A stretch of 26,609 bases of DNA from a virus. Lineage: Duplodnaviria > Heunggongvirae > Uroviricota > Caudoviricetes. Positions within the stretch are counted from its first letter, which is position 1. Every line of letters starts with the position of its first letter. Position numbers and translations under genes: made by a program. This document shows positions 1-26,609 of the stretch, piece by piece. Below the pieces are notes generated by a model. The model searched no databases, was not told the DNA's origin, and worked only from the letters and a program-made list of their open reading frames with translations. The DNA lies in IMG/VR virus record IMGVR_UViG_2648501334_000005; one strand, given 5' to 3'.

Positions 1-132
1 GGTGGAGGTGTCCAGCATCAGCGGGGTCATTGCAGGCGCTTTCGCACTCAATCCGCCGGGCGCGGTTGCGGTATGAGCCGGGTCACTGTTGCCCAGCGGC
101 TGGTAATGGGTAAAGGTTTCTTTGCTCGTCAT
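1..132 (-). CDS. D: Head decoration protein gpD, N-terminal 44 codons only (gene runs off the window start)
   Basis: Reverse complement of 1-132 translates [44 protein letters not shown], which matches the lambda gpD N-terminus as I recall it. ATG at 132..130, 11 nt after the C stop. Not in the ORF track because it is truncated by the window edge. Confidence 0.85.
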
Positions 133-141
133 AAACATCCC

Positions 142-747
142 TTACACTGGTGTGTTCAGCAAATCGTTAACGGCATCAGATGCCGGGTTACCTGCAGCCA
201 GCGGTGCCGGTGCCCCCTGCATCAGACGATCCAGCGCAGTGTCACTGCGCGCCTGTGCACTCTGTGGTGCTGCGGCCAGAATACGGCGGGCCGTTTCCAC
301 GGTCATACCGGGGGTTTCGGCCAGCACGCATGCCTGTTCTTCGCGTCCGTGAGCCTCCTCACAGCTGAGGATCCCCATAATGCGACTGTTTTCTGCCGCA
401 ACCGCTGCGGTGATCTGCGCGTTCACGTCCGGCTGCGCCGCGCTGGCGTTCTCGCCCTCCGTCGCTGGCACCACGCCAGTAACGTCAGCCTGCGAAGCAG
501 TGGCTGAAACAGTTGTTGATTGAGTCTCTTTGGTCATTCGCCCTCCTGAGAGACGGGATTTACGTGCATCCAGTGCATCACGCATGACGGTGATCGCATC
601 GGTGCTGTTAACAAGTTCATCAGCCAGTCCGGCATCAATGGCCTCCTGACCGCTGTACACTGCAGCCTCGGTATCCAGCACAGCCTGCACAGACAGGCCG
701 GTATATGCCGACACCTTCTGCGCAAACATCTGGCGGGTTGCATCCAT
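142..747 (-). CDS. Nu3: Scaffolding protein Nu3, nested in frame in the 3' part of C (201 aa)
   Basis: Internal in-frame ATG at 747..745 gives MDATRQMFAQKVSAYTGLSVQ...DLLNTPV, corresponding to lambda Nu3, which is known to be an in-frame internal start within C. Confidence 0.6.
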   Translation of the reverse strand: MDATRQMFAQKVSAYTGLSVQAVLDTEAAVYSGQEAIDAGLADELVNSTDAITVMRDALDARKSRLSGGRMTKETQSTTVSATASQADVTGVVPATEGENASAAQPDVNAQITAAVAAENSRIMGILSCEEAHGREEQACVLAETPGMTVETARRILAAAPQSAQARSDTALDRLMQGAPAPLAAGNPASDAVNDLLNTPV

Positions 748-1441
748 CCGGGACTGCAGTGTCTCCCGGACGTCATCCAGAAGATGGCTGTAGGGGTTGC
801 CATCCACCTTATGGCTGCCGCTGTAAATCAGCGTGATTTCCACACCCTGTTTCTCCAGCGCAGCACCGTAATTACTGTGAGCCATCATGACGCCGATGGA
901 GCCTGTCCGGGCGGTCTGCGTGACCAGACGCCGGGAGGCAGCACTGGCAAGCAGCTGACCTGCACTGCAGTTCATGTCGTTGGCCAGCGCCCATACCGGT
1001 TTTATGTCACGCACACGGGCGATGATGTCAGCGCAGTCAAATGCTCCCGCCACCATTCCGCCTGGCGTGTCCATATCGAGCAGAATGCCGTCCACCATCG
1101 GATCGCTGGCAGCCTGTTGCAGACGGGCGATAATGCCGTTGTAACCGGTCATCCCCGAATACGGCTGCAGCGCCCGCGTCCGGCTGACCAGCGTGCCGGA
1201 CACCGGCAGCACGGCGATGCCGTTCATGACCTGATAACTGCGGGCCTGTCGTGGTCCGTCATCATCACCGGATAACGCCAGCGTCGCGGGTGCCTCTCCG
1301 GCAGTCAGACTGTCGCCGGATACCGCATCCGTCAGGCGGCTGATCCCAAGCTGGCCTGCAAGCGCACAAAAGAAAACCCGCGCATAGGCGGGTTCAAGCA
1401 TCAGCGGCTCATTAAAGGCCATACTGGCAATATGCGGGAGA

Positions 1442-1461
<20 letters not shown>
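142..1461 (-). CDS. C: Prohead protease / head maturation protein C (S49 ClpP-like), 439 aa
   Basis: Track ORF 142..1575. Translation from VTAELRNLPHIASMAFNEPLMLEPAYARVFF... matches lambda gpC nearly residue for residue. Start placed at GTG 1461..1459 by homology, overlapping the B stop as in lambda; the upstream 38 codons of the track ORF are treated as read-through artefact. Confidence 0.9.
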
Positions 1462-5142
<3,681 letters not shown>

Positions 5143-5168
<26 letters not shown>

Positions 5169-5688
5169 TCAGCAACCCCGGTATCAGTTCATCCAGCGCG
5201 GCTGCTTTGTTCATGGCTTTGATGATATCCCGTTTCAGGAAATCAATATGCCGGTTATCCAGCTCAGGAAAACGTCGCTGCACCGACAGAGGAATACCGT
5301 CGAGAATACTGGATATTTCCCTTGCTATACGCGACAGCACGAAAGTACAGAATGCGGTTTCCACCACTTCAGCCGATTCTTTGGCATTTTTCAGTTCCTG
5401 CGCCGTCGCCTGAGCACGGGTCAGGCGATGGCGCTCAAATTCAAGTGTTCCGGGGTGAAGATCTGCCTCGCTGGCCAGCCGCAGTTCTTCAACCTCCCGG
5501 CGCAGCTTTTCGTTCTCAATTTCAGCATCCCTTTCGGCATACCATTTTATGACGGCGGCAGAATCATAAAGCACCTCATTACCCTTGCCACCGCCTCGCA
5601 GAACGGGCATTCCCTGCTCCTGCCAGTTCTGAATGGTACGGATACTCGCACCGAAAATATCAGCCAGCTGCTTTTTGTTGACTTCCAT
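5143..5688 (-). CDS. Nu1: Terminase small subunit Nu1, 181 aa
   Basis: Track ORF. MEVNKKQLADIFGASIRTIQNWQEQGMPVLRGGGKGNEVLYDSAAVIKWYAERD... matches lambda gpNu1 (winged-helix N-terminus). Confidence 0.95.
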
Positions 5689-5699
5689 TGTTCATTCCA

Positions 5700-5880
5700 C
5701 GGACAAAAACAGAGAAAGGAAACGACAGAGGCCAAAAAGCCCGTTTTCAGCATCTGTCGTTTCCTTTCTTTTCAGGGGGTGTTTTAAATAAAAACATTAA
5801 GTTACGGCGAAGAAGAACGGAAACGCCTTAAACCGGAAAATTTTCATAAATAGCGAAAACCCGCGCGCCTTCCGCCCCGT
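5700..5880. promoter_or_regulatory. cos: cos site: lambda-like cosB (terminase/IHF binding region) plus a cosN-equivalent 12-mer at 5866-5877
   Basis: Minus-strand reading of 5700-5865 is almost identical to the lambda left end just inside cosN (CGCGGGTTTTCGCTATTTATGAAAATTTTCCGGTTTAAGGCGTTTCCGTTCTTCTTCG...), immediately upstream of Nu1. The 12-mer at the cosN position reads GGGCGGAAGGCG on the minus strand, versus lambda GGGCGGCGACCT. Confidence 0.8.
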
Positions 5881-5948
5881 AGCCTGCCGGATCGCCGGAA
5901 AGGACCCGCAAAGGTGAGAATAATTATCACTTGCATTAATATCCGGCT

Positions 5949-6120
5949 TCTTCCACCATCGCACCGGACGGGCGACTATGAGGGACAAAAACCGCGCACC
6001 ATAAACGCGGTAAAAACCCGGTGTGCATCGTTTTTGATTATTCCCACACACTCGCGCAGAAGGAGTTCCCCGTCGGGCTACGGTCATGGTTAATGCGGGA
6101 ATACAGCGACGATACAGCGC
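5949..6120. repeat. Direct repeat copy A (~172 bp), left flank of the AT-rich cassette
   Basis: Aligns by eye with 7734-7904 at roughly 85-90% identity in the same orientation, with shared blocks such as GGTAAAAACCCGGTGTGCATCGTTTTTGATTATT and AGGAGTTCCCCGTCGGGCTACGGTCATGGTTAATGCGGGAATAC. Confidence 0.75.
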
Positions 6121-6236
6121 ATGATGTGTCAGGCTTGAATACCTTTATCCGTTAAAAGGGATATCAGTTAAGTTATCCCGTGTAGGGTATAAGCCATTAT
6201 CAAAGCCACTCAGTAGCGAATGGCTTTTGTAATGGA

Positions 6237-6686
6237 CTATTTAATTAGTGATGCTGCGTATTCGATTAGATATAACTTAGGTGCCAGCCAAATTTTTAAC
6301 CATGTCATATTGGCTACTACAGAAATAATAAAACTGAACCATAGAATAAAAACTGCTACTAATGGCAAGACAAAACCACTTAACCTACCGTCACTTTCCC
6401 AAATCATAGTCGGTTTGTATTTAGGCTGTCCATTATCACATGAGCGTCCTTCATTATCGAACTTACCAATTTCAACTTTTTTGCACTGTTTCTTCATAAA
6501 CCAAATAACCAGCGGGATTGTTGAAATGGCTATTAATGTTTTAATCAGGCTATCAACCATATTCCATACCAGCAACTGATGAACAACATCCGGAATCTGA
6601 GCCTGACTGAATGCAATGGCGGAATCAATTCCATCGCTGGCCTTCTTCAATAAATCAACAAGAATTTTATTTGCTTCTTCTTGCAT
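6237..6686 (-). CDS. Hypothetical small membrane protein, 149 aa, two predicted TM helices; second gene of the AT-rich cassette
   Basis: Track ORF with ATG at 6686..6684. Hydrophobic stretches LIKTLIAISTIPLVIWFM and LSGFVLPLVAVFILWFSFIISVVANM. Visibly AT-rich compared with the flanking lambda-like DNA. No family recognised. Confidence 0.6.
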   Translation of the reverse strand: MQEEANKILVDLLKKASDGIDSAIAFSQAQIPDVVHQLLVWNMVDSLIKTLIAISTIPLVIWFMKKQCKKVEIGKFDNEGRSCDNGQPKYKPTMIWESDGRLSGFVLPLVAVFILWFSFIISVVANMTWLKIWLAPKLYLIEYAASLIK

Positions 6687-6810
6687 ATTTATATCCTGTA
6701 AGTTGTAAGCCTGTTCGAAAAAAAATAAACAACTACGAGAGACAGAAAAAATATCTCAGGCTCTCTTTCTATAAGCTTTTAGTTGAGGATGTTCTGCAAA
6801 ACAAAACTGG

Positions 6811-7671
6811 TTAGTTATGTAACTGCTTCCGGAATACAACAGCCGACGTGCTACAACGTAAAATTCGCTTGATTGTGGCAGTTGAGGAAACAGACTTGCA
6901 TTTCTCAACATCATCAATAATGACCACATCCGGTACAGGAATGACGCGGGTATGCAATGTTTTTGCACTAATAACATCACAGCCATTCAGTGGTCGAATA
7001 TCTGCATCTTCAGGCACTACCAGAAGCACACGTTTTTCCGGTGCAGAAAAGCCAGCAGCAAGAGTGCGTGACAATAAAGTCATTCCGCTGCGTGGCTTCA
7101 TACAAATTTCAGAAATATGATTCTTTTCGTCCAAATGATGCTGGACATCATTTTTATCATCACTCAACAACTCTGCTGTTAATACAATCCCTGCTGTCTC
7201 AGATTTCCAGGAAATGCTGATATCCTGATCATCTGCATCAACATCATATTTCATCGAGTAAGGACTAAAGCTACGTCCAACGAACGCATCATTTACCAGT
7301 ACACGCCCACCCTGTCTGACCTGAAAGTCAACGCGCCCTGAAAGCTGATTTGCTGTTACAAGCAATGCCTTTTTTCTTTTTGTTTTATTGCTCATTGCCA
7401 CCAACTGTTCAGCCATCTCTCTTGTCACACTACCAGAAACTCTTTCTTGAATTTTCACAGAAAATTTTCTGGATGTAGTAGCATCGACATTAAAAAATCT
7501 GGATGTCATCAGGCAGTTATTAACAATTGGCATCAGCTCACTTACGATTGTAAAAAATTCCCGGTAAAGCTCATTTTGCTTTTCAACACACAGCTTTCCA
7601 CAATCGTCCAGCTTACGCTCAAGAGCACTTAACCTTTCCATTATTGAATTAATTTTTTGCAACTCTTTCAT
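6811..7671 (-). CDS. Hypothetical protein, 286 aa, coiled-coil-like N-terminus; first gene of the AT-rich cassette
   Basis: Track ORF 6811..7932 trimmed to ATG 7671..7669 (MKELQKINSIMERLSALERKLDD...), which has an AGGAGG Shine-Dalgarno 5 nt upstream (plus 7677-7682). The upstream extension (MRPWSH...) runs through the repeat and palindrome and is not coding. No family recognised. Confidence 0.65.
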   Translation of the reverse strand: MKELQKINSIMERLSALERKLDDCGKLCVEKQNELYREFFTIVSELMPIVNNCLMTSRFFNVDATTSRKFSVKIQERVSGSVTREMAEQLVAMSNKTKRKKALLVTANQLSGRVDFQVRQGGRVLVNDAFVGRSFSPYSMKYDVDADDQDISISWKSETAGIVLTAELLSDDKNDVQHHLDEKNHISEICMKPRSGMTLLSRTLAAGFSAPEKRVLLVVPEDADIRPLNGCDVISAKTLHTRVIPVPDVVIIDDVEKCKSVSSTATIKRILRCSTSAVVFRKQLHN

Positions 7672-7694
7672 CAAAACCTCCTGACAAAGATACC

Positions 7695-7712
7695 GTGCGA
7701 CCACGGTCGCAC
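7695..7712. promoter_or_regulatory. sopC-like 18-bp palindrome GTGCGACCACGGTCGCAC, copy 1 (candidate SopB centromere site)
   Basis: Near-perfect inverted repeat with arms TGCGACC/GGTCGCA, differing in one arm position from the F sopC core TGGGACCACGGTCCCA as I recall it. Lies 24 bp upstream of the 286-aa gene start. Confidence 0.5.
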
Positions 7713-7733
7713 GCTCCTGAATACATGCCCTGT

Positions 7734-7904
7734 TTCTTCCACCCTCGCACAGGACTGGCGAGCATGAGGGACAAACCCGCGAATCATTAGCACGGTAAAA
7801 ACCCGGTGTGCATCGTTTTTGATTATTTCCGCACACTCGCGCATAGGAGTTCCCCGTCGGGCTACGGTCATGGTTAATGCGGGAATACGGCGACGATGCA
7901 GCGC
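7734..7904. repeat. Direct repeat copy B (~171 bp), right flank of the AT-rich cassette
   Basis: Partner of 5949-6120. Bracketed by palindrome copies 1 and 2. Confidence 0.75.
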
Positions 7905-7914
7905 GGAATTTAGC

Positions 7915-7932
7915 GTGCGACCACGGTCGCAC
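7915..7932. promoter_or_regulatory. sopC-like 18-bp palindrome GTGCGACCACGGTCGCAC, copy 2
   Basis: Identical to copy 1. Lies between repeat B and the DUF4406-like gene. Confidence 0.5.
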
Positions 7933-7951
7933 ACGAGAAACAAAGAGATTT

Positions 7952-8263
7952 TTATACTGCAGAGGAACAAGCTGGCGGGTAATTCAGCGTAGTGAATACC
8001 GGCATATCCATCTTGTATGCGTAATGATACTCAGCAGTTGCTCCAGCAGACGCTTTCCAGCCAGGAAGCATCAAAATAGCATCAGCACAACGAAGCATTG
8101 CAAAGCAAATATCCATGTATTCACGTTGCGTCAGACCATTAGGCAAAGTGGCTGGATTCAAGACAGAGTGACCATGTCGTGACAAACGATCTGCCTCTTT
8201 ATTAAAGGCGTCACGATTAAAGTTCTCATATCCCGTCATTGGCCCGGCAATATAAATTTTCAT
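7952..8263 (-). CDS. DUF4406-like (nucleoside 2-deoxyribosyltransferase-like) small protein, 103 aa
   Basis: Track ORF. N-terminal MKIYIAGPMTGYENFNRDAF motif is typical of the DUF4406 family common in prophages. Confidence 0.65.
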   Translation of the reverse strand: MKIYIAGPMTGYENFNRDAFNKEADRLSRHGHSVLNPATLPNGLTQREYMDICFAMLRCADAILMLPGWKASAGATAEYHYAYKMDMPVFTTLNYPPACSSAV

Positions 8264-8304
8264 TCACTATCCAACAAATTGAGCTCGTTTTTGATATAGA
8301 GGGA

Positions 8305-8742
8305 TTAATTCAGGCATTGCGTCTTGATGTATTCCTGCAAGTAGTTAACCTGCGCAGTTATCCTGTCGATCCCACTTCGGAGACGGTAATAATTGAGTTC
8401 AGCATCTGCTGTAAGTCTTGGGCTTTCTCCATTGCCCATGCCGCTGGCTCCGGTCGTTGACTTTGCACAGGTGGCGGCGACTTGCAGGCGCTTACGCCCA
8501 GCAGAAACATCAGCACGGAGGCTTTCGATAGTCGCGTTAGCATCAGCAAGCTCCTTTGTATATCTGGCATCGAGTTCTGCTACGTCACGTTGACGCTTCT
8601 GCATATCAGCGATTGTGGATGTGGCTTTATCACGCTGCTCTTTGTAGGCGATGGCGTTATCACGGTAATGATTAACAGCCCACGACAGGCAGATGATGAT
8701 GCAGATAACCAGACCGGAGATAATCGCGGTTACCCTGCTCAT
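8305..8742 (-). CDS. Rz: Rz i-spanin (inner-membrane spanin), 145 aa
   Basis: Track ORF 8305..8754. [39 protein letters not shown]... resembles lambda Rz (N-terminal TM helix, then coiled coil). Start placed at ATG 8742..8740, which overlaps the R stop as ATGA, like lambda. Confidence 0.85.
8358..8543 (-). CDS. Rz1: Rz1 o-spanin lipoprotein embedded in Rz in the +1 frame
   Basis: Track ORF 8358..8570 lies wholly inside Rz in another frame. Lipoprotein-like signal [10 protein letters not shown] followed by a proline-rich stretch [16 protein letters not shown]. Start is uncertain (Met at 8570 or at 8543). Confidence 0.6.
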
Positions 8743-9239
8743 TGTTGACCCCACAAACAGACTTCACGCTCAATCTCACGACGAGTCATCAGGCCTTTCC
8801 ATTGCTTACCGCCAGCAGATATCCAGCGACGTAGCTGATCACATGCGCCTTTGATATCGCCCTGGTTTATTTTGCGAAGAAGCGTCGATGTTCTGAAATT
8901 ACCAGCGCCCACGTTATAGACGAACGAATAAAGAGCGCCGCGCGTTGTTTCCGGTATATCGACTTTGATGTACGGGTTAATTTGTCTGGCGACAGTGGCA
9001 AGGTCTTTATTCAGGAGAGCTTTGCATTCTGCTTCGGTATACGTTTTACCTAGCATGATGTCTTTTCCAGTGTGTCCGTAACATACAGTCCATACACCAA
9101 CAATATCTTTGTATGGTATGTAACTGACACCTTCCAGACCATCGTTACCACTTGGGCCAGTGATGAGCATAGACGCTATGGCAATAGCCCCGCCACCAAT
9201 AGCAGCTGTGACAGCTTTGCGTAATGATGACTGCATCAT
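8739..9239 (-). CDS. R: SAR endolysin (T4-lysozyme family, GH24) with N-terminal signal-anchor-release domain, 166 aa
   Basis: Track ORF. Glycine/alanine-rich weakly hydrophobic N-terminus [20 protein letters not shown], followed by a catalytic region [25 protein letters not shown] with E/D/T spacing like phage 21 / P1 lysozymes. Confidence 0.9.
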
Positions 9240-9508
9240 ATTTCCTTCGGTGCTCTCTTCCCCAGCTCTCCAATAACCATCGCTGTAGCAGAAAGATTAT
9301 TGGTATTAGTTTTATCCAACATGTCCTGCAATATCTTCGTGCGCTTCATCTGCTCGCGTTTATTGAGCCGGTATGTAAGCACACCGAGGATAATGCTGAA
9401 CGCGACACCGATAATGAAGCCCCAATCCTGCAATGACAGGCTGGCAAAGAACGCAGCAAGACCAGCGCTACCATAAGATGCACTGCTGTATCGTTCATCC
9501 ATCTTCAT
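9236..9508 (-). CDS. S: Holin, class II pinholin-like (two TM domains), dual-start MKM motif, 90 aa
   Basis: Track ORF directly upstream of the SAR endolysin, with its stop overlapping the R start. Two hydrophobic segments ([32 protein letters not shown]) and a charged C-terminus. Architecture resembles phage 21 S21. Confidence 0.7.
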
Positions 9509-9603
9509 ATCTCTTACCTCGCAATAGTTGCTGAGGTTTCGGCTTGGAAACTATATGGCGAAAATAACCCCTACCAAAAACGGCAGGGGAATATATTCTC
9601 CAG

Positions 9604-10680
9604 TTACTCAAATAACTTTTTCACTTCATCAACTGTCTGAAGATAACGTTCGCCCTCAATCTCAATACCTATTGCCTGACGCCCTAACTTCAGCGCAGCT
9701 TTAATAGTTGAGCCTGATCCCATAAAGAAATCGGCAACGATATCTCCGGGGCGTGAACTACTCTTTATAATATGTTCCATCATCGCTGCAGGTTTTTCAC
9801 ATGGGTGCTTGCCAGGATAATATTGCACAGGAGGAAACTCCCATACATCGGTATAAGGTACATCAGCAGTAACATGAAATGGACGGCGTAAATTTTCATA
9901 CTGAGCCTTCAAATCATCATACTGCTTCTTTACTTCCTCATAATGCAATTTCAGATCGCTATAACGCTTTTCATGTTCTGAATAATCAACATTAAAAGGA
10001 TATGGACACGGGACACCGAGTGAATCTGCCTTCCTGCGAAATAATTCGCATAGTTTATTAAAATCAATTAATGATGGAAGCCGCCACTGCGAATAAGAAA
10101 ACCAGTGTGAACACATCTGCTTTCCTGTCGCTGAATTAATGTCTGCGGCTGATATATCTAACTGACGGCGAGCCAGCGAAAAAGCATCAATTAGTGGAGA
10201 AAAAATATTTTTTCTTAAATCTGCACATTTTGAAGCATAACCTGACTGACCTTTAGCATAACCTGACGCGCCGTAATGCTCTGCAAATAATATTCTTTCA
10301 GTAGCAGGAAAATAAGCCCTTAAACTTTCTTTATGACAACCGCGCCACATACCACTGGGTTTAGCCCAAATGATATGGTTCAGAACATTGAAACGGTCGC
10401 GAGTTAATAATTCAATTTTTGACGCAAGGCGAGAGCCGGTAAACATATACAGGCTGCCATTAGGGGCCAATATCCGCCAAAATTCTGCCAAAAATTCGTC
10501 AATCCACCCCAAAAAGTCAGCATCGCTATCCCACTGGTTATCCCATGCGTTAGCCTTTACGCCGAAGTATGGTGGGTCTGTTGCAATCAAATTGACCGAG
10601 TTATCAGGGATGGTTTTGATAAATTGCAGAGAATCTGCGCAAACGAGTTGTGCGCCATGAATATTAGTGGTTTTGAACAT
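9604..10680 (-). CDS. DNA methyltransferase (N6-adenine or N4-cytosine, beta-class motif order), probable orphan MTase, 358 aa
   Basis: Track ORF 9604..10725 trimmed to ATG 10680..10678 (MFKTTNIHGAQLVCADSL...). DPPY motif (IATDPPYFG) near the N-terminus and an AdoMet-binding FxGxG motif (DFFMGSGST) near the C-terminus. No adjacent restriction enzyme gene. Confidence 0.85.
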   Translation of the reverse strand: MFKTTNIHGAQLVCADSLQFIKTIPDNSVNLIATDPPYFGVKANAWDNQWDSDADFLGWIDEFLAEFWRILAPNGSLYMFTGSRLASKIELLTRDRFNVLNHIIWAKPSGMWRGCHKESLRAYFPATERILFAEHYGASGYAKGQSGYASKCADLRKNIFSPLIDAFSLARRQLDISAADINSATGKQMCSHWFSYSQWRLPSLIDFNKLCELFRRKADSLGVPCPYPFNVDYSEHEKRYSDLKLHYEEVKKQYDDLKAQYENLRRPFHVTADVPYTDVWEFPPVQYYPGKHPCEKPAAMMEHIIKSSSRPGDIVADFFMGSGSTIKAALKLGRQAIGIEIEGERYLQTVDEVKKLFE

Positions 10681-10815
10681 AGCTATTATTTTTTTGCCTG
10701 GGTAAGCTAACCCGGCGATGCGCATCGCGGGTGGGCTTTAGGTTCAGCCTATAGCTCTGGCATGGGTTGACCGCAGGACAAGCTGCAACTTGTCCTGCGC
10801 CCACTTTTCAGGCAC

Positions 10816-10838
10816 AAAAAAACCGCCATAAAGGCGGC
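10816..10838 (-). terminator. Intrinsic terminator, tR'-like, upstream of the methyltransferase and lysis genes
   Basis: Minus strand reads AAGCCGCCTTTATGGCGGTTTTTTT: a GC stem, 5-nt loop and 7-U tract. Confidence 0.5.
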
Positions 10839-10924
10839 TTGTTGGCTGTTGGGTACAAAAAACCCAACTTAACAAAACAATAACTAAAAACCGTCATTTT
10901 GCCAAGCTTTTTCGTTTTTGTGCT

Positions 10925-10942
10925 GTGCGACCGTGGTCGCAC
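10925..10942. promoter_or_regulatory. sopC-like 18-bp palindrome GTGCGACCGTGGTCGCAC, copy 3
   Basis: Same arms as copies 1 and 2 with the centre inverted. Lies in the intergenic region between the 75-aa ORF and the tR'-like terminator. Confidence 0.5.
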
Positions 10943-10947
10943 AGCTT

Positions 10948-11175
10948 TTAGAAAGTTGCCTGCTTATATTCATCGGTCAAAGAATATCGACCAGATCCGC
11001 TACGCTTTGCAACCCCAAAACAAATCATCTGTTCGATGATAAATTCAACGGCAGCTTGACTCAAAAAACAGGCTTCGCTTAACTCTTTCAGGGAAATGCG
11101 TGGGTATCCACGCATAACACATTCCACACTCAGGGCCGCTTCAGTCATATTTCCACGAATTTCATTAATATTCAT
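10948..11175 (-). CDS. Hypothetical protein, 75 aa
   Basis: Track ORF in an operon-like array. No family recognised. Confidence 0.4.
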   Translation of the reverse strand: MNINEIRGNMTEAALSVECVMRGYPRISLKELSEACFLSQAAVEFIIEQMICFGVAKRSGSGRYSLTDEYKQATF

Positions 11176-11188
11176 AACGCCTCTCTAA

Positions 11189-11428
11189 TCAATCTTGAAA
11201 CTGGAAATCAACATCAGCCATAAAGCGGTTCAACTCAGCCAGTTTTGGCCCCATAGTCCCAACTAAGCGACCAGCCAGTCGGTCTGTTAGGTTGGTACTG
11301 TTGAAACCATATTCCTTTTCGAAACGTTCAACCTTCTGCCACAACTCATACAGTTCGTTAGCTATCTCCGCAACGTCGTCGCGCATTTTTTCGTTACCTT
11401 GATAATTCATAATATCCTCCAAATTCAT
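11189..11428 (-). CDS. Hypothetical protein, 79 aa
   Basis: Track ORF. No family recognised. Confidence 0.4.
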   Translation of the reverse strand: MNLEDIMNYQGNEKMRDDVAEIANELYELWQKVERFEKEYGFNSTNLTDRLAGRLVGTMGPKLAELNRFMADVDFQFQD

Positions 11429-11575
11429 ATAGTTAGTGGGTTATTGCCCCTCAATGACACGAACTGTAACTCTGCCAAACGAACACATCCAGTGTTATTT
11501 TTCGCTTTTTAGTGAAATTTTTAATTTGCGCTGTTTTCTTGTTTTGGTGTATTTTATGGATATGGAGGCTATAAT

Positions 11576-11887
11576 ATGTTTAACGTGATAACCCACCCTG
11601 CAGCACTGGATGAACTGCTTGAACTACCAGATGATCTGCGAGGTCGCATGACCAGATTAATTGAGCGACTGGAGAAAGAAGGCAACAAACTGAAGATGCC
11701 CCATAGCCGTGTAATAGGTGGAGGGCTTTTTGAACTACGAGTAGGGGATAAAAACATCGCAAGAACGCTGTACGCCTACGCGACTGGTAACGAAATTTAT
11801 CTATTGCATGCATTTGTAAAAAAGACACAGAAAACACCGGTGAAGGCTATCGAAATCGCCAGAACTCGCCTGAAGGAGATGAACTGA
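11576..11887 (+). CDS. Type II toxin, RelE/ParE superfamily (HigB-like / Gp49-like), 103 aa
   Basis: Track ORF. C-terminal LFELRVGDKNIARTLYAYATGNEIYLLHAFVKKTQKTPVKAIEIARTRLKE matches the Gp49/HigB-like consensus. GGAGG Shine-Dalgarno before the ATG. Stop overlaps the next ATG (TGATG). Confidence 0.75.
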   Translation: MFNVITHPAALDELLELPDDLRGRMTRLIERLEKEGNKLKMPHSRVIGGGLFELRVGDKNIARTLYAYATGNEIYLLHAFVKKTQKTPVKAIEIARTRLKEMN

Positions 11888-12174
11888 TGAAAGCGAAAGG
11901 CATCCCGTTTAACGAAGTAAAAGAAAAACTCCTCAACACTCCAGAAGCCGTCAAAGGATATGAAGAGGCCGACAAAGAGCTGGAGATGGTCGAAATGTTA
12001 TACGAAATGAGGGAAAGAGCAGGTTTAACGAAATCAGCTCTGGCTGAACGAATGGGGTTGCGACCGTCAGCCATCAGCCGCCTGGAAAGCAATCCTTTAG
12101 GGGCAAGTATGAAAACTTTGGCTAAATATGCTCATGCCTGCGGCGCAACCATCGATATTCGCGCTGTTTATTAA
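11887..12174 (+). CDS. HTH XRE-family antitoxin (HigA-like), 95 aa
   Basis: Track ORF. Helix-turn-helix segment LTKSALAERMGLRPSAISRLESN. Translationally coupled downstream of the toxin, in the toxin-first order typical of HigBA. Confidence 0.75.
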   Translation: MKAKGIPFNEVKEKLLNTPEAVKGYEEADKELEMVEMLYEMRERAGLTKSALAERMGLRPSAISRLESNPLGASMKTLAKYAHACGATIDIRAVY

Positions 12175-12216
12175 TTAGACTCTTTTACTACCCCGTCCAG
12201 AAGGGCGGGGTGTGCA

Positions 12217-12420
12217 TCAATGATGTGAACGCTCAACAGCGATAGTTTTCTGACAATGCTGGGCAATCTCTCGCGACATGTTGATGAGTCGTGAAACCTC
12301 ACCAATATGTAGGCTGGCTTCTGGAGAAGCCAGGGTGACGCTAACCAGATCCAGAACGGCGTCAATATCTCTTAAATTTGAATCGAGTTGTTCAAGAGTT
12401 GATACGGCTGCTTCAGACAT
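12217..12420 (-). CDS. Hypothetical protein, 67 aa
   Basis: Track ORF. No family recognised. Confidence 0.35.
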   Translation of the reverse strand: MSEAAVSTLEQLDSNLRDIDAVLDLVSVTLASPEASLHIGEVSRLINMSREIAQHCQKTIAVERSHH

Positions 12421-12502
12421 TAAATCTCATACCATTTAACTAAAAAAGGTTATTTATACTGTATAAAATTACAGGGTAAAACTCAAACTTTACGGTCAAT
12501 TT

Positions 12503-12745
12503 TCAATGAATTAACTGCGTAAACTGCTGTGTGGCCCGATACTTATGCTCTCTCCCTATGCCACGATCAACTTTCTCAAGAAGTCCAGTACGGACAGCAG
12601 AATCAAGCATCCTTTTAACAATTCTGCTATTTAACCCAACATCAAAAGCAAGCATCGAAGCGAAAACAAACCCATCACCACCATCAGAAAAGCTCTTTTC
12701 GCTCCGTTTTCGTATCATTTCAAAAAGCAATGCCTTTTTATCCAT
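12503..12745 (-). CDS. Hypothetical protein, 80 aa, possible winged-helix DNA-binding fold
   Basis: Track ORF. No family recognised. Confidence 0.4.
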   Translation of the reverse strand: MDKKALLFEMIRKRSEKSFSDGGDGFVFASMLAFDVGLNSRIVKRMLDSAVRTGLLEKVDRGIGREHKYRATQQFTQLIH

Positions 12746-12763
12746 TTATCCCTCCGTGACCAG

Positions 12764-13090
12764 TCACGCTTTGAGTGCAAGTTTCAGCCTCGTGGTTGTA
12801 AGGTGGCATGACCCTTCGCCATCAAAAATGCATTCTGAAACAGGCATTTTTTGACCACATCGCGGGCAAGTAGTAGATAGCTGCTTCTGCAGCTCCTTAT
12901 AGTTTTTCCTGATCAGCAAACCAATGACTTCGTTCTCCGAATATGGAACTCGCCCTGGTCTACGCAATACACAAATTTCCCCCAACATACGTAACTCGTC
13001 AGGTTCTAGAATCCAGTCCCGTCTTGATGTGCCTTCCTTCTTCAATCGTTCCCTGCGTCTCCTTTGCCGTTCTGCCGGTGTCAGCGCCAT
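12764..13090 (-). CDS. Hypothetical protein, 108 aa, arginine-rich N-terminus and a CPRCG zinc-ribbon-like motif
   Basis: Track ORF. No family recognised. Confidence 0.4.
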   Translation of the reverse strand: MALTPAERQRRRRERLKKEGTSRRDWILEPDELRMLGEICVLRRPGRVPYSENEVIGLLIRKNYKELQKQLSTTCPRCGQKMPVSECIFDGEGSCHLTTTRLKLALKA

Positions 13091-13105
13091 AAATCCTCCT
13101 GAAAA

Positions 13106-13855
13106 TTACTTAACCCAATTAACTACACCGCCAGCGGCCACAACCGCCCTTTCACAGTCACGCTCATATCTCAAAGGTTGAAATACACCATCAATAAAAT
13201 ATTTATCTCCACCAAACGCTGCAGGAAGTGAAACAGAAAACTGAATATAACCATCCGGAGTTACCGGAGAGTTGCCAGCCAGTCTACGCAACACAGCCTT
13301 AACCGCCTCAATACGGTCATCATCGCAATTTTCCAGCGTATCTATGCGATCGAGCATGATGATGGCGTTATCAATATCAGGATTGCCGGTCCACTCATTA
13401 CCGCGATTGGATTCGGCAGCCTGGTTGCCGTGTACTGTTTGATTCTCGGCTTTACCCAGTCTGTCGTCGCTGCATGAATGCCCTTCCAGCCAGGCCAATG
13501 CTTGTCGCATGAAATACGCAATATGTTTGCCGTGGTAATCGTCTTCATCGATGTGAAAAGCGATACTGCGGATGTATTCAATTGCGTTTTCAATGGCCTC
13601 CGGCGTTATCGGCGCTGGCGGCGCAGCGAATAGATATCCGCCAAAATCAGGAAGCTCTCCAATGGCCTGTACGAACTTTTGTTTGCCTACGTCAATTCCT
13701 AATGGGTAGTGAGCTATAATCTTTGCCACTGGCTCTGCTTCCAGCGAGGCTAACGCTATTTCATAAGCCCGGCGCTCAATATTGTCTCGCACGTCCAGGC
13801 TGCCTATACGCTCTTTGATTTCTTTAATCAGTTCTTTGTCGGTAAAAGTAGTCAT
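13106..13855 (-). CDS. Hypothetical protein, 249 aa
   Basis: Track ORF, long and uninterrupted. No family recognised. Confidence 0.5.
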   Translation of the reverse strand: MTTFTDKELIKEIKERIGSLDVRDNIERRAYEIALASLEAEPVAKIIAHYPLGIDVGKQKFVQAIGELPDFGGYLFAAPPAPITPEAIENAIEYIRSIAFHIDEDDYHGKHIAYFMRQALAWLEGHSCSDDRLGKAENQTVHGNQAAESNRGNEWTGNPDIDNAIIMLDRIDTLENCDDDRIEAVKAVLRRLAGNSPVTPDGYIQFSVSLPAAFGGDKYFIDGVFQPLRYERDCERAVVAAGGVVNWVK

Positions 13856-13858
13856 GTG

Positions 13859-14146
13859 TTAGTCCTCATCCACTTCAACGCCATCTTTCAGCGTGATGCC
13901 GTGCCAATCATCAGCCCAACTGGTTAGCCCTGGCGCATCAATGCTAGGCATATAGACGCTTGCAGTGTGGTAGCCCTTATCGTTATCAATGCTGGCAACG
14001 TGCTCACCGTTGTATGCGCTCAGCGTGTCCAGGACGCTATAAAACTTTCCTCCGGCTGCCCTGAAATCCTTTACAGCCTTCACAAGGCGATTCCACGCTT
14101 TTTCCTGTTCCGGCGTCAGGTCGACTAATTCCTGCAAAGTTGCCAT
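13859..14146 (-). CDS. Hypothetical small acidic protein, 95 aa
   Basis: Track ORF, tightly packed with its neighbours. No family recognised. Confidence 0.45.
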   Translation of the reverse strand: MATLQELVDLTPEQEKAWNRLVKAVKDFRAAGGKFYSVLDTLSAYNGEHVASIDNDKGYHTASVYMPSIDAPGLTSWADDWHGITLKDGVEVDED

Positions 14147-14147
14147 A

Positions 14148-14660
14148 TCACTCTCCTTTGATGCGAATGCCAGCGGCGCGGATTGCAGCGATGACTTCAG
14201 AAACTTTGTATGCCATTACCGTTTGGTAATCATCGTGAAAATCTGTTCGATGAAGCATGCTGCTACGTTCCGGGAGCAGTATTTCCCGCTCCTCCAGTTC
14301 TGCTACGCGCTGTTTTGCAGCATCCAGCTCAATCGACAATTTTTCCAACTGCTCTTTATGCTTCTTGTATTCCTGATATGCGTGCCAAGACTGACCTTTG
14401 CGCACACTATCAGTGATATCAGTAATCTGTTCTGGTGTTAGCGTGGTCAGTGGCTGTGATGGGAAAATAAGCACTTTACCGGAATCCCAATCAAAACCAG
14501 CGTGAATTGACTGAACCTCAACTGAAGGTGTTGAACCAATGCTGCCAGGCGAATGAACAACGATTGTTACATCCATATCGCGACGATGGCTGTGGTTGTT
14601 GGACAAAATACGATTCAACAAAATACGATTCACCAACTCAGAAAATTTAGAAAATTTCAT
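14148..14660 (-). CDS. Hypothetical protein, 170 aa (start may instead be the internal Met at about 14576)
   Basis: Track ORF. The 5' part contains a tandem 15-bp repeat. No family recognised. Confidence 0.45.
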   Translation of the reverse strand: MKFSKFSELVNRILLNRILSNNHSHRRDMDVTIVVHSPGSIGSTPSVEVQSIHAGFDWDSGKVLIFPSQPLTTLTPEQITDITDSVRKGQSWHAYQEYKKHKEQLEKLSIELDAAKQRVAELEEREILLPERSSMLHRTDFHDDYQTVMAYKVSEVIAAIRAAGIRIKGE

Positions 14661-14947
14661 GCTGATTCACCTTTCTCTGCTCTCTCCTGTCGGAACATCA
14701 CTATCATCAGGTCGCCTTTTGTCGCTATCCTGGCTGTTGTGCCTGGCTCAATGCGGCTAAGTTCAAATGCGCCATAGAACGCCTCCAACGCTTTCTGGCG
14801 TAGTTCCTGTTTGCGCCGTTTTTTCCACTGTTTTAGGAAAATGGAACCCAGCCATCGCCATGTACGGGACATGATGTAAAGCCAACCGAGAAGTGCCAGA
14901 CCGGTATTTAGGGCCGTATCGATCGTTATCGTGGTGTCGATATTCAC
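14657..14947 (-). CDS. Hypothetical small membrane protein, 96 aa
   Basis: Track ORF. One hydrophobic helix (LNTGLALLGWLYIMS) then a basic region. Start overlaps the upstream stop; stop overlaps the next start. Confidence 0.4.
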   Translation of the reverse strand: MNIDTTITIDTALNTGLALLGWLYIMSRTWRWLGSIFLKQWKKRRKQELRQKALEAFYGAFELSRIEPGTTARIATKGDLMIVMFRQERAEKGESA

Positions 14948-15366
14948 TACGCCACCTCCTGAAAATTTCCCTGATAAAAAGCCAGCACACGCTGCATAAC
15001 TTCACTTTTCCGGCAATCGTGACAAATCATGTTCAAGCGCCTGTCGTAACGACGTATTTCTCCGTCAGGTAATGACCAGATAAGGTCTGGATCAACCACT
15101 ACCGATTTCTTCGGCTTTACTCTTGATAGCTTTTTGCGGGCGTTTTGCCAGTCCTTGCGCGCTTGTGCAGACAGAAATATCCCGGAGCCAGAGATATACA
15201 AATCACCACTGGCAGCAAGCTCTCTTGATAAACGACTAACAGCACACCGGCTAATACCAGTTTCATCCGCAAGTTGCCTAACAGTTCCTCGTCCATTCAG
15301 GCGCACGAGTTCCACAATTTGTTTATTCAGTTCTTCTCTCTGTTCTGGTGTAAAAGCCTTTGCCAT
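14947..15366 (-). CDS. Hypothetical HTH-containing protein, 139 aa
   Basis: Track ORF. HTH-like segment VRQLADETGISRCAVSRLSRELAASG. Coupled to the exonuclease gene. Confidence 0.5.
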   Translation of the reverse strand: MAKAFTPEQREELNKQIVELVRLNGRGTVRQLADETGISRCAVSRLSRELAASGDLYISGSGIFLSAQARKDWQNARKKLSRVKPKKSVVVDPDLIWSLPDGEIRRYDRRLNMICHDCRKSEVMQRVLAFYQGNFQEVA

Positions 15367-15965
15367 TACGATTCTCCTTGCCCTTTTACAAGACGGGAGA
15401 AAATTGCGGATACATATTTAGCCTGATGAATAGCATCAGCCAGGGCATTGTGTCGTTCGCCATCAAATGGCATATCTTTTTTAGGATTAAAACCAATAAA
15501 CTGACCAAGATTAACGATTGTTCGAACATCCTGATCATTAAAATATTCCCACGGACAGGCTAAGCCAACGCGCTCATAAGCACCGCGTAAAATAACATTA
15601 TCGAAAGTTGCTCCATTTCCCCATACTTTCAATTTTTTTAAATTACATGCATGGCAAGTAATAAAGTGTGATAATTCAAAAAGTGCATCCTTAATATCAA
15701 GGGCATCATTAGTACAAATTGCGGCTCTGGCTTCCTTGCTCTGTTTCAACCACCATAAAATGGTATCACCATCGGCGACACCACCATTCAACATAGAGCT
15801 TCTGAGATTCACTGGCACATAAAAAGTAGGACCTAATTCCTCACTTTCTGGAGAAAAAAACACTGCCCCGATAGAAACAATTGGAGCACATGTGTTAGTA
15901 CCCATTGTTTCAAGGTCAATCATTACATCAGACCGTTTCCTGTCGTAAATAATCTGATTAGTCAC
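15366..15965 (-). CDS. DEDDh-type (DnaQ-like) 3'-5' exonuclease, 199 aa
   Basis: Track ORF. Exo I motif MIDLETMG and Exo III motif HNALADA are present. Confidence 0.75.
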   Translation of the reverse strand: MTNQIIYDRKRSDVMIDLETMGTNTCAPIVSIGAVFFSPESEELGPTFYVPVNLRSSMLNGGVADGDTILWWLKQSKEARAAICTNDALDIKDALFELSHFITCHACNLKKLKVWGNGATFDNVILRGAYERVGLACPWEYFNDQDVRTIVNLGQFIGFNPKKDMPFDGERHNALADAIHQAKYVSAIFSRLVKGQGES

Positions 15966-15988
15966 GAATAATTCTCCTCAACGTTTAT

Positions 15989-16192
15989 CTATACCCAAAT
16001 TTTCTGTTGATATGTTCTGGATGGTTTTGGCGTTCTTTCTGATTCAGGTAAATGAACATAAACGCAATATCCATCACCTAAAAAATCAGAACGAACAACC
16101 AGAACTTTCTTACCACGCCGCCGATAAGTATCTGAAAGACGCTCTGCTTCATCATGCGTCATCGGCCCCTGCTTAAATGGCGTTATTTTCAT
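15989..16192 (-). CDS. Hypothetical protein, 67 aa
   Basis: Track ORF 15989..16216 trimmed to ATG 16192..16190 (MKITPFKQGPMTHDEAERL...). The track's upstream extension is the palindrome itself. Confidence 0.4.
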   Translation of the reverse strand: MKITPFKQGPMTHDEAERLSDTYRRRGKKVLVVRSDFLGDGYCVYVHLPESERTPKPSRTYQQKIWV

Positions 16193-16493
16193 TTTCTTGT
16201 GCGACCACGGTCGCACCCTCTCTGATTTCCAAGTAACGCTTAATCCAAAGATTTTCTATATGCTTATTACCTGGCTGATTTGATAAATACCAATCGGCAA
16301 TTACAGACTGCTTATTACTATCTGGCCGTGTCCTGTAACCACAAGTTGGACACCAGATAACATATTCATTTCTTACCCCCGAATACCTTAATTCTGGCTT
16401 CGACGGTTTCCTGAACATAACTTGTTTACAAAGGCAGAATGGCACTTCCTGCCCGATGGCGTTTGATGATTTCACTGCGCTTCTCCGCCGCAT
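16173..16493 (-). CDS. Zinc-ribbon protein, possibly Lar-family restriction alleviation protein (start uncertain)
   Basis: Track ORF. YVIWCPTCGYRTRPDSNKQSVIADW resembles the Lar-family pattern of CxxC followed by an AIxAW motif. The 3' end encodes ATVVAQ across palindrome copy 4. Confidence 0.35.
   Translation of the reverse strand: MRRRSAVKSSNAIGQEVPFCLCKQVMFRKPSKPELRYSGVRNEYVIWCPTCGYRTRPDSNKQSVIADWYLSNQPGNKHIENLWIKRYLEIREGATVVAQENENNAI
16199..16216. promoter_or_regulatory. sopC-like 18-bp palindrome GTGCGACCACGGTCGCAC, copy 4
   Basis: Identical to copies 1 and 2. Lies in the 3' end of the Lar-like ORF, just upstream of the next gene start. Confidence 0.5.
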
Positions 16494-17136
16494 TTAATAA
16501 TGCAGTTCGATTTAAGCTCAGACATCGCGACTTAATTAAAAGCCAGCGTTCTTTATAATCTTGTCTCCAGCTATCAATAGATATATTCAGTAGAAAACTC
16601 AGATGCCTGTCCTGTTCTCTCTCATCAACTGCCTCAGCACACGTAAGTTCTGATTTAACCTGTTGTGCCGCGTAATAAATCAATTTCCGCATGGCTTTTT
16701 TCGTGGAGGCCTTCATTTTTTTAAAGCCCCCCCCCGAATGAGCAACCAGAAAATCAAGCCATAACCACTGACAAACAATCACATCATTGTTGTAATCAGG
16801 CTTGCATCCGTAGCAATAATAAAGCCAGGCTGATTCCTCGTTATTCAACTGACCAATAGCCCTGCGCCAGCTGGCGCTCTGAAAATCAATATCAGTGAGC
16901 AACATTGATGATTGTTTAAATGTTTTCCCCTGGTGGAATCTAACCGGCTCAGCAGGAACGGACACTTCGTATGAGTTATCATCCCCCACACTGATTGACC
17001 GGACTGGTTTATTGTTAAACCGTCCTGATCTACCGAGACGCATCTGCTCAAGCTGGACCTCCAGAATGCCACGCTGGCGATAATGAACATCGGCCAATGC
17101 CGTAGAGACGCAGCTGCGTATATACTCAAGCTCCAC
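16426..17136 (-). CDS. Putative late-gene antiterminator Q-like protein (assigned by position directly downstream of cro; family not confirmed), 236 aa
   Basis: Track ORF overlapping the cro-like stop. Cysteine cluster YYCYGCKP...C. In N15 the immB region is organised cB-cro-Q. Sequence is not lambda-Q-like. Confidence 0.35.
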   Translation of the reverse strand: MELEYIRSCVSTALADVHYRQRGILEVQLEQMRLGRSGRFNNKPVRSISVGDDNSYEVSVPAEPVRFHQGKTFKQSSMLLTDIDFQSASWRRAIGQLNNEESAWLYYCYGCKPDYNNDVIVCQWLWLDFLVAHSGGGFKKMKASTKKAMRKLIYYAAQQVKSELTCAEAVDEREQDRHLSFLLNISIDSWRQDYKERWLLIKSRCLSLNRTALLNAAEKRSEIIKRHRAGSAILPL

Positions 17137-17347
17137 GCTTACGACTCTCCTTAATCGACTGCTTTACCCGCCGAGTTGTAAAGTCACTCTTCAGCTTATA
17201 AGCAGTACGAACTTCAATATCGCTTTGCCGCAATGAAGGAATCTCTCCAGCGGTTAACCATTGGTAAACAGCTCCGGGTGTTACACCTACCCCTGCTGCT
17301 GCTTTTTCTACACTGCCAAAGTGGCGAATAAGTTCTTCTGGTTTCAT
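17126..17347 (-). CDS. cro: Cro-like HTH regulator (YdaS-type), 73 aa
   Basis: Track ORF 17126..17374 trimmed to ATG 17347..17345 (MKPEELIRHFGSVEKAAAGVGVTPGAVYQWLTAGEIP...). Divergent from the cB-like gene, with operators in between. Confidence 0.65.
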   Translation of the reverse strand: MKPEELIRHFGSVEKAAAGVGVTPGAVYQWLTAGEIPSLRQSDIEVRTAYKLKSDFTTRRVKQSIKESRKRGA

Positions 17348-17374
17348 GTTGTTATTATAAACAATAAACAACAA

Positions 17375-17416
17375 TTAAAGCCAGCTATAATAAATAAATT
17401 TTATAGCCAGCTATAA
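17375..17416. promoter_or_regulatory. Two 16-bp palindromic operators (O1 TTAAAGCCAGCTATAA at 17375-17390; O2 TTATAGCCAGCTATAA at 17401-17416) in the cro/cB divergent promoter region
   Basis: Half-sites TTATAGC/GCTATAA with a 2-bp centre, repeated 26 bp apart between the divergent cro-like and cB-like starts. Confidence 0.5.
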
Positions 17417-17438
17417 GAAGATCATTTATGATTACAGT

Positions 17439-18035
17439 ATGAAAACACGAGGCGAACGACTGAAAGCACGCCGTTTAGAGATGAAGCTGACGTTGCGAGA
17501 AGTTGCTGAGGCTGTCGATATCTCTATAGCAGGCGTCCAAAACTTAGAACGTGGCGACGTAATGCCGTCACTGGAGATAGGTATTGCCCTGGCTAAGTGC
17601 TTACGCAAGCCAGTGCATTGGGTGCTATATGGGACAGAATATGACCCTGATCGCATTCCTGTTATTGGCACAACTGAAAGTGGGCCGGATGAAGAGTGGA
17701 AGCCGGGACAGGTTCCAAATACTGAGCGATTCCTGCCATTCATCAGCCAGCGCAATACTGTGTATGCGTTAACTATCAGCAATCTTACGCAGGGAAACTA
17801 TCAGCCAGGCGATTTTCTCCTGGTCGATTCTGCGCTGGAACTGGTCCCCGGCGAGGATGTTCTGGTTCGTGATACTGCAGGAAATATCACTATCCAGCGC
17901 CTGGCCCGTTTTGATGATGAAAATTACTATCTGGATGGAACAAACTCACAACGCGCCATCTTCAGGAAAAGCGATCTTGAATTTGTTCACCAAATAGTCG
18001 GAACGATCAAATCATTCATGGTTGAGGGTAGATGA
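17439..18035 (+). CDS. cB: Prophage repressor CB/CI-like (N-terminal HTH XRE domain, C-terminal S24 LexA-like domain), 198 aa
   Basis: Track ORF. N-terminal HTH LTLREVAEAVDISIAGVQNLERG. C-terminal domain with lambda-CI-like segments PGDFLLVD...GEDVLVRD. Divergent from cro. Confidence 0.8.
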   Translation: MKTRGERLKARRLEMKLTLREVAEAVDISIAGVQNLERGDVMPSLEIGIALAKCLRKPVHWVLYGTEYDPDRIPVIGTTESGPDEEWKPGQVPNTERFLPFISQRNTVYALTISNLTQGNYQPGDFLLVDSALELVPGEDVLVRDTAGNITIQRLARFDDENYYLDGTNSQRAIFRKSDLEFVHQIVGTIKSFMVEGR

Positions 18036-18124
18036 CTTAATACGGGGTTTATTGTTTGCTGTAAATCTGGTTTAATGCAGGGCATATGTTCTGTGGGTTG
18101 ACTCAGGTTACAGCAGCAGAAAAA

Positions 18125-18164
18125 AGACGAAAAAAAACCCGAGTCGGCAAACTCGGGTCCTTTT
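18125..18164. terminator. Bidirectional intrinsic terminator downstream of the cB-like gene
   Basis: CCCGAGTCGGCAAACTCGGG hairpin flanked by an A-run on the 5' side and TCCTTTTC on the 3' side. Confidence 0.5.
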
Positions 18165-18280
18165 CAGGAAGCAGCCACAGTAACGCGACGGATTCCGTCA
18201 ATTCAAGATGCGTTTATTGTGGCTGCTCCTGCGGATTTTTTCAACCCGAAAAAACATAATTCGCATGGAATGGCTAAAAA

Positions 18281-21200
18281 ATGACATTAAACGATTTCTA
18301 TGCGGATCGCTTTGGCAGCGATCCGTTCTCGCTAATTGAAGCAGCACGGGATGAACTAACCGAGCTGGCACAGATGGCTGGTATCAACTGGCCTGCCTGT
18401 TCCGACAACATCCAACTCAACCCTCGCGGGGGGGTTGAGCGTTACTCTTCATACAATAAAACATCTCCAGAAGCTCTCGAAAAGAGCCTGAAAGGACGCG
18501 TAGAAATTTACTCCAGGCTGGAACACAGCAAAGGGATTGATTACCCGTTCATTAACTTCGTCCATAAAGGCAGCGATGCTGGCTCATGGAGCGGTTTCTC
18601 CTTCCTGTTTTCTGAATATCGCCGTGAGCAACAACGGAATAATGCGACCGTGGTCGCACAACCGGAAGAAGAACGGGAAAGAATAGAACGTCAGGCCGAA
18701 GCACGTCGTCGCCGTGAAGAACAAAAACGAATTAATGACCTGAAAAACAACCAAATGGACCATGAACGTTTGCTGGGATGGCTGGCATTCCACAGCGCGT
18801 GGGAACATGCTCCGGCTGAAGACGGCTCATGGCCATATGCGATTAAAAAAGGTATTCGTGACGTTTTTAGTTCATGTGATGTGCGTCGCGTGACCAGTCA
18901 CGACAGTGCGAAATGGAGCCGGGGGCCAACCACATATATGGCTATCCCTCTGGCTCACCTGGACGGTCGTTATGATGGTCGTATTGTGGGTTGGCAGCGA
19001 ATCGACAAACAAGGTGGGAAATACCAGACCAGCGCAGTAACCAGCGGCGATTTCGTCGGTGCCTGCTTTGTTATCGGTGAGCTGAAAGGGGCGCAAAACA
19101 TCGCTGTTACAGAAGGTTTTGCTACTGGTGCATCCATCTGGCTTGCCACGAAAAAAGATAAACGCTTTGACGCTGTGGTTGTCGCTGTATCCGCTAACAA
19201 CATGGTTCATGTTGTGGAACAACTGGTAAACATGTACCCGGCGGCAAAAATCACCTGCGCACTGGATAATGACCGGAAATCTGCCACAGAAGGAAAAGGG
19301 AATACAGGCCTGCGGACTGGCTATGAAATCTTATCGAAATTCAACGATGTCCGCTGCGTCTATCCAACTTTTGAAGACGATCCGCAAATGGAGTGCAGTG
19401 ACTTCAACGACCTGCACAAACTACGTGGACTTCGTGAAACAGCACGTCAACTATTTGCAACAGCAAACCGCCTGAAAACCGGTACTGATTTGCTATCTCT
19501 GACGCTCAACCGCCTGAAGACAATTAAGCGGGATAACCGTCGTACTTTTGCCAAAGAGCTGCTGAGAGCGGTGGATATTGGCATGCTAACCTGTCCGGTT
19601 CCTAACAGTCCGTCAGATTTATTTAACATGTTCTGCATCGTTCTGCGTGAAATGGGACTGGAAAATATCTATCGCGCTACGGTAAAAGACCACATTGCCC
19701 GTCGCCTGAATAAAAAGTGCCGTATTGCCCAGGCTCCGCGCTCTTTCAGCGAACGCATAACTGATCCCAATAAACGCCCTCAACATATCACCTATAAGCG
19801 TTTTGAAACTTCGGTAATGACCGATGATGTCCTGAAGTACGTGCAATCACTACAGGGGATAGTCATCGTCCGTGCTGGTATGGGTTCCGGCAAATCTACT
19901 GGATTGTTACGACCGTTAATGCATAGCTCAGAACGTGGTATCTCTGTTGCTCACCGTGTCTCCCTTATTGGTGGCCTGTGGGAAATGATGACAGAAGGAA
20001 AAGGTGTAAAAGCCGATATCCTGCACTATCAGGATCCTGGCTATCAGGAAATGGCTCCATACGCCAGTAAACTGACCATCTGCATAAACTCGATTGTTAA
20101 AAACTGCTGGCAACCGTTGATGCGCCAGCACGACTATTTTGGCTTTGACGAGGCCACACAAGGGCTACGTGCCGTTCTTTCCGGTCGGGCTATGGAAAAC
20201 CCGGTGGCTGTATTCAATACGCTAATTGACGCGCTGGCCAGAACGGAACAACACCCAATCATGGTAGATGCTGATGCGAACGATCTGCTGGTTGACCTGG
20301 CTGAACTGGCTATGAAACGCCGTGAAGAACTAGGTTTACCGGCATGGCTGCAGATCCACGTAATTGAATTACCTGTTGATGTTCGCAACCGCGAAACAGG
20401 TGAGCCAATCCGGGTTTTTTATACAGAAAAAGATCGCATCATGACCGAGGTGGTGAAAGCTGTATCGGATGGCGAAAAAATCATGTTGGCCACCGACAGC
20501 TCCACCTTTGCAGAAGATGTGACAGCCACCCTGAGAATGCATTTTCCTGGTAAGAAATTTCTGTGTGTAAACCAGAAAAACAAACCAGAGCCAGAAGTTG
20601 AAGCATTTACCAATCAACCGAAAAAGATGGTCAAAAAATACGACGGCCTGATTTATAGCCCGTCTATTTCATCCGGCGTGTCGATTGAGCAAAAACATTT
20701 TGACCGTCATTTCGGCATGTTCTGTGGTGAAGTTGTACCCAGCGACGCAGTGCAAATGCTACGCCGCGACCGTACAGCAAAAGAATTTATTATCGGCTTT
20801 GATAAAGCTCGTGCAAAACGTGAAACTGACCCGCAAAAAATAGAACGAGCATTCGCCCAGGCATTGCTTGCTACCGCAGGTATGAACGGTGAACTGACGG
20901 ATGTCGTTTTCGATGGCGACCGTATATCAATGGGGGTGGCCAATACCGACTTTACCAGGATGAAAATTAAAGCAGCCGCAATTGAAGCGACTGCGCGTAA
21001 CGACTACGCCAGCAACATGATCTGCATCATGCACAGCGACGGTTATAAGGTATCGCCGCTGGCCACCGATTATGCTGCGAATGATATCGGTAAAGATCTG
21101 CGTAAAGAAGCGCGGGATATTGTGTGGGAACAGACACTGGATCTGCACCTCAATACAGAAACTCCACAAGAATCAGAGCGTGAAGAACTGCTAAAAAAAC

Positions 21201-22276
21201 GCGCGCTGACGCTTGAAGAACAGGCAAAACTTGTCCGCTGGGATATTGAAAACGAACTGAAACTACCGGTTGAAGAAGGCACGCTAAAATTCTATTTCGA
21301 TGGTGCTCGAGACAAAGTTCGCCGCTATGAAACAATGCTTTTAGATGAGGTAACAGCTCGTCGTTACGACCGGGAAGAAGCAGCCATCAATTTTACCTAC
21401 GCATACCGTCAGGCGGGACAGTGGCAATATTTTGTAGTGACCGCGATGACTCGCGAGCAGGCTGATGATGTCTTTAAAACTAAATTCCCTGGAATAATCG
21501 ATCACAAGGTAAAAGCTACTCCTACTGTTGAAGTCGGGGCGCGCGGTTTCTATGCGCTTAAATCAGCAACTCTCCGGCAGTACTTTATCGACTGCGGTAT
21601 CAACCCTGAGACTATGACCGGCGAGGCGACTCAGGAGCGTCTCAAATTCGCTCGAGATAACCTCATGACAGCCGAACGCCGTGACCTGTTGAATAACGTT
21701 CTGCACATTGGTGGTTTTATGACGCCAAAAGGGAAGCCTAAAGTGCCGGAAGCGTTGTTTAAAAACATTTGCGACTCTCTTGGCCTTAAAACAGGTAAAC
21801 GTCGCGGCAGAGACGGCGATAAGCGTCCAACCTTGCGTTTTGTTGAGCCTGAATCAGCGGCATTTATGCTGGATATTCTTGTTCAGCGTCAGAAAGATGG
21901 CCTAACACTAAAAACGCGTAAAGCCGAGAAGACAGCCATCGAAATGGATCGCGATTTGGATCTCAATATATATATGGATGATAAAACGCGATCCACAAAC
22001 GAGCAGGTTCAAAACGCCCCTCATTCAGTAATTTCTGAGGCTTTGGCCGTGTTGCCAGTGGCTGTACCTGAGTCCTGGGCGATGAGTGCGCTTTCCAGTG
22101 AGGAGTTGGCCACTATGTCATCATGGTCATCAGCCAGCATAGCTATGACGTTTGCATCCCTGTACCTCACAGAGTTCATGGATCACCTTTCCAGCAATGA
22201 GCTGCGGCGGTTACGTGAATACATTACGGGGAATAGCTCATGCAGCTACGAAGAGCAGGGTGCTTTCTATGGGTAA
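18281..22276 (+). CDS. repA: Replication protein RepA, multidomain primase (TOPRIM) - helicase, 1331 aa
   Basis: Track ORF. TOPRIM-like motifs NIAVTEGFATGASI and CALDNDRKS, Walker A GMGSGKST and Walker B-like FGFDEAT. Size and position next to cB match N15 RepA (about 1324 aa as I recall). Confidence 0.9.
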   Translation: MTLNDFYADRFGSDPFSLIEAARDELTELAQMAGINWPACSDNIQLNPRGGVERYSSYNKTSPEALEKSLKGRVEIYSRLEHSKGIDYPFINFVHKGSDAGSWSGFSFLFSEYRREQQRNNATVVAQPEEERERIERQAEARRRREEQKRINDLKNNQMDHERLLGWLAFHSAWEHAPAEDGSWPYAIKKGIRDVFSSCDVRRVTSHDSAKWSRGPTTYMAIPLAHLDGRYDGRIVGWQRIDKQGGKYQTSAVTSGDFVGACFVIGELKGAQNIAVTEGFATGASIWLATKKDKRFDAVVVAVSANNMVHVVEQLVNMYPAAKITCALDNDRKSATEGKGNTGLRTGYEILSKFNDVRCVYPTFEDDPQMECSDFNDLHKLRGLRETARQLFATANRLKTGTDLLSLTLNRLKTIKRDNRRTFAKELLRAVDIGMLTCPVPNSPSDLFNMFCIVLREMGLENIYRATVKDHIARRLNKKCRIAQAPRSFSERITDPNKRPQHITYKRFETSVMTDDVLKYVQSLQGIVIVRAGMGSGKSTGLLRPLMHSSERGISVAHRVSLIGGLWEMMTEGKGVKADILHYQDPGYQEMAPYASKLTICINSIVKNCWQPLMRQHDYFGFDEATQGLRAVLSGRAMENPVAVFNTLIDALARTEQHPIMVDADANDLLVDLAELAMKRREELGLPAWLQIHVIELPVDVRNRETGEPIRVFYTEKDRIMTEVVKAVSDGEKIMLATDSSTFAEDVTATLRMHFPGKKFLCVNQKNKPEPEVEAFTNQPKKMVKKYDGLIYSPSISSGVSIEQKHFDRHFGMFCGEVVPSDAVQMLRRDRTAKEFIIGFDKARAKRETDPQKIERAFAQALLATAGMNGELTDVVFDGDRISMGVANTDFTRMKIKAAAIEATARNDYASNMICIMHSDGYKVSPLATDYAANDIGKDLRKEARDIVWEQTLDLHLNTETPQESEREELLKKRALTLEEQAKLVRWDIENELKLPVEEGTLKFYFDGARDKVRRYETMLLDEVTARRYDREEAAINFTYAYRQAGQWQYFVVTAMTREQADDVFKTKFPGIIDHKVKATPTVEVGARGFYALKSATLRQYFIDCGINPETMTGEATQERLKFARDNLMTAERRDLLNNVLHIGGFMTPKGKPKVPEALFKNICDSLGLKTGKRRGRDGDKRPTLRFVEPESAAFMLDILVQRQKDGLTLKTRKAEKTAIEMDRDLDLNIYMDDKTRSTNEQVQNAPHSVISEALAVLPVAVPESWAMSALSSEELATMSSWSSASIAMTFASLYLTEFMDHLSSNELRRLREYITGNSSCSYEEQGAFYG
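18642..18659. promoter_or_regulatory. sopC-like palindrome ATGCGACCGTGGTCGCAC, copy 5 (17/18), inside repA coding sequence
   Basis: Same TGCGACC/GGTCGCA arms. Encodes ATVVAQ in RepA. Confidence 0.45.
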
Positions 22277-22460
22277 TGATTGGATATTATCTTTGTGTCT
22301 CTTGCTTTATGTGTTCCATCTATGGTTTTGGTTCATAGACCGAAAGTCTCACAAGGAAAACATGAAGGCCAGGAAGGCGATGTTTCGTGGTGAACAATTT
22401 GCGCAGACTTATCGTATGTGGAAACGTTTCTATCGTGAATTTTCGGTGAACGGGGAGTAA
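22269..22460 (+). CDS. Hypothetical small membrane protein, 63 aa (start uncertain)
   Basis: Track ORF 22152..22460 trimmed to the ATG overlapping the repA stop. One hydrophobic helix (ILSLCLLLYVFHLWFWFI) then a basic tail. Weak ribosome-binding site. Confidence 0.3.
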   Translation: MGNDWILSLCLLLYVFHLWFWFIDRKSHKENMKARKAMFRGEQFAQTYRMWKRFYREFSVNGE

Positions 22461-22464
22461 AAAT

Positions 22465-22791
22465 ATGTCTACTACTGCATTTTTGGACAAACTTGATTAC
22501 CGTCAGCTGCAGTTCTGCCGGGATGAATGCGAACGACGCATTAGGGCTATCCAGGAGGAAGAAAAAAAGGTCGCCTGGGCTGTAACAGATCGTGGCCTTA
22601 TCTTTGGCTGGTTCCGTACGGAGGATTATCTGAAAGCAGTGGAATTATTGGCGCGTAAGGCTGCTGAGCGTTGGGAACGAGCCGACAAGGAAAACCCGGA
22701 GACGAAGTATGAACTGAATCTCTACATCGAGGGCAACCGTCTACCATTGTCAGAGTATAACGCTTTGTTTGCTGATGGTGAGTGGGGTTAA
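22465..22791 (+). CDS. Hypothetical protein, 108 aa
   Basis: Track ORF with a GGGGAG Shine-Dalgarno 7 nt upstream. No family recognised. Confidence 0.45.
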   Translation: MSTTAFLDKLDYRQLQFCRDECERRIRAIQEEEKKVAWAVTDRGLIFGWFRTEDYLKAVELLARKAAERWERADKENPETKYELNLYIEGNRLPLSEYNALFADGEWG

Positions 22792-22793
22792 AA

Positions 22794-23189
22794 ATGGCTG
22801 TTCAATCATACAAATACGAATCCCCTTTGGATAAGGGATACATTCGTATCAAGTTAAGTCGTTCTCAGCATAAGGCTATTTTTAAGGTAAGGAAAATTCG
22901 CATATTGGATGCGTATGCGTATTACTACAACGGTGAAAATGTTGTTGTTGAACACTTTCTTGCACGATGGTTTGTAGCTCTGATTTTTGTCCCTCTCCTG
23001 TTAATTGGTACTTTTGTGGATGGTTTTCCTAGTACATGGCGGGAGATAAAGAAAGGCCTATTCCCGCATAAGTACGGCAGATTTTCGCAAGATAGCTGGC
23101 GAGTTATACCAGGTAAACATTCTGTAGATGAGCAACCGATTGTTGATTCCTGGTTGAATCGTATGGCTGATGCTAAAAAAGTTGATTGA
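22794..23189 (+). CDS. Hypothetical membrane protein, about 131 aa (track start 22782; first ATG after the upstream stop is 22794)
   Basis: Track ORF. Hydrophobic helix WFVALIFVPLLLIGTFV. No family recognised. Confidence 0.4.
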   Translation: MAVQSYKYESPLDKGYIRIKLSRSQHKAIFKVRKIRILDAYAYYYNGENVVVEHFLARWFVALIFVPLLLIGTFVDGFPSTWREIKKGLFPHKYGRFSQDSWRVIPGKHSVDEQPIVDSWLNRMADAKKVD

Positions 23190-23195
23190 ATTGTG

Positions 23196-23504
23196 ATGAC
23201 TGTTACAGGAGATAAAGTGAAGAGTTTTATTTTTGTTTTATGTTTTGCCTTTTCTGCTGCGGTTTATGCCCAGGAAGATAGCATTTCTGTTATTAACTCA
23301 TCAGCGGAGCTTGCATGTAAAAATAATCCCGATGCTGCATCAAAAGAGTCATGCAAAGAGCTGCTCCTTTCGACGGCTGCTTTTGCTTCTGAAAATGCAA
23401 AATTTTATTCAGCCTTTTGTCGCGGCTATGTTAAGGACGAAGATAAAGAAAAATGTGATGATGCCGGTAAGTTAGTTAGGTATTTCCAATCTCTTAATCA
23501 GTAA
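23196..23504 (+). CDS. Small secreted cysteine-containing protein with N-terminal signal peptide (start 23196 ATG, or GTG at 23217 after an AGGAG)
   Basis: Track ORF. Signal-peptide-like KSFIFVLCFAFSAAVYA followed by QEDS (AxA-type cleavage site). Mature part has 4 Cys. No family recognised. Confidence 0.5.
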   Translation: MTVTGDKVKSFIFVLCFAFSAAVYAQEDSISVINSSAELACKNNPDAASKESCKELLLSTAAFASENAKFYSAFCRGYVKDEDKEKCDDAGKLVRYFQSLNQ

Positions 23505-23644
23505 TGGCCTTTGATTAACGATCAACTTCTGATCACTCGTTCAAGCAAACTATAAAAACACCTGTCCCCGTGACTGGTCACGGGGTAAAATGTCTTTGCA
23601 AATTATTGACGTGCGCGTCGTTTTGACGGTAAAGTTTACTCCGC

Positions 23645-23717
23645 TACGGTAAATCCCGTAGCCGGGCGTAGGAACCCGAGTAAATGAAGCGCACAACACG
23701 CGCCAGCGTGTTTTTTT
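23645..23717 (+). ncRNA. Candidate c4-like antisense/regulatory small RNA of an immI-like anti-immunity locus
   Basis: Possible promoters with TTGACG -35 boxes at 23606-23611 and 23623-23628. Hairpin GCTACGG-TAAATC-CCGTAGC. Intrinsic terminator at 23696-23717 (ACACGC-GCCA-GCGTGT followed by T7). GTAGGAA motif (23668-23674) is complementary to TTCCTAC (23801-23807) in the icd leader. Boundaries are approximate. Confidence 0.3.
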
Positions 23718-23880
23718 GTGTGTAAAATCTGCGTACACCAAATTTATGGTGGCTCAGATGGGGCAGCTTTTAGCTGGCCGGTTTCTTCGTTTACCGGTAT
23801 TCCTACCCCCGTCTGGGCTACCGCCATATAGAGCGTAGGAACTCTGGTGGTAGCACGACCAATTAAACGGAGTGCATACC

Positions 23881-24045
23881 ATGTTCAAATTCAAATTTGC
23901 GGCAATCGTTCGCACAGACAAAAAGTCACACATCCATCATCTTTCCACCATCGCGTCATCTGAACGGGAAGCTCGTCGCCAGTTCGCCAGCCGGTTTGTC
24001 CTGGTATTGTCTGCCCGTATTCCGGTGCGCGAGGTGGCTGCATGA
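23881..24045 (+). CDS. icd: Icd-like small protein (host cell-division inhibitor family), 54 aa
   Basis: Below the track's length cut-off. ATG at 23881 with GGAG upstream. Translation MFKFKFAAIVRTDKKSHIHHLSTIASSEREARRQFASRFVLVLSARIPVREVAA has an Icd-like ARRQF...ARIPV pattern. Stop overlaps the next ATG (ATGA). Confidence 0.45.
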   Translation: MFKFKFAAIVRTDKKSHIHHLSTIASSEREARRQFASRFVLVLSARIPVREVAA

Positions 24046-24275
24046 ATCAGGTAAAAATGAACACTGTTGGCCTGCTGGAATCGTTGGATGAACGTCTGGC
24101 TCAGGTCTATGCGCTCGTATCATCAGCCCATCGGACAATCTCCAGTTGTGAGGCGTCGATTTATCTCTCAGAAGCAGGGAAACTCCTTCAAATTGCGTGT
24201 GAGCTAACACACGAAGCACAGGGTTATTCAGCATCGCTCTCGTCGCAATTGCTGCACGATAAGGAGGCTGAATGA
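24042..24275 (+). CDS. Hypothetical protein, 77 aa, in the anti-immunity operon
   Basis: Track ORF, translationally coupled to the icd-like ORF. No family recognised. Confidence 0.4.
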   Translation: MNQVKMNTVGLLESLDERLAQVYALVSSAHRTISSCEASIYLSEAGKLLQIACELTHEAQGYSASLSSQLLHDKEAE

Positions 24276-24436
24276 GCGCGTTAGCAGTATTTTCCTTTCA
24301 GGAAGAGCATCAGGTTCGTGTAGTGATGATCAACGGCGAACCGTGGTTTGTTGCATCTGATGTGTGTATGGCGGCGGGTATTGATTCTACGGCCATCAGA
24401 AAGTTGGATGAGCACGAAAAGGGGCAGGCGAGGTAG
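24272..24436 (+). pseudogene. ant: Truncated antirepressor: BRO-N domain N-terminal fragment, 54 codons
   Basis: AAGGAGG Shine-Dalgarno then ATG at 24272. MSALAVFSFQEEHQVRVVMINGEPWFVASDVCMAAGIDSTAIRKLDEHEKGQAR matches the start of BRO-N/Ant domains but stops after the EKG motif. Only about 45 bp remain before the telN 3' end. Confidence 0.45.
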
Positions 24437-24481
24437 ACCACACAACAAGGCACCGATAATTCGGTGCCTTTACCGTATGCT

Positions 24482-26383
24482 TTATCCGAAATATGTCAGC
24501 CATGCTAACTGCATTGCTGATATAGGGCTGTTTGCACTGCCGGACCAAGCATAATTCTGGCCATTATAATGAAACTCAACAACGTATGAGCCATCACCAA
24601 TATTTCTCACAGGCTTAAATACCGGCTTAGATACAGGTGAAGAAGGCGCGGGCGGTTGCTGTTCTTCTACGCTCTCTTCCTCTTCCTCTTCCTCTTCCTC
24701 TATCTCAATTTCGTCGTCATCCAGATCGTCATCCTCTGATAATTCATCCGTCTGTTCAGGTATTGCTTCCAGCTCTTCTTCGTCAGGCATAACGATTTCT
24801 GGAGAATCTATTTTCAGCTGCCATTGTCCATTTTCGCCAACAAATTGCCCCAGAGCATCAGCAGCAAATTCCAGGTATCGACTAATCATTGTAGGGCTAA
24901 ATTTGAATGCTCTTAGAGTGCTGTTCGTGATTTTTATAGAGGGGTCCTGCTCTACCAGCTGCTTAACTGTGTTATGCAGACGAACTCCGGCATCTCCTCT
25001 GGCGAATCCTGGCATTTCGTCATCAAGCTGCTGCAATGCTTCCAGCCTGGTATTTTCGTTTCCAGTATTTGGCCTCCATGTCTTTGAGAAGTTGGCCAGC
25101 TTGAATTGCTTATAGTGTAATTGAGTGTTTTCATCGTCATGGCCTAAAATTTCCATAAAGAAAACATCCTCATCTACGTTTTTCCAACGAGGATCTACGC
25201 GGAAAAACATTTCATACGCAATACGGGCATAAATAGCACGACTATCTTTATAAACACGGCGGTCATCTTTGAAAAATGATTTAACCCACGGGTTAAAAGC
25301 CTTTGCTAATATGGCATTAATCCGTCCGTTTTCAGAGCGTGTGTCGTTATCTCCATAACCTTTAACGACATCATCAAAATCAGATGCTGCTGGGCATGAG
25401 CGAAGTACATTTATTAAATAAACAAATGTTTTTGCTTCGCATAATGTATATATTTTTCTGGTTATATCATCAGAAGTTCTTTTTTTTGCTTGGCCTAAAA
25501 AATCAACGGTATACTTACCAGAAACAGTAAATGTACCTTGATACATAATCTCAATCATTCGTCTTCCAGACAATGCAGCAAGTGCAAATGCCAAAGGAGC
25601 CATACCTGAACGAGTGTTTAGATTATTTAATGTAGCAGGGCTATTTATAATATCGTAAATAGCTTGCATATATTTAGGGTAATCAATGACCACTACGTTA
25701 CGTTTCTTATTGTGCAGAACGTCTGCCCATCGTTGCTGGATAGATGCGCGTTCGGCAGGGCTTAGTTGAAGATGATAGAGAATCTCATGGTTAACTTTTA
25801 GCTGATTCAACTCCTCAAGTAAGGCAGATCCTTGCTGTAGTAATTTATATAAATAATCGCGCTTATCTTTCCAGTTATCGCTAGTTAAATCAGAAATGGC
25901 GAATTGCCACTCTTTATATTTATTTGATAATTTTAATAACTTATTATGACTTTTGTTATCACCAATTCTGATATTAGATAAATCTTCTGATAAAGGGAGA
26001 ATTAATTTTAATTTTGCCTGTAAAGCTGACATTCTCTGGCGAATATCGGCAGCAGGTAGAGAAAGCCATGATAATAGCTCCTCATTATATAAAGGATACT
26101 TTTCAGATAGGCGATGTATATTTTTTTCAAAGCTATGATGAAGTTTATCATCAAACCGTTTTCTGGCCCTGCTCATATAGGCATTGAATGTGTTGGCTGT
26201 AATTCTTTTTTCTAATCCTTTCCCCCTAAACTTTCGCTTGTCATTAAATAATGCATTTTTAAATTTTAATGCAACAGCTTTTATTTTTTTTGTTTTTTCC
26301 CCTTGAGGACGGTCAGAGTTATCTATTGACTCAACATCGCTAACAAGTGAGTTTATTAATTCACCGATTTTTACTTTGCTCAT
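24482..26383 (-). CDS. telN: Protelomerase (telomere resolvase) TelN, 633 aa
   Basis: Track ORF. MSKVKIGELINSLVSDVESIDNSDRPQGEKTKKIKAVALKFKNALFNDKRKFRGKGLEKRITANTFNAYMSRARKRFDDKLHH... tracks N15 TelN (about 631 aa) as I recall it, including the acidic C-terminal stretch. Strong AGGAGAGG ribosome-binding site. Confidence 0.92.
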   Translation of the reverse strand: MSKVKIGELINSLVSDVESIDNSDRPQGEKTKKIKAVALKFKNALFNDKRKFRGKGLEKRITANTFNAYMSRARKRFDDKLHHSFEKNIHRLSEKYPLYNEELLSWLSLPAADIRQRMSALQAKLKLILPLSEDLSNIRIGDNKSHNKLLKLSNKYKEWQFAISDLTSDNWKDKRDYLYKLLQQGSALLEELNQLKVNHEILYHLQLSPAERASIQQRWADVLHNKKRNVVVIDYPKYMQAIYDIINSPATLNNLNTRSGMAPLAFALAALSGRRMIEIMYQGTFTVSGKYTVDFLGQAKKRTSDDITRKIYTLCEAKTFVYLINVLRSCPAASDFDDVVKGYGDNDTRSENGRINAILAKAFNPWVKSFFKDDRRVYKDSRAIYARIAYEMFFRVDPRWKNVDEDVFFMEILGHDDENTQLHYKQFKLANFSKTWRPNTGNENTRLEALQQLDDEMPGFARGDAGVRLHNTVKQLVEQDPSIKITNSTLRAFKFSPTMISRYLEFAADALGQFVGENGQWQLKIDSPEIVMPDEEELEAIPEQTDELSEDDDLDDDEIEIEEEEEEEEESVEEQQPPAPSSPVSKPVFKPVRNIGDGSYVVEFHYNGQNYAWSGSANSPISAMQLAWLTYFG

Positions 26384-26539
26384 CTTTCCTCTCCTGATTA
26401 TCCGCTCGGATTATCGTAACACAATTTGAGAATAAGATAACTAATAACGCGTTAACTTAGTCACAAACTAACAGAACACAATAACGGATAATAAACAAAA
26501 ACACAATATCGGAACGTTAAAATCTGTTCCTTGATTTTG

Positions 26540-26609
26540 TTCTAAAGATCAGCACATAATCCCCCATTATACGCGCGTATAATGGGGGATTATGTGCTGA
26601 TCTTTAGAA
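26540..26609. other. telRL: Telomere resolution site (telRL / tos core): perfect 70-bp palindrome centred on ACGCGCGT
   Basis: 26540-26609 is a perfect inverted repeat, checked base by base, with centre between 26574 and 26575. Core CCATTATACGCGCGTATAATGG matches the N15 telO palindrome as I recall it. It reaches the final base of the window. Confidence 0.9.

Follow-up and report, generated by a model that had tools for sequence, protein, structure and literature searches.

The 26,609-nucleotide stretch of DNA analyzed here (hereafter, the window) very probably carries a functional lambda-type cos in which the right half of cosN is a natural alternative allele, AAGGCG in place of lambda's CGACCT. 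This reading draws on the sequence of the site, its conservation, its recurrence in other genomes and a null result for allele-linked change in the terminase large subunit (TerL), all obtained here, and on the literature for the tolerance of right-half changes and the anchoring role of R3. The original prediction had placed a cosN core that differs from lambda at 5860-5885, with lambda-like cosB and terminase sequences, and had proposed either different cohesive ends or a mutated nicking site that leaves the prophage unpackageable. Reading the minus strand at 5880..5853 (in full, ACGGGGCGGAAGGCGCGCGGGTTTTCGC) bears out the difference, as the window has ACG, GGGCGGAAGGCG and CGCGGGTTTTCGC in succession where lambda has ACG, GGGCGGCGACCT and CGCGGG. 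Over a longer span, minus strand 5910..5850 reads TGCGGGTCCTTTCCGGCGATCCGGCAGGCTACG GGGCGG AAGGCG CGCGGGTTTTCGCTATTTATG, and the same region of lambda reads GGTGATCCGACAGGTTACG GGGCGG CGACCT CGCGGGTTTTCGC. On the minus strand, the 12 bp of the cohesive end occupy 5877..5866, with the variant hexamer at 5871..5866, and the predicted interval correctly brackets both. The features of the packaging region are as follows.

5901..5907, minus strand: cosQ heptamer GGGTCCT, identical to lambda's and at the same offset (-30..-24 from the first cohesive-end base)
5864..5879, minus strand: 16-bp cosN core, CG then GGGCGGAAGGCG then CG, with the flanking CG pairs and bp 1-6 as in lambda
5878/5877 (top strand) and 5866/5865 (bottom strand): predicted nicks, placed by the lambda spacing to R3
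5866..5871, minus strand: variant hexamer, cohesive-end bp 7-12, AAGGCG where lambda has CGACCT
5813..5828, minus strand: cosB R3 (lambda bp 50-65), AGGCGTTTCCGTTCTT, identical to lambda's
5689..5812, minus strand: rest of cosB (the I1, R2 and R1 region), ending at the Nu1 start codon
5143..5688, minus strand: Nu1, terminase small subunit (TerS), 181 aa, Pfam Phage_Nu1 (E=1.3e-95)
3243..5168, minus strand: A, terminase large subunit (TerL), 641 aa, Pfam GpA_ATPase and GpA_nuclease, with a GTG start as in lambda

Five of the 12 cohesive-end bases in the window depart from the lambda allele GGGCGGCGACCT, namely bp 7 C>A, 8 G>A, 9 A>G, 10 C>G and 12 T>G. The claim that six bases had been replaced therefore holds for bp 7, 8, 9, 10 and 12, but not for bp 11, which is C in both phages. 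On either side of the hexamer, bp 1-6 and bp 13-70, R3 included (its position at lambda bp 50-65 is taken from PMC9026076), are identical to lambda, and downstream of bp 70 cosB differs from lambda 7 times within bp 71-190, the total over bp 13-193 being 7 as well; with I1, R2 and R1 taken as one region, 5689..5812 differs from lambda bp 66-190 by six substitutions and one 1-bp deletion. Since five of six adjacent bases are changed against a background divergence of ~4% (P about 6e-7), the hexamer represents a block difference rather than scattered drift. The cos 25-mer is present as a single copy in the window and had 0 matches in 100 shuffles of the sequence. The two-fold symmetry of the 16-bp core extends to 8 of 16 positions in the window, as in mEp213/LLS, compared to 10 of 16 in lambda and N15, and the elements retained in the window are the flanking CG pairs and the G2:C11 pair. 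Both the AAGGCG and the lambda cohesive ends have a G+C content of 10/12, and their nearest-neighbour dG37 values are -17.8 kcal/mol for the window allele and -18.2 kcal/mol for lambda. We also compared the hexamer by hand with an inverted lambda hexamer and rejected that origin, as its reverse complement CGCCTT matches CGACCT at 4/6 positions (1/6 in direct orientation), which is too weak.

The lambda likeness of cosB and the terminase genes stood up at the protein level as well. Nu1 is identical to lambda Nu1 at 170 of 181 residues (93%), including every residue of the DNA-binding domain (residues 1-70), and gpA is identical at 635 of 641 (about 98.9%), with I459V and T532M (lambda residue first) falling inside the nuclease-domain model match. 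None of the head and terminase open reading frames is disrupted in the window, and their likeness to lambda is about 99%. Judged on its sequence, the window site is probably a lambda-like cos in the sense of Feiss et al., with cosQ, the CG pairs and left half, the R3 spacing and the I1-R2-R1 region, and Nu1/gpA all in place.

Published genetics place the altered bases in the tolerant part of cosN. According to Feiss et al. 2015 (PMC4669245), differences at bp 7-12 are common among lambda-like phages, with N15 and phiD326 differing from lambda at bp 9 and 12 and Gifsy-1 at bp 8, 9 and 11, and mutating bp 7-12 has only a minimal effect, in contrast to symmetric changes within bp 1-6, whose effect is severe. 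The same study found that altered right halves are nicked efficiently by TerL-lambda and attributed this tolerance to R3-bound TerS, which anchors TerL for bottom-strand nicking (PMC4669245). The nick-flanking CG pairs are conserved and the 7-bp cosQ is highly conserved, the lambda and N15 terminases have no cosN specificity, and bp 7-12 are interpreted as not being under selection (PMC4669245). The passage of PMC9303873 that cites Vahanian 2017 gives the conserved cosN positions as the first 4 bp plus 2 bp on each side. As read here, the window allele obeys every published cosN constraint and differs only in degree, with 5 changes compared to at most 3 in the described variants. On the other hand, five simultaneous changes go beyond anything tested in the literature we examined, where natural differences number at most 3, and the new sequence GG-CG-CG-CG-GG offers alternative CG registers that may shift the bottom-strand nick.

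We compared the window with the known cos systems. It resembles lambda in cosQ, the CG pairs, bp 1-6, bp 13-70 with R3, the spacing, Nu1 residues 1-70 and gpA, and differs from it in the hexamer and in the carrier, which is a telomere phage-plasmid rather than an integrating prophage. The allele shared by N15, phiD326 and mEp237 (GGGCGGCGTCCG, confirmed from the N15 record) is likewise a natural right-half variant with G at bp 12, and N15 itself shares with the window the linear plasmid-prophage lifestyle and a protelomerase. The N15 allele, however, departs from lambda only at bp 9 and 12, and is followed downstream by CGCAGATTCTCGC and accompanied by a cosB with a single R3 and by a divergent TerS. 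N15-type cos sites are recognized by CGTCCG or CGTCCT, CGCAGATTCTCGC, a single R3 and a gp1-type TerS, and in their place the window has AAGGCG followed by CGCGGGTTTTCGC with lambda-type cosB and Nu1. N15-type right halves were found at 62 loci as CGTCCG and at 14 as CGTCCT (the N15 and mEp237 records included), always with the different downstream sequence. Gifsy-1 and mEp213/LLS (GGGCGGCGCGCT) are natural variants confined to bp 7-12, like the window, but have 2-3 differences from lambda compared to 5, and their head genes are not lambda-like. The "Monarch" N15-like prophages (Feiss et al. 2015) resemble the window, by description, in their complex tripartite cosB, and are set apart from it, also by description, by a TerS-Monarch with the N15 recognition helix, as the DNA-binding domain of the window Nu1 is lambda's. 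With the N15-like telomere phages, the window shares both a protelomerase gene and an adjacent tel palindrome, as listed below with the other features of the element.

24482-26383, minus strand: protelomerase, with TelK_N, muzzle, catalytic and stirrup domains (E 1e-50 to 5e-25)
18281-22276, plus strand: replication protein, 1,331 aa
17439-18035, plus strand: CI-like repressor
9604-10725, minus strand: DNA methylase
26540-26609, reaching the last base: perfect telomere palindrome, centered at 26585/26586 between GATCAGCACATAATCCCCCATTATACGC and GCGTATAATGGGGGATTATGTGCTGATC and adjoining the protelomerase gene

The window is an N15-like telomere phage-plasmid with a lambda packaging and head module, and not an integrated lambdoid prophage. 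Escherichia phage PhiR46_1 (PV340565.1) matches it collinearly for about 25.6 kb at 97% nucleotide identity, and the record of this phage annotates telL/telR, ParA/ParB, a CI repressor and a large primase, as well as the complete complement of lambda-type genes for head and tail. The record also gives the host as E. coli ECOR13, and it is on this field that virion propagation rests; its likely source, by a link that we infer, is Brenes & Laub 2025. The ParAB/Sop partition genes lie beyond the bounds of the window and are carried by the collinear PhiR46_1. The window palindrome aligns with the telL site annotated in PhiR46_1, and the end of the window is either a read-through of a hairpin telomere or an uncut telRL site.

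Two other regions of the window stood out. About 1 kb at 13281-14292 is without counterpart in PhiR46_1, which has about 130 bp there, and overlaps the open reading frames at 13106-13855 (no Pfam match) and 13859-14146. A direct repeat of ~190 bp at 5932-6120 and 7718-7904, with copies 79-97% identical, brackets a 1.6-kb cassette of two open reading frames, 6237-6686 (phrog_3054) and 6811-7932 (phrog_2571), which have no assigned function and lie between the lysis genes and cosQ; the cassette resembles a moron-type insertion that sits between duplicated pieces of the late region. The phages 1H12 and 2G7a, which are of similar size and have the lambda allele, were considered as members of the same lineage and set aside, as 1H12 is an integrase-bearing lambdoid and not a telomere phage. 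The 1H12 record (NC_049947.1) starts at position 1 with GGGGCGGCGACCT, one G beyond the lambda cohesive end, and the start was probably chosen by eye and not mapped from the ends.

The cosN of the window and its flanks are identical in PhiR46_1 and in YDC107_1 (CP025712.1), and PhiR46_1 shares cos with the window over at least 45 bp upstream and at least 50 bp downstream; cos is absent from the annotation of its record. We searched complete E. coli genomes with a 51-mer in which every 28-nt seed overlaps the hexamer, and found the AAGGCG version at 167 places in 156 of 5,426 genomes, 17 of them on plasmid records, compared to 7,470 places in 4,114 genomes, 19 on plasmid records, for the lambda-hexamer version. 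AAGGCG accordingly makes up 17 of the 36 plasmid-borne lambda-type cos sites in E. coli and 150 of the 7,601 chromosomal ones (odds ratio 44). In PLSDB, the allele was present in 25 non-mobilizable plasmids, mostly of 42-51 kb, carried by E. coli, Shigella sonnei, E. albertii and E. fergusonii. Most matches to the lambda allele there were fragments the size of a chromosome, small vectors, or lambda DNA of 48.5 kb filed under unrelated genera. Several such "plasmids" of 48,499-48,502 bp with the lambda cos are assigned to Bacillus, Paenibacillus, Stenotrophomonas, Salmonella and others, and are probably lambda control-DNA contamination deposited as plasmids. AAGGCG appears to be the allele that characterizes the lambda-headed telomere phage-plasmids of ~46 kb.

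A complete scan of IMG/VR with the pattern GGGCGG-[not C]NNNNN-CGCGGGTTTT, in which bp 7 is not C, returned 99 contigs, and AAGGCG stood in a true cos context 80 times, in 78 IMG/VR contigs and two PhiR46_1 loci. The 78 contigs comprise at least 35 combinations of left and right flanks and at least three cosB types. Alleles one or two steps away were rare in this bp 7-not-C scan (AAGGCT 1, AAGCGT 1, AGACCT 2 and TGACCT 2), and the 25-nt left flank and 40-nt right flank of the window itself occur with both AAGGCG and CGACCT. When the hexamer was left free (N6), 77 distinct 150-bp cos haplotypes among the matches listed had CGACCT in 71 cases, AAGGCG in 5 and CGACCG in 1. In the same haplotypes, individual sites vary in the cosQ-cosN spacer (-17..-5) and in R3, cosQ is nearly invariant, and the ACG upstream of cosN is invariant, though the search did not demand it. 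All of these allele counts are raw counts over contigs, many of which are near-identical prophages, and the search patterns held the flanks constant. A scan of one genome per species returned one true AAGGCG cos, in Escherichia sp. E1V33, which has small bearing on host range; two matches to the allele in Bryobacterales metagenome-assembled genomes lack a cos context and were dismissed as chance. No record in the phage collection searched starts with GGGCGGAAGGCG, within the papers searchable in full text GGGCGGAAGGCG or its complement occurred only in two unrelated ones, and a literature search on the PhiR phage names returned nothing relevant.

To relate the allele to the enzyme, we took gpA from every locus with enough downstream sequence and kept the proteins at least 90% identical to the window's, which gave 38 linked to AAGGCG and 33 linked to CGACCT. 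No gpA residue tracked the cosN allele among these 38 and 33 proteins; the maximum frequency difference was 0.19, at residue 459, where V and I were each seen with both alleles. In one locus of the commonest other cosB type, IMG/VR 2529292726_000014 (2615-5248), the AAGGCG cos is followed by a chimeric TerS and then a lambda-like TerL. Since the N-terminal DNA-binding domain of this TerS is of the phage-21 type and its C-terminus of the lambda type, the cosN allele is uncoupled from packaging specificity.

On the preferred reading of a functional natural allele, Nu1 and IHF would bind the lambda-like R3/R2/R1 array and so position gpA, which would nick the bottom strand at a set distance from R3, regardless of the bases at bp 7-12, and the top strand at the conserved half-site between CG and GGGCGG. 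Virion DNA would then have 12-nt 5' overhangs, reading 5'-GGGCGGAAGGCG at the left end and 5'-CGCCTTCCGCCC at the right end, and these ends would be complementary to each other and as G+C-rich as lambda's, but mismatched with lambda ends at 5 of 12 positions. Since the G+C content and duplex stability match, cyclisation should equal lambda's in efficiency. The nick positions and the packaging competence of the element are in this sense predictions from its letters.

Of the two outcomes originally proposed, different cohesive ends are now the predicted one, as the exact hexamer recurs in many independent flanks and in PhiR46_1 with all required elements intact. The other, in which the hexamer damages the site of the bottom-strand nick, so that the prophage cannot be packaged and persists only as a plasmid, seems to us very unlikely. 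It would account for the joint change of five of six bases and the loss of symmetry from 10 to 8 of 16 positions, and the encoded protelomerase and replication protein would allow persistence without packaging. However, a dead site would decay and not spread, so the preservation of the exact hexamer in 156 E. coli genomes, four Escherichia/Shigella species and 78 IMG/VR contigs with varied flanks speaks against it, as do the intact head and terminase genes, the same cos in a phage that lists a propagation host, and the location of the change within bp 7-12, positions of minimal effect that vary naturally (PMC4669245). We consider it slightly less probable again that AAGGCG requires a matching TerL endonuclease variant and is unusable by lambda terminase. 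The window gpA does differ from lambda at about 7 residues, two of them (I459V and T532M) in the nuclease-domain stretch, but no gpA position tracks the allele, the allele occurs beside lambda-type, phage-21-type and a third cosB type, and neither lambda nor N15 terminase discriminates among cosN sequences (PMC4669245). A sequencing or assembly artefact, for which only the local G+C richness could be invoked, is next to impossible, given that hundreds of independent assemblies, made in different laboratories and on different platforms, have the identical sequence. The allele is instead a recurrent variant in relatives, and the novelty implied by the original prediction was overstated: right-half cosN variation is already described and explained, and AAGGCG is already in deposited genomes, including that of the named phage PhiR46_1.

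A further possibility, which is compatible with a functional allele and which we put forward tentatively as being rather improbable, is that the hexamer is one of a few discrete cohesive-end types held uniform by selection. The hexamer varies as a block (CGACCT, AAGGCG and CGACCG in 71, 5 and 1 of the 77 haplotypes among the matches listed) beside a spacer and an R3 that vary by site, the neighbouring alleles number 1-2 each compared to 80 for AAGGCG (two PhiR46_1 loci included), the flanks of the window carry both alleles, and AAGGCG dominates one phage-plasmid lineage; moreover, an end mismatch of 2 bp lowers the viable yield about 4-fold (PMC4669245). Block alleles with very few intermediates sit uneasily with simple neutrality. 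Against this, a concatemer is homozygous for its own cosN mutation, which therefore has no intrinsic cost, the counts are raw with respect to shared ancestry, with many near-identical prophages and flanks set by the search, and the published view is that selection does not act on bp 7-12 (PMC4669245). Our tentative suggestion, for which we would claim no more than a minority chance, is then that the cosN right half is not free to drift and that its discrete types (CGACCT, AAGGCG and CGTCCG/CGTCCT) are selected for end compatibility among recombining lambdoids. If this is true, chromosomes with unlike ends that arise from recombinant concatemers would cyclise poorly, AAGGCG would rank as the second major Escherichia type, characteristic of the lambda-headed telomere phage-plasmid lineage, and its carriers would be partly isolated from lambda-allele phages at the cyclisation step.

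Pipelines that seek the literal lambda 12-mer miss cos in ~3% of complete E. coli genomes and in the phage-plasmid lineage of ~46 kb. With AAGGCG, the lambda-like family gains another natural cohesive-end sequence, an unusually divergent one that accords with the published rule limiting constraint to the cosN left half and the nick-flanking CG pairs. The DNA of phages that carry this allele should not anneal to lambda cohesive ends.

Follow-up and report, generated by a model that had tools for sequence, protein, structure and literature searches.

Two AT-rich genes of an N15-like linear plasmid-prophage, flanked by its lysis genes on one side and its packaging site (cos) on the other, are, on balance, best explained as an accessory (moron) cassette that was recombined at conserved linkers into a variable interval of the phage genome. 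The window, i.e., the whole 26,609-nt stretch of DNA analyzed here (IMG/VR record IMGVR_UViG_2648501334_000005, Caudoviricetes), encodes on its minus strand, in this order, holin, R, Rz (8305–8754), a DUF4406 protein (7952–8263), the cassette, cos (about 5890) and Nu1 (5143–5688). An earlier note, made from the same DNA, had interpreted the cassette as a candidate undescribed two-gene defense or abortive-infection module, acquired as a unit by recombination; the results below support the acquisition but offer nothing positive for the defense role, and several of them speak against it.

Position and composition of the cassette

The two genes, ORF286 (6811–7671, minus strand) and ORF149 (6237–6686, minus strand), had the same orientation, were both open and were separated by a spacer of 124 bp, which confirmed the co-oriented arrangement between Rz and cos claimed in the earlier note. 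The claim that the cassette is AT-rich relative to both flanks was also correct and the GC profile was not uniform: the cassette contained 38.7% GC (36.4% in ORF149 and 40.8% in ORF286) compared to 49–54% in the flanks, with 53.8% in the terminase genes, 54.3% in the stretch including the palindrome (IR) and repeat B and 47.3% in the whole window, and its GC3 was 0.34–0.36 compared to 0.53–0.61 in Nu1 and A. In this difference from the flanking DNA the cassette behaved as a moron. Both genes are under purifying selection: dN/dS was 0.24 for ORF286 when compared with a homologue of 80% identity, and 0.22 for ORF149 when compared with phage HF4s. The window also encoded a lysis set, consisting of holin, endolysin and Rz with an embedded reading frame for the Rz1 lipoprotein, and a Gp49/HigB-HTH pair.

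Linker repeats and states of the locus

The cassette was bracketed by two direct copies of a conserved linker of approximately 189 bp, the cos-proximal repeat A (5932–6120; direct-repeat families D1–D3) and repeat B (7718–7904), which were identical in 164 of 189 positions (86.8%) with a spacing of 1784–1786 bp. The bracketing repeats reported previously were thus real, with extents slightly greater than the suggested 170 bp or so. The linker was treated as non-coding because its reading frames on both strands differed between the copies A and B. It was present as a single copy in PhiR70_1 and in the plasmid NZ_CP148365.1, and 108 nt of repeat A were found in lambda at 46868–46974, beside bor. 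Next to repeat A lay a conserved tail (6121–6236) with a hairpin at 6202–6227, which reads as a plus-strand (antisense) terminator by its sequence; of 5426 complete E. coli genomes, 2552 contained the stretch 6130–6235 at 90–97% identity, and in phage Ayreon it carries a "terminator" annotation. Searching of the repeat against Rfam produced no match at either the gathering or the E-value thresholds. The AgvB and AsxR sRNAs were not matched, although their families are present in Rfam, and the published Pas sRNAs map elsewhere, with PasA, PasC and PasD adjoining holin/lysozyme genes and PasB inside structural genes. RNAalifold analysis of six repeat copies resulted in a plausible fold; because just three pairs covaried, an RNA structure is not claimed for the repeat, and the z-scores of single-sequence folding were not significant.

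In the N15-like plasmid NZ_CP148365.1 the locus read cos-repeat-IR-DUF4406 with nothing inserted, and the segments corresponding to positions 5100–6120 and 7734–8800 of the window were contiguous via the single repeat. Because of this empty site, the 1785-bp low-GC unit, comprising the tail, ORF149, ORF286, one SopB palindrome and one repeat copy, is a repeat-bounded insertion/deletion. Absence from an otherwise collinear close relative is a second property of a moron, and the previously suggested acquisition as a unit by recombination gained support from this comparison of related genomes. The sequence data support the view that the cassette is a foreign AT-rich insert and that recombination from repeat to repeat adds or removes the unit as a whole.

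Other relatives represented further arrangements. Repeat B was missing in the 90%-identical relatives L010–L013, where window position 7911 abutted 7710, while L014 and L015 read Rz-repeat-IR-ORF276-cos, with a relative of ORF286 (ORF276) and without ORF149. In phage YDC107_1 and four plasmid records both genes were destroyed by an 834-bp deletion, which was flanked in YDC107_1 by 7-bp microhomologies. The linker and the SopB palindromes are therefore the joints of the locus, and the states they delimit are the empty one, ORF286 alone, ORF286 plus ORF149 without repeat B, and the internally deleted one. Other cargo in the Rz–cos interval of the relatives included Rha, YlcI/YnfO, Iss/Bor, DUF1398/YbcV, TonB-like, KilA-N, GIY-YIG and Gp49 proteins, and in N15 this interval carries a C5 methyltransferase and gp59.

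SopB palindromes and transcription

The sopC-like palindrome, which the earlier note had placed upstream of the first gene, is, judging from its sequence, a genuine N15-type SopB centromere site (7695–7715; inverted repeat I2, IR4-like). Its core, GTGCGACCACGGTCGCAC, at 7695–7712, with the ORF286 start codon 23 nt further on, is the 18-bp core of the oligonucleotides for the N15 centromere sites IR1 and IR4 (PMC7205306, Table 4). A second, distal copy, which the earlier note had not recorded, was present at 7912–7932 (core 7915–7932; direct repeat D4, spacing 220), duplicated jointly with repeat B as a 220-bp unit. In total, the window contained five N15-type sites against a chance expectation of 0.01, and the sop genes were located outside of it. 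Every ORF286 homologue examined had a palindrome site about 39 bp upstream, and in N15 it is IR4 that holds the equivalent place, in front of the final gene preceding cos. ORF286 homologues in ordinary-looking lambdoid prophages were also accompanied by a single palindrome site. The palindrome would represent the backbone IR4 partition site, and it might additionally act as a hairpin or a SopB roadblock before ORF286.

A promoter/terminator region in the window was 88% identical to the annotated late promoter of N15. Scanning for consensus sigma-70 promoters upstream of each gene, which weak or non-consensus promoters would escape, found none, and the single strong hairpin after ORF149 read as a terminator of the opposite strand, with none on the strand of the cassette. 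Such an arrangement suggests that the cassette sits within a Q-dependent late transcription unit, in which the late promoter would be followed by methylase, holin, R, Rz, DUF4406, ORF286, ORF149, cos and Nu1 and both genes would be co-transcribed. With such Q-dependent transcription, their products would be formed mainly during lytic growth and not in the quiescent plasmid-prophage, though a promoter too weak for the scan may allow some expression there.

Properties of ORF286

The 286-aa product of ORF286 is predicted to be soluble, having no hydrophobic segments. Its ATG is at position 7671, and the strong ribosome-binding site AGGAGG, seen previously, is readable in the sequence at 7677–7682 of the minus strand. 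The protein matched the phrog_2571 HMM over the full length (E = 2.3e-163; residues 1–286 on profile positions 1–291 of 291), and its full-length relatives were found only in Escherichia and Shigella, with at least 80% identity. In the AF2 layout (pLDDT 55.6, low confidence) a helical hairpin was followed by a beta domain and then by a small alpha/beta domain. The coiled-coil-like N-terminus proposed in the earlier note was predicted in this low-confidence model as the helical hairpin, at residues 2–56.

Residues from about 100 to 170 were homologous to 74-aa proteins (35–48% identity, E down to 1e-38), which matched positions 100–172 of the phrog_2571 profile and whose genes, in numerous prophages with either lambda-type or HK97-type terminases, overlap the stop codon of Rz; one relative was located between Q and the holins. 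ORF286 may be a lineage-specific, elaborated version of the small late protein encoded right after Rz in many lambdoid phages, built from a coiled-coil hairpin, the post-Rz beta domain and the small alpha/beta domain.

Exhaustive HMMER searching with ORF286 among 1.84 billion representatives recovered only fragments of the same family and two partial relatives. Its isolated domains produced only noise against Pfam at E ≤ 10, and the C-terminal domain nothing at all. By eye, the C-terminus contains VLLVVPEDAD and VVIIDDVEK, whose acidic residues were invariant among the homologues. A reading of this part as a Toprim or receiver-like domain, or as a RecA-like nuclease or NTPase, was dropped because the searches gave no support: the best PDB profile match had E = 0.3, and the low-confidence model of the domain had no Foldseek match in the PDB at E ≤ 1e-3, with weak matches to helicase, KaiC and PilT. 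An enzymatic fold might nevertheless lie hidden in ORF286, since the structure models were of low confidence (pLDDT 55.6 for ORF286 and 67.8 for ORF149). In pairwise and profile comparisons, ORF286 showed no relationship to its positional analogue N15 gp59 or to the genes of roughly 300 aa located beside the ORF149 relatives in HF4s and HK633.

Properties of ORF149 and its family

The second gene encodes a 149-aa protein, in which the two hydrophobic helices claimed earlier were recovered at residues ~43–65 and ~102–126. It matched the phrog_3054 HMM over the full length (E = 4.1e-57; residues 1–149 on profile positions 1–137 of 137) and was modeled by AF2 with four helices. The helices at residues 1–42 and 127–149 were highly conserved, while the loop and the transmembrane helices were variable. 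Neither ORF149 nor ORF286 had a signal peptide or a lipobox. The ORF149 homologues formed 490 clusters, 0 of them with a Pfam domain; Pfam searching with 28 homologues and five distant phage relatives gave only noise, and the model had no match in BFVD. No similarity of the protein to SieB or RexB was detected: ORF149 and the 28 homologues had no Pfam match to SieB (PF14163), and the hhalign probability was about 0.1% (0.12% against lambda SieB).

In phages HF4s, CUS-3 and HK633, relatives of ORF149 immediately followed N, or the pair N and ral. Further relatives were encoded in early or middle regions of two virulent phages, phi92 and SP-058, and of one Vibrio and one Pseudomonas phage, and these four belong to phrog_3054. 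Members of the family were also found as a lone gene in many prophages. ORF149 would be an inner-membrane protein, with the conserved amphipathic helices of both termini acting on a single face of the membrane. Its most likely job, by analogy, would be an interference at the membrane level, such as superinfection exclusion or another host-takeover step, serving both temperate and virulent phages; for superinfection exclusion, the basis is the family distribution, the membrane topology and this analogy.

Pairing of the two genes

Most copies of ORF286 adjoined ORF149, as found in a 448-member cluster and in 19 full-length plasmid copies, and for this reason some functional link between the two genes may exist. 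Relatives of ORF149 were found in 181 phage records, and ORF286 in only 2. The DNA homology to other phages spanned exactly the ORF149 reading frame, and the neighbors of ORF149 relatives elsewhere were unrelated to ORF286. Furthermore, the alleles of ORF286 and ORF149 reassorted independently. The conserved and co-inherited pair that characterizes a two-gene abortive-infection system was therefore not found here, and at the sequence level ORF286 and ORF149 are separate modules with separate histories.

Possible functions of the cassette

Pfam, NCBIfam, PADLOC, PDB profile and fold searches with ORF286 and ORF149 gave nothing significant. In the defense library (PADLOC-DB v2.0, dating from 2023) ORF286 had only a noise-level match to DrmMII (E = 0.023, 11.6 bits) and ORF149 had none. 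The profile, structure and PADLOC searches recommended in the earlier note were thus performed with no significant match, and its statement that neither protein was recognizable as a member of a named family held, with phrog_2571 and phrog_3054 as the only assignments. SNIPE (PMC13190303) is a single-protein system unrelated to the cassette, and a literature search found no paper on phage PhiR46_1.

The defense reading, with ORF286 as the infection sensor and ORF149 as a membrane effector causing cell death or arrest, agrees with the presence, in a variable slot, of a mobile AT-rich cassette that combines a soluble protein with a small one having two transmembrane helices, with the uncharacterized status of both families, with the location of ORF149 relatives after N, in the sieB interval of lambda, in P22-like and lambdoid phages, and with the frequent adjacency of the two genes. 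However, neither a defense model nor similarity to SieB or RexB was detected, and the pairing proved facultative in both directions: ORF286 was found without ORF149, ORF149 relatives were nearly always without ORF286 and had unrelated partners elsewhere, and the alleles reassorted. The presence of the ORF149 family in virulent phages, the membership of the ORF286 core domain in a family encoded right after Rz, the location in the late operon with no promoter detected in the consensus scan and the circulating 834-bp deletion also speak against a new abortive-infection or defense pair, which we regard as distinctly unlikely. The stated grounds for a defense role are thereby removed, while a role in phage-phage competition may still exist. 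Very unlikely as well is a more elaborate scheme, with phrog_3054 as a widespread, so far unrecognized inner-membrane exclusion family that is coupled in N15-like plasmid-prophages to a sensor-like ORF286, itself made from a post-Rz late-protein domain, in a SopB-gated two-component exclusion or abortive-infection module. A lysis accessory function, with ORF286 and perhaps ORF149 adjusting when lysis occurs or how the spanin or holin works, or acting at or after lysis, might be suspected from the 74-aa homologues overlapping the Rz stop codon, from the position of the cassette immediately 3' of the lysis genes within the late operon and from the predicted inner-membrane location of ORF149. It seems unlikely, given that holin, endolysin, Rz and the embedded Rz1 are already encoded in the window, that relatives without the cassette exist, and that the ORF149 relatives in other phages are early genes far from the lysis genes.

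Two small co-oriented genes adjoining SopB sites in a low-copy plasmid-prophage could also form a toxin-antitoxin-like addiction system, in which ORF286 would neutralize a membrane toxin, ORF149, and the pair would stabilize the linear plasmid-prophage, and the 834-bp deletion indeed removes both genes together. But virulent phages have members of the ORF149 family, many prophages carry it as a solitary gene, ORF286 occurs alone, typical toxin-antitoxin operons differ from the cassette in gene order and in their spacer (124 bp here), and a Gp49/HigB-HTH pair is already encoded in the window, which makes addiction highly improbable. Hardly more credible is a lysogenic-conversion or virulence moron comparable to bor/iss: the slot is that of bor in lambda and of iss in relatives and the low GC is typical of morons, but signal peptides and lipoboxes are lacking in both products, ORF286 is a soluble protein, and the genes, unlike bor, are co-oriented with the late operon with no promoter detected.

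The accessory cassette of the preferred explanation is of modest importance, because it is one more of its kind, and the slot that it occupies is already known to be variable in lambdoid and N15-like phages. The locus nevertheless represents a clean natural case of linker-based module shuffling that includes plasmid partition sites, with four states sequenced. Pfam, NCBIfam, PADLOC and PHROGs record no function for either phrog_3054 or the 74-aa post-Rz family. Assigning a function to phrog_3054 would annotate many genomes (490 clusters and 181 phage records, with a prominent early position next to N), and the 74-aa family, which is frequent among the prophages of E. coli and Salmonella, may also merit work.

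Comparison with known systems

The cassette shares its slot and its low GC with the other Rz–cos morons, i.e., bor/p78/p79 of lambda, borD-ybcV-ylcI of DLP12 and genes 58–59 of N15; all of them are present or absent among near-identical relatives and have conserved linker flanks, a part of which lies beside bor in lambda. In contrast, the cassette proteins are unrelated to Bor, YbcV, YlcI and N15 gp59, and the cassette is co-oriented with the late operon, with neither an own promoter nor a same-strand terminator after ORF149 found. Both ORF286 and the 74-aa post-Rz proteins are encoded in the late operon 3' of Rz, but ORF286 is extended at its N-terminus by a coiled-coil hairpin and at its C-terminus by an alpha/beta domain (about 90 aa), and it is parted from Rz by DUF4406 and the IR/repeat block.

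Other members of phrog_3054, such as Sf6 gene 34, VT2-Sakai p20, CUS-3 ECRS218_0047 and phi92 gp220, have the same two-transmembrane layout with conserved terminal helices; they belong to early operons, whereas ORF149 is located at the end of a late operon. SieB of lambda and P22 and RexAB are small inner-membrane phage proteins as well, and the ORF149 relatives fill the after-N interval of P22-like and lambdoid phages where lambda carries sieB. However, lambda sieB runs in the opposite direction, while the ORF149 relatives run with the N operon, and phrog_3054, unlike SieB and RexAB, also occurs in virulent phages. Finally, the SopB sites have the same 18-bp core as the N15 centromere and are similarly dispersed, with locations within repA, behind Q, ahead of the late promoter and ahead of the last pre-cos gene, but the IR4 equivalent has been duplicated here together with repeat B, resulting in five sites compared to four in N15.

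Identity of the element

The window codes for a TelK-type protelomerase (24482-26383), a 1331-aa RepA-like protein, a lambda-type Nu1/A terminase, lysozyme and Rz, and it matches both Escherichia phage PhiR46_1 (97.6% identity across the region of interest) and YDC107_1, classified as Ravinvirus; therefore it is an N15-like linear plasmid-prophage. The order on the minus strand is late promoter/terminator, DNA methylase, holin, R, Rz, DUF4406, a block made of a SopB centromere palindrome (IR), repeat B and a second IR, followed by ORF286, ORF149, a tail with repeat A, cos, Nu1 and A. The DUF4406 protein gene (nucleoside 2-deoxyribosyltransferase-like) occupies 7952-8263, between Rz and the two-gene cassette formed by ORF286 and ORF149. 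A frame embedded in Rz (8358-8570, minus strand) with a lipobox-like LLGVSAC motif is consistent with a predicted Rz1-type outer-membrane spanin, in which case the lysis cassette would be complete without ORF286 and ORF149. Elsewhere, a probable toxin-antitoxin module, comparable to N15 genes 49/48, is formed by the Gp49 (HigB-like) and HTH gene pair at 11576-12174. An isrK Hfq-binding RNA and a C4 antisense RNA adjoin at 23643-23828 (Rfam matches above the gathering score), a stretch presumably resembling the P1/P7-type antisense immunity region.

The cassette and its boundaries

ORF286 (6811-7671, minus strand) and ORF149 (6237-6686, minus strand) were found where the earlier note had placed them. 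ORF286 starts with ATG at 7671, preceded by AGGAGG; a longer GTG-initiated frame through repeat B was rejected as not conserved, because close relatives lack that repeat. Against the most diverged usable homologue of each, both genes are under purifying selection (dN/dS 0.24 for ORF286 and 0.22 for ORF149). The AT-richness claimed for the cassette was borne out by a GC content of 38.7% versus 49-54% in the flanks and 47.3% across the window, and the proposed direct repeats exist at 5932-6120 (repeat A) and 7718-7904 (repeat B) with 86.8% identity. The palindrome noticed upstream of ORF286 lies 23 nt from it, and its 18-bp core is identical to that of IR1 and IR4, two centromere sites of N15 (PMC7205306, Table 4); a second copy lies beyond repeat B. 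Altogether, the window holds five N15-type SopB palindromes (7696-7711, 7916-7931, 10926-10941, 16200-16215 and 18643-18658) versus 0.01 expected by chance.

Comparison with relatives demonstrated that the cassette is a repeat-bounded insertion/deletion. In the N15-like plasmid NZ_CP148365.1, with the order Nu1-cos-single repeat-IR-DUF4406-Rz, one repeat copy joins the equivalent of window 5100-6120 directly to that of 7734-8800, and therefore what separates the window from this plasmid is a 1785-bp unit, the same length as the repeat spacing. Four loci with ORF286 at about 91-94% identity (L010-L013) have the order DUF4406-IR-ORF280-ORF149-tail-repeat-cos and miss the 220-bp unit of repeat B plus IR, and two of them (L011 and L012) carry an additional IR between the repeat and cos. 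Two more distant loci (L014/L015, 80% identity) are arranged as Rz-tail-repeat-IR-ORF276-cos, without ORF149 and DUF4406. Phage YDC107_1 and four plasmid records carry a recurrent natural 834-bp deletion (window 6253-7093) flanked by 7-bp GCTGCGT microhomologies; ORF149 is lost with it, as is the last quarter of ORF286, at the C-terminus. Alternative cargos in the Rz-cos interval of relatives include Rha, YlcI/YnfO, Iss/Bor, DUF1398, a TonB-like protein, KilA-N, GIY-YIG and Gp49. Acquisition by recombination was thus confirmed, with the refinement that both the linker repeats and the SopB palindromes served as joints.

The repeat itself (~190 nt), a non-coding linker conserved in lambdoid phages, is present in the window together with a 106-nt tail (5932-6236) and as the second copy (7718-7904). 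It is single-copy in PhiR70_1, adjoining a ybcV module, and lambda holds 108 nt of it between bor and p78. The tail adjoining the repeat was detected in 2552 of the 5426 complete E. coli genomes; a large proportion of the lambdoid prophages of E. coli have linker and tail beside cos. No Rfam family matches the linker. RNAalifold predicted several hairpins, one of them terminator-like (6011-5991), but covariation was too low to judge.

Relatives of ORF286 and ORF149

Full-length relatives of ORF286 (phrog_2571) occur only in Escherichia and Shigella at no less than 80% identity, almost all on non-mobilizable plasmids, mostly of 42-50 kb, i.e., N15-like elements, and in only two phage records. 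The profile of its central domain (residues about 100-170, window 7100-7400) retrieved stand-alone proteins of ~74 aa with E down to 1e-38, which match the PHROG of ORF286 at profile positions 100-172. Their genes directly follow Rz, with the start codon overlapping the Rz stop codon, in many lambdoid prophages of E. coli and Salmonella, whether the terminase is lambda-type or HK97-type; this family has neither a Pfam domain nor a name. A 181-aa relative, encoded between Q and the holins, combines the central domain with a coiled coil. The kinship of the central domain with the post-Rz proteins indicates that ORF286 belongs, as a predicted elaborated member, to a late-operon protein family and is not foreign to phage lytic biology.

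ORF149 contains the two hydrophobic helices described earlier and matches phrog_3054, a PHROG without assigned function, end to end; nothing was matched in Pfam, NCBIfam or PADLOC, and none of the 490 homologue clusters has a Pfam domain. Matches were found by tblastn in 181 phage records, and at the DNA level ORF149 matches part of Sf6 gene 34. In HF4s, CUS-3 (P22-like) and HK633 (lambdoid), the family gene is located in the leftward early operon right after N, or N and ral; lambda sieB occupies this interval, but on the opposite strand to the ORF149 relatives. The family also extends to phi92 and SP-058 (N4-like), which are virulent, and to one Vibrio phage and one Pseudomonas phage; all are confirmed phrog_3054 members, encoded among early genes or those of the replication region. 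The first 42 and last 23 residues hardly vary, and the variation lies in the transmembrane helices and the loop; because most of the positive charge is in the loop, the sequence hints at outward-facing termini. No relation to SieB or RexB of lambda emerged from profile comparison, and a fold search with the AF2 model (four helices, moderate confidence) gave no match. The window and PhiR46_1 proteins differ by 20 amino acids, all at residues 61-125 (window 6310-6505; the loop and second transmembrane helix), and their termini are identical. The dN/dS of this pair was 0.67 versus 0.22 in the distant comparison, and the allele differences could reflect either diversifying selection or recombination between alleles.

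The evidence says that the two genes are not obligately linked. ORF286 was found alone, and relatives of ORF149 nearly always occur without it, next to genes unrelated to ORF286 in other phages, whose DNA similarity to the cassette covers exactly the ORF149 reading frame. The alleles also reassort: window and PhiR46_1 have a single difference in ORF286 and 20 in ORF149, and the pattern is opposite between the window and L011. A looser functional link may exist, since ORF149 adjoins ORF286 in most ORF286 copies.

Expression and possible role

The annotated late promoter and terminator of N15 have an 88% identical counterpart at ~10720-10960, immediately preceded by an IR. From there it is 3-4.6 kb downstream to the cassette, which has the same orientation and precedes cos and the terminase genes, and a sigma-70 consensus scan found no promoter before ORF286 or before ORF149. 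The simplest reading is that the cassette would be transcribed within the Q-dependent late operon; expression from the prophage, as a defence gene needs, found no support in the sequence, though promoters that depart from the consensus could still provide it. Relatives without repeat B have 60 bp, containing the IR, between DUF4406 and ORF286. The N15 Sop system reportedly influences the expression of late genes, so SopB bound at the IR could modulate read-through into ORF286, in line with the suggestion of the earlier note.

The earlier proposal of an undescribed defence or abortive-infection module stood in part: the cassette is mobile, repeat-bounded and SopB-adjacent, while no support was found for a two-gene defence system. 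ORF286 would be a cytoplasmic late protein and the cassette overall a dispensable cargo. ORF149 is tentatively placed in the inner membrane, and its activity may lie in the conserved terminal helices. Since it is encoded by phages of very different lifestyles, usually early, a membrane-level function useful in any infection would fit best, albeit with low confidence, possibly the exclusion of a secondary infection when its DNA enters, or perhaps another host-takeover step.

Comparison with N15

In N15, the Rz-cos interval carries a C5 methyltransferase and gp59. The latter (L005, the N15 locus, 45696-46319) is the positional analogue of ORF286, yet unrelated to it, and at the PHROG level it resembles tail-fibre J-like proteins (phrog_2589, phrog_31). 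N15 gene 57, the DUF4406 homologue, is followed by the C5 DNA methyltransferase, which is absent at the DUF4406 locus of the window. The palindromes of the window are spread as IR1-IR4 of N15, with the IR4 equivalent duplicated, and one is positioned just upstream of the late promoter, the same as IR3 in N15.

Follow-up and report, generated by a model that had tools for sequence, protein, structure and literature searches.

What is the role of an 18-bp palindrome that recurs at five separate places in a 26,609-nt stretch of DNA (the window, i.e., the whole stretch that was analysed)? The palindrome has the form GTGCGACC-NN-GGTCGCAC and is present in four exact copies and one copy that matches at 17 of the 18 positions. 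Using GTGCGACCNNGGTCGCAC as a query with up to two mismatches, we found exactly five matches in the window, and no further palindrome site was found there when three mismatches were allowed. The copies starting at 7695, 7915 and 16199 share the sequence GTGCGACCACGGTCGCAC, the copy at 10925 reads GTGCGACCGTGGTCGCAC (the GTGCGACCACGGTCGCAC sequence on the opposite strand), and the copy at 18642 reads ATGCGACCGTGGTCGCAC (1 mismatch). Shuffled versions of the window contained 0.01 palindrome matches on average and none of the 100 shuffles reached five, in agreement with an earlier sequence-only reading of this DNA that had considered five copies to be far above chance. The start-to-start distances between the palindromes are 220, 3010, 5274 and 2443 bp (single dispersed sites, with no tandem array). 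Table 1 lists the palindromes and the features around them.

Table 1. Palindromes and neighboring features in the window (positions in the window; a dot marks a feature given without strand).
Feature	Position	Strand	Remark
190-bp lambda-type segment, copy B	5932..6120	-	just upstream of the cos/terminase region; without palindrome in this window
SopB-binding palindrome (putative), downstream member of doubled fourth site	7695..7712	.	23 bp before start of a 286-aa gene; extra fifth copy as compared to N15
190-bp lambda-type segment, copy A	7718..7904	-	enclosed by palindromes 7695 and 7915; ~90% identical to 5932-6120
SopB-binding palindrome (putative), upstream member of doubled fourth site	7915..7932	.	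20 bp after DUF4406 gene; positional equivalent of phiKO2 site 4
Terminator after late promoter (tR'-like target of Q antitermination)	10820..10840	-	homologous stem-loops annotated at N15 41229-41250, phiKO2 45489-45510
Late promoter TTGGCA-17-TATTGT	10877..10905	-	homologous to promoter annotated in N15 and phiKO2
SopB-binding palindrome (putative), N15 IR3 homologue	10925..10942	.	19 bp upstream of late promoter; three-way alignment with N15 41124-41141, phiKO2 45384-45401
Conserved 67-aa ORF	15989..16192	-	ATG at 16192, 6 bp past the IR2-type palindrome
SopB-binding palindrome (putative), N15 IR2 homologue	16199..16216	.	between Q and next gene; flanks homologous to N15 35930-35947, phiKO2 40345-40362
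repA, 1331 aa	18281..22276	+	IR1-type site 361 nt from repA start
SopB-binding palindrome (putative), N15 IR1 homologue	18642..18659	.	within repA; aligned with N15 33479-33496, phiKO2 37905-37922

The N15 genome contains the same 18-mer palindrome four times, identical letter for letter to that of the window. The N15 sites are likewise dispersed rather than arranged in a tandem array, they occupy the same positions (within repA, behind Q, ahead of the late promoter, and in the last intergenic regions preceding cos), and N15, too, is a linear prophage that has a protelomerase and RepA. The two differ in that N15 has four sites and the window five, the fourth position being doubled here; in that the paired sites of the window, at a distance of 220 bp, enclose a 190-bp lambda-type segment that is absent from N15; in their shared regions, which are ~72–77% identical; and in the central dinucleotides (AC/GT in the window as compared to AC, TC, AT and AC in N15). 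The N15 centromere sites IR1–IR4, along with SopA/SopB, reportedly go back to work by Ravin and Lane in 1999. According to Table 4 and the text on Fig 4 of PMC7205306, IR1–IR4 with their flanks are the oligonucleotides that build the "N15 centromere", at which N15 SopB forms foci. We therefore consider it very probable that the five palindromes serve a linear plasmid-prophage as the parS-like sites (centromeres) of a SopABC partition system of the N15 type. Dispersed N15-type SopB centromeres had been suggested before, and the idea is borne out by the identical N15 18-mers, their syntenic positions, and the sopA-sopB pair in the closest complete relatives (see below).

A similar arrangement is seen in the Klebsiella phage phiKO2 (NC_005857.1), which has the same 18-mer at four positions, annotated as "putative plasmid partitioning sites". 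All four are syntenic with sites of the window, and one directly follows a DUF4406-type gene, as does the 7915 copy; phiKO2 differs in having a single site at the fourth position where the window has two, and in that its sites carry a putative annotation only. The F sopC core is TGGGACCACGGTCCCA (PMC3597684), just as the sequence-only reading had given it, and the window core TGCGACC-NN-GGTCGCA is indeed one base off in each arm (G in F, C in the window). Both are 16-bp inverted repeats with the same ACC-NN-GGT centre, and the SopB proteins come from a homologous family (type Ia ParABS). In F, however, 43-bp repeats form a tandem array beside sopB, whereas the sites in the window are single, spread over 11 kb, and have no sopB nearby. 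According to PMC7205306, N15 SopB is also able to use F sopC, and F SopB fails on N15 sites. What we see in the window appears to be essentially the already characterised N15 system, beyond mere resemblance to F sopC.

Judged by its sequence, the window represents an E. coli plasmid-prophage that is linear and N15-like. It carries repA, a gene for protelomerase and, at its end, a 70-bp palindrome, and its closest complete relative, pCAVP367-48, is 99% identical (top identity 99.1% across plasmids, phages and E. coli genomes). N15-like E. coli plasmid-prophages are common in clinical and animal isolates. At the end of the window (26524–26609), a perfect 35+35 palindrome terminates exactly at the last base; this may be part of an intact telRL that leads on towards sopA, or hairpin read-through, which can occur in records of this kind. 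A tblastn search of the window found neither a SopA nor a SopB homologue (best E 0.54), which agrees with the earlier placement of sopAB outside it, and the presence of these genes on this exact replicon is judged from its relatives. Both sopA and sopB are present on pCAVP367-48, whose SopB is 73% identical to N15 SopB, contains a SoPB_HTH domain, and matches F SopB structures (3mky, E=1e-38). Out of the 12 best-matching plasmids, 11 carry sopA-sopB, with SopB proteins that are 84–100% identical to that of pCAVP367-48. Given the homology with the N15 and F systems, one would expect this particular element to show SopB binding and partition activity as well.

GC-rich palindromes are also typical of REP-like repeats, and the element encodes a site-specific DNA methyltransferase (9604–10725, minus strand), so one could ask if we are dealing with a repetitive element found throughout the host, or with a cluster of restriction-modification targets, in either case unrelated to partition. 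Its length of 18 bp, however, far exceeds that of a restriction-modification target, and its distribution among the matches listed below does not resemble that of a host-wide repeat. In a species-level genome scan, 118 of the 120 matches listed are single hits in unrelated genomes (mean GC content of 66%), which is about the number expected by chance for 16 specified bases in 596 Gb, and the only two enterobacterial hits among the matches listed are homologous to N15-like references. Of the 120 IMG/VR stretches listed as having the exact motif, 117 are homologous over 500 bp or more to the window, pCAVP367-48, N15 or phiKO2. Judged by the stretches listed in the two scans, this explanation is hardly credible.

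The positions of individual copies are informative too. One copy had been placed in repA, one before a gene start at 16192, and one by a tR'-like terminator, and all three placements hold: the 18642 copy is inside the ORF at 18281–22276, the 16199 copy is 6 bp upstream of a minus-strand ATG, and the 10925 copy is followed by the promoter and then by the terminator (10840 to 10820, minus strand). The repA homologue in one relative (L001) is annotated as belonging to the CyRepA1 family of plasmid replication proteins. In the N15 record, the late promoter has its -35 at 41162–41167 and its -10 at 41185–41190. The 67-aa ORF is without annotation in the N15 and phiKO2 records; when translated, the window, N15 and phiKO2 versions show clear homology that begins at the first residues (MK.TPFKQGPM...). 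The IR2-type palindrome might conceivably control this ORF via SopB binding or an mRNA hairpin.

Comparison across relatives points to selection on the palindromes. At the repA-internal site, 5 of the 6 third-codon positions are invariant as compared to 4 of 40 in the flanks (Fisher p=5e-4; 15 unique relatives, chosen independently of the palindrome at that site). Since the palindrome is kept even where repA codons could change synonymously, the constraint is on the DNA itself, independent of coding. Sites of the 16199 type have invariant arms and a variable central dinucleotide (20 unique relatives), and those of the 10925 type have a mean conservation of 0.996 versus ~0.78 in the flanks (27 unique relatives, a partly motif-selected sample). 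Central dinucleotides found among the relatives include AC, GT, AT, GC and GA, with invariant arms, in a survey that partly used loci fetched for containing the motif and is thus biased for four of the five sites.

With the palindromes read as centromere sites, partition could proceed as follows. SopB, whose gene would lie outside the window at the other end of the replicon, would bind each 16–18-bp inverted repeat as a dimer via its helix-turn-helix domains, and each SopB-bound site would seed a larger SopB-DNA partition complex. These complexes would then stimulate SopA, an ATPase bound to the nucleoid, and separation of the prophage copies before cell division would follow. The five sites are spread over an 11-kb region of early and late regulation, and two of the palindromes flank the Q/late-promoter control region. 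The N15 Sop system is said to facilitate late gene expression (Ravin, Rech and Lane, 2008), so that a second, regulatory role is likely, by analogy with N15, for the two sites that flank Q and the late promoter.

One may go further and propose that the palindromes are mainly regulatory for lytic development, with SopB acting by bridging or silencing in the vicinity of Q, repA and the late promoter, and with partition as a secondary function. The sites do lie 19 bp from the -35 of the late promoter, between Q and the next ORF, within repA, and 23 bp ahead of the start of a gene, these positions are kept in N15 and phiKO2, and the title of the 2008 paper, as cited in PMC11652158, reports the late-expression effect for the N15 Sop system. 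But the N15 IR sites are established centromeres (PMC7205306), and a regulatory role would add to partition, not replace it. In addition, the doubled site near cos and the turnover among relatives suggest that the number of sites matters more than exact regulatory placement. We consider a mainly regulatory function unlikely.

The doubled fourth site, which was not seen in the sequence-only reading, appears to be a lineage-specific doubling that gave the 7695/7915 pair. The 7695 palindrome is intact in all 8 unique relatives possessing that copy, and the 7915-type copy is decayed in some relatives (TTGCGACC... in L001 and GTGCGATCGTGGTCGCTC in L209). Copy A of the 190-bp segment, enclosed by the pair, is 85–95% identical to a stretch that lies near the right end of lambda-like phage records, at a distance of a few hundred bp. 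In L209, an exact palindrome also follows copy B of the segment. The repeated unit consists of the 190-bp element and a palindrome, and the 7695 copy belongs to such a unit; relatives have one to three palindrome sites within the interval from the DUF4406 gene to cos. The RNA of 7690–7940 (minus strand) has a low fold energy (z=-2.96), but this arises because one palindrome pairs with the other and is therefore no evidence for an RNA gene. No Rfam family was found over any palindrome or the interval between the paired sites 7695/7915.

The 7695 copy is also where rho-independent terminator hairpins come into question as an explanation of the palindromes. On the minus strand this copy is terminator-like (an 8-bp stem followed by GTATCTTTGT), and in the N15 record the interval around IR4 (45560–45584) is marked as a putative terminator stem-loop. 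The other four of the five copies, however, are without a T-run and were not called by a terminator scan, one copy is within the repA coding sequence, and the arms exactly match SopB sites that were used experimentally (PMC7205306). Moreover, terminators conserve structure and not sequence, so an identical 18-mer at five places is unexpected of terminators. We find it very improbable that the palindromes as a set are terminators; the 7695 copy, with its terminator-like pattern, may have an added or alternative role.

Returning to the palindromes as centromere sites, one could speculate that the number of such sites in this E. coli lineage is turning over, with the unit of the 190-bp pre-cos segment and a SopB site being duplicated while the older post-DUF4406 site decays, although we give this scenario little credence. 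Candidate roles for the close pair or the cos-proximal sites are to strengthen the partition complex near where the late operon ends, to insulate the segment between the two palindromes, or to link SopB to packaging or late transcription. If the 220-bp pair or the cos-proximal sites have a specific role, the known N15 picture would be extended.

Overall, the palindromes appear to belong to the well-described N15-type system, with the fifth site as the sole departure from N15, and the five sites bring no conceptual novelty to partition biology. The result has value for annotation: the five sites are best annotated as SopB centromeres in E. coli plasmid-prophages of the N15-like group, where one of them is currently at risk of being mislabelled as a terminator. 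The variable site number in the lineage offers a natural experiment, if a small one, on the number of dispersed centromeres that a linear replicon needs.

Searching the window with the pattern GTGCGACCNNGGTCGCAC at up to two mismatches returned five matches (see table), the same five dispersed copies that the sequence-only reading had listed, against an average of 0.01 expected from dinucleotide-preserving shuffles of the window. Raising the tolerance to three mismatches gave no further site in the window, and copies with AC and GT centres are one sequence seen from opposite strands. The arms had also been described as one base away from the F-plasmid SopB-binding core; that core is TGGGACCACGGTCCCA (PMC3597684), and one base per arm indeed separates it from the window palindromes.

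Coordinates of the palindromes and of associated features in the window and in related replicons
Feature	Sequence	Position	Strand	Remark
18-bp palindrome	window	7695		exact match to pattern
18-bp palindrome	window	7915		exact match to pattern
18-bp palindrome	window	10925		exact match to pattern
18-bp palindrome	window	16199		exact match to pattern
18-bp palindrome	window	18642		repA-internal; 17/18, ATGCGACC...
N15 copy	N15	33479		inside repA, one mismatch
N15 copy	N15	35930		after Q
N15 copy	N15	41124		20 bp before annotated late-promoter -35
N15 copy	N15	45561		after gene 58
repA	window	18281-22276	plus	
Q	window	16426-17136	minus	
Protelomerase gene	window	24482-26383	minus	
67-aa ORF	window	15989-16192	minus	
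67-aa ORF counterpart	N15 (L002)	35954-36157		
67-aa ORF counterpart	phiKO2 (L243)	40369-40572		
isrK	window	23643-23716	plus	Rfam, 62.5 bits, above gathering score
C4 antisense RNA	window	23742-23828	plus	Rfam, 73.6 bits, above gathering score
Sites between DUF4406 gene and cos	L209	1755-3776		three sites
Sites between DUF4406 gene and cos	L226	1328-3232		three sites
Sites between DUF4406 gene and cos	L189	4275-4512		two sites

The identical 18-mer occurs four times in the N15 genome, one copy fewer than in the window. With their flanks, these four copies make up the oligonucleotides IR1-IR4, which were joined by Lane's group into an "N15 centromere" (PMC7205306, Table 4); N15 SopB forms normal foci on the joined array, the N15 sites are not functional with F SopB, and F sopC is usable by N15 SopB (PMC7205306). 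Four "putative plasmid partitioning sites" are annotated in the GenBank record of phiKO2, and each of them carries the same 18-mer (three exactly, the repA-internal one with one mismatch). We note that IR1 reads GAGCGACCACGGTCGCAC in the N15 RefSeq record (33479-33496) and GTGCGACC... in the Table 4 oligonucleotide, with identical flanks (PMC7205306); this may reflect either an idealised oligonucleotide or a true sequence difference.

According to flank comparison and alignments, the window sites occupy the N15 and phiKO2 positions. The site at 18642 (counterpart of IR1) falls in homologous repA codons (NATVVAQ in the window, GATVVAQ in N15, HATVVAQ in phiKO2), and that at 16199 (IR2) follows Q in conserved surroundings (...aaatcaGAGAGG-site-...ATG). 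A promoter (TTGGCA-17-TATTGT) starts 19 bp downstream of the site at 10925 (IR3), and a conserved terminator (10840->10820, minus strand) comes next; this is the Q-dependent late control region. The site at 7915 lies 20 bp past a DUF4406 gene, just as phiKO2 site 4 follows its DUF4406 homologue. If the palindromes were terminators, this would suit the 7695 copy but none of the others. A conserved 67-aa ORF (MK.TPFKQGPM...QQKIW.) without a Pfam match begins 6 bp beyond the IR2-type palindrome, where the RefSeq records of N15 and phiKO2 list no CDS and the annotation of pCAVP367-48 has a shorter 57-aa version.

The window is a linear, N15-like plasmid-prophage of Escherichia. Nearly all of it is matched at 98.5-99.2% identity, in reverse orientation, by pCAVP367-48 (NZ_CP145143.1), a linear E. 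coli plasmid, and phage N15 matches the terminase-portal, methylase-lysis, Q-cB-repA and protelomerase regions at about 72-77%. Repressor and cro genes, lysis and terminase genes and a late promoter with its terminator are also present, and the last 70 bp of the window (26540-26609) form a perfect 35+35 palindrome, the telomere sequence. In NZ_CP126957.1, a related record given as 'circular', two inverted protelomerase gene copies lie around the telomere-palindrome point (9779-13988), which looks like assembly read-through of a hairpin telomere. Within the early accessory-gene block, about 970 bp (13325-14292) are missing from pCAVP367-48, 99% identical elsewhere; a different 904 bp stands in their place, a mosaic replacement. 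The isrK and C4 matches fall in the anti-repressor/icd region adjoining the protelomerase gene.

The window encodes no homologue of SopA or SopB, in agreement with the sequence-only reading. In pCAVP367-48, sopA and a ParB/SopB gene lie at the other end of the linear plasmid; the SopB of this plasmid shares 73% identity with N15 SopB, contains the SoPB_HTH Pfam domain and matches structures of the F SopB DNA-binding domain (E=1e-38). This type of SopB is found in 11 of the 12 plasmids best matching the window (84-100% identity), and in ten of these an annotated sopA adjoins it. From these relatives we infer that sopAB lies on the window's own replicon.

At the repA-internal site, 5/6 third-codon positions are invariant across 15 distinct relatives, as compared to 4/40 in the 60-bp flanks (Fisher p=5e-4); the repA copy played no part in the choice of these relatives, since its one-mismatch forms escape the exact pattern by which loci were retrieved. 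With the window, N15 and phiKO2 only, the proportions are 5/6 and 10/40 (p=0.01). Across relatives the arms are invariant and the central two bases are free (AC, GT, AT, GC, GA), the pattern that would be expected of a dimeric helix-turn-helix site. Among the matches listed, 117 of 120 IMG/VR stretches with the exact motif are homologous over 500 bp or more to the window, pCAVP367-48, N15 or phiKO2. In the species-level genome collection, 118 of the 120 stretches listed are single matches in unrelated genomes (mean 66% GC), about as many as chance would give for 16 fixed bases in 596 Gb, and the only two enterobacterial matches listed are both homologous to the N15-like references. The distribution among these matches, together with the 18-bp length, argues against a host-wide repeat or a restriction target.

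The extra site at 7695 lies 220 bp from that at 7915, and between them is a 190-bp segment (7718-7904) directly repeated at about 90% identity at 5932-6120, just upstream of the cos/terminase region (terS); N15 has neither the extra site nor the segment. Records of lambda-like phages, 434, mEp460 and 2B8 among them, have the segment at 85-95% identity, located a few hundred bp inside their right end. A terminator-like hairpin (6011->5991, minus strand) lies in one segment copy. Many related loci have one site after the DUF4406 gene, some of these stretches possibly ending before any second site. The window-type order is site-segment-site-geneX-geneY-segment. In one relative (L209) the second copy of the segment is followed by an additional exact site in the same register (...cagggcatgtattcaggagc-site), so the repeated unit is segment plus site; another (L226) likewise has three sites, the third immediately ahead of the cos region. 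In several relatives the copy that directly follows DUF4406 has 1-2 mismatches, including one at an arm position: it is decayed in L209 (GTGCGATCGTGGTCGCTC) and has one mismatch each in L189 and pCAVP367-48. In all of them the copy linked to the segment has remained intact. It looks as if redundant sites were gained while the older copy decays, and this fifth-site variation is small and lineage-specific.

The shared 18-mer, synteny, DNA constraint and sopAB in relatives support the original proposal of dispersed N15-type SopB centromere sites. SopB dimers bound to each palindrome would seed partition complexes, which would activate nucleoid-bound SopA and separate prophage copies, a scheme drawn from established type Ia ParABS knowledge and N15 work (PMC7205306). 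A purely regulatory function instead of partition is not supported; regulation may come in addition. A second, regulatory role seems likely for two sites because they bracket Q and the late-promoter region and an effect of Sop on late expression has been reported: Ravin, Rech and Lane are said to have found in 2008 that the N15 Sop system facilitates late gene expression. In the N15 literature, single sites are reported to stabilise test plasmids, and several sites to help the linear form. The evidence supports placing the palindromes in the well-known N15 IR1-IR4/SopABC system, with one extra copy. The value of this lies in annotation, and it would be of wider significance if the turnover in site number proves functionally meaningful.

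Follow-up and report, generated by a model that had tools for sequence, protein, structure and literature searches.

A probable type II toxin–antitoxin operon of the Gp49/Tad–Ata group in an N15-like linear plasmid-prophage

The locus described here lies in a 26,609-nucleotide stretch of viral DNA (IMG/VR record IMGVR_UViG_2648501334_000005), which is referred to below as the window. Two plus-strand genes, for a Gp49-type toxin and an XRE-type antitoxin, are bounded upstream by a leader and downstream by a hairpin (Table 1). The toxin stop codon (TGA, 11885–11887) and the antitoxin start codon (ATG, 11887–11889) have an A in common, and this one-base overlap, TGATG, is compatible with translational coupling of the two genes. 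Because the flanking genes are all on the minus strand, positions 11429–11575 form a divergent intergenic region and positions 12175–12216 a convergent one. The original prediction had placed a toxin-first pair on the plus strand between minus-strand genes, and its coordinates are exact to the base. The gp51–gp50/gp49–gp48/gp47 synteny is identical in phages N15 and phiKO2, and a toxin-first overlapping layout with an XRE-HTH antitoxin is also found in four distant homologous loci. Base composition gave no signature of foreign DNA (44.7% GC for the cassette versus 47.3% for the window), and Rfam returned no match within or near the cassette.

Table 1. Features of the toxin–antitoxin (TA) locus, in window coordinates
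Feature	Position	Strand	Remarks
gp51-like gene	10948–11175	–	
gp50-like gene	11189–11428	–	
Whole mobile TA cassette	about 11497–12212	+	Operator palindrome, promoter, toxin gene, antitoxin gene, 3' hairpin
Candidate operator palindrome	11500–11517		TTTCGCT-TTTT-AGTGAAA; 7-nt arms, 4-nt spacer, one mismatch
Probable operon promoter	11526–11555	+	-35 TTGCGC (11526–11531), 18-nt spacer, -10 TATTTT (11550–11555)
Toxin Shine–Dalgarno	11564–11568	+	GGAGG, 7 nt upstream of toxin ATG
Toxin ORF	11576–11887	+	103 aa, ATG start
Antitoxin Shine–Dalgarno	11873–11878	+	AAGGAG, 8 nt upstream of antitoxin ATG
Antitoxin ORF	11887–12174	+	95 aa, ATG start
GC-rich hairpin	12190–12212	+	Between the convergent stops of the antitoxin (12174) and gp47-like (12217) genes
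gp47-like gene	12217–12420	–	
Further flanking gene	12503–12745	–	
Further flanking gene	12764–13090	–	

The element that carries the locus is an N15-like linear plasmid-prophage (Ravinvirus). The window encodes a protelomerase that has the full set of four TelK domains (E 1e-50 to 5e-25) and a RepA-like primase (a 1331-aa Toprim/ori-binding protein), Q is also present, and five dispersed centromere-like palindromes are identical to the 'partitioning site' of phiKO2. Its first 25 kb are 97.6% identical over 95% to Escherichia phage PhiR46_1. The distribution of the module in E. coli fits the same picture, with 16 occurrences among 5426 complete genomes, all 16 on plasmid records some 46 kb long, none chromosomal. 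The earlier premise of a linear plasmid-prophage is borne out by the protelomerase, the primase, the palindromes and these plasmid-only copies. In PLSDB, 28 of the 29 plasmids with the module are non-mobilizable. N15-type plasmids have an active partition system besides the TA pair.

The toxin matches the Pfam family Gp49 (PF05973, named after the N15 gene gp49) with 101.6 bits, where the cutoff is 23.9 (E 2.5e-29), and its residues 12–100 cover profile positions 1–90 of 90. The same family is present in 119 of 120 homologues among the matches listed, the sole exception being a truncated fragment. The protein is 100% identical to proteins of the Ravinvirus phages PhiR46_1 and YDC107_1, 92% identical to N15 gp49 and 91% identical to phiKO2 Gp49, and judged by its sequence it is an orthologue of N15 gp49 (Tad; a Gp49-type, HigB-like member of the RelE/ParE superfamily). 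Its sequence matches in the PDB are HigB toxins. An AF2 model (pLDDT 88.6, pTM 0.82) has the predicted element order beta-alpha-alpha-beta4-alpha, and in a Foldseek search its best match was ribosome-bound Mtb HigB1 (7nbu_Y; TM 0.80, E 3e-6), with S. pneumoniae HigB next, then YoeB, RelE and YafQ, and ParE lower. As modelled, the toxin adopts the RelE/ParE (BECR) fold, and its C-terminal helix is long, as in other Gp49-like toxins.

The pocket residues of Mtb HigB1 (K58, E66, R68, N73, R77, F93, K95, Q98 and K99) map to R45, E53, R55, N60, R63, F80, K82, Q85 and K86 of the toxin, where the mapping is a reading of alignments against the residue lists of PMC9098466 and PMC7984235, and placing R63 requires moving the HMMER alignment by one residue. 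The 41 homologues compared show no variation at E53, R55, R63 and K82 and at least 90% conservation at F80 and Q85.

The antitoxin is composed of about 35 N-terminal residues followed by an XRE-type HTH domain (residues ~36–90) that matches HTH_3 with an E-value of 2.8e-12. It is 85% identical to N15 gp48 and 80% identical to phiKO2 Gp48, which marks it, at the sequence level, as the orthologue of N15 gp48 (Ata). Its sequence matches in the PDB are Mtb HigA2, HipB and S. pneumoniae HigA. Comparisons with N15, phiKO2 and other copies give dN/dS values of 0.02–0.06 for the two genes (about 0.06 for the antitoxin). Both are under strong purifying selection, and they are therefore not chance ORFs.

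Profile searches of both proteins and the fold search of the toxin agree with the original description of a Gp49/HigB-like toxin paired with an XRE-HTH antitoxin. The name HigB holds in its broad sense and fails for the Rts1-type HigB Pfam families, since the toxin is a member of the Gp49/Tad branch: PF05973 alone was reported at E ≤ 0.01, with no match to the HigB-like_toxin and HigB_toxin profiles (PF05015, PF09907), and HigB structures from E. coli and Shigella stand low in the Foldseek ranking (E about 0.05–0.09). 'HigBA-like' is thus an architecture label and does not denote membership of canonical HigB. No NCBIfam model matched the toxin at E ≤ 0.01 and the antitoxin gave only sub-threshold matches of the HipB, RstR and MqsA type, so that no equivalog can be assigned.

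The leader contains a palindrome that occurs once in the window, where none is expected by chance. In N15, phiKO2, KpLi5 and an E. coli plasmid its symmetry is complete or almost complete. The Xenorhabdus copy of the module, whose toxin is 77% identical, has TTTCTCT-TTTT-AGAGAAA at an equal distance from the ATG, a symmetric double change that leaves the palindrome intact. The antitoxin may bind here, 8 nt upstream of the -35 element and off the core promoter. In the N15 record the site is labelled as a putative terminator stem-loop.

We consider 11526–11555 the probable promoter of the operon, with a predicted transcription start at about 11562. It scores under the threshold of the consensus scan, whose sigma-70 sites were no more numerous than in shuffled sequences. 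Preference for this site rests on conservation of its elements: a -35 TTGnGT and a -10 TATATT or TATTAT stand at the matching position in the N15, phiKO2, KpLi5, Xenorhabdus and Yersinia copies. The only plus-strand match of the sigma-70 scan, 11406–11433, falls within the coding start of gp50, has no conserved counterpart in N15 or phiKO2, and was rejected. A promoter-like site within the toxin gene, upstream of the antitoxin, was not found. The leader had been described as a divergent promoter region. This description is confirmed for the plus strand; on the minus strand, inspection of 11429–11499 by eye for a gp50–gp51 promoter revealed no convincing conserved -35/-10 pair.

Other inverted repeats in the leader were set aside. 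Two of them (I1 and I2) simply arise from the ribosome-binding sites of the divergent genes, each strand having its own GGAGG...ATG, and a third (I3) lacks conservation in N15 and phiKO2. A fourth (I4, CATCCAGTG / CACTGGATG) is a partly conserved upstream block that pairs with coding sequence, and would be relevant only if transcription begins far upstream.

The GC-rich hairpin that had been predicted on the convergent side is real, with the caveat that it is not a canonical terminator. It consists of ACCCCGTCC-AGAA-GGGCGGGGT, and the 56-nt stretch that contains it folds with −19.8 kcal/mol (z = −3.4), a stability reached by none of 200 shuffles. Neither strand has a U-tract beside it and it went unflagged in the terminator scan, so a function as a terminator or as a 3' mRNA stabiliser can only be conjectured. 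KpLi5 and the IncK plasmid described below both have this hairpin along with the cassette; the hairpin of phiKO2 is another one, with a T-tract.

Comparison with other elements delimits a mobile unit. The IncK2/Z conjugative plasmid pEA26_3 of E. albertii carries the same pair at 91% nucleotide identity in an unrelated context, and the homology begins at the palindrome and stops just past the hairpin. In the related Ravinvirus Enterobacter phage MStein-2023a, homology to the window in a MAFFT alignment is lost near the same left edge; blastn extends it to 11545. This phage has hicAB in place of the toxin gene at exactly this position, and the orphan antitoxin gene is frameshifted where hicAB displaced the toxin gene. 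The presence of hicA–hicB at an identical position suggests that the slot selects for TA function. The pair had been called inserted, which is apt for the cassette boundaries but not as a recent event in this genome, because the arrangement is ancestral to N15, phiKO2 and the Klebsiella relatives.

Taken together, these observations make it highly probable (roughly 85%) that the region is a type II TA operon of the Gp49/Tad–Ata group, orthologous to N15 gp49–gp48, that acts as a post-segregational addiction module. In the proposed mechanism, the single promoter at about 11526–11555 would yield a bicistronic mRNA, and coupled synthesis of toxin and XRE-HTH antitoxin would produce an inactive complex. 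The antitoxin, alone or with the toxin, would repress the operon from the 11500–11517 palindrome, to which it putatively binds. If a daughter cell lost the low-copy linear plasmid-prophage, the presumably labile antitoxin would be degraded and not replaced. The freed toxin would then act at the ribosomal A site, probably by ribosome-dependent mRNA cleavage, and arrest growth, so that plasmid-free segregants would be outcompeted, the outcome known as post-segregational killing.

The pair is already known, as a characterised N15-type TA pair that is real but ordinary; this identity of the locus with N15 gp49/gp48 had been missed earlier. N15 gp49–gp48 (Dziewit et al. 2007, J Bacteriol 189:1983) is described as a stabilising TA system in PMC2701414, PMC5906591 and PMC4553209. 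The 2007 study is cited as validating Tad toxins, N15 gp49 included, with toxicity and neutralisation by the antitoxin reported for the N15 pair, and the citing literature also credits the N15 orthologue with stabilisation of heterologous replicons. For the present copy, a stabilising role would draw indirect support from its confinement to plasmids within E. coli and from the other TA pair that occupies the slot in MStein-2023a. The proposal of an addiction module matches this published work, as the citing papers relate it, on a pair 92% and 85% identical to the present one. For an SXT homologue, deletion of the pair did not increase loss of the element (PMC2654960). Stabilisation of a test plasmid is therefore no proof of a maintenance role in the native element.

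The N15 pair is the closest of the known systems. Beyond the identities given above, it shares the lengths of 103 and 95 residues, the same overlap, the position between gp50 and gp47 in opposite orientation to them, the conserved upstream palindrome and promoter, and the kind of replicon. It differs in that the genes are only about 77–81% identical at the DNA level, with synonymous sites near saturation, in the one palindrome mismatch of the present copy, and in the convergent spacer, which is 42 nt with a hairpin here and about 380 nt, unannotated, in the N15 record. The group prototype, tad–ata of Paracoccus aminophilus pAMI2, can be likened by description: it is toxin-first, with a COG4679/DUF891 (Gp49) toxin, an XRE-HTH antitoxin and a plasmid-stabilising role (PMC2701414, PMC3832669), but it is a distant homologue from an alphaproteobacterial circular plasmid.

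Mtb HigB1 (Rv1955, a TAC toxin) and S. pneumoniae HigB–HigA share with the present system the Pfam family, the fold (TM 0.75–0.80, at 23–28% identity), the long C-terminal helix, equivalent pocket residues and a downstream HTH antitoxin gene, and palindromic operators have been demonstrated for S. pneumoniae HigA (PMC7984235). Both of these systems are chromosomal, whereas ours is on a plasmid-prophage; the SecB-like chaperone gene of the Mtb HigB1 system is absent here, and with 103 residues our toxin is the shorter protein, as is its C-terminal helix, in which R117 has no counterpart. HigB–HigA of Rts1/Proteus vulgaris is alike in its toxin-first order, RelE-superfamily toxin, HTH antitoxin and plasmid-stabilisation role, but its toxin belongs to another Pfam family (PF05015/PF09907). 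The phd–doc module of phage-plasmid P1 is analogous in role, as an addiction module of a low-copy plasmid-prophage, with unrelated proteins (Fic-fold Doc kinase, Phd antitoxin) in antitoxin-first order.

It is unlikely that the main selected role is instead anti-phage defence by abortive infection, or the exclusion of rival phages or plasmids, with infection or a competitor causing loss of antitoxin and a shutdown of translation. RelE/ParE-superfamily TA modules, HigB-type TAC systems among them, are linked to defence in published work, PMC11980606 included, and homologous cassettes elsewhere also reside on chromosomes and on a conjugative plasmid, so the cassette is not tied to low-copy replicons. 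The turnover of the slot between gp49/48 and hicAB likewise resembles that of defence hot spots. Within E. coli, however, phage-plasmids or plasmids are the only carriers of the module, and the activity documented for the N15 orthologue in the citing literature is replicon stabilisation. A search of PADLOC-DB 2.0 gave no full-length defence match and no backing for the defence role suggested earlier: the toxin covers 54 C-terminal positions of the 293-position NsnC model (E 2.6e-7), a partial match in favour of defence, and the antitoxin has generic HTH matches only. Defence and maintenance can also coexist.

A related and similarly doubtful idea is that the gp50/gp47 junction of N15-type phage-plasmids is a dedicated exchange slot for mutually displacing TA cassettes, gp49–gp48 in most of these elements and hicAB in MStein-2023a, whose role is inter-element competition or phage exclusion and not plain maintenance. 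Under this idea, the hairpin, having no U-tract, might let early leftward transcription during induction run antisense into the antitoxin gene. If true, such read-through would couple prophage induction to toxin release.

Within the preferred reading of an addiction module, the target of the toxin deserves separate comment, and we know of no molecular target that has been determined for N15 gp49. The Dziewit 2007 study reportedly saw cell elongation on over-expression, and its authors are said to have suggested that different targets were possible. A toxin that is toxic yet not a ribosome-dependent mRNase, acting like ParE on DNA gyrase or on some other target, would share its fold with the gyrase poisons of the RelE/ParE group (PMC11980606), and ParE structures are indeed among the Foldseek matches. 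These nevertheless fall well under the mRNase branch, with TM-scores of about 0.46–0.53 and E > 0.02 compared with 0.75–0.80 for HigB1, HigB, YoeB and RelE, and the toxin has no match to Pfam ParE_toxin (PF05016) at E ≤ 0.01. The basic and aromatic residues of the mRNA-cleaving pocket of HigB1 and S. pneumoniae HigB are present and conserved throughout the family. Ribosome-dependent mRNA cleavage has been demonstrated for Mtb HigB1 (PMC9098466), and gp49/PF05973 ('tad', 'HigB1'), in T/A gene order, is tabulated under ribosome-dependent mRNA degradation (mBio 2025, PMC11980606). We therefore regard a different target as improbable.

Least credible of all is an inactive pair, in which the Gp49-like protein, like Mtb HigB2 and HigB3 or E. 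coli Z3230, would lack toxicity and the HTH protein would regulate neighbouring phage genes: non-toxic members of the Gp49 family do exist (PMC9098466) and many phage records read only 'hypothetical protein' or 'transcriptional regulator', but the residues reported missing in HigB2 and HigB3 (K58, N73, F93 and K99; PMC9098466) are matched here by R45, N60, F80 and K86, the N15 counterpart of the toxin, 92% identical, counts as a validated toxin in the citing literature, the toxin gene is under very strong purifying selection (dN/dS 0.02–0.04), the two genes travel jointly into non-phage contexts, and the orphan antitoxin gene is frameshifted after hicAB replacement, as expected if its job is to neutralise the toxin.

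As the orthologue of a TA system described in 2007, the operon carries little weight as a discovery. Studies of phage-plasmid maintenance gain some small additions, namely the extent of the cassette, its replacement by hicAB in one relative and the operator footprint. The practical gain is better annotation of phage records: the NCBI pipeline labels the pair correctly in E. coli plasmid records, and in the closest phage records, PhiR46_1 and YDC107_1, both genes still read 'hypothetical' or 'helix-turn-helix'.

The toxin and antitoxin genes are already known: N15-type phage-plasmids carry them as the gp49-gp48 (Tad-Ata) module. Over 1.7 kb around the pair, identity is 99% to the Escherichia phages PhiR46_1 and YDC107_1, both of the genus Ravinvirus, and 75% to Klebsiella phage phiKO2. 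The toxin shares 92% identity with N15 gp49 and 91% with phiKO2 Gp49, and the antitoxin 85% with N15 gp48 and 80% with phiKO2 Gp48. The order gp51-gp50 (minus strand), gp49-gp48 (plus strand), gp47 (minus strand) is common to the window and all of these phages. One earlier study (PMC2701414) states that the Pfam family 'Gp49' is named after the N15 phage gene, places Ata antitoxins among the Xre/Cro HTH proteins and links Tad to RelE RNases.

Features of the gene pair, its surroundings and related loci (window coordinates unless another record is named)
Feature	Position	Strand	Details
Toxin ORF	11576-11887	+	103 aa
Antitoxin ORF	11887-12174	+	95 aa
Toxin Shine-Dalgarno	11564-11568	+	GGAGG, good match
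Antitoxin Shine-Dalgarno	11873-11878	+	AAGGAG, good match
Neighbouring genes	10948-11175, 11189-11428, 12217-12420, 12503-12745, 12764-13090	-	ORF table
GC-rich hairpin	12190-12212	+	ACCCCGTCC-AGAA-GGGCGGGGT, from folding
Predicted promoter	-35 11526-11531, -10 11550-11555	+	TTGCGC, TATTTT, 18-nt spacer
Upstream palindrome	11500-11517		TTTCGCT-TTTT-AGTGAAA, one mismatch, unique in window
Palindrome, N15, phiKO2 and an E. coli plasmid			arms TTTCACT/AGTGAAA, perfect; spacer TTTT (TATT in phiKO2)
Palindrome, Klebsiella phage KpLi5			TTTCACT-TTTT-AGTTAAA, one mismatch
Palindrome, Xenorhabdus (77% toxin identity)			TTTCTCT-TTTT-AGAGAAA, distance to ATG unchanged
Palindrome, Yersinia (68% toxin identity)			TTAACT-TAAT-AGTTAA, second palindrome over -35
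Putative partitioning-site palindrome (18 bp)	7695-7712, 7915-7932, 10925-10942, 16199-16216, 18642-18659		GTGCGACC-GT/AC-GGTCGCAC
RepA-type Toprim/origin-binding protein ORF	18281-22276	+	large; domain search
Protelomerase ORF	24482-26383	-	all four TelK/protelomerase domains
hicA, phage MStein-2023a	1400-1582 of CP115603.1 region		toxin-gene place; Pfam HicA_toxin, 6.8e-10
hicB, phage MStein-2023a	1625-2056 of CP115603.1 region		toxin-gene place; HicB-like_2, 2e-12

Both ORFs are as originally described, with coordinates and strand that match the ORF table exactly, and minus-strand genes do lie on either side. Because these neighbours are all on the minus strand, the interval 11429-11575 is divergent and 12175-12216 is convergent. 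The two genes meet at TGATG, where the last base of the toxin TGA is the first base of the antitoxin ATG. The hairpin claimed for the convergent spacer is present and folds stably (-19.8 kcal/mol for a 56-nt stretch, z -3.4; equalled in 0 of 200 shuffles). It lacks a U-run on both strands and was not flagged by a terminator scan. The premise of a linear plasmid-prophage is verified by the protelomerase, the RepA-type protein and five putative partitioning-site palindromes; the window also encodes a CB/CI-like repressor, Q and a DNA methylase. The palindrome GTGCGACCGTGGTCGCAC, found five times in the window with 0.01 copies expected by chance, is identical to the 'putative plasmid partitioning site' annotated in the phiKO2 record, and the dispersed copies probably correspond to the centromere sites that N15-type plasmids typically have at scattered positions.

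The original observation of the gene pair is confirmed, and its interpretation as a plausible addiction module is supported. In 2007, Dziewit et al. reportedly found that the N15 pair stabilised heterologous replicons, that in each cassette both the toxin and the antitoxin were preceded by a promoter, and that over-expressing the toxin had a bacteriostatic effect and made cells elongate. One caveat for a maintenance role is that active partition also operates in N15-type plasmids. Another comes from the SXT homologues: Wozniak and Waldor report that these made a heterologous plasmid more stable but were dispensable for the stability of SXT, whose loss did not rise when they were deleted (PMC2654960). 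Less probably, the pair could serve defence or exclusion, supported only by general precedent and a partial domain match of the toxin to PADLOC NsnC.

The toxin gives a full-length match to Pfam Gp49 (PF05973; E 2.5e-29, 101.6 bits, cutoff 23.9) and also matches phrog_2523; the profiles thus uphold its placement among RelE/ParE-type toxins. For the antitoxin, the matches are to HTH_3 along with further XRE-type HTH models (E 2.8e-12), and to phrog_1373, 'transcriptional regulator'. NCBI pipeline labels in E. coli plasmid records are 'type II toxin-antitoxin system RelE/ParE family toxin' and HTH protein. By sequence, the closest PDB chains are Streptococcus pneumoniae HigB (E 5.5e-5) and Mycobacterium tuberculosis HigB1 for the toxin, and M. 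tuberculosis HigA2, HipB and S. pneumoniae HigA for the antitoxin. An AlphaFold2 model of the toxin, built from 41 homologues, is confident (pLDDT 88.6, pTM 0.82), and a Foldseek search of the PDB ranks ribosome-bound HigB1 first (7nbu_Y, TM 0.80), followed by crystalline HigB1, S. pneumoniae HigB, and then YoeB, RelE and YafQ. A ParE-like target is disfavoured, since the ParE gyrase poisons rank clearly lower (TM about 0.5), the Pfam search of the toxin gave no ParE profile match and the RNase-pocket residues are conserved.

These residues were mapped from HMMER alignments to PDB chains and published lists for M. tuberculosis HigB1 (K58, E66, R68, N73, R77, F93, K95, Q98 and K99; PMC9098466) and S. 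pneumoniae HigB (E66, R68, R73, F90 and K92; PMC7984235). The equivalent toxin positions are R45, E53, R55, N60, R63, F80, K82, Q85 and K86, where R63 requires a one-residue shift in a loop of the alignment. Among 41 toxin homologues with identity down to 43%, E53, R55, R63 and K82 are invariant, 90% or more keep F80 and Q85, and N60 and K86 vary. The non-toxic M. tuberculosis HigB2 and HigB3 reportedly lack certain HigB1 residues (PMC9098466); the window toxin has them. Selection on both genes is strongly purifying: dN/dS is 0.02-0.04 in the toxin gene and about 0.06 in the antitoxin gene, and synonymous sites approach saturation in the comparison with N15. The conserved pocket and this selection favour, by homology, a toxin that would act as a ribosome-dependent mRNA endonuclease and be kept inactive by the HTH antitoxin. 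A 2025 survey assigns gp49/PF05973 (names include tad, HigB1 and HigB3) to ribosome-dependent mRNA degradation with gene order T/A (PMC11980606). A non-toxic regulator pair is disfavoured by the purifying selection, the co-mobility of the two genes and the N15 orthologue, which is cited as validated.

To the known module we add minor points: the cassette limits, the copy on an IncK plasmid, the conserved footprint of a candidate operator and promoter, and an apparent replacement by hicAB that has left an antitoxin remnant in decay. The region upstream of the pair is conserved among N15-like elements, with -35 TTGnGT and -10 TATATT/TATTAT downstream of a palindrome; in the window, transcription is predicted to start near 11562. 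The Xenorhabdus palindrome carries a symmetric double change that keeps the dyad, and the cassette flanks there and in Yersinia are unrelated to those of the phage. The N15 record annotates its copy upstream of gene 49 (2924-2944 of the NC_001901.1 region) as a 'putative rho-independent terminator'. The conservation with symmetric compensatory change, and the precedent of S. pneumoniae HigA, whose operators are palindromic (PMC7984235), suggest that the better reading is a candidate operator to which the dimeric HTH antitoxin would bind; it lies 8 nt upstream of the -35. A small plus-strand ORF (11436-11588) overlaps the toxin gene's operator, promoter and Shine-Dalgarno, and a 44-aa 'hypothetical protein' is annotated at its place in PhiR46_1; as it spans conserved non-coding regulatory elements, it is probably a spurious gene call.

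The pair also occurs, at 91% DNA identity (toxin 99%, antitoxin 93% at the amino acid level), in pEA26_3, a 100-kb IncK2/Z MOBP conjugative plasmid of Escherichia albertii (1500-2180 of the NZ_CP117612.1 region), where it is flanked by a gene for a type IA topoisomerase and by a hypothetical gene preceding a DotA/TraY gene. Homology begins at the palindrome and stops just past the hairpin, which delimits a mobile unit of about 11497-12212. In pEA26_3, ∼30 nt are deleted between palindrome and promoter, so that the palindrome falls on the -35. More distant homologues (toxin identity 58-77%) are isolated two-gene units, always Gp49 then HTH_3 with a 4-nt overlap, at unrelated insertion places and in some cases between housekeeping genes: between hydrogenase/hyc (formate hydrogenlyase) genes in Buttiauxella agrestis (1501-2096 of the chromosomal region), at unrelated chromosomal sites in Xenorhabdus and Yersinia, and beside an integrase gene in a metagenomic prophage. 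Such isolation in unrelated contexts shows that the cassette moves on its own. In E. coli the module is present in 16 of 5426 complete genomes, always in plasmid records of about 36-68 kb, with no chromosomal copies among the 5426; of the 29 PLSDB plasmids with the module, 28 are non-mobilizable.

To either side of the pair, the window is collinear with the Ravinvirus Enterobacter phage MStein-2023a (blastn aligns 10700-11545 and 11882-13090), which carries hicA and hicB at the place of the toxin gene (1340-2380 of its region, equivalent to window 11546-12174). Its gp48 homologue, 73% identical over the first 60 residues and then in the +1 frame after a break near codon 58, reads as a frameshifted remnant. 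The slot looks like a toxin-antitoxin cassette replacement with a decaying orphan antitoxin, although the frameshift may be a sequencing error. The presence of hicAB at this place and the antitoxin decay are both consistent with gp48 serving to neutralise the toxin, and with selection that maintains some toxin-antitoxin system there. In the N15 record, ∼380 nt between genes 48 and 47 (3600-3980 of the region) lack annotation; the window counterpart, collinear by blastn, holds a 67-aa ORF (12217-12420, minus strand) that matches phrog_6301 and, weakly, an anti-repressor phrog.

Elsewhere in the window, a promoter-like site (TTGGCA-17-TATTGT, 10877-10905, minus strand) has, ∼40 nt downstream of it, an intrinsic terminator that is strong, with an 8-bp stem and T-run (10820-10840, minus strand). 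They lie between the gp51-like and methylase genes, where phiKO2 has a 'putative late promoter' and terminator, and are probably a Q-dependent late promoter/terminator pair. Upstream of the protelomerase gene, adjoining gathering-level Rfam matches to isrK (23643-23716, plus strand, 62.5 bits) and C4 antisense RNA (23742-23828, plus strand, 73.6 bits) resemble the P1/P7-type anti-immunity RNA region.

Follow-up and report, generated by a model that had tools for sequence, protein, structure and literature searches.

The design in which a single replication gene holds both an internal partition site and the origin is already known in the N15 family of telomere phages, which are maintained as linear plasmids. 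The RepA proteins of N15 and PY54 have been classed, with experimental support, as a DnaG primase domain joined to an SF2 replicative helicase (PMC4889955), and repA alone is reported to be enough for circular plasmid replication in this family (PMC10612081, citing Ziegelin 2005 and Mardanov & Ravin 2006). N15 replication is initiated within repA, and a centromere site inside the same gene binds SopB and stabilises the plasmid, as do sopAB through this site in pJAZZ vectors retaining repA (PMC2847241). At the regulatory level, the CB repressor binds two OL sites that overlap the repA promoter (PMC4488713). Moreover, the convergent repA-telN pair is a hallmark of linear plasmid-like phages, and a cI-like repressor gene precedes repA in 271 (99%) of the 274 distinct loci that pair repA with telN (PMC10432266).

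The stretch of viral DNA analysed here (26,609 nucleotides, hereafter the window) carries such a locus (Table 1), and its large plus-strand ORF encodes the initiator of replication for a telomere phage of the N15 family that persists as a linear plasmid. Indeed, the 1331-aa RepA that a sequence-only reading had proposed is encoded by an intact frame (zero internal stops in the ORF list and translation), and the protein aligns collinearly over its entire length with N15 gp37 (1324 aa, 75% identity across aa 1-1327), as well as over the full length with phiKO2 gp35 (1328 aa, 75%) and PY54 RepA (1330 aa, 49-50%), while the homologue of PhiR46_1 is 99.5% identical. This collinearity, together with 15 plasmid records displaying at least 99% DNA identity to repA over its full length, indicates that repA contains no frameshift, the fault that the sequence-only reading had itself named as speaking against its proposal. 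PHROG 4913 (‘replication’) matches RepA aa 1-1316, and, among 5426 complete E. coli genomes, 17 have repA, in plasmid records every time. Megablast detected DNA similarity to N15 repA in the first 1138 nt only. N15, phiKO2 and PY54 share with the window the domain order of RepA, a similar protein length, the synteny (cB, repA and cargo facing telN), the codon of the partition palindrome and the position of the 3′ 11-bp repeat and AT-rich element; in contrast, the window replicon has five palindrome copies and its RepA a different C-terminal tail. The window repA represents a distinct lineage within the known N15-type RepA group. We estimate the probability of the whole reading, namely an N15-type RepA initiator with an embedded partition palindrome and a putative origin core at 21940-22001, at about 0.8.

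Table 1. Positions of the repA-related features in the window (numbered from its first nucleotide).
Feature	Position	Strand	Description
cB/cI-type prophage repressor	17439..18035	+	Pfam HTH_3 and Peptidase_S24; upstream of and co-directional with repA
OL-operator/promoter-like block	18049..18088 (approximate)	+	Directly 3′ of cB; aligns with N15 CB operator
GC-rich hairpin, bidirectional terminator-like	18130..18165		A and T runs at its sides; terminator scan; between cB and repA
Second long hairpin in repA leader	18170..18227	+	14-nt arms, 30-nt loop, then T run
repA CDS	18281..22276	+	ATG start, 1331 aa; primase and origin-binding SF2 helicase initiator
sopC-type partition palindrome	18643..18658		TGCGACCGTGGTCGCA, codons 121-126; predicted SopB site
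Second palindrome	18889..18902		CGTGAC-CA-GTCACG, repA codons 203-208
TOPRIM core of DnaG-type primase	19100..19429	+	aa 274-383; Pfam Toprim_3, AF2 fold
SF2 helicase core	19853..21382	+	aa 525-1034; NCBIfam NF042913, Pfam Herpes_ori_bp, fold match
Block of suppressed synonymous change	21935..22039		Codons ~1221-1253, around the candidate origin core
Candidate origin core	21940..22001		Codons 1220-1241; repeats, AT spacer, dyad arms, GATC sites
Direct repeat of origin core	21940-21950		CGAAATGGATC
Direct repeat of origin core	21952-21962		CGATTTGGATC
Origin-core spacer	21963-21989		27 nt, 72-74% AT
Inverted repeat copy of origin core	21990-22001		GATCCACAAACG
telN protelomerase	24482..26383	-	Pfam TelK_N, TelK_muzzle, ResT-TelK_cat, TelK_stirrup; convergent with repA

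The surroundings of repA follow the same plan: cB, cro, Q and telN were all confirmed within the window, and the order of repressor and repA, the co-directional arrangement expected from the sequence-only reading, recurs in N15, phiKO2 and PY54. It is also shared by five relatives of metagenomic or genomic origin, in which a protelomerase gene likewise lies convergent downstream. The OL-like block is the counterpart of the N15 protein_bind feature 34056-34094, annotated as the CB-repressor operator, and both the N15 and the phiKO2 records list the GC-rich hairpin as a putative rho-independent terminator. The second hairpin of the leader is also kept in N15 (inverted-repeat search and alignment) and may be an attenuator. 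At the other end of the gene, a downstream ORF begins at 22269 and overlaps the repA 3′ end. The proposal that repA replaces the lambda O/P genes also stood: a Pfam scan found no O/P-, DnaB- or DnaC-type domain in the 20 other window ORFs scanned, and no O/P-like genes are annotated in the complete 46-kb relative PhiR46_1. A lambda O/P-type module was therefore rejected, there being no separate O-like initiator or P-like helicase loader among these ORFs or in the PhiR46_1 annotation.

Regarding the protein, RepA consists of an N-terminal DnaG/T7-gp4-type TOPRIM primase (~aa 180-400), a UL9-like SF2 helicase (~aa 525-1034) and a further C-terminal region; the SF2 class of the helicase refines the earlier assignment of TOPRIM motifs and a Walker A/B core. 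In the primase, Toprim_3 matches aa 274-383 with an E-value of 1.6e-4, under its Pfam gathering cut-off; the TOPRIM residues E278, D329-N-D331, D374, N376 and D377 are invariant in an alignment of five deep relatives, and the AF2 model of this part matches two known folds, that of the primase domain in T7 gp4 and that of the RNA-polymerase domain in M. tuberculosis DnaG (the pLDDT of the RepA models being 87 and 85). The helicase region exceeded the cut-offs of both NCBIfam CyRepA1 (259.5 bits on aa 525-1034 vs 200) and Pfam Herpes_ori_bp (PF02399, 25.2 bits on aa 522-674 vs 20, at profile positions 46-198 of 820). It contains Walker A (A532-x4-G537-K538-S539), Walker B (D623-E624-A625-T626) and motif VI (Q825...R828-R829-D830-R831), and the catalytic motifs of both domains remain invariant as far as the Vibrio and Halomonas phages VP882 and phiHAP-1. 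A ring helicase (DnaB-like, SF4 as in T7 gp4 or SF3 as in P4 alpha) was rejected, as the helicase region matches SF2 families and folds only.

The best fold match of the RepA aa 481-1331 model was the HSV-1 origin-binding protein UL9 (Foldseek, 9hgi_B, E 1.7e-15, 801 columns, TM 0.42; next-best helicase fold E 2e-8). RepA and UL9 (PDB 9hgi, 9hgj) share the SF2 motif set, and the match of ~800 columns reaches past the helicase core; in the predicted fold, the C-terminal region of RepA is collinear with the origin-binding part of UL9. However, with a sequence identity of ~15% and a TM of ~0.42, the domain arrangement differs, and UL9 has neither a primase domain nor an origin inside its own gene. 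The combination of a TOPRIM primase and a replicative helicase in one polypeptide is found in T7 gp4, whose primase fold is matched by RepA, and in P4 alpha, whose helicase belongs to SF3, but the RepA helicase is of SF2 where that of T7 gp4 is of SF4, and RepA is also an origin-recognising initiator. Note that proteins identical to RepA carry the PGAP name CyRepA1 (NF042913), while this model covers the helicase core only, with the primase part (520 aa) and the last 300 aa of the protein beyond its reach.

Within the primase part, the palindrome copy that had been placed in codons ~121-127 was found in codons 121-126, and it is a SopB/sopC-type (type Ia) partition palindrome, as previously suggested. 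Exact copies of TGCGACCGTGGTCGCA stand at five places in the window (7696, 7916, 10926, 16200 and 18643), the one in repA being the fifth, compared to an expectation of 0.04 from shuffled sequences (none of 100 shuffles reached five), and exactly five copies occur in the complete relative PhiR46_1. Among the Enterobacterales-type relatives compared, 12 of 12 have the palindrome at window codon 119-121, and its arms covary symmetrically (positions 3 and 14 are G/C, C/G or A/T), the encoded amino acids shifting along with it, e.g., ATVVA vs GTTVP. In the phiKO2 record, the equivalent position bears the label ‘putative plasmid partitioning site’. Like the F-plasmid SopB site TGGGACCACGGTCCCA (PMC3597684), to which it is identical at 14 of 16 positions, it is a 16-bp inverted repeat of 7-2-7 structure; the differences, at positions 3 and 14, are symmetric, so an altered SopB specificity is expected, whereas PY54 and two other relatives have exact F-type arms at the repA position. 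In contrast to F sopC, which is made of 12 tandem 43-bp repeats, the window copies are single and dispersed, with one inside a gene. The ParA and ParB genes lie outside the window and are annotated at the opposite end of the near-identical PhiR46_1 genome.

The N15 origin has reportedly been mapped to the 3′ part of repA. In the window repA, four coinciding sequence signals support an origin in this part of the gene, as the sequence-only reading had assumed, and we infer that the origin core is likely 21940-22001, where GATC-bearing, inverted dyad arms (TGGATCGCGATTT and AAAACGCGATCCA) surround an AT-rich stretch suited to unwinding. The N15 record U63085.1 annotates three 11-bp repeats, whose counterparts are conserved here. 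The lowest synonymous difference of repA in 30-codon windows falls on codons 1221-1250 and 1227-1253 (0.11 in the origin region vs 0.47 across repA, with an amino-acid difference of 0.44), and column permutation reached this signal in 13 of 5000 runs with 20-codon windows and 0 of 5000 with 30-codon windows (P 0.003 or lower). The least stable 20-, 30- and 40-bp duplexes of repA also fall in the core; in PY54, by contrast, repA has a stretch of lower stability than the counterpart of the core. Finally, nowhere else in the window do three GATC sites lie as close together as in the core (21947, 21959 and 21990), and this cluster has the same position in 12 of 12 Enterobacterales-type relatives compared, a triple within 44 bp being not rare by itself (an estimated ~0.3 by chance in a window of equal size and GATC density). 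The layout of dyad, AT-rich loop and GATC sites, with spacings of ~12 and ~31 bp and a TATA(T/G)ATA-type core in the loop, is kept in eight lineages despite different arm sequences, at protein identities of 42-99% and GC contents of 32-56%, while no comparable element was found in phiHAP-1. The proposed check of the repA 3′ third by repeats found three 11-bp copies, further 11-mer matches across the window being dispersed and at chance level only. The proposed check by GC skew was uninformative on the origin position: the cumulative curve reaches its minimum where genes change orientation (~17.0-17.5 kb) and has no inflection around the repA 3′ end.

Other explanations of these elements were weighed against the same data. 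It is unlikely that the dyad acts as an RNA-level hairpin close to the 3′ end of the repA transcript, controlling message stability, processing or translation of downstream small genes, with the origin elsewhere in repA or its leader. An mRNA-level role is possible since the 81-nt segment folds stably (-22.4 kcal/mol, z = -3.3, equalled by 0 of 200 shuffles), and the arms covary between lineages with pairing maintained, next to an ORF that overlaps the end of repA. However, GATC is invariant in both arms of all lineages while the rest of the arms varies, which favours sequence recognition over base pairing alone; few positions hold G:T pairs (3 of ~93), the low-stability loop with its conserved core would be unneeded by a hairpin loop, and N15 replication is reported to begin within repA (PMC2847241). 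A little less probable still is that the element serves for control through RepA binding or in a Dam-dependent way (autoregulation, handcuffing or sequestration), with initiation at another AT-rich stretch of repA: repeats and GATC sites also suit copy control, and further low-stability stretches exist at ~20415, 20778 and 21464-21503, but these show no synonymous-site or positional conservation across relatives, and repeats joined to the stability minimum of repA form the classical layout of an origin.

As for the partition palindrome, a passive or relic copy in repA, with partition relying on the four exact copies outside the gene, seems very improbable. The presence of those copies and a mismatch in one outer base of the N15 repA copy would suit it, but the conserved codon, the symmetric covariation of the arms even as amino acids change, and the reported stabilisation of pJAZZ vectors through the repA site (PMC2847241) speak against it.

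The candidate origin core and the partition palindrome in repA can be compared with other replicons. As in repC of the repABC plasmids, whose initiator CDS contains the origin, in or close to A+T-rich DNA, and whose initiator is cis-acting (PMC3155836), the candidate would lie within the initiator gene near an AT-rich stretch, but RepC belongs to an unrelated protein family without primase or helicase activity. By analogy, GATC sites are clustered in or beside the AT-rich unwinding region of Dam/SeqA-controlled origins (E. coli oriC, P1 oriR), which differ in that repA has no DnaA box. A DnaA-dependent iteron origin was rejected, as TTWTNCACA is absent from repA and just three local repeat copies occur.

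Combining the published N15 and PY54 work with the anatomy of the window, the following mechanism may be proposed. The CB-repressed promoter just 3′ of cB would drive repA and set the copy number, and RepA, the N15 form of which is said to be cis-acting only, would bind, within its own gene, the dyad repeats of the 3′ part. It would then melt the AT-rich spacer, unwind by its own helicase and prime by its own primase, before host DNA polymerase III would copy the DNA bidirectionally and TelN, encoded convergently downstream, would resolve the replicated hairpin telomeres. SopB, whose gene lies on the opposite arm of the replicon, would bind the repA palindrome and the four other copies for plasmid segregation.

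Both embedded sites coincide with predicted disorder in RepA. In the AF2 models, pLDDT drops below 50 in just two internal segments, namely aa 122-127, the sole such loop of the N-terminal model, in which the partition palindrome is encoded, and aa 1217-1245, within which the candidate origin core is encoded. Such linkers would allow a constraint on the DNA without damage to RepA function. A broader joint reading, in which the origin dyad senses Dam methylation, cis sites are systematically housed in the disordered linkers of telomere-phage RepA proteins and the CGTGAC family is connected with replication, is offered only tentatively and is more doubtful than the assignments above. In it, SeqA sequestration or methylation-dependent RepA binding may set a low copy number, and the CGTGAC-NN-GTCACG family might couple replication with the lysis-lysogeny circuitry via some regulator.

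The second palindrome of repA belongs to this family and recurs without mismatch at 12755, 18889 and 23569 of the window (three copies vs 0.02 expected), and N15 has three copies of the CGTGAC-NN-GTCACG form at equivalent positions. The repA copy sits in the region of second-lowest synonymous variation of the gene and is encoded in a modelled part of RepA (pLDDT 73-80). The family is also found in the anti-immunity promoter region.

The replication origin lies most likely at 21940-22001, in the 3' part of repA (18281-22276, plus strand) where the sequence-only reading had expected it, and four independent sequence signals converge on this candidate. For PY54, Ziegelin 2005 reportedly placed a 212-bp origin in the 3' portion of the gene, and the N15 origin is said to lie likewise in its 3' part (Mardanov & Ravin 2006). 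In the early N15 record U63085.1, an annotated set of three 11-bp repeats lies ~260-320 nt ahead of the true stop codon, and the window has the same element, which contains a TATATATA core besides three GATC sites and the dyad arms (see the table). The corresponding stretches are nt ~3660-3725 of N15 repA and nt ~3715-3761 of PY54 repA. In a codon alignment, synonymous variation across the 1331 repA codons reaches its minimum at codons 1227-1246 (0.11 vs 0.47 gene-wide for four enterobacterial lineages, and 0.19 vs 0.52 with PY54 added), and the protein stretch encoded by these codons is one of the least conserved (0.44-0.54 different). In column permutations, the observed synonymous value was reached in 13-19 of 5000 trials with 20-codon windows and in 0 of 5000 with 30-codon windows. 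In addition, the gene's minimum of duplex stability, whether taken over 20, 30 or 40 bp, falls within 21947-21986. The tightest GATC triple of the 26.6-kb window is 21947/21959/21990, and in each of the 11 other Enterobacterales-type repA genes the tightest triple maps to the same codons, 1222-1227. The weight of this signal lies in its conservation, since such a GATC cluster is not statistically exceptional by itself.

The same architecture was compared in eight lineages, with 42-99% protein identity and 32-56% GC. All displayed inverted arms of 8-19 nt with a GATC in each arm, around a spacer of 64-92% AT with a TATA(T/G)ATA-type core; the spacer measured 11 nt in P52 and 25-33 nt in the other seven. 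Beyond the GATC, the arms vary by lineage yet stay complementary, with only 3 G:T pairs in ~93 positions. The least stable 30-mer of the Vibrio phage VP882 (31% identity) also lies at the equivalent position, and nothing comparable was found in the Halomonas phage phiHAP-1 (28%).

Since the core folds stably both as RNA (z = -3.3) and as single-stranded DNA (z = -2.7), a role of 21940-22001 as an mRNA hairpin, or as a copy-control element without initiation, is possible. However, the invariance of the GATC sites, the strict Watson-Crick symmetry and the duplex stability minimum all favour an origin over either role. No internal sigma-70 promoter was found near the element (21700-22600), and no DnaA box in repA. 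The repeat analysis proposed from the sequence alone found the local 11-bp repeats and no dispersed iterons in addition to them: CGAWWTGGATC with at most 2 mismatches gave 19 matches vs 26.9 expected, and elsewhere in repA the tandem and direct repeats consisted of short two-copy families at chance level. The companion check, cumulative GC skew, gave no origin signal at the repA 3' end; its minimum at ~17.0-17.5 kb is uninformative, because it coincides with the switch in gene orientation and hence transcription in a replicon this small. More speculatively, the conserved GATC signature may point to an involvement of Dam/SeqA.

Positions of sequence elements, neighbouring genes and RepA domains
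Feature	Position	Strand	Details
Direct repeat, candidate origin	21940-21950		CGAAATGGATC
Direct repeat, candidate origin	21952-21962		CGATTTGGATC
Spacer between repeats			27 nt, 74% AT
Inverted copy, candidate origin	21990-22001		GATCCACAAACG
Partition palindromes	7696-7711 and 7916-7931		two copies 220 bp apart
Partition palindrome	10926-10941		just past the methylase gene
Partition palindrome	16200-16215		between Q and an exonuclease-like gene; matches phiKO2-annotated site
Q	16426-17136	minus
Cro	17126-17374	minus
cB-type repressor	17439-18035	same as repA	HTH_3 + Peptidase_S24
Leader hairpin	18130-18165		bidirectional terminator-like; conserved with N15
Second leader hairpin	18170-18227		long, 14-nt arms, then T run; conserved with N15
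Protelomerase (telN)	24482-26383	convergent with repA
Toprim_3	aa 274-383		Pfam, E 1.6e-4, below its cut-off
Herpes_ori_bp	aa 522-674		Pfam, above its cut-off
CyRepA1	aa 525-1034		NCBIfam, 259.5 bits vs cut-off 200
PHROG 4913 "replication"	aa 1-1316		profile match

A sopC-type partition palindrome is embedded in the same gene. The palindrome TGCGACC-GT-GGTCGCA at 18643-18658 occupies codons 121-126, close to the codons ~121-127 at which the sequence-only reading had put its copy 5, and the window has five exact copies in total (0.04 expected); five is also the precise number in the complete genome of the relative PhiR46_1, where all lie on the same arm. The methylase gene beside one of the other copies (9604-10725, minus strand) belongs to the N6_N4_Mtase family (E 1e-46) and is annotated 'DNA adenine methylase' in PhiR46_1. 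The phiKO2 record annotates the same repA position as a putative partitioning site, and a centromere site within repA was described for N15 (PMC2847241). When compared to the F-plasmid SopB site, TGGGACCACGGTCCCA (PMC3597684), the window site TGCGACCGTGGTCGCA differs only at the symmetric positions 3 and 14. In the codon alignment, a 7-2-7 palindrome stands at window codon 119-121 in the 12 Enterobacterales-type repA genes compared, with N15-type arms (TGCGACC..GGTCGCA), F-type arms (TGGGACC..GGTCCCA; PY54 and the Salmonella and Xenorhabdus relatives) or those of the Orbus plasmid (TGAGACC..GGTCTCA). At the codon of the window's own site, PY54 (repA nt 369-384) and the Salmonella relative match the F-plasmid site exactly, and the Xenorhabdus relative combines F-type arms with a GC spacer. 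The encoded amino acids vary with the arms (ATVVA vs GTTVP). Since the arms change jointly and the encoded residues follow, selection acts on the DNA and not on the peptide. Groups of differing SopB specificity are probably what the symmetric covariation at positions 3 and 14 reflects.

The reading frame bearing these sites is intact: it starts with ATG and encodes 1331 aa without interruption. Over practically the whole length, the protein is collinear with N15 gp37 (75%), phiKO2 gp35 (76%) and PY54 RepA (49-50%), and the gene occurs at full length and at least 99% identity in 15 plasmid records, as well as in 17 of 5426 complete E. coli genomes, always in plasmid records and never in the chromosome. 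Thus, nothing points to a frameshift or split of the gene, which the sequence-only reading had regarded as fatal to its view, and this candidate was rejected. By megablast, repA matched the Escherichia phage PhiR46_1 (98.3%) and YDC107_1 (94.8%) over the full length, phiKO2 over nt 1-3437 (73.6%) and N15 over the first 1138 nt only (77%). Near-identical genes have been deposited as "primase", "origin of replication binding family protein" or "CyRepA1 family".

Profile searches, carried out as had been suggested, matched four models in RepA (see the table). The predicted combination of TOPRIM primase motifs and a Walker A/B helicase core in one ORF held out to VP882 and phiHAP-1, since alignment of RepA with these two, N15 and PY54 left invariant the TOPRIM residues E278, D329-N-D331, D374, N376 and D377, Walker A residues G535, G537 and K538, Walker B D623-E624-A625, and Q825 followed by R828-R829-D830-R831 of SF2 motif VI. 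AlphaFold2 models built on 28-sequence alignments were confident, with mean pLDDT values of 87.2 (aa 1-520) and 85.3 (aa 481-1331). The N-terminal model matched the T7 gp4 primase domain (E 6e-6, TM 0.65 on target) and also the RNA-polymerase domain of M. tuberculosis DnaG, and the C-terminal model matched the HSV-1 origin-binding protein UL9 bound to OriS (9hgi, 9hgj) over ~800 columns with E 1.7e-15, the next best SF2 helicase reaching 2e-8. This relationship needed fold comparison, because a sequence search of the PDB gave a marginal UL9 match alone (E 0.22). For origin recognition, the best candidate is the region that follows the helicase and is collinear with UL9; work on PY54 would predict that action in trans does not need the 3' end. 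The domain calls agree with PMC4889955, where the RepA proteins of N15 and PY54 are classed as fusions of a DnaG-type primase with an SF2 replicative helicase and experimental support for the replicative-helicase function is cited. In contrast, the helicases of T7 gp4 and P4 alpha belong to SF4 and SF3, respectively. As judged by every sequence-testable defining feature, the protein belongs to the N15-type RepA family. Its models also suggest how coding and cis-acting sequences coexist: aa 122-127, matching the partition palindrome codons, form the only segment of the N-terminal model with pLDDT below 50, and the origin element lies wholly within aa 1217-1245, the only such internal segment of the C-terminal model.

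The surroundings confirm the window as the arm of an N15-like linear plasmid-prophage that carries the replication functions. As had been noted from the sequence, repA is co-directional with the cB-like repressor, and the order of leftward Q and cro, then rightward repressor, repA and variable cargo, facing telN, recurs in five more distant relatives; this arrangement was described as the hallmark of 784 linear plasmid-like phages (PMC10432266). No O-, P-, DnaB- or DnaC-type domain was found in the 20 other window ORFs scanned or in the complete 46-kb PhiR46_1 genome, so that a lambda O/P replication module was rejected, in line with the earlier view that RepA replaces it. Upstream of repA, a block aligning with the annotated N15 CB operator is conserved with N15, and the second leader hairpin, between this operator/promoter block and the repA start, may be an attenuator. 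Copy number is reported to be controlled by CB through its binding to two OL sites that overlap the repA promoter (PMC4488713).

To the directly observed domain composition, conserved catalytic residues, positioned cis elements and regulatory context, family knowledge adds a putative scheme. CB would limit repA transcription; RepA, which for N15 is reported to act only in cis (PMC3155836, citing Mardanov & Ravin 2006), would bind the dyad within its own gene, melt the AT-rich spacer, unwind and prime; the host polymerase would replicate bidirectionally; TelN would resolve the replicated telomeres; and SopB, encoded on the other arm, would segregate the products via the five palindromes.

A gene holding its own origin and centromere site was already described for N15 and PY54, and the design is therefore a known one of this family, in which one gene is initiator, helicase and primase and bears both sites. 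What the analysis adds is a candidate origin core of ~60 bp delimited by family-wide comparison, the location of both embedded sites in predicted disordered linkers, and the GATC signature, a speculative hint of Dam/SeqA copy control. The practical value is a precise candidate core for this lineage, as N15-derived linear cloning vectors (pJAZZ) and TelN-based chromosome engineering rely on the repA replication module. The conceptual value is modest but real, cis-acting DNA sites coexisting with coding sequence via such linkers.

The comparison also revealed a conserved second palindrome family. The second-lowest synonymous variation in repA, at codons 198-213, contains CGTGAC-CA-GTCACG (CGTGACCAGTCACG; 18889-18902, codons 203-208), and CGTGAC-NN-GTCACG has 3 exact copies in the window (12755-12768, 18889-18902 and 23569-23582) vs 0.02 expected. 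One copy is the centre of an inverted repeat with 21-nt arms, ~70 nt upstream of the anti-immunity RNAs. The three copies of N15 occupy equivalent places (one within repA, one upstream of the anti-immunity operon and one behind gene 46), and the Xenorhabdus and Orbus relatives have instead a second sopC-type palindrome at window codon 207. Neither an annotation nor a known binding factor was found for this family, and a LexA box was rejected by inspection (no CTG-N10-CAG).

Between repA and telN, Rfam identified isrK (23643-23716, plus, 62.5 bits) and C4 antisense RNA (23742-23828, plus, 73.6 bits), which is the anti-immunity (immA-type) locus familiar from N15 and P1. The interval 22269-23504 is a variable cargo slot, whose first ORF starts at 22269 and overlaps the final 8 nt of repA; it holds small ORFs without Pfam match in the window, a ParD/ParE toxin-antitoxin pair in the Xenorhabdus relative (L012 5578-6100), a PAAR/DUF4225 toxin gene in the Orbus relative (L014 5583-6918) and an annotated 'Spackle' exclusion protein in PhiR46_1. 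At the window end, adjoining telN, a perfect 70-nt palindrome (26540-26609, 35-nt arms, centre 26574/26575) is the telomere (tel) site; since the PhiR46_1 record starts at window coordinate 26585, either the window sequence runs round the tip of the hairpin or an intact telRL-type site is present. Finally, the GC content shifts sharply from 52-60% in the lambda-like head and terminase genes of the left end (1-5500) to 35-49% in the remainder (5500-26609), which points to a mosaic origin of the two parts.

Follow-up and report, generated by a model that had tools for sequence, protein, structure and literature searches.

The region at positions 23560-24436 of the 26,609-nucleotide stretch of viral DNA analysed here (the window) is, in our reading, the counterpart of the N15 immA (secondary immunity or anti-immunity) operon, carried by an N15-like linear plasmid-prophage of E. 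coli, and on the strength of sequence comparison we give this identification a probability of roughly 85%. The original prediction had proposed an anti-immunity locus with c4 logic, which stands and can be stated more precisely as an N15 immA operon in the interval between repA and telN, and all the sequence features that it had named were found where it had placed them. The window corresponds to the right arm of a linear, N15-like phage-plasmid, with repA (18281-22276), the protelomerase gene telN (24482-26383, minus strand) and the tel palindrome at the window end. The immA-type operon (23606-24436; plus strand, like repA and like the RNAs and genes of the operon described below) lies downstream of repA and is transcribed towards the convergent telN. 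This interval between repA and the protelomerase gene is also the location of immA in N15, with the layout following N15 genes 37...32-31-30-29 and the gene order at the locus that of genes 32-31-30 adjoining telN.

At the DNA level the locus is 79% identical to N15 genes 33-31 (regulatory region and icd), and 92-95% identical to the E. coli phages YDC107_1 and PhiR46_1 (a literature search for PhiR46_1 gave no result). N15 immA and the locus in the window share place and orientation, an upstream GTGAC palindrome, and the succession of elements, in which the promoter is followed by a leader with its terminator, then by the C4-family RNA, and then by icd, the small antA and the BRO-N gene antB. 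They differ in the genes 5' of the module, with shared homology beginning at ~23516, and in antB, which is full-length in N15 and has 54 codons in the window as the result of a 735-bp deletion. Between the antB remnant and telN lies a hairpin with a 10-bp stem (24447-24470; an inverted repeat, 100% complementary), likely a bidirectional terminator; at the equivalent site the phiKO2 record annotates a terminator as 'putative bidirectional'.

The first gene of the operon, as in N15 immA, is an icd homologue (23881-24045) encoding a cell-division inhibitor Icd-like protein of 54 aa. The product matched the NCBIfam profile NF033153 (phage_ICD_like) over profile positions 1-48 of 48, scoring 66.8 bits where the cut-off is 25, and the icd-like assignment thus held in a profile search; the phiKO2 record describes Gp29 as 'similar to ... 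N15 icd'. The second gene (24042-24275) is intact and encodes a 77-aa product, which has 63% identity to N15 gp31 and 66% to phiKO2 Gp28 (76 aa, noted as 'similar to antirepressor encoded by N15 AntA'), is homologous to PY54 antA (87 aa, E = 3e-9), and matches phrog_6301 and phrog_10889 'anti-repressor', with no match in Pfam. Judged by these similarities, the 77-aa ORF is a homologue of AntA, the small antirepressor of the N15 family that has been defined by experiment; automatic annotation leaves antA as 'hypothetical'. Elsewhere in the window a 67-aa ORF behind a LexA box, absent from the ORF list, is an AntA paralogue (AntC-like): this protein and the 77-aa AntA both match phrog_6301 over their full length, a relationship missed by BLASTP. 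A gene-47-like ORF by the second palindrome copy (see below) was considered as a further AntA paralogue and rejected, as it has no similarity. Both junctions between the ORFs are as the sequence had suggested: antA overlaps icd by ATGA and the 54-codon antB remnant (24272-24436), preceded by the Shine-Dalgarno sequence AAGGAGG at 24261-67, overlaps antA in the same way.

Upstream of these genes, a consensus scan predicts a sigma-70 promoter at 23606-23635, the counterpart of N15 Pa, with TTGACG, an 18-nt spacer and TAAAGT (23630-35). The TTGACG boxes noticed earlier are both present (23606 and 23623), but only the first has a partner -10 hexamer, and only the first is conserved, with both of its promoter hexamers kept in 10 relatives. 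The predicted transcript start is near G23643, which is also where the match to the Rfam isrK model begins. What would follow is a leader RNA of the IsrK, seqA or a1b1 type (23643-23717), containing two hairpins, two target sequences and an intrinsic terminator. The stable first hairpin (23643-23662), present as claimed, has compensatory changes among relatives; the loop of the second holds the target b1, GUAGGAA (23668-74), and the target a1, GUAAAUGAAG, is at 23680-89. A terminator scan located the intrinsic terminator as a stem at 23695-23712 followed by T7, ending at 23717, and the N15 record has an annotated terminator at the homologous position. The leader scored 62.5 bits with Rfam isrK (RF01394; gathering score 50) over model positions 1-77 of 77, and 34.3 bits with Rfam c4-a1b1, below the gathering score of 46.7; its fold z-score was -2.9. 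A short terminated RNA of ~70 nt, as had been predicted from the sequence, is therefore plausible.

Downstream of the terminator lies the C4-family antisense RNA (23742-23828), the counterpart of N15 CA RNA, which matched Rfam C4 (RF01695) with 73.6 bits (gathering score 45) over model positions 1-87 of 87, and which automatic annotation mislabels as 'ash family protein'. Both the isrK and the C4 families were also matched at the homologous positions of N15, phiKO2 and a further six relatives. A long helix closes the RNA, which contains two internal hairpins and ends in the 3' tail GCCA; the minimum free energy is -44.4 kcal/mol and the fold z-score -5.6. The closing helix keeps 100% of its pairing across 10 relatives, among which compensatory changes occur. 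Two recognition elements are exposed, a' (CUUCGUUUAC, 23785-94) in a hairpin loop and b' (UUCCUAC, 23800-06) in a single-stranded joint, and each has complementary sites both upstream, in the leader, and downstream. The downstream sites are b2, GUAGGAA (23835-41), an exact complement of b' in the loop of a small hairpin 3' of the C4-like RNA, and a2, UAAACGGAG (23864-72), which includes the icd Shine-Dalgarno GGAG (23869-72) and can form a 9-bp duplex with a' containing one G-U pair. The locus thus has the arrangement that characterizes C4-type systems, with the downstream site placed over the ribosome binding site (RBS) of the first gene. The complementarity of GTAGGAA (23668-74) to TTCCTAC (23800-06), on which the original prediction was built, is exact, and the second GTAGGAA, at 23835-41, had been overlooked.

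Comparison of ten related sequences showed that both recognition elements co-vary three ways, i.e. with their leader copies and with their copies ahead of icd. The kinship of these sequences makes shuffle controls overstate significance, and a slid-partner control and a matrix of cognate and non-cognate pairings were taken as the more reliable measures. In the window b' is exactly complementary to both b1 and b2. Across the ten sequences b'-b2 is 100% paired, with 4 of the 7 pairs changed on both sides, a covariation score reached by none of 500 shuffles, and slid controls were only 33-53% paired; for b1-b' the paired fraction is 87%, and both partners have changed in 3 of the pairs. Mean duplex energies were -10.0 kcal/mol for cognate versus -3.8 kcal/mol for non-cognate b'-b1 pairings, and -9.3 versus -3.2 kcal/mol for b'-b2. 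The a elements were judged by duplex energies of the individual sequences instead of by column-wise pair counts, because indels shift the a1 and a2 regions out of alignment register; here the means were -12.2 (cognate) versus -7.4 (non-cognate) kcal/mol for a'-a1, and -9.5 versus -6.3 kcal/mol for a'-a2, with the a1 pairing of the window (-7.4 kcal/mol) weaker than in most relatives. The leader and C4 segment is also the most divergent part of the locus, with 73-89% identity between relatives that are otherwise 93-99% identical, a divergence that would be expected of a specificity determinant. Both elements differ between the window and N15, b' being UUCCUAC versus UUGAGAA and a' CUUCGUUUA versus CUUCUUGUA, and the two systems are therefore predicted not to cross-react.

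The mechanism that we propose is built on these parts and on analogy with characterized relatives; the N15 immA mechanism as used here is general background, in part taken from secondary summaries. Transcription would start near 23643 from the promoter at 23606-23635, and most transcripts would stop at the terminator (23695-23717), giving an IsrK-like leader RNA of ~74 nt. Read-through transcripts would contain the C4-family RNA, which would be excised and accumulate in the manner of P1 c4 and N15 CA RNA. The sole sequence feature bearing on this maturation is the tRNA-like closing helix followed by GCCA; P1/P7 c4 is matured from a longer precursor by RNase P. Each of a' and b' would then pair with its leader copy (a1, b1) and with its copy ahead of icd (a2, b2), and the downstream pairing, in which a2 covers the icd RBS, would block icd translation, a block that should extend to antA and antB because the three genes overlap by ATGA. 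Pairing with the leader would either favour termination, in the style of P4 and N15, or allow the short RNA to titrate the antisense RNA, in the style of Gifsy-1 IsrK. Once repression is relieved, Icd would block host division and the 77-aa AntA would inactivate the CB prophage repressor, while SOS induction would proceed via the separate AntA paralogue under the LexA box. In this element antB has lost codons 52-258, and the other parts of the system are intact.

Several known systems resemble this arrangement. The immI region of P1/P7 likewise has an Rfam C4 RNA, with a1/b1 upstream, a2/b2 downstream, a target over the icd RBS and a homologous icd, and differs from the window, which has an intrinsic terminator between the upstream targets and the C4 RNA, and a linear plasmid as host element. 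The antirepressor of the window we take to be a 77-aa protein of another family followed by a BRO-N protein, where P1 has Ant1/Ant2. The specificity classes of recognition elements in the family of the window recall the heteroimmunity of P1/P7 that Citron and Schuster reportedly described in 1990. The immunity region of P4 (seqA, CI RNA, seqC) is similar by description, with a processed small RNA between two complementary targets on the same transcript; there, CI RNA ends the transcription of replication genes prematurely, and P4 is not known to have an icd or ant. The isrK locus of Gifsy-1 (IsrK, STnc1160/orf45, anrP) shares with the window a full-length isrK match, a stable-RNA region in the read-through transcript, and translationally coupled genes that lead to an antirepressor-like gene; its output is the AntQ antiterminator, whereas the genes downstream in the window are icd and antA.

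The likeness to Gifsy-1 raises a possibility that we hold tentatively, at less than even odds, namely that control is positive and the locus a switch, more than just a repressed operon, with the leader acting in trans as an activator by titrating C4 or by remodelling the read-through mRNA. In N15 the a1/b1 side presumably acts in premature termination, which counts against such a role, and positive control of the IsrK type would in any case be compatible with the mechanism above rather than exclusive of it. The sequences that recommend it are the leader elements a1 and b1, as mimics of a2 and b2, the isrK match, which exceeds the gathering score not only in the window but in each of the 8 relatives examined, and a conserved CUCUGGUGGUAGC (23843-55), whose possible base-pairing to the C4 helix (3' strand) offers an alternative structure. 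IsrK has been described as a structural homologue of seqA, and in Gifsy-1 the short IsrK RNA was shown experimentally to activate translation in trans, with the stable STnc1160 RNA arising from read-through transcripts. It is, on the other hand, extremely unlikely that the c4- or CA-like repressor, acting on the downstream TTCCTAC, is the short terminated RNA (23643-23716): its complementarity to that site, its promoter, its strong terminator and its passing score with a known sRNA family are real, but the TTCCTAC-bearing stretch is the full-length C4 match of 73.6 bits, the short RNA matches isrK and a1b1 as a target-bearing leader does, TTCCTAC lies 75 nt 5' of the icd start and not at the RBS, which is instead complementary to the C4-like loop, and the homologous short RNA in Gifsy-1 activates downstream genes and does not repress them. 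The roles assigned by the original prediction, which had taken the RNA from 23640-23720 as the c4/CA homologue, are thus reversed: its 'target' (23742-23828) is the C4 RNA, and its RNA carries a1/b1.

The 20-bp palindrome CCCCGTGACTGGTCACGGGG (23566-23585) is perfect, as had been claimed, with its centre ~67 bp 5' of the predicted immA transcript start. Its 14-bp core, CGTGACTGGTCACG, has three exact copies in the window (at 12755, 18889 and 23569), against 0.67 expected even with 2 mismatches allowed, and is therefore not a chance match; N15 also has three exact copies, at homologous places. The palindrome is kept in all relatives compared, N15 included, where the outer CCCC arm is altered without compensation, which points to a site in the DNA and not to a hairpin in the RNA. 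Its position directly 5' of the -35 hexamer, its conservation, and its perfect symmetry, as expected of a dimer binding site, would suit an operator for repressor control of the immA promoter, like Op51 in P1 immI, yet we consider this doubtful, as the core also occurs inside repA and between the homologues of genes 46 and 47, in the window and in N15 alike, the three positions share no relation to promoters, and the palindrome is unlike the annotated N15 CB operators or a LexA box. Inspection against these CB operators and a LexA box ruled it out as either of them, and it is not an N15 Sop centromere (SopB IR) site, for which the published IR sequences are GTGCGACCNNGGTCGCAC, with five exact copies in the window and none at 23566. 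Since its copies have no common promoter relation, and it resembles neither CB operator nor LexA box, the palindrome may serve the plasmid more generally, as a structural or regulatory site.

The principal departure from N15 immA is the third gene, where the full-length antB (a BRO-N protein of ~260 aa) is missing. The 54-aa product consists of the first 51 codons of a YDC107_1-type BRO-N protein of 258 aa, followed by three junction codons (QAR) and a stop. Compared with YDC107_1, a stretch of ~735 bp (L001 3409-4143), flanked by homologous sequence on either side, is missing from the window, and the junction at ~24421-24423 shows GGG microhomology. The earlier observation of a BRO-N N-terminal match that then stops was correct: the 54-aa product covers only positions 1-41 of 96 of Pfam Bro-N (PF02498), where the full YDC107_1 protein covers 1-96, its match to PHROG profiles of 250-480 positions spans only ~50 positions, and it lacks the C-terminal region and a complete Bro-N domain. 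Comparison of the ant region thus identified the BRO-N gene as a deletion derivative, and the 54-codon ORF is the remnant of antB, made by a single ~735-bp deletion. The truncated gene is accordingly not the antirepressor itself, as had been assumed, but the auxiliary one, the BRO-N homologue being called 'auxiliary anti-repressor AntB' in the phiKO2 record, while the AntA homologue of 77 aa is intact. That truncation locks the element in the repressed state is unlikely, given the intact AntA, the AntA paralogue behind its LexA box, N15 induction, which a secondary summary reports to run through AntC, and the wide occurrence of the allele in full-size elements.

The deletion allele is carried by well over 1,000 contigs from E. 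coli/Shigella. Of 17 complete E. coli genomes whose records cover 80% or more of the region, 13 have it, as do 18 plasmids in PLSDB, and it occurs together with at least three different C4 specificity types. Such frequency, together with an ORF that is intact in every copy seen and retains its strong Shine-Dalgarno sequence and ATGA coupling, could be taken to mean that the 54-aa BRO-N fragment is no dead remnant but a selected functional micro-protein, dominant-negative or a minimal interaction module with AntA. We regard this as distinctly unlikely, since no more than 41 of the 96 positions of the Bro-N profile are left in the fragment, its variants alter conserved positions (e.g. W25R, G36D), and an ORF of 54 codons can stay open by chance for a long time. 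All members of its protein cluster end in ...EKGQAR or a point variant, and because this junction-coded C-terminus is common to them, all copies derive from one deletion. Stub alleles from five sequenced elements differ by ~4 non-synonymous versus 3 synonymous changes, too small a number to reveal constraint clearly, and the Klebsiella phage 48ST307 lacks antB, while in Kpn74 the gene has a frameshift. The Shine-Dalgarno sequence and ATG of the antB remnant are covered by a hairpin (24226-24273).

The reading of the region as an N15 immA operon makes the locus an ordinary one, a known system in a common allele: systems of this type have already been characterized experimentally in N15, P1 and Gifsy-1, their RNAs are in Rfam, and the exact allele is present, automatically annotated, in many public E. 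coli/Shigella plasmids. As by-products, the analysis provides a correct parts list for a common family of phage-plasmids, and comparative evidence for several predicted specificity classes, set by elements that co-vary three ways, and the repeated loss of the BRO-N gene antB fits its 'auxiliary' status. A broader proposal, which we consider unlikely, is that the antB-deletion allele is favoured in N15-like phage-plasmids of E. coli/Shigella and is not a neutral scar: recombination would have carried a single deletion to backbones of at least three C4 classes, and the allele would now predominate, either because loss of the auxiliary antirepressor stabilizes plasmid-prophage carriage or because the 54-aa remnant is functional. 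A related part of this proposal is that the a and b elements assort independently and, if true, such assortment (4 b types and at least 4 a types) would give co-circulating phage-plasmids a combinatorial code for their anti-immunity specificity.

The window carries, in its gene listing, a RepA-type gene (1331 aa, 18281-22276, plus strand) and, convergent with it, a protelomerase gene (633 aa, 24482-26383, minus strand), and its end is a long perfect palindrome (26537-26609) that the sequence runs through past the centre, and which has the look of a tel site in the style of N15 telRL/telO. An Rfam match to the microRNA-precursor family MIR9563 at these last positions is spurious, being produced by the palindrome itself. 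For the region at 23560-24436, identity reaches 94.9% with Escherichia phage PhiR46_1 and 91.9% with phage YDC107_1 (genus Ravinvirus); with phage N15 it is 79% across the regulatory part, icd and the beginning of the following gene. The homologous N15 stretch holds genes 32, 31 and 30, adjoining telN (gene 29), with a terminator annotated before gene 32. From gene content, these identities and the N15 gene order, the window is, at the level of sequence, part of an N15-like linear plasmid-prophage, namely its right arm, and the region corresponds to the N15 immA operon. Among complete replicons the nearest is the E. coli plasmid NZ_CP145143.1, which matches 96% of 25 kb at 98.7% identity. Homology with N15 and YDC107_1 begins at about 23516-23520, the left boundary of the immA module. 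Upstream of the module lies a 103-aa ORF (23193-23504) with a signal-peptide-like N-terminus, annotated in PhiR46_1 as 'Spackle exclusion protein' and absent from both N15 and YDC107_1.

Sequence reading, scans, folding and profile searches located every feature of the original prediction: a 20-bp palindrome (23566-85) and, on the plus strand, two TTGACG boxes upstream of a hairpin (23643-62), a terminator (stem 23695-23712 followed by seven T, terminator scan), GTAGGAA at 23668-74 complementary to TTCCTAC at 23800-06, three ORFs joined by ATGA overlaps, and a strong Shine-Dalgarno sequence, AAGGAGG (24261-67). The reading of these features as an anti-immunity locus holds for the kind of locus, for icd and for the truncation as a real one, and fails for the identities of the antisense regulator and of the antirepressor gene. 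The first of these had been placed at the short RNA that ends in the terminator. In Rfam searches, the C4 antisense RNA model instead matches over its full length at 23742-23828 (73.6 bits against a gathering score of 45), in the sequence previously taken for the target, and the IsrK model, also over its full length, at 23643-23716 (62.5 bits against 50), so that the predicted short RNA survives as a candidate RNA in the role of leader. The a1/b1 target model matches 23630-23682 at a sub-threshold 34.3 bits, and the C4 and isrK matches recur at homologous places in eight relatives, among them N15 and phiKO2. In the predicted fold of the C4-like RNA (-44.4 kcal/mol, z-score -5.6), a long helix closes the structure around two internal hairpins, and a GCCA tail follows. 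In the RefSeq E. coli plasmids L005-L009, the C4 RNA gene is overlaid by short CDSs or pseudogenes that the NCBI pipeline calls 'ash family protein', and antA is labelled 'hypothetical protein'; both are likely annotation artefacts.

Two recognition elements of the C4-like RNA, all sites being on the plus strand, find partners both in the leader and ahead of icd. Element b' (UUCCUAC, 23800-06), in the joint preceding the closing helix, is exactly complementary to b1 (GUAGGAA, 23668-74) in the loop of leader hairpin 2, and to b2, a second GUAGGAA (23835-41) in the loop of a small downstream hairpin. Element a' (CUUCGUUUAC, 23785-94), in a hairpin loop, can form 10 bp, one of them G-U, with a1 (GUAAAUGAAG, 23680-89) directly 5' of the terminator stem, and 9 bp, again with one G-U, with a2 (UAAACGGAG, 23864-72), which includes the icd Shine-Dalgarno GGAG. 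Directly after b2 stands an invariant sequence, CUCUGGUGGUAGCAC (23843-23857), complementary to GCUACCGCC (about 23817-25), which forms the 3' strand of the closing helix of the C4 RNA. Through this pairing, read-through transcripts that escape processing would have a second possible fold, much like the alternative structures described at the isrK locus.

The leader and C4 segment (23601-23880) is the most divergent part of the region: compared with L001-L014, it shows 73-89% identity between phage-plasmids that agree at 93-99% in the flanking genes. In an alignment (A1) of ten distinct relatives, every cell of the b'-b2 helix is paired (100%), and four of its seven pairs have changed on both sides; pairing of the C4 closing helix is likewise 100%, and that of b1-b' 87%, with three such two-sided changes. 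None of 500 shuffles attains the observed covariation score, a generous statistic because the compared sequences are related; better evidence comes from slid controls, where shifting the partner by 1-3 columns lowers pairing to 33-53%, and from duplex energies computed for each C4-like RNA against each target set. The latter show a clear cognate preference, the cognate and non-cognate means being -10.0 and -3.8 kcal/mol for b'-b1, -9.3 and -3.2 for b'-b2, -12.2 and -7.4 for a'-a1, and -9.5 and -6.3 for a'-a2. Both recognition elements show three-way covariation.

The first ORF (icd, 23881-24045) was confirmed as an Icd-like division inhibitor by profile search (NF033153, 66.8 bits vs 25). The truncated gene had been taken for the antirepressor; the antirepressor gene is the intact 77-aa ORF (antA, 24042-24275), and the truncated one is antB. 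This assignment draws on the identity of the 77-aa product to N15 gp31 (63%) and phiKO2 Gp28 (66%), on the phiKO2 record, which describes Gp28 as 'similar to antirepressor encoded by Bacteriophage N15 AntA' and the product of the next gene, Gp27, a 260-aa BRO-N protein, as 'similar to auxilary anti-repressor encoded by Bacteriophage N15 AntB', and on the homology of PY54 antA (87 aa) to N15 gp31 (E = 1e-10) and to the 77-aa ORF (E = 3e-9). It also agrees with reports that expression of the P840 orthologue abolished lysogenisation and that N15 AntA serves to increase copy number in pJAZZ vectors, and with reviews, according to which the function of AntB has not been elucidated.

A single perfect LexA box (CTGTATAAAATTACAG, 12459-74) is present in the window, overlapping a promoter-like TTGACC...TATAAAT. 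Behind it, on the minus strand, lies a 67-aa ORF (12217-12420) belonging to the PHROG family of AntA (phrog_6301, E = 1.8e-35) with 28% identity to AntA, and this paralogue probably corresponds to AntC, the antirepressor under SOS control by which N15 is reported to be induced. PY54 antA adjoins a DinI-like gene and has 42% identity to the 67-aa ORF; in position as well as in sequence, it resembles this paralogue at least as much as the immA antA. Since AntA is intact and a LexA-box-controlled paralogue is present, the suggestion that the truncation locks the element in repression is unlikely.

The antB remnant (24272-24436) encodes 54 aa that cover only positions 1-41 of the 96 in the Bro-N profile. 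As had been proposed, it is a deletion derivative: with homology on both flanks, the alignment to YDC107_1 runs to 24423 and resumes at 24421, with GGG microhomology at the junction, and 735 bp of YDC107_1 (L001 3409-4143) are missing, comprising codons 52-258 of the BRO-N gene and most of the following 60-aa ORF. The junction appends Q-A-R and a stop, and in the protein collection every 54-aa relative has this junction-coded ending, ...EKGQAR or a point variant, which points to a single deletion event behind all stubs. The allele is widespread, being found in 13 of 17 complete E. coli genome records covering at least 80% of the region, while the junction occurs in 18 PLSDB plasmids from E. 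coli and Shigella sonnei, and the protein cluster comprises 51 sequence variants, of which one is carried by at least 1000 contigs. Its co-occurrence with at least three C4 specificity types implies recombination. The variants spread along the peptide, conserved Bro-N positions included, and constraint is not clearly apparent from the few substitutions that distinguish stub alleles. Both the start codon and the Shine-Dalgarno sequence of the remnant are sequestered in an imperfect hairpin (24226-24273, -22.5 kcal/mol), and translation of the remnant would then probably depend on ribosomes completing antA. Independent losses are seen in Klebsiella phage 48ST307, where antB is entirely absent and the terminator and telN come directly after antA (L014 1331-1382), and in Kpn74 (L013 1328-2103), where it is split by a frameshift near codon 27, possibly a sequencing error. 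Being absent in the one and interrupted in the other, antB appears dispensable.

The 14-bp core of the palindrome, CGTGACTGGTCACG (CGTGAC(TG/CA)GTCACG), occurs three times in exact form in the window, namely ahead of the immA promoter (23569-23582), inside repA (18889-18902) and between the gene 46-like and gene 47-like ORFs (12755-12768), and N15 has three exact copies at homologous places (28549, 33236 and 39268, in the same order). An N15 SopB centromere (IR) repeat is ruled out by the different published IR sequence, and a CB operator or LexA box by comparison. In N15 an outer arm is changed without compensation, which favours a putative protein-binding DNA site; it may influence the promoter Pa, but the three copies are not placed in any consistent way relative to promoters. 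The N15-type SopB centromere core itself, GCGACCNNGGTCGC, occurs in five exact copies (7697-7710, 7917-7930, 10927-10940, 16201-16214 and 18644-18657, one inside repA); N15 has been described with four SopB IR sites.

By sequence, all parts of the locus are homologous to the N15 immA operon, with RNAs that belong to the C4 and IsrK families by covariance model, one target overlapping the icd ribosome-binding site, and ORFs coupled through ATGA. Transcription would start at the predicted promoter and the C4-like RNA would be processed, repressing translation of icd and, via coupling, of antA, and so holding back the presumed activities of Icd and AntA. Leader targets have a role in termination in N15 and P4. 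Those of the window may act likewise, or in titration or activation, as shown for IsrK in Gifsy-1.

The system is thus of a known kind in a known genomic place, its RNA parts already in Rfam and its allele abundant in public data. Among the relatives the b elements fall into four types and the a elements into at least four, which assort independently, and the window has its b type in common with phiKO2 and its a type with PhiR46_1. Such a pattern would be expected of a specificity determinant, as in P1/P7 heteroimmunity, and the differing a/b combinations suggest module exchange and several anti-immunity specificity classes.

Follow-up and report, generated by a model that had tools for sequence, protein, structure and literature searches.

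Where does a linear replicon end when its sequence runs into a perfect palindrome at the edge of a contig? This question is raised by a stretch of DNA, 26,609 nucleotides long and hereafter called the window, whose final bases form such a palindrome next to a gene resembling telN, the protelomerase (telomere resolvase) gene of phage N15. The initial annotation left two options: a hairpin telomere that had been read around during assembly, or the unresolved telRL site with more DNA beyond. Here, we weigh these and other readings against the contig itself, its relatives and the known telomere-resolving systems, and find the first option to be very probably correct.

The window and its right edge

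The window is one complete contig of a draft assembly, LJYA01000021.1 (26,609 bp, GCA_001306685.1), and covers 26.6 kb on the telN side of a linear plasmid-prophage of E. coli that is N15-like (Ravinvirus-type). In a comparison of contig and window, bases 8281–26609 are identical. Because the window is the entire contig, its right edge is the contig end. The initial annotation had called for inspection of what follows position 26609 in the source assembly, and GCA_001306685.1 has nothing beyond that base. The sopA-side arm of this strain is not seen, because GCA_001306685.1 has it on a different contig. The full element is about 46 kb long, and the contig holds 26.6 kb of it.

An intact protelomerase gene

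The telN gene occupies positions 24482–26383 on the minus strand and encodes 633 amino acids from an ATG start. Its product matches four Pfam families, each well over the gathering cut-off: TelK_N (2e-41), TelK_muzzle (1.3e-50), ResT-TelK_cat (4.5e-25) and TelK_stirrup (1.2e-48). The initial annotation had this ORF following N15 TelN through most of its length, and the two proteins indeed align end to end with 78% identity. The best conserved part is the stirrup (92%), followed by the catalytic region (86%), the N-terminal domain (85%) and the muzzle (70%), with the acidic C-terminal tail down at 55%. A frameshift in telN had been named as an observation that would count against the linear plasmid-prophage reading; the reading frame is uninterrupted. 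By its domain content and alignments, the ORF is an intact protelomerase of the TelN/TelK family.

Identity to other protelomerases, as measured by tblastn, is 73% for TelK of Klebsiella phage phiKO2, 43% for PY54 Tel, and 26–33% for the proteins of Vibrio and Halomonas (marine) telomere phages. The crystal structure of TelK (PDB 2V6E) matches residues 1–536 of the window TelN with E = 1.9e-295, and this alignment, interrupted by just one 1-residue gap, takes in R275, K300 and the HY motif that carries the tyrosine nucleophile. At R275 and K300, reportedly active-site residues of TelK (Aihara et al. 2007), the two proteins agree. TelK differs in coming from another host genus, and the C-terminal 97 residues of the window TelN lie outside the crystallised construct. 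PY54 Tel and the marine proteins, together with Borrelia ResT and Agrobacterium TelA, belong to the same superfamily and share the same hairpin-telomere logic, but they are far more distant and act on other target palindromes. TelA and ResT are without muzzle and stirrup domains (PMC3558466).

Tyr424 of the window TelN, in the motif TQLHYKQF, pairs with the tyrosine of the TelK HY motif and with Tyr425 of N15 TelN. In N15 TelN, the substitution Y425F is catalytically dead and abolishes resolution (PMC12624138). By homology with TelN and TelK, the window TelN would be expected to carry out the same cleaving-joining reaction. The C-terminal linker contains a poly-Glu tract encoded by a CTCTTC hexamer repeat at 24674–24701 on the minus strand (TRF: period 6, 4.7 copies, 100% matches). 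Among relatives, this tract varies from 3 to 21 Glu, and TelN varies in length from 627 to 645 amino acids.

A perfect palindrome with a telO-type core

That a perfect 70-bp palindrome ends at the window edge was correctly noted at the outset: positions 26540–26574 and 26575–26609 form 35-nt arms that are 100% complementary and have zero spacer. They meet at an axis between 26574 and 26575, at a distance of 191 nt upstream of the start codon of telN, and the final base of the second arm is the final base of the window. The chance probability of a perfect 35-nt inverted repeat with zero spacer is about 4^-35 per position, and the palindrome cannot be attributed to chance.

The palindrome centre had also been likened to the N15 telO core, and this comparison holds at every base. 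A telO-type core of 22 bp, CCATTATACGCGCGTATAATGG, spans 26564–26585 and is identical to the N15 core at 22/22 positions. Within it, the sequence CGCGCG (26572–26577) lies between the two predicted scissile positions. The TelK target has the same central CGCGCG, which is the native 6 bp between its scissile positions, and cut spacing is 6 bp in all known protelomerases (PMC3558466). Over the central 56 bp, the palindrome matches N15 telRL at 47 positions. Mismatches cluster in the spacer that separates the core from the outer ATCAGCACAyAAT box, which is where the two arms of N15 differ from each other as well. Exact-pattern scans of viral, genome and metagenome contig collections for the window's own variant of the palindrome gave no match. 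The "terminator-like" matches at 26552–26597 were rejected, as they are the palindrome itself.

Between telN and the palindrome lies the presumed telN promoter region (26384–26539, plus strand), with AACACAAT-type repeats at 26418, 26475 and 26500. The blocks ATCGTAACACAAT, GAACAyAAT, AACACAAyAyCGGAA and TGTTCT have been kept relative to N15, while the surrounding DNA has diverged, and the AACACAAT-type repeats and TGTTCT blocks are positioned as in N15. For N15, "additional repeats in the flanking DNA" have been described (PMC12624138), and the repeats of the window agree with this description. These are candidate accessory TelN-binding repeats (tos-like), a role suggested by the N15 literature that PMC12624138 cites. 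Over the whole window, the count of RAACACAAT is not enriched relative to shuffles (2 observed versus 0.78 expected), so the case for tos-like repeats is one of positional conservation with N15 and not of statistics. A promoter scan gave sites no more numerous than in shuffles, and in the 226 nt upstream of telN it found no minus-strand site.

An internal cos site and the plasmid-prophage gene order

Alignment to the N15 ends identified a predicted cosN at 5866–5877 (minus strand), internal and uncut, with the 12-nt cohesive end GGGCGGAAGGCG; it aligns to the cos junction of N15, where the corresponding sequence is GGGCGGCGTCCG. Read on the minus strand from 5877 to 5866, the cohesive end is preceded by CAGGCTACG and followed by CGCGGGTTTTCGC, directly upstream of Nu1 (5143–5688, minus strand; Pfam Phage_Nu1, 1.3e-95). 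In the longer form of the site, which aligns to the joined N15 ends, the flanks are GGTCCTTTCCGGCGATCCGGCAGGCTACG on one side and CGCGGGTTTTCGCTATTTATG on the other. The lambda cohesive end GGGCGGCGACCT was not found, even with one mismatch tolerated. The cos site is internal and contiguous, between the lysis/cargo genes and Nu1, as the initial annotation had described. Such a sealed cos is the plasmid or replicative arrangement.

Inward from the telomere, the genes are ordered telN, anti-immunity region, RepA, CB, Cro, Q and a block of small ORFs. The order continues with holin, lysozyme, Rz, two ORFs annotated without function, and cos, past which lie the packaging and head genes Nu1, terminase A, W, portal and C/Nu3 protease. 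This bears out the N15-type order that had been proposed, and runs from the tel site and telN through the anti-immunity stub, repA, cB, cro, Q, late and lysis genes to cos and Nu1/A/portal, and the layout is the plasmid-prophage permutation. The anti-immunity region consists of a 54-aa Bro-N/Ant stub, a 77-aa ORF of the antirepressor family and an Icd-like ORF. The repA gene (18281–22276, plus strand) encodes a primase/helicase-type replication protein of the linear plasmid, 1331 aa long, with weak Pfam matches to Toprim_3 and Herpes_ori_bp; in relatives, RepA is annotated as a primase or as a plasmid replication protein of the CyRepA1 family. CB has an HTH_3 domain with a weak S24 match. The block of small ORFs includes a Gp49/HTH pair and an N6/N4 methyltransferase, and searches of the unannotated ORFs with PADLOC and PHROGs returned nothing notable besides a type II-like methyltransferase and weak HTH matches. 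The sopAB genes, found in all complete relatives, are not on LJYA01000021.1. No integrase family was found among the called genes of the window, in line with the earlier observation, and no tRNA was found in the window; in the complete genome of the relative PhiR46_1, no integrase is annotated.

A common lineage of extrachromosomal elements

A 633-aa TelN identical to that of the window occurs in 226 blocks of a public gene collection, and an identical RepA in 58. The region is matched by 31 plasmid records. Among 5,426 complete E. coli genomes, 17 match, in 23 places, of which 23 are on plasmid records and 0 are chromosomal. The extrachromosomal lifestyle proposed for the element is thus borne out.

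The phage PhiR46_1 (PV340565.1), deposited as a linear genome of 46,290 bp with telL and telR annotated, has 97.6% nucleotide identity to the window over 95% of positions 1–25000. Another relative, YDC107_1 (CP025712.1), is assigned to Ravinvirus, to which N15 also belongs. Besides phages, close kin comprise about 30 plasmid records of E. coli, Shigella and E. albertii. In PhiR46_1, YDC107_1 and the plasmid records, TelN is 99.5–99.7% identical to that of the window, with the same gene order and the same telomere arm. From the PhiR46_1/YDC107_1 group, the window differs by one T-to-C change in the spacer between core and outer box (ATAATCCCCC versus ATAATTCCCC or ATAATTTCCC) and in minor ways in its cargo ORFs; some relatives have a poly-Glu tract of another length.

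The layout of N15 itself (NC_001901), sopBA - tel - telN - ant - repA - cB - cro - Q, recurs in this lineage, with the sop genes seen in the complete relatives. The telN region, however, is too diverged for megablast, which misses N15. The head and packaging genes of the window are lambda-like, with about 96% identity to lambdoid phages; the cos overhang is unlike that of N15 at 4/12 positions; and the antirepressor gene has been cut down to the 54-aa stub. Compared with N15, the lineage is a mosaic, with N15-type telN, repA and immunity genes (and sop genes in the complete relatives) joined to packaging and head genes of lambda type.

These comparisons bear on whether there is a telomere here at all. 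Palindromic chimeric reads are known from some library preparations, and the contig carries only 26.6 kb of the element, so one could suppose that the palindrome is a chimera of library or assembly, or that what is seen is a prophage remnant, integrated or defective. Against this, the axis coincides exactly with the conserved telO core, 191 nt upstream of an intact telN and at the same place as in all relatives. Furthermore, no chromosomal copy was found in the 5,426 complete genomes, and all window genes are intact and collinear with PhiR46_1, which was deposited as a complete genome. We consider this explanation extremely unlikely.

Hairpin end or telRL

When all fetched relatives are lined up on the common palindrome centre, three classes can be distinguished. 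In the first (n = 10), the telN arm runs on into the sopA arm, and the arms have only 21–27 nt in common: 21 nt in general and 27 nt in L009. The two ends of PhiR46_1, a trimmed linear record, likewise have 27 nt in common. Past the common part the sop side reads TTCGTTRTGTTCTTGATTA or ATGTTCTTGATTAG, diverging to TTCGTTRTGTTCTT or ATGTTCTT after 21–27 nt. As the arms are common for this length only, the native telRL of the lineage is a palindrome of 42–54 bp. In the second class (n = 5, comprising YDC107_1, pB16EC0268-3 and three metagenome contigs of the k127_/k141_ type), the sequence folds back completely: past the centre it repeats the telN arm in exact reverse complement over 191 nt or more, and there is a second, inverted copy of telN, ant and repA. 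The third class comprises many contigs that break off somewhere between 24 nt short of the tip and 41 nt beyond it; their overhangs measure 6, 11, 12, 27, 35 and 41 nt. The window belongs here, with an overhang of 35 nt.

The stretch from +22 to +35 of the window (GCTGATCTTTAGAA) agrees with the fold-back records at 14/14 positions, as opposed to 4–8 of 14 for the sop-side arms, and of the last 8 nt only 2 match the latter. Judged by these matches, the extra 8–14 nt per arm in the window is the telN arm read backwards.

An unresolved telRL, in phage or circular form and with the genome running past 26609 into the sopA/sopB arm, would instead continue into TTCGTTATGTTCTTGATTAG or ATGTTCTTGATTAG. 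It is true that the central 42–54 bp of telRL are palindromic in relatives, and that several public records have telN joined to sopA via the tel site. Nevertheless, LJYA01000021.1 ends at 26609, and the sop arm diverges after 21–27 nt in all ten joined relatives, where the window stays its own reverse complement; a sealed cos also speaks against the phage form. This second option of the initial annotation is disfavoured, and we regard it as highly unlikely. A related idea is that the native tel site of this strain is palindromic for at least 70 bp as a real genomic feature, either through a telN-type arm at both ends after arm exchange (telRR-like) or in a persistent head-to-head dimer. A native telRL of 70 bp or more would need TTCTAAAGATCAGCAC beside the core on the sop-side arm of the strain, and we hold such a site to be just as improbable.

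The remaining option, that the contig end is a hairpin telomere read around during assembly, is favoured by the ending of the contig and by the outer 8–14 nt. Reads that cross from one strand to the other are an established hallmark of hairpin ends (PMC13293297). For the window, the fold-back is deduced from the contig and its relatives. In a toy de Bruijn walk on the arm and its reverse complement, new k-mers end (k-1)/2 nt past the tip, so that k = 71 gives 35 nt, k = 55 gives 27 nt and k = 83 gives 41 nt, k being hypothetical for GCA_001306685.1. This rule agrees with the scatter of overhangs among assemblies, but not exactly for every contig. One Logan contig, presumably assembled at k = 31, ends at +12, as compared with +15 under the rule.

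A further reading is that the palindromic reads derive chiefly from a replicated telRR junction, that is, from a head-to-head dimer awaiting TelN, and not from a closed hairpin. Replication of N15 goes via telRR and telLL junctions that are resolved by TelN (PMC12624138), and several assemblies contain long fold-back duplications. In sequence, such a junction is identical to a hairpin read-through, and letters alone do not tell one from the other. Junctions are, however, expected to be transient and rare relative to resolved ends, and hairpins give fold-back reads under standard library preparation too (PMC13293297). This origin of the reads strikes us as unlikely, and the biology would be unchanged in either case: a TelN-resolved linear replicon.

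Taken together, the 70-bp palindrome is, with high probability, the product of an assembler reading 35 nt round the hairpin tip of such a replicon. The arm at 26540–26574 (plus strand), with the outer box ATCAGCACATAAT and one half of the core inside it, matches the telN-side arm of all relatives and would then be the true terminus of the telN-side telomere, running as far as the hairpin tip. The second arm, at 26575–26609 (plus strand), is its 100% reverse complement and appears to be a 35-nt fold-back copy, not additional genome. The comparisons support a true molecular end at 26574; with the symmetry axis as the molecular end, the real sequence would stop 35 nt short of the contig end.

A model for the telomere and its sequencing

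We propose that in the cell the end of the replicon is a covalently closed hairpin, with its tip between 26574 and 26575. Replication through the hairpin would give a perfect inverted-repeat junction. Judging from TelN, TelK and TelA, this junction would be bound by a dimer of TelN via the core and the outer ATCAGCACATAAT boxes. The dimer would then cleave each strand once around CGCGCG, at a spacing of 6 bp. Tyr424 would form a 3'-phosphotyrosine intermediate, and the freed 5' ends would fold back and join the complementary strand, yielding two hairpins (PMC3558466; PMC12624138). In sequencing, templates running round the tip would produce reads that pass from the arm into its own reverse complement; the assembler may have followed these fold-back reads for 35 nt and then halted, leaving a perfect 70-bp palindrome at the edge.

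TelN probably remains on the hairpin, shielding it from SbcCD. In N15, TelN stays bound and guards the hairpin against SbcCD independently of catalysis (PMC12624138). Since the protective N-terminal domains of N15 TelN are 70–86% identical in the window TelN, end protection by the latter is likely, by analogy.

Discussion

The element is of a known kind: the N15-type telomere phages of E. coli have been studied in depth, and the lineage is common in public data. Our analysis therefore adds little to the biology, and its value is one of curation. Many deposited records of the element are mislabelled, some of them called circular and others carrying an artefactual fold-back duplication of 15–45 kb. 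The window shows what a hairpin telomere looks like in a short-read contig, namely a perfect palindrome that halts at the contig edge, with the molecular end of this linear plasmid-prophage most likely to be placed at the axis (26574).

Telomere arms and deposited records

In most relatives (L003, L005–L008, L011 and L013–L015 among the related sequences aligned on the palindrome centre), the sopA-side telomere arm is symmetric with the telN arm over only 21 nt. On the sopA-side arm of most relatives, TTCGTT (TCCGTT in the case of L007) stands where the outer box GCTGAT would be. Unlike these, the close phage relative PhiR46_1 (PV340565.1), L009 and the reference telomere phage N15 carry GCTGAT on both arms. 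Because the sopA-side arm of the GCTGAT-less relatives has TTCGTT or TCCGTT in place of the outer box, their telLL junction (the head-to-head junction of sopA-side ends) would, once replicated, lack this element on both sides. The window itself carries a T-to-C change at 26553, mirrored at 26596, in the spacer between core and outer box (ATAATCCCCC). This variant is seen in no other relative fetched, and exact-pattern scans of three collections gave no match. The mirrored change at 26596, on the second arm, is what a fold-back copy predicts.

Many "complete" deposits of the element are 61–91 kb in length, with the telN arm duplicated by fold-back; a second set, of 46–47 kb, is labelled circular, with the telN and sopA arms joined at the palindrome. 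Records of both kinds (CP088810.1, NZ_CP019258.1, NZ_CP126957.1, CP025712.1, ENA k141_74148 and others; L002, L004, L012, L025 and L033) look like assembly artefacts stemming from hairpin telomeres. At the left end of the window, position 1 falls within the lambda-type head gene region, inside gene D as judged by alignment to PhiR46_1. These head genes are ~96% identical to those of many lambdoid prophages, and hence the contig break probably reflects a repeat in common with a resident prophage.

The cos site and neighboring genes

The predicted cos cohesive end, GGGCGGAAGGCG (5866–5877, minus strand), differs from that of N15, GGGCGGCGTCCG, at 4 of 12 positions. The lambda cohesive end is absent from the window, even when one mismatch is allowed; the cos-flanking sequences and Nu1/A resemble their lambda counterparts. 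Between the lysis genes and cos lie two minus-strand ORFs (6811–7932 and 6237–6686), for which Pfam and PADLOC gave no match and PHROG gave only families of unknown function. Counted from its first possible start, a GTG, the former encodes 373 aa. Its PHROG match begins at residue 88, and the matched part is the size of the 286-aa homologue in PhiR46_1. The extra 87 residues upstream may be due to a start called too far upstream.

A Gp49 (HigB-like)/HTH pair (11576–12174, plus strand) resembles a toxin-antitoxin module. On the minus strand, 9604–10725 encodes an N6/N4 DNA methyltransferase (PADLOC MTase_II, 4.8e-118); none of the ORFs scanned gave a restriction partner for it. Genes of these kinds are usual cargo of phage-plasmids.

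Variation in and beside telN

Among near-identical relatives, TelN ranges from 627 to 645 aa and its poly-Glu tract from 3 to 21 Glu, nearly the sole difference within the region compared, tail residues 556–610. In the window, the tract is encoded in the C-terminal linker by a perfect CTCTTC repeat of 4.7 copies (24674–24701, minus strand). This length variation suggests replication slippage. The TelN region holding the tract is reported not to be needed for telomere protection (PMC12624138).

Adjoining telN is a Bro-N/antirepressor ORF (24272–24436, plus strand) that encodes an N-terminal stub of 54 aa, whereas its counterparts in YDC107_1 (CP025712.1) and the related contig L026 encode 257–258 aa, and gene 30 of N15 encodes full-length Ant. 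Within the lineage, the stub is the commoner form, present also in PhiR46_1, and thus the lineage does not appear to need a full-length Ant.
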